64,000 nt of DNA from Lingula anatina (taxonomy: Eukaryota > Animalia > Brachiopoda): NCBI GenBank assembly GCA_051362555.1, contig CM120646.1:15500001-15564000 (forward strand), written 5' to 3'. Below, one piece after another: positions 1 through 64,000 of this stretch. Position 1 is the stretch's first letter. Each line of letters starts with the position of its first letter. Made by a program: the position numbers and the translations under genes. A model generated the notes under the pieces. It saw nothing but the letters and a program-made list of their open reading frames with translations. It was not told where the DNA came from and made no database searches.

Positions 1-283
1 ATGAAACTTCACTACAAAAATGAGATAAACCGACCTTAATCGCAATTTAATATCTTCATTTTTCTTTCTTTTATCTTTCGAATTAGACACATCAAGAGGA
101 AAACACAAAACATAATTATCATCAATACCGATATGATTTTATTGCCCAGCTAAAGAGACTACAAGAATAGGAAATTTTACTTAATAATAGCAGTTCTTGC
201 CCACAAAAATATTTTCACGCCAATAACGGGACCTAATAAGGTTAACGTCCTAAAATCTAACTTATTGGCCAGGTTTAAGAACT

Positions 284-2410
284 TCAGTTGCTGTTCATCG
301 TGTTCTTGATCCATTCGGTGTATATGGACACCTTAGAGTAGACACCTGGTCTGTTTGCCTGGGCACAGCCATAACCCCAGCTGACGACACCATAAGCCTT
401 CCAGAACGCCTGACCGTTGTCATCCATGAAGCGGCAAACGTAGGGGCCGCCAGAATCTCCCTTAAAAAGAAGAACCAAAGATGAATTTTCTAATACAGTA
501 GTTTCTTTTTCATTTCAAGGCTGACATTTGTAAACGTCATTTGCTTTATGTTTTATAAAAATACGTGACACGGTTAAATAAGTACTGAGTGAATTTAGAT
601 ATAAAAGTTACATATCAATAATCCACGTTGTTATGTTACCAAGTAAATAAGGGGAGTTGATGCAAATGCATTTGTCTTTGTCATTTTGCATAACTATTGT
701 TAAATTCTTCTTGAAACTGCCATTGATTTATTTTTATTCTCCAGTCTTAGTCTTTCTACATGTATCAGATTTATCCTGTGTTATAGCAAGACTAATATTT
801 TTGGTTCCAAAGTTTAGACTATATTTCAGCTATACATTTTTATGTGACAGGAACGGTAGTCCTAGTAATGGAAGTCCGGGATTCCGTATGGTTAGCACAG
901 GTAAGGGTTAGTTGGGGTTAGTGTATGGGACGAGTGTCACCTGTACAAAGTAATGGAAAATGGACTACGGTTCCAAGCAGACTTAATTTTCTGTAACACC
1001 GGCTTCTTCGTACACCGGTCCCGAGTCTTACCTGGCAAGAGTCCTTGCCGCCTGCCATGGTTCCGCCGCAAATCATGCTGTCAAGGACCTGATTCCCGTA
1101 CGCGCTATCGGCGCGGCACGTGGCGGTGGAGATGTAAGGGACATCCACCTCCAATAGTTTATCACTTCCAGATTGCCCTAAAATTAAATGTTAATTTTTG
1201 TAATACACGGTAACATTCAAATATTCTAAGTTCACGCAATGTTGCTAAAATTGGCTCAAAAAGTACGTTGTTGAAAAGGTTGGTAATAAGACAATTGTAA
1301 ATAAGGGACCATTCCCAGCCCATATCGTACTAACTTTGGGGTAATTAATTCTCGTTAGCAGCTTCAGTAGGCGTGCCAGATATATAAGCCGCTTAAGCTG
1401 AAAGCAATTTAGCGAGAAACCCCTTGGAGATGGATCAACTAGGCATGGGAACCCAGTCTAAGACTCACAAAGAATCGTGTCGTTGTCATGCACTAGCAAC
1501 AAAATACTTATTCTTCCTCAAGTAAGGAATCTCTGTTGATAATTCCTAAGATGACGGATCCAAAGGCCACAGATCAATGTGACCCCCCCCCTCCCTAAAT
1601 CGCGTCGGATGTATCTGATCCTACCCCTCTCCCTGTGGCAAGCGAAGTAGAAAAAAAACAAGCCAATAATTATCTCCGTGGACGTCATCTGACAATGATA
1701 TTATCCTTGACTACTATTTCCAAATCCGCCCTCTGTTCACCCCACCATTTAACCCAAGTGGTATTTATTTCTCCATACTTACCGCTGCCTGTTGCGCCCC
1801 AGCCAGTCGTCACACAGTAATGGCCATCGGTCAGTTCGGAGTTGGGTTCAGGGGGGCAGGCAATGTTAATGCCAGTTCCGAGCGTCACGGCGCTTTCCAG
1901 TTTCAACAACGAAATGTCGTTGTCCAGAGAGTTTCCATTATAGTTGGGATGGTCAATTGTTCTGATAACACGTTTTTCCACCACCAGGTTCGGATTCTCT
2001 GTGGCGGACAGATCGTGTTCTCCAAGCCTGACGACGATGGTCCCTCTGATTATAAACAGTAAAATTGTACATTGTATTTTCATTTTCTTTTTGTTTCGTT
2101 TAAAATAATTGCCAAAACATCTTCAGTGTGCCACTGAGATAATCTCCACTGTGTGAAGTAAAAAAATAATAATGAGTGAAAGGGAGATCATAACTCCAAA
2201 TAGAAAATGTAGAGGCAAAGGTTTGGATATGGTAAACAGATAGCATCCCAACATGTCTGCATGTTTAAAAATAGTTATAAATATTATTTCATAAATTACT
2301 ATCATGTCTAAGTTCTCGTTTGATATAAGTAATTTCATTGAGTGTTTTTGTCAAAGCTTTTAAATATTTGATAAACGCTTGCCGCGCATTTCTATTTTTA
2401 GGAGATGACA

Positions 2411-2456
<46 letters not shown>

Positions 2457-2637
2457 CTGTGCAATGGGCTGCCGTCATAACCCATTCAGGGTCAATAAGA
2501 GTTCCACCGCAGAACTGACCACCGCCAAAGCCATTGGTCAGAGCCACCATCCAGGGCCAGGAGTGGGGCGTGGCCTCCTGCCCGCCAACGATTGATGCCG
2601 AGACCGCAGTGCCCCGCCTTCCGCAGTTCGCTAAAAA

Positions 2638-2679
<42 letters not shown>

Positions 2680-4698
2680 TAAAACACAAAACAGAAAGGA
2701 AAATGACGAATTTGTATAAACCAGTATTCGAGTTCAAAATTTGCATTTACCAGTGAAATGTTTCAGTCTCCGTTCCAGAGAGACATTCAATTATTAAAAA
2801 CATTAAACTCAGAAACGGGTTTATAAACTAGTTTGTAATTTGCCAATGTTTTGGACATGGTGTCCCATGGTATGATGATGAAGAAAAAGTTTTAAAATGT
2901 CCAGGAAGATTCGTTTATGCTGTACAAAGGTTTCGCGCTCCTTCTGTGTCCATAATTAAAATATGTATCGTATCATTTTATGCATTCTTGGGTTAACCAG
3001 TATTTTCATCGAAAATCCGGCGCACTAATTTGAATTTCAGCATAAATTCATTGTGCACACAATTAAAGAAGTGGAAGTGATAACAATTACTAAGGAACCG
3101 AAAAGTGGTTACAAATTTTCAAATGCCCCATAAGTTACCACAATCTCCAGAAGGGGGTGCGTTAGTTGGGGCGTTAGTTGGGGCCTGGGTTGGTGCGTTG
3201 GTTGGGGCGTCAGTTGGGGCGTCAGTTGGAGCGTCAGTTGGGTCTGAAAACAAAACAAGAATCTGTTGTAATAACACATTGTGACAGAAGACGATTGCGG
3301 TATTATGTTTCACATGAAGTTTATTATACATTTACACTGCCAAAATAAAGCTAAAACACATGTGCGCATTTACAGAATCAGGAAATGCTTGCGAGAAGTT
3401 GAAAAAAGTCACGAATTGCCCACTTACTAGTGTCATTGGTAATCACCTCCCAAAACGCGCCAAATCCTGAATCCGTCACCGACTCGTCTGTTCTAAAGAG
3501 AAGGAACATGTAGTTGCCCGTGCTTTCATACACCTCTACGCCTGTGCTGTTCCCGCAAATCCTGGCCAAGCGAGGAGCCTTGTTGTTGAAGCCGTCGCGA
3601 ACCAGCAGCCTGTCGAATTTGCAAGTGCCGTGGTCTTCTATACTGTAGCTGAGAACAGTCAGACGGACTCTCTGAAATATAATGGAAAGTGTTTATTGAT
3701 AGATGTAATTCATACGTTAGGTATTTTGTATTAAAGCGGCACTCTTTTGCCGCTAAATTTTCTAACATAATAGATTTATCCAACTATTAAACTCTCCTTT
3801 TTCCGTCCAGTAAAACAGGTCTAGTTTCATCCCAAAACCTTTCCGTACACTAAATGGCTTAGCTGCACAAGCATGGCCTTTGATTTTTTAAAAATGATTT
3901 TCTACAATATACGTAATATTAATAACACAAAGAACCAACCAGTAATTGGGACCTCTCACGCTTGCTCATTGTAATACTCCCACAAACACAAAATACAGTT
4001 TCTAGACATAACATTCCGTTCGACTGAAATTTGGAAATTTAACTTACTAAGTAGACCTGAATACCGCGAAAACCATGTGTTTACGGAATCATTTTTTCAT
4101 TTAGAACGGACCTCTTCGGTGACTCTTTGAACCCCCCTCCCCCCTATTTGCCCCCCATAGGCCTGTGTACCTCTCCTTCTCCGGCTGCAATTCTCCATTT
4201 ACATCTCATGTCATTCTCGTAGTCGACAATAGCAATGTCTTTGCTGGCGTCGCTTTCGGTCAGCACTTCTGGACGGCTGCCTGCGTAACAGGCGTCCGGG
4301 AACGTTGTCTGCCGTGCAACTCGGTCAATACGCCCGGCGGGTTTAGCTTTGATGAAAAGTAATTGAGAATTATTAAAATTTTTATCGAAATAAAAGCATT
4401 CGTCTTTGTGAATGCATGTGAGTGCCTTCTTGGACGTCCACTCCCTTACATGTTTTTTTATGCACAGCAATTTGGAGATAAATTGCCACCACCGCATCTG
4501 TCGCCTGTATTGGCGTATCTACTGCAAACAGCGCACATGGCTGAAAGCTTTTTCTTGCTGCAAAGACGTTACCATGACCCAAAAAGAGCATCTCTTATGA
4601 CGCTCTCTATAGCTACCACACCCTAGATGCGCCACTGGTTACTTACCTGAAACCAGGACTGACCAGCAGCCCATCACTATGGCTATCTTCAACCACAT
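284..4698 (-). CDS. Secreted CUB-domain trypsin-like (S1A) serine protease, 8 coding exons
   Basis: Hand-spliced exons with GT-AG ends: 4698-4647 (signal [17 protein letters not shown]); about 4347-4171 and 3672-3428 (CUB: [11 protein letters not shown]...[11 protein letters not shown]...ICGN...[12 protein letters not shown]); 3243-3139 (PTDA/PTNA linker); 2631-2456 ([14 protein letters not shown]...CGGTLI...TAAHC); 2046-1783 ([13 protein letters not shown]); 1177-1032 (MICGG...KDSCQ); 461-284 (GDSGGP...VSWGYGCA...PGVY). The His/Asp/Ser triad is intact, and Asp in the S1 pocket implies trypsin-like specificity. Confidence 0.93.
3158..3243 (-). repeat. 12-bp coding tandem repeat encoding a Pro/Thr-rich linker ([29 protein letters not shown])
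   Basis: Repeated gttggggcgtca-like units on the plus strand, inside protease exon 4. Confidence 0.85.
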
Positions 4699-4767
4699 GA
4701 TTACTTCTCCTGTTCAAATGTTCGCTTTGAAAATCAGACAATGTGATTTTTTCCATCTATGCCAGCT

Positions 4768-4777
4768 TATATATATA
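4768..4777 (-). promoter_or_regulatory. Candidate TATA box of the serine protease gene
   Basis: TATATATATA about 70 bp upstream of the ATG at 4698. Confidence 0.4.
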
Positions 4778-5902
4778 CTAACAGAAATGCTTTGCTCAAG
4801 CGAATTACGCTGAATAATTTGACGGTTGCCCAACACCACCCAGGGCGCACCTGCTCCTTAAACCCGGTGCTGGTGTGCAATTACACCTAAATGTCGGTCT
4901 GCGTGGTTTTCACCTAGTGGAATCGAGCCCATTTCAATACCCAATTAGACCTCGTTATTAATCATTACGGTCGATTTAAGCGCACGTGCATACTGGCACT
5001 TCATCATAAAACGAACTTATTTTACGATGATATTTTGTGCATAATCCAACACAACGGTTTTACAATCAAAGCGTTTTCAAACTTATCAAATTGTTTTCGT
5101 GGAGTATTGTTATTAATATGTTTGTAAAAATTTTTAATAGTATTTTTTTGTCAAATTCTTGTATAAAGTACATTTGTCAGATGACTCGCAGGACTTGAGG
5201 ATTGAATAAATTGAATAATCATAATATTCTATCCTTGCAACTGATTCTTTTTATTTTGTTTTCACTACTACATGTAATATGCTACCCTATTTCTACAGAC
5301 CTAGCATTCGAAAATTTACGGCTTTTGCAGATATCTTTCTGTAGAACAACACACTCAGAAAGAATACAAGCAGTATATGCAATGCATGCAAACCGTTTCA
5401 GTCTTAGTGCCGTTGTTCGTCTCTTGTCAATTGGAATTAAAATGTATCTTTGCAATTTTCCAATACCTAAAGGATTTTAAAGACGCATTATTTTCCCATT
5501 GTGATATTTCACCCATTTCATGATAATATTCTCTTGACAAATTACATGTAGGCGTGATGTGACCAAGGCGGTCATCCACGCAACATCTAATCGCTCGTTG
5601 ATTACAAACCCGTTGAGAGATTTTCTAGGTTCACGTCTGAAATGCGGGACACGTTGAAATTAATTCGGGTGGCAAGATGTAAAGGCTGCTTCCCACGTGC
5701 AGGTGTGGTGAATCTAATCGGCAACAGCAACGTTTCTTCCCTGATCATTCTGAAACTCAAACACCAAAAATGATGTCCGGTTCTTACCTTTTCTACATGT
5801 ACTTCCGCTAATGCTTAGAGATATAGTCATCGGCGTATTTAAGGGTGCTCTTGTTCGGTTTGTTCCTCTAAATATGTTTTCTTCTTTTTTATTTTGGAAA
5901 TT

Positions 5903-6132
5903 AGGAGAGACCGGGGCTAGTTGGACCCCGGGGTAAGTTGGCCCCCCATCAAAGTAACTATGAGGTAAAAGAATTGATCACATCATTTTGTAAAGTGGCC
6001 GTATCCAATAGTGCCAAGAAAGCCTCGGCAGTGAGTCCAAATGAAATAATTTAGCATCTTAAAGTAACTTTATTAAAAAGACTTGATAGGGAGCCAACTT
6101 ACCCCGGGGTCCAACTAGCCCCGGTCTCCCTT
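5903..6132. mobile_element. MITE with about 37-bp near-perfect terminal inverted repeats
   Basis: Left gagaccggggctagttggaccccggggtaagttgg; right ccaacttaccccggggtccaactagccccggtctc; TA/TAA-like flanks; no ORF. Confidence 0.85.
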
Positions 6133-7179
6133 AACGACTAACATAACCTTTGTGATGCAAGGGAATACTTCAAAGACAGGTATCACAGTCGAGCAAAGAG
6201 GGCCTCTGAAAGCATTAATGACGTAGCGCCGCTTATGTAGCCAAACAGTGTAACCTGACCGGTAACAGACTTGGCTAGAACTACAACACGTATAGACTTT
6301 GCCGAGTTGTAACACATTGTTCGGTGTTTGTTTTACACGGTATAAGTTATAACCGTAAAATATATTAATCTAAAAGAAAGAAGCATGCAGGTAAATGGTT
6401 TGGGTTATTTTTTTTTTTTTCTTCTAGGTCATAAGTGATTTTAATGAAATATTGGAATGTTCGCGTCCTCGGCATATGTTTCAAACGAAGGGAAATGCGT
6501 CCATGGGCAACATTACTCTTTTGCATATGCCCTTCTGTTTGTAACAAAATTGGACGAATGACTTTTAATTAACTTTGTAACAGTTAAAGGGACCTCTAGA
6601 AGTGAATAGGGAAACATTGATTTTCTCTCTCTGCACTTGATCATATTGCCCTCTCAACCGGTGATCTTTTGAATTATAAAAAATTAATCCGTAGGCCTGT
6701 ACCGCAGCAGAGCGCATACTAATTCGGAATTTCATGATATTTGTTAACGTCATCTTAAAACAAACATTTAAGATAATATAATTATAATAATTTCAAGGTA
6801 TTTATCTTGAGAGATACATTTTTTTTAACACTTTGAAAGCAGCAATGTGGGTGGAAGGCCACATTCAACCTGAAGCGTTAAGGTCTATATACCCTCTATC
6901 AAGACCACGGTTTTATTTTTCACAAGACATTTACTAACGCCAAAATCTTAATCGTGATATTTGATTCTTTTTTACTGTAAGAGCATAGATATGCAGTACT
7001 GCAATTCAGTTTATTTCTCTCACAAATGTAGCGCAATATACTCGTACAAGTTATTTATTAGCTTTTATTTCGTGTTTTGAAATCCATTGGGAACCATATA
7101 TAAGCCCACTTAATTCTGCTCACATAAATCAAAAATGGAATACCAGTGAAGGAAGTCGAATGCTATAGATGGATATTAC

Positions 7180-10100
7180 TCAGTAAACGTAATGATAGTT
7201 TGGTCGACCAAAACGACGAGCACGTAGAGAAACCTCCGGAGTGACAAAGGCGTTGACTGCCCGGTGGAAATCCTGTGACGTCCACGTGAAATCGCCACAT
7301 TGTGGAAACCCTGGTGGTTTGATCAGGAGCGGCTGTCTCTCTGGTGCTTCGTTAATGACGAAGGCCATACCGGCCACAGAATGCAACTCGACGTGACAGT
7401 GGACGAACCACCAACCTGAAATAATGGCACCAGATTACTAGTGTTTATAGCACGTGTTAGGGAGAAGTCGTTCCCTCATTCGGCGAAATTGGCCTTGTGT
7501 AAAGATGGTAAAACAGAATAGTTTACGTTTATATGGAGATTTAATGCGTTTATCAATGTCATGGCGTTTTAATCCTTTATTAAACGACTGATTCCAAACA
7601 AACAAACAAATTGCAATTGGTCTCTTTAGAAAAACCAAATTTGCTTATGGGGACAGACACGCTTTATAAAATTATTTACCCGGGTTATCAGATGTGATGC
7701 GGATGACCGCGTAACCCCCTGATGGCACTATGACGGAATCCTTACGTACAGGGTTCTCTCTGTTGAGTCCGGAGATCTTGTTCGGGTCTCTGTTCCACTC
7801 GTCGTTTACAAAACGAGGACTGTGACATGGTACAGTCCCATTTGTAGAAGTTGTGAGATGTCGATTGCTGGTTTGGAAAGAAATCTCATAATGAAATAAA
7901 GGATGTACATAGTTGTGTATTTAGTATTTACTTAAAGACCGATGACCCTTTGCATCAACACAAATACATCAGTAAGGAATTTAGAAGTGTATGCGTATGG
8001 TCGTGCTAATAAACATGATTTCTTTGGACTAGGAAGAAAAGATTTCAACCAACTTTCAACTCGGTTTTACTCTATCTCCAGGTACAAGAACTTTCCAAGA
8101 GTAGAAATGATGTTCAAAAAAATAACCCGTTAAACCCTTTTTTTATCACTTTCAAATATTTTCAAAGGCTTTTTTTCTTTTCGAATTCACGCATGTGCAT
8201 GTTCAGATTCCCTACTATACCCATCGTCTACTTCCGTGCAGCACACTTGTTCATCGTCCGGACATGGGCAGCAGAGATCCGAGTTTGCTCTGCGGTACAA
8301 CCCATTGCTCTGTAACTCGCCAAAGGCCACCTTGAGCACGTGGAAACTATGACCGTGAACGTGAATGGGATGAGGAGAGCCCTCTAAAAAATAAAACAGC
8401 GTCGTGAGCGATGGAAAAGGGGTTTTAATAGAAAACAATTTAGGGCTGATGCGATGGTATTCAGGCAATACACAGCATGTCAAGTTTTATTTCGATGATT
8501 TCACAGGATTGTGTTTTTTTTTTCAATACTATAAGTTTATATGGTTATTTCCCAACGGAAATTGTACAGGACCAACTTTCTCAAAGTACTCACAGATCGT
8601 TAACAACTTACAATCTTGTCTTGCGGAACTGGACAAAAGGCAATTTTGCATTTTTATGCAAAAACAACGATGGTTCAAATAGAAACTGTACGTGTAACTA
8701 TAATTAAGATACGAAATGTCGATCACTTCTTTAGAATGAAAAGATACAAACAAAAGTTTGCGACGACTTTGGGAAGCGGGATTATGATCGAAAAAATACA
8801 CTGCTTGATTTCTTTTACTACAGAAAAGGGTCTACGTACCGTTTGCTCCGCCCGCGCCGACATTGGTGAAAATTAACTGGTAGGGTTTGTTGTAATCCAG
8901 GGTAAGAATATTGGTGCACCGACAGCCCTGAAGGCTAGTGGCAGACCGACAGGAGGCTGGACAGGGTGTTACTGAATTAGGCAAGAGATCTCTCTGCGAA
9001 AGAGGCGGGGAGGATGGCGGTTCAAATGCAATGCCACTTATGCTCGGACCTGCACGCAGGAACGCCGTGTTGAACCAGAAATTGTTAGACGCTGGTAGTG
9101 CCGTCAGTCCAGGGACAGGGACATCTTCGCCTTTCCTTATGAGCTGATCAACATGAATGCACTGGGCGTTGTAAGAAGGAGGTAAAAAAGCATAAGGGCA
9201 ATTAACAATTCTGCATTTGTAGGTCGGGTGGGTTTCACATGGACGTGGGACATCAAGCACGCCTGTAGGCGGTTCTACATACGATTCCGATTCTCGTCCA
9301 TATATCAGCAATGCTTTAACCTCTTGAAATGGTTGATCGGTTGCATAGCCAGCATCGCTGAGATCGGGTGACGCGCGGATGTAATAGGCCTTTCTTCTCA
9401 GCGGATTGTTAGCTGTGATTACGACATCATACCGTTCTCCCGGGGTAACCAAAACACTTTCAACGTTGTGGATGGGTTCAATGTCAAATCCATCTGTGGC
9501 TATCACTGTCACCAAATGGGCGTCGACAGAGACCCTCAATGGAAACGCCTACGATACGGAATCTGTACCGGTTATCAGGGGCAGTAGGATCCACGTAGAA
9601 CCTGGCGTAAGGAACGTTATTTTCTACAGGCCTGTCTTGGTGCCAAAGGCGGTTTTCAAAGCGTCCCCTACCGTTAATAAGGGCCGAAACGTAAGGAACT
9701 GCAACAGCAGCAACGCCATCTGGACCTAAACTGAAATTATGTCGATCGCTTGGTTCCGGAAAAATTGGATTGTTTGGCCAAAACCATCCGTTACCAAAAT
9801 GTTGCAAGAAAAGATTGTCAAACTCCTCGTGTTGCCAGTCCTGTAGAATAATTACGTGTTGGTCGTTATTTGAAACCTCGCCGATAGATGGAGCATGCTT
9901 GGCGCCATACTTCTCACCATGAGGTCTGCTGTCCTCGTGGATGATAAGGGCACCCAAAACGCCGTCTGATCGTGAACCGGGAGTGTGACTGTGGTACCAA
10001 AATGTTCCTGTAACAGAGAAGATGCCCTGATATACATGAAAATGTGGTTCACACAAATACAAACCACCAAATTTTAAGGTTATTTCATTCACGCAAGAGG

Positions 10101-13100
10101 CATTTTAATATTATAAATATTAAAATAGCTGGTATTCCATTAATAAGAGCAAAGAGCGAAAGGCCTTTATTGATCAGTTTCAATATTCAAATTCAGTATC
10201 AGTCTTTCTGTATTATTTATCGTTGCAGTGGTTGTCATGAAGGACATCGTATTAAACTAACCTGCCGGGTCTGCCTTGAACCTGTAGGTAAATGTTTGGC
10301 CACTATGTATGGGACATTGAGTGATCATGGGAACGCCGTCCATGAAAGGGGTGTTGCGCTGGAACTGTCCATGCCAATGAATGGTCAACGATTCGTGGAT
10401 CATGTTGTTGGTCACATGGATAACCATTTGTGCCCCCAGTTTTCCCTGGGATAGGTAAGAAAAATGAAGAATGAAATTAAGGTGTATTGATCTGAATTTT
10501 ATGTATTAAACGATTATTAATTTAAACCACCCCTCCGTGTCCTGAAGGGTGGTTTGAACGCGCAGGTCAGCTGACCTGAATTTAACCCTCGAACAAACCA
10601 GACTAGTAGTAGTTTAAATCTGTTTGAATGGAATGTTGATTGTTCTTTTACATGTCTCTTCTCGTAACTTGTACATCACTGTGGTATATATGAATTCATG
10701 ACCAAAGGGAACTAAATGTCGAAATAGTAAGTTATTTTCACTACTTATATTATTTATGAAATAAAATATAATTTATTCACGGATGGGGGCTCGTTAAGTA
10801 AATCTGTAAGACGTTTTGTGCTCACGCGTATTATTGGACCAACGAGCTTCCCGTTTACAGTCGAGATTCTACGGTAAACTCCGTCACCTGTATTGACATC
10901 ATCTAGAAAGAAACGTGGTATATATTAATAGATAAATAATACAAAAGGTCATGTAAGAAATAAGGTCATTTTAAACAGTCGCGCACGAAGATAAGTGGAA
11001 TCAACGATTGCTTTAAACTTTACTGATGACATGCATCTTCCATGCTGTTAAGCACATGGGGAAAGCGCGTGACGCAACTCGACCTGACTGGCAGGCAAAA
11101 AAAGATACCATATGTATAGTTAAACCACGGCTAGTGCGTAGAACAAAAGACTCGGCCGTGCTGTATGCGACATACAAGCACGTCATGTACGAGTGCGTTC
11201 CACGGTCTGTTGCACTACTAGTGTAGTAGCCAATCAGAGGCCGTGGTTTAAGCCAGATACAACACTCGTCGCCGAGCTGTACGTGAAAATTACTCGTGTA
11301 TTGTCTCGCCTGCGGCTCGCCAATACACTCGTAATATTTCACGTACAGCTCGGCGACTCGTATTGTATCTATCACAAATAGCATGCAATCCTATAGGAAA
11401 TGTTGAGTTGGAATCCTGCCAATAGTTTTTGGCACACCTAACAGTAACACATTCAATAATCACAATAAGGGGTATTTATGCCTGTACTCTAACATATTTG
11501 TTCAAAATAAAAAATGATTACATTTCAAAGGGTGAAATTGCCAGTAAAAAACACTTGATTTTCTCCACTGCTGTCCCAAAGTACATTGACAGTTCAGCTA
11601 TTCTGTGCCGGAAGAGACGCACGCACAACCCCCAAGTTGTAATACAACAAAACTTATTACAATGCACACTACATGAGGTATGATTTTTAATTAATCCTGA
11701 AGAACAAAGCTTGCCCTAACATACCAAATGAAATCTGAGTCTTGTTGGGAACGCCGCCACAGTCGCCCCCTTCCGTCAGTTTACAAGCTACGCATCCGGT
11801 CGCAAGGGGGCGCCCATTCTGGTCGGTGCAATCCGGCATCACTCGGTCCCTGTCGTATACCATGGTGTAACCGCTTCCAATCACAAGGTAATATTCGCAC
11901 GCTACAATTGAAATATACAATAGGCCTACAATGTACCTCGCAGACTTCATAAATTATGCAATCTTTGCACAATTCCTGAGTAAGACCCTGTTACCATAGA
12001 TTTCGTAGATCGATCTAGCAGGATCGACCTATTTCCGTGGGGATTCTCGTTAAACTGCACTCAAACGATAGTTATTTACCCCCTAACAACTTCAGTGGGC
12101 GTGCCAGACATCAGAGCCACTTAAAGTCATAATAACTCTTCGTTTTGGCCAAAAATTGGATTTTCCTGGGGTAAACGGCAATTTTCCCGTACTTACCATT
12201 GGTCGACGACCCCATTCCTGCATTCAAAGTTAGTCCAGAATTTTTTCCCTAAACGTTTTGTTAAAATCTCTTAAGAGATTTTAACTGACGGAGCCCTCTC
12301 TGGCATTGCATAGTCATGCGATATCGAGCGATATTTTCTGGTGACCTACTTAAAACCGCGGGGACAGCAGACAACAACAACACTATATATAACAATAATA
12401 TAAGATTCATAAGATTTATTCGTCTTATTGCTCAAAATGCATTTATATCTACAATTGACTGTGTGCAATTCTGAGCTTTCCGACGCACTGTACAAAAACT
12501 CGCAACTTACGTCTGCGGATTGAAGGTTTAGGTTACAAACCACTATAAAAAATACCATTCACTTCCATTGTAACGTTTAATTCTCTTAAAAATATTCCCC
12601 ATGCTTCAACAAACACAACACTTCAGGTTTAAATACTTCTACTCAAGGCCTAAAAAATATTAAAAAATCAGGGTACATTAATGGCATAGCCTGGGGTCTT
12701 AAAGTCTTTTTGACAGAACACACACGAATCCACGAAAAAGTATATAGAGGACAGCTGAAAAGTAATAAATTGTTCTAATCTCAGCAGAGGACCCATGGAG
12801 TTTCAGGCATATGTCTGGTTCTGGTAATTAAAAACATTTGTTAATTGCATATGAAGCCCAGTGCAAAATATCATAGCCATCATAGCTAGGAAAGGACCCA
12901 ACAACTCCATTGCCGTGAAATGCGTCACTGGCGCCATGTCTGGTTTTCTGATGAAACAAAATTTATACTCATGCTCCTCCCAATACCCATGGTGGTGGTT
13001 CTGTCCAAATTTGGGTTTCTATTCCCGGTGAAGCTCGAACTAATCAGGCGTTCTTTAACCCAGCTACTGAAGTGTACATGCAAGAAATGGTGCCATTTGC

Positions 13101-14785
13101 TAATCCTTATTTTGGTCGTCCCTACAATATGACAGTGGTCCATCTCAACTTGATCGGGGTTAAAATGAAGCACTGAGCTGGTTGTAGGATACATTTTATC
13201 TTAGTTTGAAGTAATTAAAATCTTAGATGTTATATTCTCTTGCAATATTCCATCTTTAGCAAGACTGCACGCTGTAGTTCTGGCGTGACAGGAAAATGTT
13301 TGCAAAAACTAATACTAAAAGTACACGCAAACAGGTGGGGCATCAGGACTATTAAAAACTCAACAGGCAATATACGTGTATATATAATGATTACATCAAC
13401 CGCAAAAGTCTTATTAAAAGGAACAAGACCATAACATGTCTTCAGTGAAAAGAGGTACGTGAATATCTGTATCAGCTTGATTTACTTACTTATCCCGCCT
13501 CCAACGACTGTACAGTTACCCAGCGGATATGCCTTGTGGATCTGAATGGAAAAACACAGGTATTTAAGCCCGCATGTATATTACACATTATCCATAAGAT
13601 GCACAACTAAACATTGCAGTACATCTTGTATTTCTGTAACTTACCAATTGATCTTAATGAACAGCTCCACATTATTTAAGGACCCGTTACCGTACTCTTT
13701 TGGAACATGTGTAACCATTTAGGGCTCTTTGCGTAATGTAAAAGGCATGGTAAGATAAAAATTTGAATTTAAATTTGGATTTTTGTTCTATACACATGTT
13801 TTAAAAAAACTGAATACAACTTTGAATTCATTCAAGTTTTTTTTTTACACTTCAGCATGTGAAATGCACCTCTATATTGGGTTTGGGTGTACAATCTGAT
13901 ACCTTGTATGATGAATTTCTTCCTATGCATGCGAGCCTCTGTTAGCAAAGTTTTACATTTTATTTCTTATTCTTTTTCCATGCTTTTCAATAGTCGTTAC
14001 TTTATTAGGTAACGCAAAGCCTCAAAATGTTTCTCACTTATCTGCATCGTTTTTGACGGCACATCAAAATCTTTACGTGGCACGTGAACAAAATTAATCC
14101 ATTGTCTTCTCAATTTCTGTTTCTTTACCCGAAAGCAATGAAGCAAAACTTCGTCAATAGAGCTACTATTGCATCCCTGCGCCACACAATAGCGCCCATT
14201 GCCTCTCTTCAACATGTTTCAGTCAAAACGATGAGAATTACGACTCGCTACAAGCTTCCAAACCATTCATATCATAAGCAGCATGGCGGTTAAACGAGTC
14301 TACCAAGTACATTACGTCCCTTCCGTTTCAGCGAGTTTTCTGCAGTTGCGTTCAGGCATAGAAGTAGAGGTTCTGGTGAGTTGTTTTGCATTATCGTCAA
14401 TTACACCGCATCAGGCTATCGTTTGGGCCCGGGTTTTCCGGGAATTGAATATTAAAAAAGTACTCCGTCGGACTACATAAAAACGTATCCAATTCTACCT
14501 TTCTTTAACTACATGTATTCCGATTCACCGCAATAAAAAAACGTATCAAAATCTGTAAATAAATGTTTGCGTTATGCTACTGGTAGACAGACAAACTAAC
14601 TACAGAGTTACTAACAAACAGAAATATTACCTCCTTGGGCGGAGGTAATTCGATAAATTTTGCCTAAAAAGCGGAAAAACGTTTGATGCGTACTTACCAG
14701 TGAGAGTAAAGTGAAGAAAATCAAACAATTCTGCCTGACCCACTGCATGTTCAAGCACTGAGTGGCTCTCGTGCGGCGATCCCAT
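7180..14785 (-). CDS. Laccase-like multicopper oxidase (3 cupredoxin domains), multi-exon, with an internal frameshift near 9550
   Basis: All four copper motifs are present: HWHG (exon about 10445-10262), WYHSH (exon starting about 10008), HPIHVHGH (exon about 8383-8197) and HCHVELHSVAGM (last exon 7416-7180). Also DGVYRRISTVNGKLVGPIIR (about 10902-10826), KDSVIVPSGGYAVIRITSDNPG (about 7869-7680) and N-terminal exons at about 11902-11725, 12382-12290 and 14785/14748-14698. The start codon choice is uncertain. Confidence 0.88.
11255..11370. repeat. Long imperfect inverted repeat (hairpin), probably a MITE
   Basis: agatacaacactcgtcgccgagctgtacgtgaaaattactcgtgtattg pairs with caatacactcgtaatatttcacgtacagctcggcgactcgtattgtatct. 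Confidence 0.75.
12780..13200 (+). mobile_element. Degenerate Tc1/mariner transposase remnant in laccase intron 1
   Basis: RHWRHVWFSDETKF matches the Tc1 first catalytic-Asp motif (W..V.FSDE.KF); the rest is broken. Confidence 0.65.
13997..14215 (-). mobile_element. Degenerate THAP zinc-finger domain (transposon-derived remnant)
   Basis: YCVAQGCNS...LHCF...LRRQWINFV...RKDF...ISEKHF follows the THAP pattern C-x4-C...F(P)...W...C-x2-HF, with the Pro and third Cys lost. Confidence 0.7.
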
Positions 14786-14811
14786 CCACGCCAGGAGTAA
14801 CTAGCTGTCTC

Positions 14812-14820
14812 TTTTATATA
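14812..14820 (-). promoter_or_regulatory. Candidate TATA box of the multicopper oxidase gene
   Basis: TATATAAAA on the minus strand, just upstream of the exon whose donor (CTG|gtaagt) is at 14698. Confidence 0.55.
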
Positions 14821-15325
14821 GACGTTAAAACGTGACCAGCAGCCCTAATAATCGTGTCAATTTTTTTTCACAGTTGCTCCTTCAGAGATAAAATAAACAC
14901 ACCTCTCTTTGTCTCTCTCTCTCTCTCTAAAAAAAGGGAAACAACAAGAACAGGGCCTTTTGTCTTTAATAGGCAAGTTAGAGGTCCATTTAGCGACAAA
15001 TTAAGCTTATCTTGAGGGGTCACTACATTTTGGTTCAAATAGGCCAAACCGTGCAATAAGTTGGCCAAAGCAGTGGATTATACTAATGATTTCACCTTTT
15101 AGAATATCTTCTATACTAAATATGAGAATATATATTAAAATCTATGACTATTTTATTTTTCTTTGCCCTTGACTCTTTGGTTAACATGCGTTAACGTTTG
15201 CATACGCTGTGCTACATGTGTGATATATTGGTGGATTTCCAGCTCACCATTTTCCATTAATTGCACGGTTTTTCTCGACAGATGAATCCATACTGTCGGT
15301 TAAGCAGATCGACCCGATCGACTAG

Positions 15326-15450
15326 TACTCTCTACCAGGGCGACAGATTGATTTTCCACAGATATTTATAGATATGTCTATAGATAAATAGACAGTCATT
15401 TTGGCTCTCAGTAATATCCACAATAATAACTGCGGCCCTGGTAGAGGGTA
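15326..15450. mobile_element. MITE family A (TIR tac.ctctaccagggc), copy 1
   Basis: TIRs tactctctaccagggc / gccctggtagagggta; a second copy lies in the opposite orientation at 60712-60836. Confidence 0.8.
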
Positions 15451-17530
15451 ATCGACTAGCTACAAGTGACGCCACGCACGAAGTCCTTTTGAATCGCAAT
15501 AGTAATTATATACTTTCTCAGTCTCTGCCTGTTTCCATTTTGCCATTGAGGTGTCTCATTAATGGGGTCATTTCACCTGCATATTTTATAGTTAGACAGG
15601 ATACATTGCAATATAATAAAATCAGACAGTTAAGAGGTTTTTGTTAGTTCATCATATCATGTGAGCTAACTAATACAGTGATAATAATTGTAGTAACGAG
15701 ATATTGAAAGGAAAATGACATTAAATGGCAATTTGTCAGAATTATAAGATTGTGGTTAAAAGCACACGAGACGAATTTATCATGTCAGAATATATCGAGG
15801 TTTATAATGCCATTACATTTGACTTCCTTTATACATTTGTACTGCAGATAATGGACAAAGGGCACCTACAGCGAAAGATGGTATACATTTTCGATTAGGT
15901 TGACCGAAATAATAAAACAAGATCTGGAAACGCGTTGGTTTATCGTGTTTCCCATCAACGAATAAGATAAAGCTGACGTATATTAAGAAAAAAGTATCGA
16001 TAGAGCGCTTAAGCGTTGCTTTTCAGTCTGTTTGCGTGCATAAACATTTTAAGTTTATATGGTCAACACGAAGATCATCGGATTTATGATTACGGTGAAC
16101 AGAATACTTTGCTGGGCACCCAAAAAGACAGATTTGATTTTCATGGGACACCAATCATAAAAGGTGTCCTGCTAAAGATATTTAATAATTATGCGAAACA
16201 AATTATTCCTGATTATAGGGCAACTCCATGGGAGTTAGCCGCCAAATAGATTTCCCGAGAAAATAAGCAATTTTCTTTTACTCGTGAATCATTAATCTAT
16301 CCATCAGATCTCTGCACTTGGATTCAACCTTTATTAATTAAATTAATAAAAGTTGTTTAAGTTTGAAATGACTATCCAGTCATTATAACCAGCGACCATC
16401 ATCTTAAGTTCCGATGGAAGTTTCAACATCAGGTACACTCCAGAAAATTATTTGAAGGTTGAAAACGCGTTCTTAGGTGTATGTAAGGTTTTATAAGAAG
16501 CTGTGGTTGGCAATAAGCATTTGGGGAATATTCAAGAAGTGTACCTTCAAATGCTGTGTTTCTTCGACTCATCACTTGCAAAGTATGACTCTCCCTTACT
16601 GACACGCATCGTAGCTCTGAAACAAGCTTTTAAAAGCGCTTTTTTTTCAATCTTCTTCGACAGCTGACATAGATTAGAAAATACTTGCGAATATGACTCT
16701 TCTCAAATGATCAAAAAGTATCATTTGAGCTTAGAAAGTTCAACAAACATTGGTTGAACGCCTTGGCCCTTTAATCTGGCAATTTTTTAGAATGTTTATC
16801 CCCAACTCTTTTTGAGCTCAGTGAAAGGTTCCATATGGCTTACTTGTCCTTTTGCTTCGCCTTAAAATACAATCTTTTTACATAGGTATGATTTCATAGA
16901 AAAAAAACTCGGGATAAATTCTACATTCAGCATAAACCATCTGTAGGACTGTGCGGAAATTTCACCTTGTAATTGTTATAACAGATGCATGCTAACAAGA
17001 TTCCGTTACAAAATACGCCCTGCGTTTAAAATAGATGTTTTATGCAAAACCTGCATCACAGTTTATGTTTTCTGCAGGTCCACTATGTCTGTCATAAAAA
17101 AATGTTGTATATTACATTGGGTTTTAATTGTAACGTACAATTAACAACCTCCATCATTTTTCGGATAGACACGGGTATCATATGAAAATACTGTCGCCGA
17201 AAGCAAGCCATCTTGGATTTTGCTTGTCAGGGATTGACACTGTGTCGTTTGTTTTGGTCTAGAACCCACCAAATTCCTAGTTTTAATCTACTGGTGCAAA
17301 TGGTTGAAAATATTCAATTATTACGACCTCCACCGACTTTAGATAGCACAACGTTTACTGAAGCCATGATCAGACTATATATCCACAACGTAGGCCTACA
17401 CTATTATTACAAGGTATAGGCCTAAGTACAAATACAAGCTCAAGAGCAGTGTAATAACGACTGCTATATTTACTGTTTGTCGTCAAGACTCAAGAAATAC
17501 TAATAGTTCAACGATGGAAAGAAAAATGGC

Positions 17531-17568
<38 letters not shown>

Positions 17569-19711
17569 ACAGACAGTTAACGCACCTAATAAGTCAAAAT
17601 CATAATCATATGCCAGGCAGTGATCGAGTCTTTTTTTTTTTTTTCAAAATTAGGTAGCCTGCTTTCCAAGTGAATAGCTTATATTCAGGAGATATATTTG
17701 CCTTGCCCCCCCCCCCCCTCGAAAGAACCCCCCTTTTTGCTGGAAAAAGGTCCACTCTGGGTAAAATTTGACCTAGGTACATGTACATGTACATGGGGAT
17801 TACATGGTAAAAGGTCCACTTTTTCAGAAAAAGAACCCCCCCCCCCTTTGAAATTGCTGGCTACGGGCCTGTAATATTTTAACTATTAGTATTTATTTGC
17901 CTTAGTTCTATGCCAAATACACCACTGAATGGATTGATCAAATCTGATAGACGGCAGACATCGAAACATTGGACAAGAAAAGGAACTACATATGCACATG
18001 CAACACCTCACGGTTATCGCATAATCTTTCTACAAGCACTTAATGTAACGATAGCAGCCATTGGAGTGCTCATTGTACCACAAGCCAATCAAAAGCAGTC
18101 TTTCAGTAGGCTTTCAGAATCCCCATTTCCGGTCAGACTGCAGTCGATCGGGTTCTTTCTATTATTTCGTCAATATTGGTCAAATGTTTACAAATTGATT
18201 AGCTCAAAATGTTCAGTCCGAGTATTCTACCACAACAGGTAAGTTAAAGACAACCAATAACAACCATGTACTATAATGTGCATCTGAATTCTCAAATAAC
18301 CATCTGGGCTATGCCTATGAAATTTACGTAATTTCCACTGGGCCTGGTAATGCTGTCTGCAGCCTCAACAAGTCAGCAGAAAGTCAAGTGCCCAGACAGC
18401 TTTTAAGACTAATGCTACCAACACTGGTCTGTTGGGTGGCAATGTACTCCATGGGTACCCTGGTTATGCACTAACGTTACTATTACTAATGCTAACTAGT
18501 TGAAGCAAGTGTGATGCCCAAGTGTAAAGTCGATGACACATATGCTATGCTAGGTGTGTAAGACTCTTAACTTAAGTAGGGTCCACACATTTTTTAATAA
18601 GTAAGAGACTTGATATTTTACACACAGATAGCTACTTATCAGAGTATGAATAAACCATTAAATTTTTTAACTATATCATTTCGATAAAAACTTATTCAAG
18701 TTTTATGAAACCATGTCTGAATTTTTTTCAGATGCAACTTTCAAAAAAGACTCAAAGTTGCTGCACTTGATTTTCACCCCCTAAATAATATCATGGGAAC
18801 TTGAAATTTGTCGCATGATTAGTAAATGTGCTTAGCATGGGCACACAGTTTAAAATTTGATTCTAGTGAAGCAGACAAAGTGAAATAATTTTTGGCCAAG
18901 GATGTGTGCAATATGGAAAATACAAATTGATACAAAGTATATGCAGTAGAACTTTACCTCCTAACATTGGTAGAATGGGGAACAAGAGGATGGGGAGGCA
19001 AAATATTACAAATTAAAGCTGGTTTCCCTGGGAATTGGGGTGCAGGGAGTCCACCTGTGAATCTGTAATTTGGTTGAATTAATTCATAGGGAGTCAAACC
19101 AACCAAGCCAAAAATCTTGTAAGCCATTCAGCTATATTTGAGGCGCTGGAGAAAGCCTTATTACAAAATAAATATTTCCCAAATTTTACCAAAAAACTGA
19201 CATGCTGTTGGAAAAAGTTAAGTCCTTGTTTATATTACACGTCATATATTTAATCTTGCAACCCTTTACCACTTTTAAGATTAAGTCAATTTAAAAGTTA
19301 ACCCTGGAATATTTTCACTTTCAACCTTTCCAAAGTTGTCAAAACAGTGGCGTGGCAGTTGCTATACTGACTGTTCAATGTGTAAGTCAAATTTCAACAC
19401 ATGTTCATTTCCTGAAGCAGTAGTTGCAAAGCAGCATGCAATAATGATATGAAAATGGGTAGAAATTGGACACTCAGGGGACACTTTTTATGGGCTGTTT
19501 ATGTAATAATTCGTGTCACCTTTTATCATCTGTTCTGTATTCTAAGACGAGGTGGGTGATCAATTTAGCAAAAAAAAAAAAAAAAAGCCTGCTATCTTCA
19601 CGTGTGGTTGGAAACTAAAGTGATTATATATTTGTTTATATTACATTAAAATTCTTCTGCTTAGCTTTGTCTACTAGTTAGACTGCTATTTGGTTCTCTC
19701 AATCTGCCTTA

Positions 19712-31627
<11,916 letters not shown>

Positions 31628-33104
31628 GTGTGTCAGCCCATTTAACCCTGAGATCAGAACGTACAGCTGTGGAGATGAACACTCTTGGTGGACTTTATCT
31701 TCAAAAGCATTTTCAAGAATTGTTTAAAGTATTGAAATGCGTTCCAATTTGAAGTGACTAGTTATTTTATGTCAATGGAATATTTTGAACAAAAATTGGA
31801 GAATCAATGACAGCAAAGTTTATCAGTATTTCATGATATGTAACAGTAAGGTGAGATAAACTGGACCTGTGTGTGCATAGCATGGGTGCTCTTATTAAGA
31901 AAATCTCAGGATAAATTCTGACAGAAACTTTGATCTTCTGTTTTCAGTTTAGAGGCAGTTGAAAATATTACCAATAATTACCAATAAAGATTTTAAAAAA
32001 TGTACATAAAAAAGATAGCAGCTTGCTGTTACTGCTTAACATCTGACCTTTGATCTCCAACCTTAAAATTTGGTAATGGATGAATGTCTATCAGAGGCAT
32101 CATTTTAAGTTTGTGAAAGCTCCTACTTTTCATAACATGACATGACCAAACTGATTATATATGTAGGGTTGGGATTGTGGATATGTATACTTAAATGTAA
32201 TAATAAGATTTATTTCATTCTTGAATGAGTGGTATTTTCAAGATAATGCCTGATTTCAGGATTTTTGTTCTACATATTGACAGTTTTTTTGTTTTTTTTT
32301 TTTCATTTGGTCTTAATGCGATAGGAAATGTGCTGCTACATTTCCAGGATTTTCAGTGTTTTCCTACTTTCACCAAAGTTCTATGATCAGAAATAGGGTT
32401 TCACATTTTTTACTGTTATCAATTTATTTGTTCAATATATTGAAGAAGAGATAACTTAAAATAATTTTTAGTGAGTATTATAAATAATTATATTCCTTGC
32501 ACAATATAATGCGTATGCCTGTATCCATCATGGGTGTACAAATGATGGGTCCAAGGCCTGTAGTTTTAGAGCTAATTGCACTGTACATAATAATAATAAT
32601 AATAATGTTTGCTGTTTTTTATATTCAAAGTGATTACAGAAATAAACAGCAGTTGTTAATATATTGGTCTGGTGGTATCAACCTGCATCTATCTACATGT
32701 TAAGTGACACCTCTATATGAAACGACAATTTAAAACTTGACTCTAAGAGCAGATCGTTCTGGACTAGTTTGCTTGAAAGCATCGCTTGCTGCATGTACGG
32801 GGCCATCAATTGTCTTGTATGCGTCTGTCCAAGTGTTAAAATCATGGCATAATGGCAGAGAAAATGAAGTTAGCGGATCCAAAAGTATACGCAATTACTT
32901 TGGGACATTTGGGATTTATAACACTTCAGTAATCGGAATCCTTAGGCCGGCCGAGTTAGCGGTTAACGGTAACGGAGAGATTGCCAACAGACAGGGTCAG
33001 TTCGACCTTGTACCACCCCAGCTAACACAGAGCATTTGGATAACATTACCATTAAATAGAATTAAATAGAGATAGAATTAAATATTAGTTATACTAAAGA
33101 GCGA

Positions 33105-33550
33105 ATGAATGGGAAGTAGACTCTATCACGGGGGACTCTCTGTCACGGTTAGCTATTGACTTCATTCAAGTTTCATCTGTGGCGTAGCTGGTAAATGGTG
33201 CCGCACAAATGAATTTCGTTCTGCTCAACGTCAGAACCCGAACATGGTGTTATCATCAACGGTGCATGATGTACATAAGGTCTTGTTTAAGAGGCCGAAC
33301 GGAACGTTCCTAAGTAGATTACTTTGTAATGCGACTTCGTTTTATGCTGAGGTTTAGTTTGGCTTCAACAATGACATTAAAGAGTATGACATGCACGGCG
33401 CCATGCTGGTGTTCCCATTCATTTGTATCACGGGGGCATTAAGTCTCGCCCTAGATTTTGACCCACTTAGGTAAGGCTAACCCTAACCATTATAACCAAA
33501 TGGATGGCGGACTTGCTGTGACACGGACCCTCAGTTTCGTAACACCGGTG
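33105..33550. repeat. Interspersed repeat family with ggttagggtt motif (related copy at about 43655-43820)
   Basis: gaatgggaag..gactct..atca.gggggactctctgtcac occurs at 33107 and 43774; 33448-33547 is the reverse complement of 43655-43756. Confidence 0.7.
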
Positions 33551-36500
33551 TGACACCGAGTAAGCTATTGTCTCAATTCACGTTTGATCTGTGGCGTACC
33601 TTGTAAAGGATTGAGATCAATGACCATCCGGGTTCCCCGCCTAAGCATCATTTTAGGTTTTTTTAGTACATGAAGAGAAAGGAAATATTAATGACGGCGC
33701 AGACATTGTGATAATGACCAGCAATAAGTTGTCATATCGATCACTTATTCTAAATTATAGCGTTTTTTATGCAAAAGGTAATTTGCCCGGACCCACGAGA
33801 GCTTTCATTCATTTTCGCGACTTCCCGATTCCAGGGCCAGCTGCTGGTTGTTGTGGTGAAATGACATCTGTCATTCAAGATTTGAACTCCTGACTTTCCG
33901 TTCTCATGATCGATGGATTTTTTAAAATATATATTTGCAACCGTGAACGCTGCCTACTGCGCTGTGGCTGACCCGCCCACCCTCCATACGTACGTGTTTT
34001 CTCTTATAGTAATCAAACGCAGTTTTTCAGAAATTATTTCTAGCAAAAATAATTCACTTTACTTTTCAGAATTCGAACCCGTGTATTCGCGGCTAGCTGT
34101 TACCTAGACAGCGGGGTTACCACGGTGCCGCAGAAGCTTCGTTGATAGGCTTAAGATCATATAGAAACTTTCTAACTTGTCACGGAGGGGGGCAGTTTGG
34201 ATGTACATGTATATATCTGCAATACAATCGATAATCCGGGTGCCATACAAGCGTATCTCATCCCGCGCAACGTCAGGCCCGAACATGGTCTTACATGTAT
34301 CATCAATGTTGAAAGATCATGATGTAGGCCTACATGAAGCCTTGAATGAGAAAGATATAATAACAATATTTTGATATTTCTATAATAATAAAATAATTGC
34401 TATAATAATAAATGAATCTCTAAAATTAGCAACATGAATTAAATAAAATCATGATTAATGTGCACTTTGTGTGGCGTTCGAGTCTATTATTGTACTTCCA
34501 TCTTCGCAAATAATTTATGCAAAAACGGGATCGCAAACAGCAATCGGTCGCTACATTTTCTAGATTTTAGCGTGTGGCCACAAATGGCGATTCTTTCGAG
34601 CAAGCGAGTCCAGGTGTTAGTGATATCTGTACTAGTGCCACGTTGTTAAAGGTTTAATCTGTCATTTTTGAGAGTTGTTTATGTGTGATGGTGCTCATGG
34701 GCAAAGGGGGAGCACTGAATATCCTCCATTTCCAAAACGGTGCTCCTACCCTTTTCTTTGGTGATTATAGCCCCATACTGCATGAACATTTATGGCTACA
34801 TCATGTTCACTGTATCTCTCCTTGTTTTGACTGACAAGATGATTGGGGTGGTTCTTTGTCGACTATTCTCGAAGATTCTGACTCTGTCAGGCAAGCTTAT
34901 CAGTGAACTGCCCACTTACATGTTTACTGAACTCACTCTCAACTTACACTGAAATGTAACAGCCGCTGCATTGAGAGCTGAATTCTAACCCCCCCCTCCC
35001 TCTCCACAAAAAATGCACACAAAGGTTCTTTAAAAATATTGGAAGATCGTTTTGTCCGTCATTTTGAAATCGTCTATTTATTGACCTAAATATTGAAAAA
35101 AATGTTCCCAGATTCGTGTTAAGCCTAAACTTCTGCCTCAACAAACACCTGTTAATGAACATATTGTTGGTTTATCCTACCGTACTTATACACAGAAGCC
35201 CAGGCATTTTATTACGTATGCCACATTATTGTCCTCCGAGCGCCCGTTAAAGGCAATTATCTAGAGTGCTGTCATCTTTGATAGCCCAACCCGATGCATG
35301 ATTGTTTTGCATAGGTTATTTCTAAACTGATTTGATGAGAGTGAGTTCAGCTAAAGGCAAAAGTTTTAAACACGCCCCACAGTCATATTCGTATATTGTA
35401 AAGGTTCTCTCTCTCCCCCCCCCCCCCCATTTCAGACTTTAAAAACGATAAAACTCCGTAAATAACATTTCATCTGAAGCCTACCTTATTTCTTTATTAC
35501 AGTACCTATTAAGCCAAAGTTGAAGCCCTGCCGTTTCGCAGTTTGAAATAAAAAATAATTAGAATCATCTGTATTATACACGACATAAGGCCAAGATTCA
35601 AACACCATGCCATTTTCTCGTGTTATTAAGTGAAAACAAAGTCATGCCCGGTTAATGTCAGTACGGCAGATATTCTTAGTGACTGGCTAGTCATTTAGAA
35701 CTAAATTAAGAAATTAAAAATGGGATAAAACATCGAATCTAAGTTCAGGGAACGGTCAAGCAATGACTTGTGACTGCTTTTTCTCGAGGAAAATTCTCAG
35801 CACTACCATGGCCATGTCTGGTATACGTGCATAATAAACCGATAGCCCTTTTTCTGGTTTATATTTGATATCACTAAAGATACATGTAAACATTAGAAAA
35901 TGTCCCCAAATCATCATTTCTCTCTCTCTACATATCCTGCAAAGCTGCTTATCTTTTCCAATTCAGTAAAAAATGATAAAATGAAAATGATACACAAATC
36001 TTATAAACGTATATTAAGGCTGTAAATCTTTCTGAATTTACAGGATGACGTGTCGGTCAAGGCAATTATTAAGAAATGGTATAAAATATCGAATCCAAAT
36101 ACAAGGGCAGGTCGAACAATAATTCGTGAATAGACAAAAATTATTTCGAGGAAATTCGATTTCCAGGAAAAATGCCTGATAGCTTTAAGAGGTTGCGTAA
36201 TTTGAGAAGTGAGTTCGCCTACAAACACCAATGTCTCTTGACAGCTGACAACTTTCTTCACTCGCAGATAAAAATAAACATAGTGCTTTCTTATTTTTCT
36301 TCTGGTACTGAAGACAAATTCATTACACACATAGGATTCAAACCAGAAAATGCATGTTTAAGCCATTTACCGTACGATGTCCGTACGGTGCTCGTATACT
36401 GCCCGTAACTCCAATTTTGTGCGGCGTCTGCACGGAGCCCCTACGTGGCCCATAAGATCTTGTCTAGCTTTAATTTGTGACACAATTTTAAAATCGTACA

Positions 36501-37333
36501 CCCGTAGCATTATCGTAGATGGTATCCTAAAGGTCCCGAACCGAACTCCCGTTCCTGATTGTTCGGTGGACTTGCGGTGATCGTGATAATGATTGAACCT
36601 GTTGTAGGTCTCCTTGCCTTCTACTATTTTTGGTTTTAGAAGGCATAACAATAGTACAGATGTTTAAAACTTATTGTTATTCATTTGACATTGTGACTCT
36701 ACTTTCTTCTGATCACATGGGTGACAAAATTGTAGGGCAGTGCACCGACAACGTATCCATCTTCAAGGAAGCCGCATGGAAGGCGTGCGGCCACTGCAGT
36801 ATATATGAAAGGGCTCTGTACGATAATTTTCAACCCAAAAAACTGAATTTTTCTACTGACCTCCAGGTCATGTCGTAGAAATGTCACAGCATGGCAAATA
36901 CCAATTATTTCTACAAGTATTTTCTGCCCAAAATACCAAAAGAAAAATGTTATCTCACGTATGTTGTTGAAAAAACTGTTTTTTTTTTCTCCGAGCCAAC
37001 GTCTTCACTCCCGTTCACCTCCAGCTAAAAATGACCACACAGCTTCACGTCTTACACAACTACACGTCACTTCCGGCACAATCCTGTCTCCTCCGGTAAC
37101 CTCTATTCGTGGCTGGAATCGTTAATTTGTGCATTTGTGTTCCCAAATCTAAAGCTCGTGTTAGAAAAAGGCGATTTTTAGTTTATGAGGCCTGAAGACA
37201 TCTCTGAAAAACTGTGTGTGAGTGGGGGGAGGGTATGGTGCCCATTAGAAACGTAGATGAGTGGCAACTGTAACGTAAAATGTTGCTCTTAATGCTTGCA
37301 CTGAGTTTGAGTGCAGAAATAAGAAACACACAC

Positions 37334-37374
<41 letters not shown>

Positions 37375-38335
37375 GGGGAGAGACGCTACTGGTTTTCATG
37401 TAGTATAATCGTGATATTTCTGAAATATCCTTGTCACAGATTCTGTCTCTAACATATAGTATTCATTGAAATGACTTTCGGAGAAACTAATGAATATTTC
37501 ATCACTTGAAATGATTGCAAAACTAAGAAAAGCTTCCTTTGTTAAGGGGAAAATTACGATAAAATGTTTGAGTGTCAAACGTGAACTTATCAAAAGGGAA
37601 TTATAAGCCTTTGCATCATACGAAATGCTTTTAGGAAAATTAGACATTCCCTGGTATTCTAAGGTTACCGCAAGGTCTTCATTATTAAGCGTGCCACGTT
37701 CAGAAATTAGTAAATTGTGTCAGCCTCAATGAAATTTGTCAGGTGTGAAATAAATCTATATATTTGATGACACCCGTTACAATGGATAAAATTACATTTT
37801 TCTCTTTTATAACAGCGCCAAAGAATCGAATCACGAAATCGCCACATGCCTGATTCGATATCAATAATAGGCCTCTCTCACAATTTCTGTAATGAAAGTC
37901 GTGTGCAAAATTAAAACAAAAAAGAAAGGGAAAAATGAAAGAAAGGACACAAAAAACTTTGCACCCCTTACCATTATTATTATTATTATTATTATTAGCT
38001 ATTCACATACAACTTTTACCCGAAATTAGTCTTACGATCTAAATTTCACTCTACCTTAGTCCATAAAAAATCAATTGTATCGTTTTGGTTACAAAACAGT
38101 ATTACGAATGATTCACACCAATTCTTTTTCAATGGATTTACTTATTTATTTATTCATTTATTCATTTATTTATTTATTTTCAACTGAAGAAGTAGCAAGA
38201 GCAAGTTTTATCCAAATTTCTAGATCAATTCTAAGGATAATTTTTTTGCGGGATTTTTTTAATCCTTTGAATCTTAAACAGATGCGAGGGTGACTTGCAG
38301 AGGGCGGTATCATGCTGTGCGGGTGAACAGCTATG

Positions 38336-38420
38336 CCAATCAATCAGAGCACAAACGTGTTACATGTGTGTATATTCGAGACAAATAACGCCCGCTTATT
38401 TACAAAGCCGCGGTATAAAT
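38336..38420 (+). promoter_or_regulatory. CCAAT and TATA boxes of neuropeptide precursor A
   Basis: gccaatcaatc at about 38335 and TATAAAT at about 38414, upstream of a short exon ending in G|gtgagt at 38523. Confidence 0.55.
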
Positions 38421-38504
38421 ATTGCTCCGCCGATGGGAGAAGACAGTATGCTTTCTGATCATCGAGTGCGCTACATTGCCCAAAGGAAATCACAGTGCCA
38501 AAAT

Positions 38505-41500
38505 ATGGTGAAGGGAACTGATGGTGAGTAAGTTTTAGAGTTATTTTTACGCGAAAATATTTTTCCACCTTGGTTTTTCTTCCCTATAGCAAACCCTGCA
38601 ATGTAAATAACAAGTTTTCTATCCTTTTTAGTTTTCTTTTTGCTAATTACTCAATATGTTTAATACATTTGAGTCGTCACTGGGGAATATTAGGACTGGC
38701 TCCAGTACTTTACCAAACTACATATAACGTTTTTGCCTTATTTACGTGCCCTATAGCCAGTTGTTCTATTGTCAAAGCCAACACTGGTCATGCGCTATTG
38801 AAAGTGTGGAAAACATTTACTGTACTCCATCGAAACCGGGCTTTACCACTTTTATTCTGATATACCGGTAATCAACACTGCCCTCTTGAAAGTAACCAAT
38901 TAAACCCATTGAAATCTTATTCTGTTTTAACGAACGGGACAACTGCTTGTCATTTTCGGCACTTTGAATGGCGCATAAACTATCTTTGAATTGCGAAGGA
39001 TTTGATTTGACTTTGTTTGAAATAATGTCATTAGAATTTCTCTATTTGACACTGATTAATCGACCGTGGGACCTTTTAAAAGTAAAATAAGTAATGGCCC
39101 ACCGCTGATAAAATCCGGTGTAAGATTCTACCAAAATAGAAACTTGTATTTTTAAGAGGCCTCTTTAACAAAAAAACTTTAACCATAAATTGGTCTTACT
39201 TTTAGATCCAAATTTTAGTATTCTTTGGCCTATGAAAATCAATAGTAATTTGATTCAATGAAATATTGTTCTTAGTATTTCTTAGTATTATGGAAACAGA
39301 TATAATTTGTGAGTTGGTGTAAAGAGTATTTATTATTTTTTACACTTCCACTGTAGTCGTCGCAAGTAAACTATATGGGCTTCTATGCACTTTCCTCGCC
39401 GCTCACATATTTCATTTAGTCCAAGCTAGTCCGACAACTAACATCACTTTCCTCCTCAAATTCTGTCAATAAATCTCTAGATAACCACTTTGAAAATATC
39501 ACTCCTTTTCGACTATGAATCTCCAAAAGCTCTAACGTGCAGTTTCTCGTATCTTACGCCGCATTGAAAATAGTTCGGGGTTGAGGTTAAAAAACCATGT
39601 GCTTTCAGCTAGAGACCCGGATGAAAGCTGGCCAAATAGGTCCTGCTTTATGATGCTCTGTTCGTGGCTCCTAAATTCAAGCCAGTGCAATGAAATCGTG
39701 TTTAGAGACGTGGGCATTCGTGCTCATAAATCTGAGACTCCTGATTATCGTATATGAGGCCTGCAGCTTTCTTATAATTGTATGTCACGACCCTCGTGCA
39801 ACCGTAGCTTACATGCACTTCAGTTGTTCATTTGTTTAAGATGAATATCTTTAGGAATGAGAAAACTCCTGTCAATATGTGTTTATTACATATGCTTGAT
39901 GTATGAGGTGAGCCTTATGCTTAACGTCTAATTACTTTTTCTTTTTCTTAATTTTACTTTATTTTCTATGCTATTGTTTATTTTTTGTCCCTTTCAAGTT
40001 GGATTCTAAGGCCTAATTATAACACTAACTGAACGACATTAGCCCAGAGCCAGAGAAACTAAAAGCTGCGTTTCATAAATAATCTAAAGACCCACTAACC
40101 TCAAGTTTTTTTTTTTTAAACGAAAACCTTTAAGCAAATTGCGATTGTCTTTGCAGTTGCTAAGGTAGGCCTATTTTAACATATTAGGTCCTATTCATTC
40201 AGAGAGAACCAATTGTCCACCTACCCGGTACCATGCATCATGTCGTGATCTATATTGGTGACTGGGATTAAGTATTTTCATGATTTCGTTGAGAAAAAAG
40301 TTACTGAAATTGAATGTGCAGATATTACTGATCATACTTATTTTTCTGTTCTTTCGTTGGAGACTGGAGTTTATATCAAACAGCAAAATTAACGTCATCC
40401 ATGCTTGAGGTCTTCTCTTCTAAACTGAACGTTGAATGTTGGACTTTCACCATTTATAAATCTTTGTGAAGATATCAGTTACAGCTGGAACAGTTCCTAT
40501 GCCATTTGCAATTAATTTGTTCACAAATGAGTTTTAAGAAGGCGGTTATTAGACCATTTATAAAGAATTCATACATGTATTTCGATTGTAGTATTCTAAA
40601 AGAAACAATGATTATTATGACCTCCGCCAAGGAAGTTTCGTTTTAGGTTTTGTTTGTCTGTCTGTTTGTCTAATCAACATTTCGGAAAAAATTGTAGATG
40701 AATTTTGGTGAAATTTTAAAAAAACAGTCGGGAGGGTAACCAGTAACGTTTAATAAGGGTAGGTCAGAAATGGGCTACCCTAGAATTAATACGATTTTGA
40801 TGGTGATCCTTTAATTATATAATGGATTAATTATGAAATTTGGACTTATTAATTAGTTAAATCATAAATGATTCATAATAAATCATACCCCATTCTTCTA
40901 GTGCGATGATTTTCATCGAATCTTTCTTGATATATTTCTGACGTTCACACTTTCATTTTTTGTACAGGTGCCCGCTTCTTAACCCGTACGCTGCTGCTCA
41001 TCACGTGCACGGTCGGTCTCATCGCAAGGACCGCTGAGACGTTTCTGTACACCCACACAAAAGACAATGACTACATTCGCGTTGGGAGACGAGGACGGAT
41101 GACACGTCAGCTGAATGTGATTCAAGACCTAATCTTACTACGTGAAAAAGAACTCAAAAAGAACCAACAAGCATTGGGCGTTCCAGTGCCTTTAGAATTT
41201 CCTTTAGAAATTGGTGATTCGTTCAATAAATGGGTCTTAGAACCAAGGCAATCCTCCCTTGCAGGTAATTTCGTCTGAATGGCTTAATGAAGAGTGAATA
41301 GATGGGCCAAATATACATAAATAGTTGATTATACAATTAAGTGGTACATATACTGTATATCACATAGCACAAAGGAGAAACGTCCATAATGACCCGTCTT
41401 CATTTCAAAAAGACAGAGTATTTGGTAGATAAGGTTCCATACAGCTGCAGTGTATTGAGAGATCACTCAATAGCTTTAAGGCTAGTCGCGGCTACAAGAG

Positions 41501-42119
41501 AGCGACCTTGCTATATTCTGGTCTAATAGGTCTAAGACCACTGGCCAAAAATAAAAGAAACTAGAAAAGCACTCAGGTAGCAAGGTAGCAAAGTCTCCAT
41601 CCAATGCCGTTTCACCCCTAAATTTTCATTCTATAATGATTTAGCTTTTTGATTTTTGATTATTGATTATTGATTGATTATTGATCCGGATCACCACCAA
41701 AAGCTAATCATCTGTTCCTTGGCCCACTTCTGACAGTTCCTGAAAATTTCATCAAAATCGGTCCATAACTTTTTGAGTTATGTTGATGACAAACAAACAA
41801 ACAAACAAACAAACAAACAAACAGGGGTGAAAACATAACCTCCTTGGCGGAGGTAATAATTAGATGAATGATAGTCACTACAATCACATTTTGCTTTCTC
41901 GAAGGCCTCAGTTATATTATAATTTATTTCATAAAATTCCATTTAACTAAACTTTCCTTTTGTTGTTTTGATATCGCAAAAGTCCCACCCATAATAATGG
42001 CAATTTTCCTTGATTATTTAGCAAGACTTCACCGTTCAGAAAGTGACGAAGAATTTCCATCGGAAGACTTCTTGGAGGACGAGGAGATGGGCGCACAGAG
42101 TGAGGGCCATTATCCCTGA
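38505..42119 (+). CDS. Pleurin/PRXamide-like neuropeptide precursor A (about 137 aa; predicted peptide FLYTHTKDNDYIRV-NH2)
   Basis: Exons 38505-38523, 40968-41264 and 42022-42119 join in frame through two phase-1 GT-AG introns: MVKGTDGARFLTRTLLLITCTVGLIARTAET-FLYTHTKDNDYIRV-GRR-GRMTRQLNVIQDLILLREKELKK...SSLAARLHRSESDEEFPSEDFLEDEEMGAQSEGHYP*. AATAAA at about 42315 and 42412. An in-frame upstream ATG (38448) is also possible. Confidence 0.8.
40617..40810 (-). mobile_element. Diverged Helentron-associated (HINE-like) repeat copy
   Basis: cctccgccaaggaagtt...gtttgtctgtctgtttgt...ttttgatggtgatcc; reverse-complement relative of 41560-41857. A third remnant lies at about 14490-14650. Confidence 0.6.
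41559..41857 (+). mobile_element. Helentron-associated (HINE-like) non-autonomous element
   Basis: Starts aactagaaaagcactcag, has an internal (AAAC)n microsatellite, and ends in the palindrome acctccttggcggaggt. The class assignment is inferred from this architecture. Confidence 0.65.
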
Positions 42120-44335
42120 CGGAGGTTGCTTCACGTCTTCTGAAAAAATACTCCAAAATTCCAAAACATGGGAGAATGGCTGAAAAATAGTTCAAGAGAA
42201 TCACGTTCTAAAACATTGCAGAAGGATGGTCGGGTTTTCAAAAGCACCAGCCAGAACATGCGAAATGTCGTGCAGAGACATGAAATTCTGCCGTTTCGGT
42301 TATCATGTGAAATGAATAAACAGCTTAGCACTAGATACTACATGTATATTGCATAACTTGCGCTAAGGACGTCAAATATAAAGAGCAATGCGAATGAGAC
42401 TTCCTGTTTTCAATAAAGGACGTTTTATTTTGGTTTACTGGCTCGTACAACAAACAAGAATTACATAGTTTACAATTCAATTCTTACAATTCAAATTGTT
42501 TCATCACAGAGGTTTACATTTACAATAAATCGTTGCTGGTTTTAGAAGAGAAACTTAGACCATCTTTTCAACACAAAATATTTTTAAAGCATTGGTCTAA
42601 TCTTAAAATCCAAAATTCTGCTTTGACCCCAAATAATTCAGAAGTGGTCCAGACTTATGCGTCAGATCGATACTTACTTTAGATAAGTGAATTACTATGA
42701 ATTTATCATGCAATGAAGCAGACACCATTTTGGCCTAAAAGTTTAGAGCGATGCCCTGCCTTAAGTACACGTGTGGAAGCGAACAGCAGCATTAGTTGGG
42801 TTTTTCTTCCAAGTGGGATAAGACCTACTTTCTTTCAAAGAGACAATTAAGAACGACATAAAGAGAAGGGGAGCATTTGCCTGCTAATATTACTTATTAT
42901 CACATTCGCTGATGCCTTAAAATCGGCAGCACGTCTGTCCATAAAAACGTGACAATAAAATTGCATGACTCACTCGTTTGAAGGCGTCTTTTGCGTGTCG
43001 CAGAATTGCCAAGTGCTTTCAAAATACTTAAGGGCTCTCTTCTGTATATATTATTTCATCTCTTAGCTGATCAATAAAAGTGAAATCAATATGATATCAA
43101 GAAAATGTTTCAAAAAGCCAATCAATTTCGCCAAAAGCAGCCTGAAAAAAAAAAAAAAAAAGAACGCCAAGAAGCGATATGATAAGTTTTGATAACTATT
43201 CCCATTGTCCCCAAATTTTCGTTGGTTTACAAGCCTATTTATTTATTTATTTATTTATTTTTTTTTTTTTTTGGGGGGGGGGGGATGGAGGGTGGCAAAG
43301 CATATAGTTTATTTAACGATTCTTCATCTAGTCATACAACACACTAATGTCTTTATAATATTTTAGCCTTCTCCGGTAGCAATGTCAGCTCGCAACGTTT
43401 GTGTTACATGTATACACGACACAGGGCCACGATACAAAACACCGCGCCATTTCCTTGTGTTATAAAATGAAATCTAGGCCATGATCAGTGAAGGCCAGGA
43501 ATGCATATGTCGTTCCAAAACGCCTGGCCAGTCATTTGTTATTAAATTGTTTTAATAATTCAAAAATTAATAAAAAAAATGGAATCCAAAGGCAGAGACA
43601 GGTCGGGCAATGATCCGTGCGTAATTGAGTTTCCATATTATGGCGAGTAAATACCGTTGTAACGAAACTGAAGTTCCGTGTAACAGAAAGTCCGCCCTCC
43701 ATTTAGTTACAATGGTTAGGGTTAGCCTGGCCTATGTGGGTCAAAATCTTGGGCGATGTTTGCCTGTATAAATGAATGGGAAGCGGACTCTCTATCATGG
43801 GGGGACTCTCTGTCACATTACACAGTAAATAGTACCTTTAACGTAGGCTATGTTGAGTTGCTAATGATACCCTAATAAATTACAAAGTGGCACATGTTCA
43901 GTAAGCTTTTAAAAGTTGGATTTAAAGGTTATTGCCCCAGTTTGATATTTATTTATTTACTTAATTGAATGAAAGATAAACCGATTCAAGTGACTCAAAG
44001 CTAAAGGAAAATTAAAGGGATAACAACAACTCTGCGTAAGAGATCCATATTGCACAATAAATACTTTGTAAACAACTCATAGAGATATAAAAAAAAATTA
44101 TTCTAGAATCTGACACAGACTGTGCTTGTCATCGGACCACGTGACGCCCATTGATGTCTACCTTCAGTAATAATATCTTAAGAGATTATTTTTTAAAAAC
44201 ACATTTTGGAAAAAACAAGGACTAACTTAAGTATGGGAAAATTGTCGTTGATCCCAGGAAATCCATTTTTGGCCAAAATGAACAGTTGTTATCCCTTTAA
44301 GATGTAAGTGATTGATAAACGTTTGGGTACGGTAC

Positions 44336-44695
44336 CTGTAATGGCCACTTGAAGAGGGCCGACTTTTTGCCTTATCTTTAATATATTAAATGCTACGAAT
44401 GAGACATTTGACTACAATTGATTCCGTAAGAACCCAGTTTATCTGGACAGCTAATACTGTTCCACCTGTCTTCAAACAGAGCCATTTCGCCATACAGTCG
44501 AGTCGCACCTACTGCAATATTGCTGTCGCAATAAAAAGCATTTAAAACGCCACCTGTCGGTAACAGTCTCAACGGGTTCGGCAGTAATTGATTGCGTTTC
44601 GTTCATCATTACGCGCACCAGTGATAATCCTAGTCCGAAGCAAAAGCAGAGAATGAGACGAAAGTAAAAATAACGAACAGAACAAATGACCTCAT
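44336..44695 (-). pseudogene. Possible decayed gene for a small secreted Cys-rich protein
   Basis: Acceptor ctacag, then MRSFVLFVIFTFVSFSAFASD* (signal-peptide-like, immediate stop); broken Cys-rich fragments downstream (FYCDSN, CSRCDS, SCPDKLGSYGINCSQ); candidate donor ACAG|gtacc at 44336. Confidence 0.3.
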
Positions 44696-45130
44696 CGTGC
44701 TTTGCTGTAGAGTATAGAACGCATTTTCATTTGGGTATCCAAAAGGAACGCCTGCCTGCCGCGTGTGACGTGTATAATTTATCATGTCATATTGAATTCC
44801 ACAATATTTTCTAGACAGGACAACAGATGTACTTCCGGTAGCTTTTCTATCACTTACGTGCATGCCCATGGTCATTTTACTCTCCTTGGTATATTGTCGT
44901 ACGTGGCTAGACACAGCACACTGAATTGCATTACTGCGGCATGGTCGCGTTGAAGCAACACAGGGTGTTGGCTGTATCTAAAACGTTACATTTGAAGGAC
45001 TTACTTTTTTAAATGGGAATGGAGCACGCGTTATAGGTATGTCTTTATACCCGACATTTAAATGTGAATAATTAAAAATAAGCCCTAGCCATGAGACCAC
45101 AACACTGGAGGATACTGACTGTGTGTGTGT

Positions 45131-45178
<48 letters not shown>

Positions 45179-46199
45179 GTAAATGTGAAGAATTATAGGG
45201 AATGTGTCAAAAAAAAGGAACCGCTTGAACTATTGTTAACGTAGCATAAATACCACATTGTGTGAAGCACGCTAATGTTTACATGCTAAGATGGGAATGC
45301 TGTTGGGTTTGAAACGGTAAACTTTCTAACAGAAGAATGAAATTGATAGACTTCAATTGTTTGAGACGCTGATTAAAATGTTTGTGTGCTAAGTAGTCAA
45401 TACCTGTCTCTGTATATCGTGTAACACACAGACTGTGCTGTGTAAACATGAACTAATGAACAAATAGGCTATATACTCCTGGGGTTTATTTTTATTCTCC
45501 CCATGCCCACATTATTCTTACTGTGGAAGGGAATCGTGACTTACATTCCATTGGGTTTCGTTCATATACAAGGTTTCTTTATGTTTGCTTTTTTAAACCA
45601 TGTTCAAAACTGAGTCCAATTACTGCGTATCACAGCAAGCAAGTTCTCAATTGTGGCCTATGCAGCGAGAGAACTTCTATTTTAAGAATATAACCGCCAG
45701 GACCAGTTTAAGAATACACTCAAGTCATCTATATACTCCCTTACCAAACAGTGTCATCCCTACTGCATTTATGTACATAGCTAGCAAGGCAACAATAAAT
45801 TTAATTTTACTATAACTTAAAAAGTAGGCCATCGATCATCGTGTAAATTGGGTATAAGTAGTAGATCATTGACCAAACTACCTTGACAATTGAAATATCT
45901 CAACTCCAATTACATTTTAATACTCTGTTTTTAAGTGATATGAATACATTTTTGACCATGCGGTTGACATAGGAGGGAGTTTCGGCCCGCCCAATTGCCA
46001 GAAGGTTTAGTTTCCGTGAGAACCATTCAGAGGGTTAGACAACATCATAACCAAACGGACACAGGGGGCAAGATTGCCCAGGTAAGACCAACCGAAGTAA
46101 GCCACACCCAGAGAAGAGAGAATACTAACACACTTTCCTTGCTAAAAGGTTTCTAGTTATTGATTAACTTGACTGCAATATTTAACAAGAATGGGGCAA

Positions 46200-46935
46200 A
46201 ATGTTGTTTCTAAGTTTACCGTCAGTTGATGTTATTTTGGCAGGGTTGCTGTTAGGAGACCAGTGATCACCGACAGTAACTGTCTACGACGAGTCAGATT
46301 GTGTACCAGATATCTTGCATGGACACCAGCCAACAACTGGACAATGATACTGTTCTCAGATGACAGCAGGTTAAGCGTTGTCAGAAGTGATGGACTCGTA
46401 AGGGCTTGGAGAGCAGCTGGTAACAATCATCTTCCCAATTTTTCTGACTCTGGTTGACAGCCCGCACCTCAAATGAGTCATAATATGGGGTGTATATATG
46501 TCTATTATAGCGTGAGCTGGTGGTGGTCAACGGGGACCTTAAAACAGAACAATGCATTCAAGTACTGGAAAGGAACTTTATGAATTCTGTCGAGCATGTC
46601 TTATGAAGCTATGGCCACGCTTTTATGATTCAGCGTGATAATGCTACTCCACCAAGAGAAAATTGCAACAGTAGGCTGGTTATATGCGATCCAGATACAG
46701 ACCCCCCCCCCCCGCCACCCCCCCCCCCCCCACCCCCCACCCCCACCCCCAATGGGCAGCGCAATCTCTGCATCAGAACCCCATTGGCAATGTGTGGGAT
46801 ATACAAGTACAACTGCAAATTCCCCCCAAAATTTATTTCATACTATATTTGCACAAACGTTACAGAATATTTTGACTCCAGTCACAGATACATCAGGTGT
46901 GTCCTCCAATCCAAAGGGTACTGTGCAAAATACTA
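46200..46935 (+). mobile_element. Degenerate Tc1-like transposase remnant
   Basis: Fragments WTMILFSDDSRLSV..SDGLVRAWR, IQRDNA and LHQNPIGNVWD (SPDLNPIENVW-like), with frameshifts and a poly-C insertion. Confidence 0.75.
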
Positions 46936-48049
46936 AATCGTGATCTGGTTTTAGCTTATTCATTGGTCGTACAAGCAGTAAAAGTTTGTGTAAAAATCCT
47001 TCTACAAGCAAAATGCATTGGTTTATGACTTGATCTTCTATGTTATTTTACGCATTGCATTAGGGAAGACACTTGTTTGGTAATGGACTATATAACTAAA
47101 CATTAATTCTACTAAAAATGAAAACACGTTTCCCTTTATTGCCAAAACATACCAAATACAAAACCGTAGACAGATTAAAAATCATTCCTTTGTTCTGAGT
47201 TAAAAATTTCTACTGTTTCAGTCACTTTCCCAATAGAGACTGACACTAATGAATTTCAATCCTAATGGTAAGTATATAGAACACGGAGGGAGTTTCGGTC
47301 CGCCCAATTGCCAGAAGGTTCAAAATTTTTCTGTTCAAATATCCAGGGAAATTAATCTGTACTACATATTTCTTGTATATATGTGTACTGCGCTTTGTTT
47401 GTCATGATGCATGATACATTCCCTTTGGTTTATACAGAACGAATGGGTATAGAAATGTCTAAAATATGTCTTTGACTGGGGCCATATGGTGACAATTAAA
47501 TTCAAAAAGACATTTAAATGTTAGTGGTACGATTATACCAGTTTACTTTTAGAAAGGACTTTACTTCCAGTCAGAAGTTCACTTTATGTAGTTAATTTGA
47601 ATCATTGACAAACCTCAAATGTGGTGGTTCCGTTTACGTGACTCTTTTCTCGTAACAACCAGACTATTATGTCATCAGTCTCTCAAACAATACTAACTAT
47701 ATCACTAAAATAAACCGCTCGGCGTGAAAGGTCTTCAGTGTAACCGTTTAGCATTTCGTGCACTACCGTCTATCTAGGAAGTTATCGTGCATAAAGATAA
47801 GGTCAAATTTCTTAATCTGTTATTGCTTTAGTTCAGGTAAACACATTTGGCAACAGCAACCTAAATTGATTTTTCTATTTATAAACAACTTGTTATCTTG
47901 AAAATAACTAAAAACTCGACGCAAACCTCCGTCACAATCCAAATGCTCACGTATGTTAAACGTAGATGGAAAAATGTTTTTGTCCCAACGTCGATGCTTT
48001 ACATCGTCACTACGTTCATGCCCCTGCACAAAACGGAGCGGTTTTGAAG

Positions 48050-50486
48050 TTACTGTGACTTCTGGTATGACAACAGACTTCTCCTCCGACGTAGCCACGC
48101 ATCGCTTAATCTGCTGGCGTCACTATAGGATACTGAAATGAAAAACCTTCACTGAGTGAACGGCTCAATGGAAGTTCGACAGAAGGGATGCCATATTTTC
48201 CTTCACTTTAGTCTTAGATGGCAAGGATGAACGAATATTTGGTTCATATTACAAGACTGAGGTTACGTGGCTTAAATATATGTCGATGTTGCTAATTGAG
48301 CAAACTTTACAGACTTTATAATTTAAGTAGAGCACTTTTAAGAACTTGAAGACAAAACATGAATTATTAATATCTTTCTGCCCGTAGCCAACTGAGTGAT
48401 AAAAGATGTTTCTAGAACCCTATATATAGACTTGACATTTAATATGGAATATTTCAGTTTCAAAGGTATCCCTAGGTAAAAATGCGTTCTTTTTTCATAA
48501 AACTTAGATCTCATATAAGACATCTGACTGAAGAAGTGTGAAGTCAGTTGTGTCGCTACCAATTAAGTGACTTCCAAGTCTGTTGCACTGCTGCATTGTG
48601 TAATATGCAGTAATTTAATGGGGTAGTGCTCCTTTGGCCTGGTCAAAGCTTGGCTTTGGGGAAGCATGGTTCTGTCAAAAGAGTATCCATATGTCGGCAA
48701 CTACTGCATAGAAGAATTTGAAATTTTGCCTACAAGTGGTCGGTTTTGCAGTGCGTAAAATGAGTTAAAAAATGTTTTACAAAATTGTTAATCTGTGGCA
48801 GAATGGCGCGAAAAAGGCAGACATTGCCAGACAGATTATTGCGCCAAACGGAACGGCCCGGACAGTTTTATAGAGGAATGCCCAGACTGATGTACCTACA
48901 CGGAGACCACGCCCAATGTATTGGCATCTTACCAACAGGGCACAGGACTCACTGTCCTGCAGGATATGCTGCTACAACTAAACAAACACACCCAGTCCGT
49001 TCAGAATGAGAGGCAAATTGTGACCAAAACGTATTTTTTAAGGCTCTGAGCGAATACCAAACTGGTTTTTAGCATGTTAAAATACCAAACGACCTCTGAG
49101 GAAGCCACTGTAAACAGCAAAACAACGTCTTCAGTTTCTCTAATGAATTGAAGACCATGACCGTTTTTGGGTAGAACACTGAAACCGCGTTGCTTTCTTT
49201 ATTGAGGTCCTATTTCACCTGTTTCGCTTAACTGGTCAAAACAGAGTTTACAGACAACCTGAAGTGGCCTACGACAAGGCGTGTGCCACTTCTGAAGTGA
49301 CTAGGGTCATTGGCAGCGTCAGTATTTGGAGTGGATACCACATTGGTGCCAAAACACCAATGGTAGTCATTCATGAAAACCTAAACCAGATGAAATGAAG
49401 GAATAATCTGGGAACCATTTGACTATCATTAGATAGGGGGCACCTTAGGAACAATTTTAGGTTGCACGATGAGATTGCCCGTTCACACAGAGCACTTTTA
49501 ATAGCAGATTACTTACAGAGCCAAGGGATTGAGCAGATGCATTGGTCATCAAAATCGCCATATTTGAACCACATAGACAATACGTGGGTAGGTTATTACT
49601 CGCCGAATCAACGGCCTGCATGTCGTACAACAAAACTGAACCAAATCGGACAGGTTTTGACCGTTGCCTGGAATTTTTTTCCAGATTAAACTCTAAAAAC
49701 CTACCATAAGGAATGCCTTGTCGCTTGAAAGCTCTGGTAGCATCCAGACGACGTCAGATGTAAGAGCGACCGTTGCTGTGACAAGACACTGACATGAGGG
49801 TCCTTTGTGGGGCGTATAACTCTTTTAAAGACGATAATTTGGAAAATATGGAGATCCAAAATATCGCTTTCAATGGTTGTCGTATGACTTAAAATAGGCA
49901 TCTTTGTTTGCTTCCCTGGGGAATTCAATTAATGAGCTGATGTCAAAATGACATCAAATAGATAAATTAAAGTTATTAAAACATGATTTTAATCCGTATT
50001 TTCATTTATCAGTCAGTAAAATAGGAAAAAACCTTTGAAAATAATTTGGAAAAAAATATTCCATATTAAATGTCAAGTCTGTATTTGTTATGATTTGAAT
50101 TAAATTTGACATCATAGTGCCAATATTATTAAAACCATACAAATTTCCAAATTCAAATTTCAAATATCTATTTTACGAAAAATATATATATGCCGAGGGG
50201 GTCATTCATTCAGCTTACCCATTGGAACGCTCAGTCTTTGAAGCAGTGCCTCTATGTTTTTGTTGGCAAATATAACATCGGAGCTGCCGGGAAGCTGTAT
50301 ATTAGAATTCACCAGCCCTTTGTTTTCGAAATCAAAATGAGCTTTCGTTGAAACAATTTGGTTCCGTCTTCCTATGCGCGGATAATCATGTTCTTTGCTA
50401 TCTGTGAAGTAAAAGCAGTAGGTCCCTTGGAGTGCAGACAAAAGGACGCACGCAAGTCCAACGTAACAGGTGAATTTGAGAATCAT
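48050..50486 (-). CDS. Pleurin/PRXamide-like neuropeptide precursor B (about 116 aa; predicted peptide FYFTDSKEHDYPRI-NH2)
   Basis: Exon 50491-50219 (acceptor tcctttcag, ATG at 50486, donor G|gtaagc) and exon 48132-48050 join in phase 1: MILKFTCYVGLACVLLSALQGTYC-FYFTDSKEHDYPRI-GRR-NQIVSTKAHFDFENK...LSVPMVSYSDASRLSDAWLRRRRSLLSYQKSQ*. The upstream first exon was not located. Confidence 0.85.
48790..49800 (+). mobile_element. Degenerate Tc1-like transposase remnant in the intron of precursor B
   Basis: HDEIARSHRALLIADYLQSQGIEQMHWSSKSPYLNHIDNTW resembles Tc1 QDNARPH...WP..SPDLNPIE..W; many stops. Confidence 0.75.
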
Positions 50487-52345
50487 AATATCTGAAAGGA
50501 GAAAAATATATTTAGATGTTTTCAATTTCATTGCTAAATCGTACAATTATTCGATAAAACCAAGAATTTTTCATCTTATTCCCGTTTCTCCGAAGGGCAC
50601 AGAAACTCGTCTGTTTGTCATCTATCAATAAAGCACCTTCGTTTTCGTTGTTTCCAGTGCAACCGTCTTCAAAGTGAGAATGCAAATGCCGAATGGCAAA
50701 GTTAATACTATAGCCTAGACTTATCAAGAAGCTTTTTCTCTAATCAGCTCGATTCCTTCCCCCGTACACTCGCTTTGACTTCAGGGTCAACACCTTTCTG
50801 GTTTTTCTACGAACAGCATACGTTTAGACATGCCACTTTGCATTAATGTACTGTTCCACCTGAAATCTCTGCCAGAAAACTTTCAAATGTTAGACAAGAC
50901 AATGTAGCATCATTTTCCCCGATTTCTAACGACCATTTCCCTTTACAAACCTGTTTGATAGTTCTATGGCGTTTGAAGCGGTTGCCAATATCTGAATCGC
51001 CGATTCGAACCAAGATGAGTCAAAAAGCCTCAAACGATCGCAGAATGTAGTTCTACTTTCAAAGCCAGGAGACTGTGGAGTTGACAATGTGTAGAGTTAA
51101 AGTAGCGATGATTACGATGCAAAGAATGTAGTTGTTTGTGCCAAGCCCGATTTAAAAGCAGAGGAAGAGATGAAGGTCCAACCATAGAATACTGCGGTAA
51201 AAGCGGCAGTTTAGCTGTATTATATCAACATACGTCACTCACGTCAGGTGTAGCGTTGCAGGGTGTGGAAAGTTACCAACTAATCGGTTACAATAGATAT
51301 TTGTTCCAGTACTTACCACATTCATTGTGCGATAACATTATAACCTCAGGTGTGGGTAGAAGCGTGGGATTCGCGTTTCACGTGTTGAGATCATTAAAAT
51401 TCTGAGAAACTAAAAATCAATTACTACTTTTTAAATATGAATGGCGCATTGTATAGGTGGGCATAGGTGAAACCCAGTCATACCGGTGACATACTACGAG
51501 AGTCCACTGTGAAGCAGGGCCCAGACTCCCTTGATTTGCACAGGTAAGCCCCATCCTACATTTCCAGCCACTTACGTTACACTTACCCTATCCTGTATGA
51601 ATACATTAGTGGTGGTGGTGGTGGGAGGGGGGGGGGGCTCAGTTACCTAGCACTGCCAACATATCACAACCTGGTGTGCTCAATTCTGACCCCAAATTAT
51701 TTTAGAGAAATGATGCTTTTGTCTAGACAACAAACTGTCATGTCAATAATCAGTGTTCACCATATGGCGAAAGAGAGATAATTTAAATTTTATATATTAT
51801 TTTCTCAAAAATCTTACACTTTTTAATATATTTCTAAGGACTATTCCGTCAACAACAAAATTTAATGCAATAAACAAATCAGAGTTGATGTTTTATGACC
51901 AACTACAATAGCTGACATCGCATTCAACACATTTGTATATGGCATATGAATGAACTATAACATCAAATGGTGTTCCTTTTAACTCCAACCCAGTGCCCCC
52001 TCTCCCCCTCCCCCTCCCCACCTACTAACCCCACCCACTGATTACCAACACCTATTCACTAAGTTGTTCTTTACTACAACACGCGAACAAATAAGGATGG
52101 AGCGAGCTATTGTAAGCATTTTGAACACTGCCTCATGGTAAAAATTATATGAGAACTGAAAGCAGAACGGAAACTCCGTTACCGTATAAACGGAATAGGT
52201 GTGCACGTCCGTCTGCACTTCCTTCCCCTAGTTTGCATTTCATCGCTTCATCTTTTACAACTAAATCTATTTTAAAAAGAAAGAAATATGAAAAAAACTG
52301 ATAATGAACAGGTCTGAGAGTCGTCAAACTCTCAAAACATTAAGA

Positions 52346-52558
52346 GGGCATTTCCAGAGATTTAGATCGATCTTACTAGATCGACCTAACTCCCTGGGAG
52401 TTCACGTTAAATTGCAGTCAGCCGACCGGGCACGGTAGTTAATTACCCCCTAACAGTTTGTAGTAGGCGGGACGGACATTTAAGCCGGATTATCTGACAG
52501 TAATCTAGTGAGACTCCCCACGGGGAAAGATCGATCTAAAATATATGGGAATGCGCCC
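52346..52558. mobile_element. MITE family B (TIR catt.cca...tttagatcgatct)
   Basis: TIR-bounded copy here; inverted copy at about 55908-56085; partial copies at about 11993-12122 and 1308-1450 share ag(t)aggcg.gccaga.at.taagcc. Confidence 0.75.
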
Positions 52559-55500
52559 TAAGTGTACTGTGAATGCAGAAATTGAAGCACCTCATGAGAA
52601 CGTGTAGGTAGCGTTTTGTTCGTGCTTTAACTCATTCAGATACCTTAATATTAAAGGAAAGCACGTATTTCCGAACAACTTACATTATCATAAATATGAA
52701 TATTTTCTTTCTTTTAAAAGCACTGTTAGAAGTATACTATCCACGATTGAAAATGACACGATGACCCATGGCCACTAATCCCTCCCAAATCAGGTGTTAG
52801 GTGAGATTTTTAAAAACTCAAACAAGGGTTCGTGATGTCGAAATATCCTTCCGAAATGTCAGGAAGATACCCCAGTGTAATTGACTATGCAGCCATTTGG
52901 AACTAACATGTTCATTTAAAAATGGGATGAAACATGAAATCCACGTGTTAAGACGGGTCAATCGAGGATTCATGAGTTGATGATTATTGTTTTTTTTTTT
53001 CGACACAAATTCGATTTGGCAGGATAATCCCGGATACCTTTAATGACACACTTAAATGTACAAATTGATATACAAATTGGTATACACGTGTGTTATAAGA
53101 TTAAGTATAACCTTAGTATTTTATATATCAGCGCAATTCTGTAATAACTTATAAGTGAAAATATTTGATAATTAATCAGTTCGCTTAGTGCACATAACAT
53201 TTATCTCCAATACCTACATGTATTAATAAACCTTTTAAAAACCTTATGCGGTCTTTCAGTTTTCTGTCTAGTACAAAACACGGCTCCTCTATCACTTAGT
53301 AATGTCAAAATGTTTCTGCAAGCCTGAACATTTTGTTAGTTTCTAAGAAGTTGGTGCGCTGTTATCAGGGATCAATGCTATACAATAAACGACAGGCTGA
53401 CTTGGTAAATACCAAGGTACATTTATGTTACTAGATACCTGGATGCTTTCCCGTGCCAAAATAGCTTATAAAACATCCACTGCTAGTGTCCAGGTATTCT
53501 GAGAACATGGCCGTTGTGGCCGGGGGCTGACCTGAATTTTTCACGTTGCATAAAGACATGTAAGATATAACAACACGTATCTGCATCGCGTCCTTTTGAA
53601 ATTGTTCGGCTAGCGAAAACTACGTTGGTGTGTGTCATCTTTAATATTCAAAGCATCAGTAAGTCTAAACGTGGTCCCAAAACTAAGCAGATACACCTAC
53701 GCGTCTTCTACGTATTTCCAAGATCTGTGCCTTTTGTATGTAGGTGTCATATAACATGACAGAAATTGTTACACGTGTTTGGTGAGTAACGATTACAATT
53801 TTGGGTTACGAGTAAAAGTCTCTACTTCCGTTGAATAAGAACAGTAACATTTACACATTTATCTCTGCTTCTTCTACTTAAATCGAACTGCAATACTGAA
53901 ACCAAGTGGCAGTATTTGGCCAGATTTTCTTTGCATCTTCAGTCTTAATCGAACAAAGGTTTTCTATTGCCAGTTATCATTGTATCACAATTAAACCCTT
54001 CCCAAAGAAGTAACATGTAGGTCTTGTTGCAATTTGATATACGACATTTTCCAGTACCCGAGTATAAGGAACTTGTGCACGCACTGAAAGTCAATGAAGA
54101 TGTGCTTAGCTTGCCTCTAAGGCGAAATGAACGGCACTAAACTGTTTAAGCATTAATTTACAGATATTTTGTTCTGGCAATTCCATCAATGCCTTATTCC
54201 TCACCATTGACACTAAGTGTAAGTCCTGAGTTTAGGTGTGTGTCCATGATAGGACCAGTCAGAGGGTGGCAATGTTTTGAAATGTTTTAAAATGACAATT
54301 ATTAAGTGTTTTAGAAGACGTTTTTTTTTCTTAAACATCATGGGGATGCTTTAAAATTTTAATATTTTATATGAACACCCATAAACTGGTTGTGCAGAAA
54401 TTATTAAAATTGTAAATATAATTGTTAACATAAAATATAATTGATATTAACTGAAGTATATCGTAGTAGTATCTTGACCATGTTTAGCCATAACGTTATG
54501 TAAATGTTTCGTTTAACCAGATCACTGTGTTGTTTGAAGTCTGTTTTCTTTGAACTTTTGTAGTATCCATGAATTTGTAGGGTTTGATGTTCTTTTGTTA
54601 ATTGAATTAAGTGATTGTGCCTTGTCTAAATGTCGGTGACAAATAACGTTTAATGAACCTTTTAGATATTTGCATAAGAAGTTTTGGAAACATAAATTTG
54701 TATATCTTTTTTTTTAACAGTTTCATAACGTTTTTCAAAAACATGTTGATAGCGTTTTTGGTTAATTTCTTGAAAACGATAAATATGTATACACATAACG
54801 TTTCCAAAACGTTTTCTTGAAATGTTTTAAAAACTTTTGCAAAACATTTGCATAACATAACATTTCTACTAGAAATCGGCTAATATCAAAACAAAGAATG
54901 TGATATATAAAAGAAAAATACAAATACATTCTTATCGTGAATCAGATAGCAATTTTTCTTGCTGTTGTAGTTCTTTTTAAAAAACCTGCCACGCACATAA
55001 TACAAATACCGAGGCGTTCTTAAGTATACTTACGTTTTTTTGGTCAGTACAGGTAAAAAAATAAAAGTCTTCCTTCGGAACAGGGAGTCGGAGCCCGCAA
55101 TGCGTTGTATGCCTCATGGCTCGCTTAATCAGGCAGCAGTGGCATTTATTACGAACTGAAGGAATTAACATATCTGGGGATTTACGTCAAATAAACTCTG
55201 ATTTAACCCACGCCTAAAATTACTCAGAGGTTATTGTAGATAATTATACAAAATATGTTGGAATGCAATTGCCGCGATGAGTAATGGCACCTTGGGTGTT
55301 ATTTTAATATTTCTTTTTTTCAATGTCTGTCATTTATGGAGCATTTACAGTGCACGTGCAATATTTATACATACAGTCCAAAAAAGCTTTCTATATAAAC
55401 GCCCACTCAAAGTGGAACAGCCATCATTTTTAACTTATTCCAAAAACAACTTCAGTGTATCTTCAAGATTCAAGCGGCAACCCCCCCCCCCCCTCTTCCC

Positions 55501-55649
55501 TCCTCTACATAATAAAAATTGAACTCTGGTTTACTGAATGGGAACATCTAAGGTACCTCTAAGTCACAAATTAGTTCGAAATTAAGCGAAATTTTGCGAG
55601 AGTGGGGTCAAAATTGTTGCGGACAGTCCAGATATGTGTATTTTACTCG

Positions 55650-55652
<3 letters not shown>

Positions 55653-55700
<48 letters not shown>
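55653..55700. repeat. (GA)n microsatellite (others at about 17534, 37338, 45134; (TTA)n at 2412; (TA)n at 2646)
   Basis: Directly visible simple repeats. Confidence 0.95.
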
Positions 55701-55703
<3 letters not shown>

Positions 55704-58700
55704 TGTCTTTGTGTGGAGTTGTCAACTCATAACTTTAATGTCTTATTAAGAAAATATCACGATTCCGATATGGATATAGTTCTGTCTTTTTATATTCTAT
55801 TTTTACAGAATATTGCAGAACAGGGCCAATTCAAATTAACCTTGTTCTGCGGATCACCCTAGTACTATTTTTTTCTTAGATGCAGTGCACAGCACATATT
55901 ATGAGACCATTCCCACAGATATTTAGATCGATCTATCCCCCTCGGGAGTCTCACTAGATTGCTGTCAGCTAAATCGGCTTAAATGTCTGTCCCGCCTACT
56001 AAAAGCTGTAAGGGGGTAATTAATTTTTGTGCGCGCTCGGCTCCCGGAAGCTGGCAGCAATTTAGCGTGAACCCCCAGATAGACCGAAAGGTCTTGACTG
56101 TTTGTAATAGTAGAGGGCCTGCAAGATTTTTGATAACACAGGTCCTCTGGAATAGTGAATATACAAGACATAATAAATCGCATGTAAACGTAGTATTAAA
56201 GAAATAAAAGAAGGGATTGCAATCAAGGTGAATGGTGAGTCTCCGTTCGTGATCACGAACTTACATGACTTTTAATGGCTATCAAACTCATTTTAAGGCA
56301 GGGAAACCTTCCTGTCCCCAATATTTGTGTTTTTTTTTTATTTAGCGTCTTGTGGAGTGGGCAGTATATGGGTGCTGCAGACCGTGCGAGGATAAAATAT
56401 GGATCAGCACGCGCGTTTCTTGCTTTTTAAAAATTAAAATACTGTATTAAAATACAGTGTTTTGTGTCAGATATATCTTTAACGAGATCTATGGAAAGTT
56501 GGTGAAATGCAATGCAAAATAAACAAAACGTATTTTAGGCGTCTCTCTTCTGTATATCGTGGGCGAAAACAACAGGCAATCTGAGAAATAGTGCTCGGCA
56601 TAAAGAGATGGTGTGACAGAAAAGAAACGAGAAATTCTCCCCCAATTTCGTGTGAATATTTACATGTATCCCCGCTAAGGAGGTTTTAATTACAAAATTG
56701 TTTGGTAATCGAAACTTTCACTTTAAAAGAGCAATGTCAGAGTAAGAAGTCATAAACTGATATGGTTTTTCAATAAATGTCCTAGAGAACTCATCATGCT
56801 TTGTACAAGGACCGTAAGAGACCTTTTCCAACGGATAAACAAAATGTCAACAATAACCTAAGAAATATCGTATCAAAATGTTTTAACAATGCGTGACCTT
56901 AAATTGTCTCCTGTATTTCCCGCGAAACAAAACCTCACCGATCTACCTATTGTGAAGGCATCCGCATAGAGTTTTGTTCACACCTCAAAGATACATGTAT
57001 GTCTCGGTTTTCGTGTGACTATTGTAATGTGTGTACTCCGAGTTAAGAATACTCTGGGTTTTTAACAAAAACATTTGCTACCCAAGTCACGATAGGCAGC
57101 TTTGGGATCTTTTGTTTAATTGTCCATTTTCTATAAGACTTTGCATGTCATTCTTAAATCAAGTTGCAGGTGCATTATTAGTCAAATTTGTTTGGCAAGT
57201 TTTTTGTATGATGTTGAGTCGAATAATACAAATAGCAATAGTAAAAAATAACTTATAGCGAGAGCAGGACAGAAAGGCAATGTCTGACAAAAAAAATCAA
57301 ACATTAATACGTAACCAGTGCTTTTTTAAGGACGTCATGCTTTATTACTTACATATGCATGTAAAACCCGAAAGGCGCGTCGTTAACTTAATTGTAATAG
57401 GCCATACTGCACCACAATTTTAGCTTTCACAAAATAAAATCGTCTATTTATCTAATATAATCGTGCTGAATAAATTCCAAAATCTTTCCTTCCTCTCATG
57501 CCCCATAGAATGTGAACTTTTATGGCAATCGATAACTAAAAAAATGAAAACCCTAACCGCTATGCCGGCATTACGCATTTTGTAAATGTTTCGATTATAG
57601 TCCTCTTCCAGAATGTAGCCACCTCTATCAAGGTGACTTATTTAGGGTCAAAGGCAATTTTTTATAACAAGCGATGTTTGAGTCTATTAGAAAGGATGAC
57701 CGATTCATAATCCATCGAATCATTTATTTTTTAGGCCCTACTTGGCCGAGAAAGTGTATTTAGTCTGGTGTCACCGAAGGTGAATGGTAGGACCCAATTT
57801 AAGGAAAATGGGAAGACACATGCCTAAAAAGATGCCAAGATATGTATTCAAATACTGTAGAACAAAGACCGAGAGCATAATGCAATTAATAATATTCTTC
57901 TAAGAAAGTATAACTGACACTCTTAGGCGACCTCTTCGGCTATTGTGTGTTTGAATTGTGGTTTTTAAAATTAACCACACCAGATACGTTACTATGGCAA
58001 TTGGGTAAAAATTTTCATGTACTTATAACGTGCAGAAGCTACAAGTGGGATGTCAATGAAGTATAGCGAACAATTTTGAAATATCACAATTAAAAGTTCC
58101 GTGCGTTTCACTTGGTCCGTGAGATAAGCACCAATTCAAAAGAACCGTTTTTTGTTGTTAAACGTCGAGTCCATTAGTAGGAAATTTATTCTCTGTGTAA
58201 TTCAGGGGCCGATCTTTGCTACACAGGAAACATTTTGATATTAAATTTTACCTTTGAAATTAGCGTGGACTGATGAAACGATTACTCTGACTCGATCTAA
58301 GTTGATCAGACGAATGGTGCCAAACAGTCTGTTTTAGGTGAACTGACAAGGCAAGTAATTGACATATCACAATACAAAGAAGCTACTGTTACATACACGT
58401 TAACACGATATTCCCACGCCAACCATAACACAAAGAAGCCCTCTTGTGGTTTCACCACTACTCATAAAGTTCATTTGGCCAGTTTTATTTTCAATAAAAA
58501 ACATGTTTTCACTTCTTTCCAGCAATTTGCACTTCTTTTCATTTTGTAAAGATAGCATATGCTAACACGATTTGTTCACAGTAAAAGTGCTTTTCGTGTA
58601 TGTATATATAGACATGGCATAAAAGGCCATCAAAGGTATATGTTCCCATTTTCAGGACAGGAACGGGCCCAGCTATTCGTCGGATATGGTACGGTGTCTT

Positions 58701-60402
58701 AGCTAATGTTAGATAGCAAAAAGCTATTCAAAAGTAAAGAAAAGAATGGGCAAACCAATTCGACACTTCTAAATTTCTAATTCTACTAAGCCTTTTTAAT
58801 TCAGCATTGCAGATTAGGTTATTACAAGTATCGTGAATTGGTCTTACGGCTGATTTGATGATAGTGGCACAATACATGTACAGACGCAAAGAAAACAGGG
58901 TTTAACCTTTTGTCTCCGGTACTATACATGTATTTTTTATTTTTATTTTTATGGGCATTTCATGGTTTGAATATGCCCTATTCATAGCATTTATTTACAT
59001 TGGGTTGAAACAAGTACACATGTACTTTTGAGATACCGGACAAAACTCGGTAAAAGGGTAAGCGACTGCAATGGCAATGAAAAAGCTATTGTTCATGATT
59101 TAAAAGTGACGTGAATCCAATTCGTCAGCTCTATCTTTTCTAACAGGACCAACGTAAGGTTTTATAAACAAACATTCCATATGTGATTTGGAGCCGCAGA
59201 TTTTGTTAGTGCAACGCCAAACTAACGCCTTAAGCCTGCGATTTCATGGTACGATCACAAAAATATCTATTGCGAGCATTACAATATGGATTGCGAACCG
59301 CAAGTACCCTCACCTACCCGTTCAGCAAGTTTAGAATTCCTAAATCAACAATGCCTCTTGCAGTTTGAATTGCTACCTTACACTGATACCTGAAGATTTT
59401 TTGCCTGGCAACTCTGTTTTCTCGCAATGAAGATGAAAATGTGCCTCATTGGTTTAGAAACACAGCTTCGCTTTAATTTAGCCCGTCAAAATATCGGTAT
59501 ACGAAACGTGCGTGCTTTCCTCTGTATTCTCGTGTTCTCAACAGTCGCTTGAATTGTTAAGGAAACCGCACGATGAGGTTTAACAATTGTTTCCAGCAAC
59601 ACTGGAGCTTGGAGTTACATCCGTCATGCGGTTTATGGTTTAGATATGTGAGCTGTATTAATCATGCTTGTCAGCTTTTAAATCGTTATGTATTATGAAT
59701 TCTTCGTCCAATTCAGCGTAAAATAGAATTCGTTAACTTCATGTCTTTGTAATTTAATTTCTTCCCAAAGAAGAAATAATAAAAAATCGTGAAATTGAAT
59801 TAATTAAAAAACTGACAAAGTGTGGAAGATGATGTTTTGGTTTGTAAAGCTTATAACAATTATTTATTTAGTAACATGTCTATACCAGTTTGTACGCTGT
59901 TAAGGCAGTGTACAGTGCATGTATATGTATTACGTGTCTCTATTCCTGATGCTTACGCTAATGAGTAGCGTCTAGTTTGATTGTTAACATTAAATAGTAA
60001 TTTCGGTTGATTAATGTGATGTTTAGTGTATTGTGCCGGGTTTATTTATATATATATATTAAAGGTTCAAGATGGAACACTTACTTGGCACAGCTCAATT
60101 GACTGCAAAGTGAAAGTTCTAGCGCATTCCACTTTATTGCAATACACATATTCAGATGCAAGGGCACTGTGTGTCTGTACGAGCAGGTATCGGTTTCACC
60201 AATCAACGAAATGGCAAGAGTTGGTCTCAAGCTTGATTTACGCTACATATGTTTATCTGCTCGAGCCAGTATTTGTCTATTTTGATTGATAGCATGAGAC
60301 TAATAGAATGTGAATGAATGTGAAATAATAGAATTAATTTGGGAGATAAATCATTCTTACATGTATAGACAAACTTGGAAGCTAGCGATTTAAAAGGACA
60401 TA

Positions 60403-62461
60403 CACTGTAAAAACAGTGCTTAGCATTTAAATACATACAACATACGTTAAGCACCTATACGCATTTAGAAATATGTGTAAAAGCTAAGCACGTATAGCTT
60501 TTCAAGCGTTTCACAGAAGAAAAAGCTAGACACGTTGGCAGTGTAACACGTTTAGCTATGTGCTTAGCTTCACCGGTTTATGGATCTATAATAAGTCTAT
60601 CACAAGCTAAGCACATTGGCTAAGCACTTCCCCTGCTAAGCGCGTGAGGCTGCTAAACGTATGGAGCTGCTATAGGTGTGGAATTCCTAAACGCGTGGAG
60701 CTGCTGAACAATACCCTCTATCAAGGCCGCAGTTCTTGGGGACATTTTTTGCTGAGGCGACATCAGACCAAATTGACTATCTATTTATCTAGAGACATAT
60801 CTGTGAAAAATCAATCTGTCGCCCTGGTAGAGGGTAGCTGAACAACAAGTTTAGCTTTTCAAGCTTCTTTCAGAAGAAATAAAAATGTTTAACATTCTTA
60901 GAAGTGTCGCACTTTTAGCTATGTGATTAGTTTCACCGGTCCCATAAGTTTATTACAAGGCTCAACAATTTGGCTTAACACTTCCCCTTGTAAACGTGTG
61001 GAGCTGTTGAAGGCGTGGAGCAGTCTGCTCGAACGCTTAGTGTCCTTCCTTGCAGTAACGCGTGCTTATTTAAAATAGGCCTATTAAAGATGCATATAAA
61101 GTCAATTTTTTACTCAAAAACTAACCAAATACCAGTATATAGTTTCAAAAAGTATAATTAAGGAAATTGCCATAAGGCATTGATTAATATTACCCGAAAA
61201 ATGATATTTGAATGGATTTTTCTGTTAGCTTACTATCCTGTATATACATGGGGCAGAAAAGTATGTCACATAAGTAGGTTAAATTTCTGACCAAAAATTT
61301 ATAGAGCAGTCTAAAGCTCTTTTATGGCTGATCGAGTGATTTATTCAGTTTGTCCCTTGGCATATCGACTTTATTTGAGTCGTATAAGAATCTAGTAGAG
61401 GTGGTTTATATGTGTTACTGGCAACCCACGCTCCACCGATGCTTGATTCATATGTACCTTTAAGTAATAATCCAAATAACAAATAACGTTTTCACGACGT
61501 TATCAGATGGTTACATGCTGGTAATGGTATAGAAGAACATTATGGTAACGCTATGGGTGTTTTAACTCCATGCAAAATGATGTACAGTAAAGTTATAATT
61601 TGTAAAAAGATTCGAAGACCGTTTCTACAAAATTTTATGATACATGTAACGTCATTTTGTGGAGTTTTATCAGCGTGTTTATAACATTCTGGAAAAACAT
61701 TATATAATGTTTTGAAAACATTTTTTTATATAAGTAACCAAAACACGTCTTATGCTGTTTGAACTACAGTTAGCGGTTAATTCCAAAATGGGCTTGGGGT
61801 TAGTCGGCGACTAGAGCGGTGCAAATATTTGGACTATCGGTACCGAAATAACCAGCATGTGATGAAAGCTTAAATAAAGTATTATAATGAATACCCCACC
61901 ATCATCCTGATGTTCATTACTTCCGGAAAAAAATAATAGATATCAATACCGTAACGCATTTTATCAAAATATGGAGAAAGGTGTTTGAAAGTAAAAATGA
62001 TAGTTGTTTCGTGCCTTTAGTGAACTAGTGAATTTTCCTAACCTGCTTTTCAGAAATACATCCCAATAAACTTCCTCGCAAGGTCAGCTAACACAAGGAT
62101 GAATAAGTACAACTGTAAAGATGATAGTGGAAAGTCAACGATGTTGACAGTTCACGGTACCCTGTTATAGAAAGAGATAACTATAGCAGTTAAAGGTGAC
62201 CGTGACTTCGTCTGTGTGTGTGTGTGTGTGTGTTTGCGTGCGCGCGCGTGTGTGTGCGACTAAAACAGTTGAAACCCTTAGCACCTAAAAGTTAAACAAA
62301 TACACCCTACATTTATAAGCCGTCAAACGCGTCATACTGCTAAACACAAGCGTGTAACATGTTAAGAAGCTAAGCATGTTAGGAGCTAAACGCGTGGAAA
62401 ACGTGAGACAAAAAAAGGCGCTTAGAAATGTGTTTAGGAGCTAAACACTGTTTTTACAGTG
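60403..62461. mobile_element. Non-autonomous CACTA/EnSpm-like element (CACTG ends) with nested MITE
   Basis: TIR cactgtaaaaacagtg / cactgtttttacagtg flanked by TA on both sides; many subterminal gctaagcac / taaacgcgtggagctg repeats; MITE A nested at 60712-60836. Confidence 0.8.
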
Positions 62462-62579
62462 TAGTGTTCATTTTTCAACATACGCATTGTATTTTTACTT
62501 TTCTTTACTTCGCCAAACTTTATACCTCTTAGAATTTCTTAAGTTCAAATTGGCATGAAAAGGACATTTATGCTGACGT

Positions 62580-62754
62580 CCCTTTGCAAAACTAAACGTT
62601 TGCAGCAACGAGAAAAAAAACGAAAATTAATGCTGCTGCTTTACAGCCATATTGCAGCAATTTGCTGCAAATTTGCAAGAATGAATTGCAATTTGCAGCA
62701 GTATTGCAGCATATTAGCCGCAAATTTACAGCAGGCATGCTATTTTGCTAAGGG
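62580..62754. mobile_element. Short MITE with CCCTT ends and internal ttgcagcaa repeats
   Basis: ccctttgcaaaa ... ttttgctaaggg with repeated ttgcagca/ttgctgca units. Confidence 0.55.
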
Positions 62755-64000
62755 GTTTGTACAGTGAAAGAACGGCCAGTATTTTGGAAAGATAGGTACA
62801 GTTACAATCTTACTTGGCTTGTATTGGCTAAGACCTCGATCTACCGACCACGCAGTGTACATGCAAAAGACAAAACAAAGAGATCATTATTGGTCAAATA
62901 AGGGACAAAATGACGCAGGCTAAGTCGGGAAGAGAGTTTATTTTCGCTCCACCAAGCATAAAATACAATTAATATCGGCAATAGGTTTATAAATACCAAA
63001 GTGCAAGCCCTATGGATCACGACATTTTTCTTTGGTCGTTCTCGTCAGCAAAATCTAATACTGTCTTTTCACACCTTAATGACCTCATTAGGCTCCTATC
63101 ACGCTTCATAACAGGAAACTGCAATGTGTGGCCTTGGCGCTTTTTGTTCCACTATACAGATTTGGAACACAAGAAAAAAGATATACCAGGTTACTAGAAC
63201 ATATTTTTATATTGGAAAGACAGTTTAATAAAAGTCACGCCAATCTCTAAACTTAATTTTTTTAATATTATTATCCGTAATTTAAAGATATTTTCACTAA
63301 ATTTTACTTCTAGCACACTAAAGTTTAGCTTTTGTATTATTTCACAGGCCCACGATACAAAGTTCTCATTTCAAAATCTAATTCTAATATATTGTTTTAC
63401 TTTATCATTATTTATTATTAAAAGTAACACGCATCTAGTTATCAAAAGTTGAGACTAAACCTCGTTAATTTGGTGTTTGCTCTTAGGGGCCATAGACATA
63501 ATGCGGACGAAGATTAAGAGTCGTGCATGTGCCATACAGGCCACTACAAAATATACTATGTAGGTATTAGACATCTATTTATTTTTCATTTATGACAAAT
63601 ATTACGAAGGAACCAATGAAAAATCAAGAAAAAATGGTGGCTGTTGATGTCATTTATTTGAAAAAAAAAAGCAGTTAAACATTTAAAACAATTTAAAAAT
63701 GAACATGATAAATAAAACCCCAATGCTCCAAACACTTACCGTAACATTTTTGGCCAATTTGAAACGGCTGTCAAAATTAGGACTGTGGAATATGATAAAC
63801 ATTTCGTCTATCCTTATAGATCAATATGCTCGTGTTGTCTGCAATAATGCTACTTGCATTCAGAGTATGATTGCTATAGGTTAGAATGTTTTGTTTCAAT
63901 TGAGAAGAAGAGGAGTTTACTAAGTTTGTACGACTGTTTATCTCCAGACAATTACTTCATTGCCACCTAGTAAATTGCTGCATGCAACTTCAGTGTTGAT

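What the first reader, a model, noticed from the sequence alone, without database searches (positions are those of the whole stretch)
38505..50486. Convergent pair of single-peptide pleurin/PRXamide-like neuropeptide precursor genes
Seen: two tail-to-tail genes about 6 kb apart share one architecture. Each has a signal peptide directly followed by one 14-mer and GRR, a long non-repetitive propeptide, and a phase-1 intron after the peptide exon. The peptides align without gaps: FLYTHTKDNDYIRV vs FYFTDSKEHDYPRI (F-x-[YF]-T-x-[TS]-K-[DE]-x-D-Y-x-R-[VI]), while the rest of the precursors is unalignable by eye. Established: Gly-Arg-Arg gives prohormone convertase cleavage plus C-terminal amidation. 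Molluscan pleurins, as I recall them, have an aromatic-aromatic-Thr start and a YPR[IV]-amide end, occur as several copies in one precursor in gastropods, and belong to the PRXamide (ETH/CAPA/pyrokinin/neuromedin U) group. Inference: an old local duplication split this signalling system into two separately regulated one-peptide genes, with selection confined to the mature peptide. Gene A is almost invisible in the ORF track, so the pair may be unannotated.
Basis: partly seen in the sequence, partly recalled or inferred. Interest (0 to 1): 0.85.

Follow-up and report, generated by a model that had tools for sequence, protein, structure and literature searches.

The report
Overlooked second pleurin-like gene in Lingula
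In the lamp shell Lingula, the already published nerve-signal gene pleurin has a spliced, transcribed neighbour, so far labelled only "uncharacterized", that is likely an old duplicate; its predicted peptide lacks the family's hallmark proline and so would likely signal with different receptor preference.

Summary
The window is from the brachiopod Lingula anatina. Both genes are real, at the stated coordinates. Gene B (minus strand) is already known: it is the L. anatina pleurin of Thiel et al. 2021, 115 of 116 residues identical, published with the same phase-1 intron. Gene A (plus strand) is RefSeq "uncharacterized protein LOC106161997" (136 of 137 identical). I found no paper or supplement naming it a neuropeptide. 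RNA reads confirm both A introns (26 and 17 reads; 3 of 7 runs laid, one study), and those runs show almost no B reads. A scores second only to B under a pleurin matrix (0 of 300 shuffles reach it) and shares B's layout and intron phases. But it ends YIRV-amide, not YPR[IV]-amide, so it fails the PRXamide motif. "Selection confined to the peptide" is not supported. Verdict: one known gene plus one unrecognised, diverged pleurin-like duplicate. Modest interest.

The parts
38414..38419 (+). Gene A: TATA-box-like TATAAA, about 90 nt before the start codon
   Evidence: sequence; function inferred
38505..38523 (+). Gene A coding exon 1 (19 nt, phase-1 donor)
   Evidence: junction 38523/40968 in 26 reads of runs X7, X8, X9; RefSeq model starts here
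40968..41264 (+). Gene A exon 2: rest of predicted signal peptide, mature peptide, GRR, first 57 propeptide codons
41042..41083 (+). Gene A predicted mature 14-mer FLYTHTKDNDYIRV-amide (His5 reads Asn in runs X7-X9)
   Evidence: processing inferred
41084..41092 (+). Gene A Gly-Arg-Arg: predicted amide donor and convertase site
   Evidence: sequence; only a silent change listed in X7-X9
42022..42119 (+). Gene A coding exon 3 (acidic tail, stop); AATAAA at 42315 and 42412
   Evidence: junction 41264/42022 in 17 reads
48050..48132 (-). Gene B (pleurin) last coding exon with stop
   Evidence: matches the published precursor and splice pattern
50219..50491 (-). Gene B first coding exon (acceptor 50491, ATG 50486): signal peptide, mature peptide, GRR, 48 propeptide codons
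50373..50414 (-). Gene B predicted mature pleurin FYFTDSKEHDYPRI-amide
   Evidence: published prediction; best site under the pleurin matrix
50364..50372 (-). Gene B Gly-Arg-Arg
   Evidence: sequence
51218..51246 (-). Candidate gene B promoter: two TGACGT motifs and a TATA-like TATAATA; unverified
   Evidence: motif scan; no reads in that bin

Best explanation
Gene B is the published Lingula pleurin, and gene A is a spliced, transcribed neighbour that is likely an old inverted duplicate of it, predicted to release one amidated 14-residue peptide that would likely act on the pleurin receptor lineage with altered preference because it lacks the PRXamide proline. Steps: (1) shown: both gene structures, A's splicing and transcription, B's identity. 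(2) Strongly inferred: common origin of A and B (peptide match, position straight after the signal peptide, two introns in the same frame, adjacency). (3) Inferred from standard prohormone processing: signal peptidase cuts after AET (A) or TYC (B), a convertase cuts at RR, carboxypeptidase trims, and PAM turns Gly into the amide. (4) Inferred, about even odds: the receptor is an ETH-receptor-like or neuromedin-U/PRXamide-like GPCR, as proposed for pleurins, and A binds it or a paralogue with different potency. (5) Weakly supported: A and B are used in different tissues or stages.
For: B matches the published pleurin at 115 of 116 residues, with the same phase-1 intron. A matches RefSeq at 136 of 137. 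A junctions: 26 and 17 reads in X7-X9. Under a matrix from 12 non-Lingula pleurin copies, B scores 39.5 bits, A 23.9 and the next best 8.2 of 51,879 sites; 0 of 300 shuffled six-frame sets reach A. A shares 7 of 14 residues with the first copy of the abalone and Lottia precursors. An A+B profile retrieved 5 pleurin-type precursors besides A among 1.84 billion proteins. A's frame stays open in a lineage differing at 18 of 316 coding bases of exons 1-2, with YIRV-GRR unchanged. The nearest Atlas clusters are mostly neuropeptide precursors, all under 0.9 (lead only). In a slug NmU/PRXamide receptor, Pro-to-Ala in the PRX motif nearly abolished activity (PMC7749107).
Against: A's match is weak by other measures: an HMM of 15 pleurin copies gives A only 7.9 bits (E 0.68 in the window, ranked third, behind B and one chance fragment); on the 14-mer alone 9 of 300 shuffles reach A's matrix score; A alone hits the fetched pleurins at only 15-24 bits (E above 3 for that library). 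The reference copies were found with a profile that included A, so the matrix test is partly circular. A and B exons show no DNA similarity above chance (134 of 1,000 shuffles). Purifying selection on A is not shown: 6 silent vs 11 replacement codons, p = 0.22. No orthologue of A was found. A's cleavage site is not unique: a cut after Ala26 also fits the (-3,-1) rule; SignalP was not available. Slug pleurins did not activate the slug NmU receptor, so the proline result comes from a different ligand-receptor pair. No peptide has been detected by mass spectrometry.
Confidence: 0.7

Rival explanations
1. A is pleurin-derived but its tail has moved to an FxRIamide-type motif (aromatic-aliphatic-Arg-Val-amide), and it signals through the FxRIamide receptor, not the pleurin one.
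For: A ends YIRV-amide; phoronid FxRIamides end FLRV/FMRV-amide and Lingula's end FWRI/FWRV-amide (supplement of PMC8557429). Pro to Ile needs at least two base changes (codons CCG vs ATT), and the Ile is kept in both lineages seen.
Against: Lingula has its own multi-copy FxRIamide gene with Trp at that position. A keeps the pleurin middle (Y-T..K-D-N-D-Y). A proline-less pleurin copy (FLRI-amide) also occurs inside an unnamed multi-copy precursor, P0016, so this change can arise within the family. One search found no paper deorphanising an FxRIamide receptor.
Confidence: 0.1
2. A is a separate, much older sister family of pleurin that predates the brachiopod-mollusc split and has been missed in other animals.
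For: A is as close to mollusc first copies (7 of 14) as to B (6 of 14). B's propeptide is conserved with Glottidia (34 of 45, by eye) and with unnamed P0019 (18 of 5,000 shuffles), while A's aligns with neither B nor P0019.
Against: No A-type sequence in 1.84 billion representatives or, by 12 exact strings, in the supplement covering 23 nemertean, brachiopod and phoronid species. Fast change after duplication would explain the same data.
Confidence: 0.1
3. A is a transcribed but decaying duplicate whose peptide no longer has a function.
For: Loss of the motif proline; overall replacement-to-silent ratio about 0.6, not significantly under 1; six replacements in the signal region; no orthologue found.
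Against: Frame, splice sites, hydrophobic core and GRR are intact in two lineages about 6% apart; outside the signal region the replacement rate is about a third of the silent rate. A dead gene old enough to have lost all DNA likeness to B would be expected to carry stops.
Confidence: 0.07
4. The resemblance of A to pleurin is chance: A is an unrelated small secreted protein next to pleurin.
For: Weak HMM score; no DNA or propeptide similarity to B.
Against: Matrix score far above all other window sites and all 300 shuffles; the match sits exactly after the signal peptide and ends in GRR; two introns in the same frame; 6 kb from pleurin.
Confidence: 0.03

Closest known systems
Lingula anatina pleurin (Thiel et al. 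2021, PMC8557429; comp14311)
   Same: Gene B is this gene: 115 of 116 residues, phase-1 intron of about 2.1 kb. Gene A shares the single peptide after the signal peptide, GRR and a phase-1 intron.
   Different: A ends YIRV-amide, has an extra 19-nt coding exon, an unrelated propeptide with an acidic tail, and was not found in that survey's supplement.
Molluscan pleurin / HCS2 precursors (Haliotis XP_071103078.1, Lottia XP_009049630.1, Mizuhopecten AXN93514.1)
   Same: 14-mers of the form x-aromatic-aromatic-T...K-x-N-D-Y-P-R-I-amide; first copy straight after the signal peptide; A shares 7 of 14 with abalone and Lottia first copies.
   Different: The gastropod precursors carry 3-4 copies; 13 of 15 distinct copies fetched have the proline that A lacks.
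Deroceras reticulatum pleurin1 and pleurin2 (PMC7749107)
   Same: Precedent for two pleurin genes in one animal, expressed about eightfold apart in the CNS.
   Different: Both are three-copy precursors with nearly matching PRXamide peptides; the Lingula pair is single-copy and far more diverged.
FxRIamide neuropeptides
   Same: A's last four residues fit aromatic-x-Arg-[Ile/Val]-amide.
   Different: FxRIamide precursors carry many short copies; Lingula has its own (FWRI/FWRV-amide); A is single-copy with a pleurin-like middle.
Arthropod ecdysis-triggering hormone (ETH)
   Same: Reported to share the PRXamide ending and the position after the signal peptide with pleurin (PMC8398477); ETH-receptor genes are reported in brachiopods and are orphans in lophotrochozoans.
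   Different: PMC6660194 found no ETH ligand orthologue outside panarthropods; the pleurin-ETH receptor pairing is untested in what I read.

Membership tests
Pleurin (gene B) | Identity with the described precursor; YPR[IV]-amide peptide after the signal peptide | tested here: met
Pleurin (gene B) | Single phase-1 coding intron after the peptide | tested here: met
Pleurin (gene A) | Peptide directly after a signal peptide, followed by Gly and basic residues | tested here: met
   hydropathy and (-3,-1) rule; a second possible cut after Ala26; no SignalP run
Pleurin (gene A) | Overall peptide similarity to pleurin copies | tested here: met
   matrix 23.9 bits, 0 of 300 shuffles; but HMM only 7.9 bits, and second residue is Leu, not aromatic
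Pleurin (gene A) | Phase-1 intron downstream of the peptide | tested here: met
   the exact position cannot be aligned because the propeptides differ
Pleurin / PRXamide (gene A) | C-terminal Pro-Arg-X-amide | tested here: not met
   Ile-Arg-Val-amide in the window, in RefSeq and in reads of X7-X9
PRXamide / neuromedin U / ETH signalling (A and B) | Activation of an NmU-like or ETH-like GPCR | not testable with these tools
   slug pleurins did not activate the slug NmU receptor; an Aplysia preprint shows dose-response panels with pleurins on two PRXamide receptors, values not seen
Amidated neuropeptide (A and B) | Mature amidated peptide detected; neuronal expression | not testable with these tools
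   tissues of the RNA runs are not given
FxRIamide (gene A) | Many short F-x-R-[I/V]-amide copies in one precursor | tested here: not met
   single 14-mer with Tyr; separate Lingula FxRIamide gene exists

The most novel reading that the evidence does not exclude
Gene A is a pleurin duplicate that changed receptor: swapping the PRXamide proline for isoleucine turned its tail into an FxRIamide-like motif. The A/B pair would then be a natural experiment in ligand re-routing and a ready pair of test ligands for the orphan lophotrochozoan ETH receptor and the FxRIamide receptor.
Probability: 0.12. Interest if true: 0.6.

Novelty: new variant of a known kind. Interest (0 to 1): 0.3.

Why it matters
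Gene B adds nothing new. Gene A gives a likely function to an uncharacterized RefSeq protein and adds a peptide not found in the supplement of the main brachiopod neuropeptide survey. The survey lists ETH-type receptors among the orphans of lophotrochozoans, and pleurin has been proposed as their ligand. Two natural peptides from one animal, with and without the PRX proline, make that pairing and the role of the proline easy to test in a cell assay. This matters to specialists in peptide-receptor evolution; it is not a new kind of system.

Tried and rejected
No whole genome was held, so I could not look for further copies or receptors, or test synteny with YME1L in relatives. Pfam has no family for A, B exon, P0017's peptides or P0019. 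The word-index search with B's exon found no candidate of 48-156 aa. The run search listed no RNA holder by index; the nine runs came by species label. Reads piled at 41550-41860, 43340-44740 and 48400-50100 are from repeats (most run on into unlike sequence). Atlas structure hits for A were all under TM 0.5 on a poor model; the Atlas could not read B's exon or P0019. Mirabeau and Joly 2013 was not held, so the annelid pleurin claim cited to it rests on PMC8398477 alone. A search for a Lingula-Glottidia divergence date found nothing, so the duplication is not dated in years. Two look-ups of earlier scan findings returned nothing. A weak second block in the propeptides was rejected as not above chance. 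A signal-peptide-like frame at 44695-44630 was checked as a third copy and rejected. No fold or complex prediction was run: no receptor sequence was at hand.
Full report
Organism. A laccase exon in the window is 99% identical to NCBI laccase-5 of Lingula anatina, and gene A's exon 2 is 100% identical to a L. anatina RefSeq protein. The window is from this brachiopod. No whole genome was held.

Observation. Both gene models hold. Gene A: 38505-38523, 40968-41264, 42022-42119 on +, 137 aa. Gene B: 50486-50219, 48132-48050 on -, 116 aa. The stops are 5,930 nt apart. The two predicted 14-mers share 6 residues, 9 of 17 with GRR. The precursors align with score 66 against a maximum of 58 in 5,000 shuffles; the propeptides alone do not beat chance (1,421 of 5,000). 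Both have a phase-1 intron after the peptide. In addition, the acceptors upstream lie 74 nt (A) and 77 nt (B) before the peptide, one codon apart and in the same frame.

Gene B is known. Thiel et al. 2021 (PMC8557429; I saw passages of the main text and of the supplement) list a L. anatina pleurin that matches B at 115 of 116 residues by eye, with a phase-1 intron of 2,100 bp (2,086 here). [quoted passage not shown] So the one-peptide layout is the expected one. B was not found as a protein of 48-156 aa in the protein collection, so it may lack a database protein model.

Gene A is annotated but unnamed. It is RefSeq XP_013394535.1, uncharacterized protein LOC106161997, differing from the window's model at residue 4 only. 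Six exact substrings of A and six further strings including its accession were absent from, or irrelevant in, the held text of the Thiel supplement, in which long runs of letters are cut. A full-text search for its accessions, peptide and 'YIRVamide' found 0 papers. Searches for pleurin with Lingula (5 papers) and for Lingula with PRXamide/ETH/HCS2 (4 papers) listed nothing on a second gene; of these I opened only PMC8557429. Subscription papers, other papers' supplements and preprint supplements were not seen and could hold it.

Expression. I laid 7 of the 9 listed RNA runs. Three runs of one study (X7, X8, X9) cover A and splice it as predicted: 14+8+4 = 26 reads over 38523/40968 and 2+8+7 = 17 over 41264/42022. 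In the same runs the bin holding B's signal and peptide codons had depth 0.04, 0 and 0, and no B junction was among the rows shown (22 joints were not shown). The other four runs showed neither gene. Tissues are not given. This fits separate regulation but rests on one study.

Is A a pleurin? A profile of A plus B's exon, run on 1.84 billion proteins, returned 6 hits: A and five pleurin-type precursors, among them abalone 'HCS2 neuropeptides-like' and a Lottia protein. From the 10 proteins of these clusters I took 12 distinct ungapped 16-residue copies (3 further copies that need gaps or break the register were left out) and built a matrix. Of 51,879 six-frame sites B ranks first (39.5 bits), A second (23.9), the next 8.2; 0 of 300 shuffles reach A, and 9 of 300 do on the 14-mer alone. 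An HMM of all 15 copies is less kind: B 29.5 bits, A 7.9 (E 0.68), only just above the best of 2,000 shuffles of A (7.7); A alone scores 15-24 bits on these proteins. The references were found with a profile that included A. Taken with position, GRR, intron frames and adjacency, common origin is likely. But A ends Tyr-Ile-Arg-Val-amide: the proline in 13 of 15 copies is missing, so A is not a PRXamide. The two other proline-less copies are both in one unnamed multi-copy precursor, P0016.

Selection. The animals of X7-X9 differ from the window at 18 listed sites in 316 coding bases of A's exons 1-2 (183 further rows over the whole stretch were not shown). These give 6 silent and 11 replacement codons: signal region 1 and 6, peptide+GRR 1 and 1 (His5 to Asn), propeptide 4 and 4. 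Replacements per site are 0.090, 0.025 and 0.030; overall there is no significant deficit (p = 0.22). No stop or frameshift was listed. B's propeptide is 34 of 45 identical to that of Glottidia (by eye) and aligns weakly with unnamed P0019 (18 of 5,000 shuffles). 'Selection confined to the mature peptide' is therefore not supported. That B is far closer to Glottidia's pleurin than to A means the duplication is older than the Lingula-Glottidia split, or A changed fast; I could not date it.

How it likely works. By standard prohormone processing (established knowledge), signal peptidase would cut after AET in A and TYC in B, a convertase at RR, and PAM would amidate from Gly. Other cuts fit the (-3,-1) rule, for A notably after Ala26. 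The receptor is not known. PMC8398477 (passages, reference list part) proposes testing pleurin on ETH receptors. PMC6660194 (passages) reports ETH receptors in brachiopods but no ETH ligand outside panarthropods. In PMC7749107 (passages, sections 8 and 10) only three short slug peptides activated the slug NmU receptor, and Pro-to-Ala in the best one nearly abolished activity. An Aplysia preprint (10.64898/2026.07.28.741146; passages, section 5; supplement closed) shows pleurins in dose-response panels on two PRXamide receptors and a progressive loss of potency for alanine changes near the C-terminus. Aplysia pleurins carry D-residues at positions 2-3 (PMC12368835, passages). My reading: B keeps the ancestral signal; A keeps the middle and the Arg-x-amide end and likely acts on the same receptor lineage with different potency. 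A's tail also fits the FxRIamide pattern seen in phoronids and Lingula, which is the bolder rival.

Verdict. Observation confirmed; interpretation partly right. One gene is published; the other is a previously unnamed, diverged pleurin-like duplicate lacking the motif proline. Duplicated pleurin genes have a precedent in the slug. New variant of a known kind; interest 0.3.

Noticed in passing
window 38433-38504 (+): Two in-frame ATGs lie upstream of gene A's start (38433, 38448); the first is before and the second just after the likely transcription start, so they are probably unused, but an N-terminal extension is not excluded.
   Followed up: partly
window 44695-44630 (-): A 21-codon frame that looks like a signal peptide, just behind an AG acceptor, ends in a stop between genes A and B; no similarity to A or B. 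Possibly a decayed secreted-protein exon or chance.
   Followed up: partly
window 46233-46457 and about 48400-50100: Transposon-like remnants: a weak Pfam Tc3 transposase hit (E 0.11) between the genes, and a multi-copy repeat filling gene B's intron (reads pile up); Tc1/mariner label for the latter is by eye.
   Followed up: partly
window 23600-31630 (+): Intron-rich FtsH/YME1L-like protease gene upstream of gene A; one exon hits Pfam Peptidase_M41. The 5' limit is my estimate.
   Followed up: partly
window about 7200-12000 (-): Laccase (multicopper oxidase) gene, 99% to L. anatina laccase-5.
   Followed up: partly
window about 280-4500 (-): CUB-domain plus trypsin-like serine protease exons, running towards the window's left end.
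   Followed up: partly
RNA runs X7-X9 on window 38505-41264: These runs carry the same species label yet differ from the window at about 6% of gene A's coding bases, while RefSeq differs by one residue: a divergent or cryptic Lingula lineage.
   Followed up: no
protein P0016 (unnamed): A multi-copy pleurin-type precursor with proline-less copies (one ends FLRI-amide) and several copies ending RP-amide.
   Followed up: no
window 27002-27404: Tandem repeat array inside the YME1L-like gene (self-blast).
   Followed up: no
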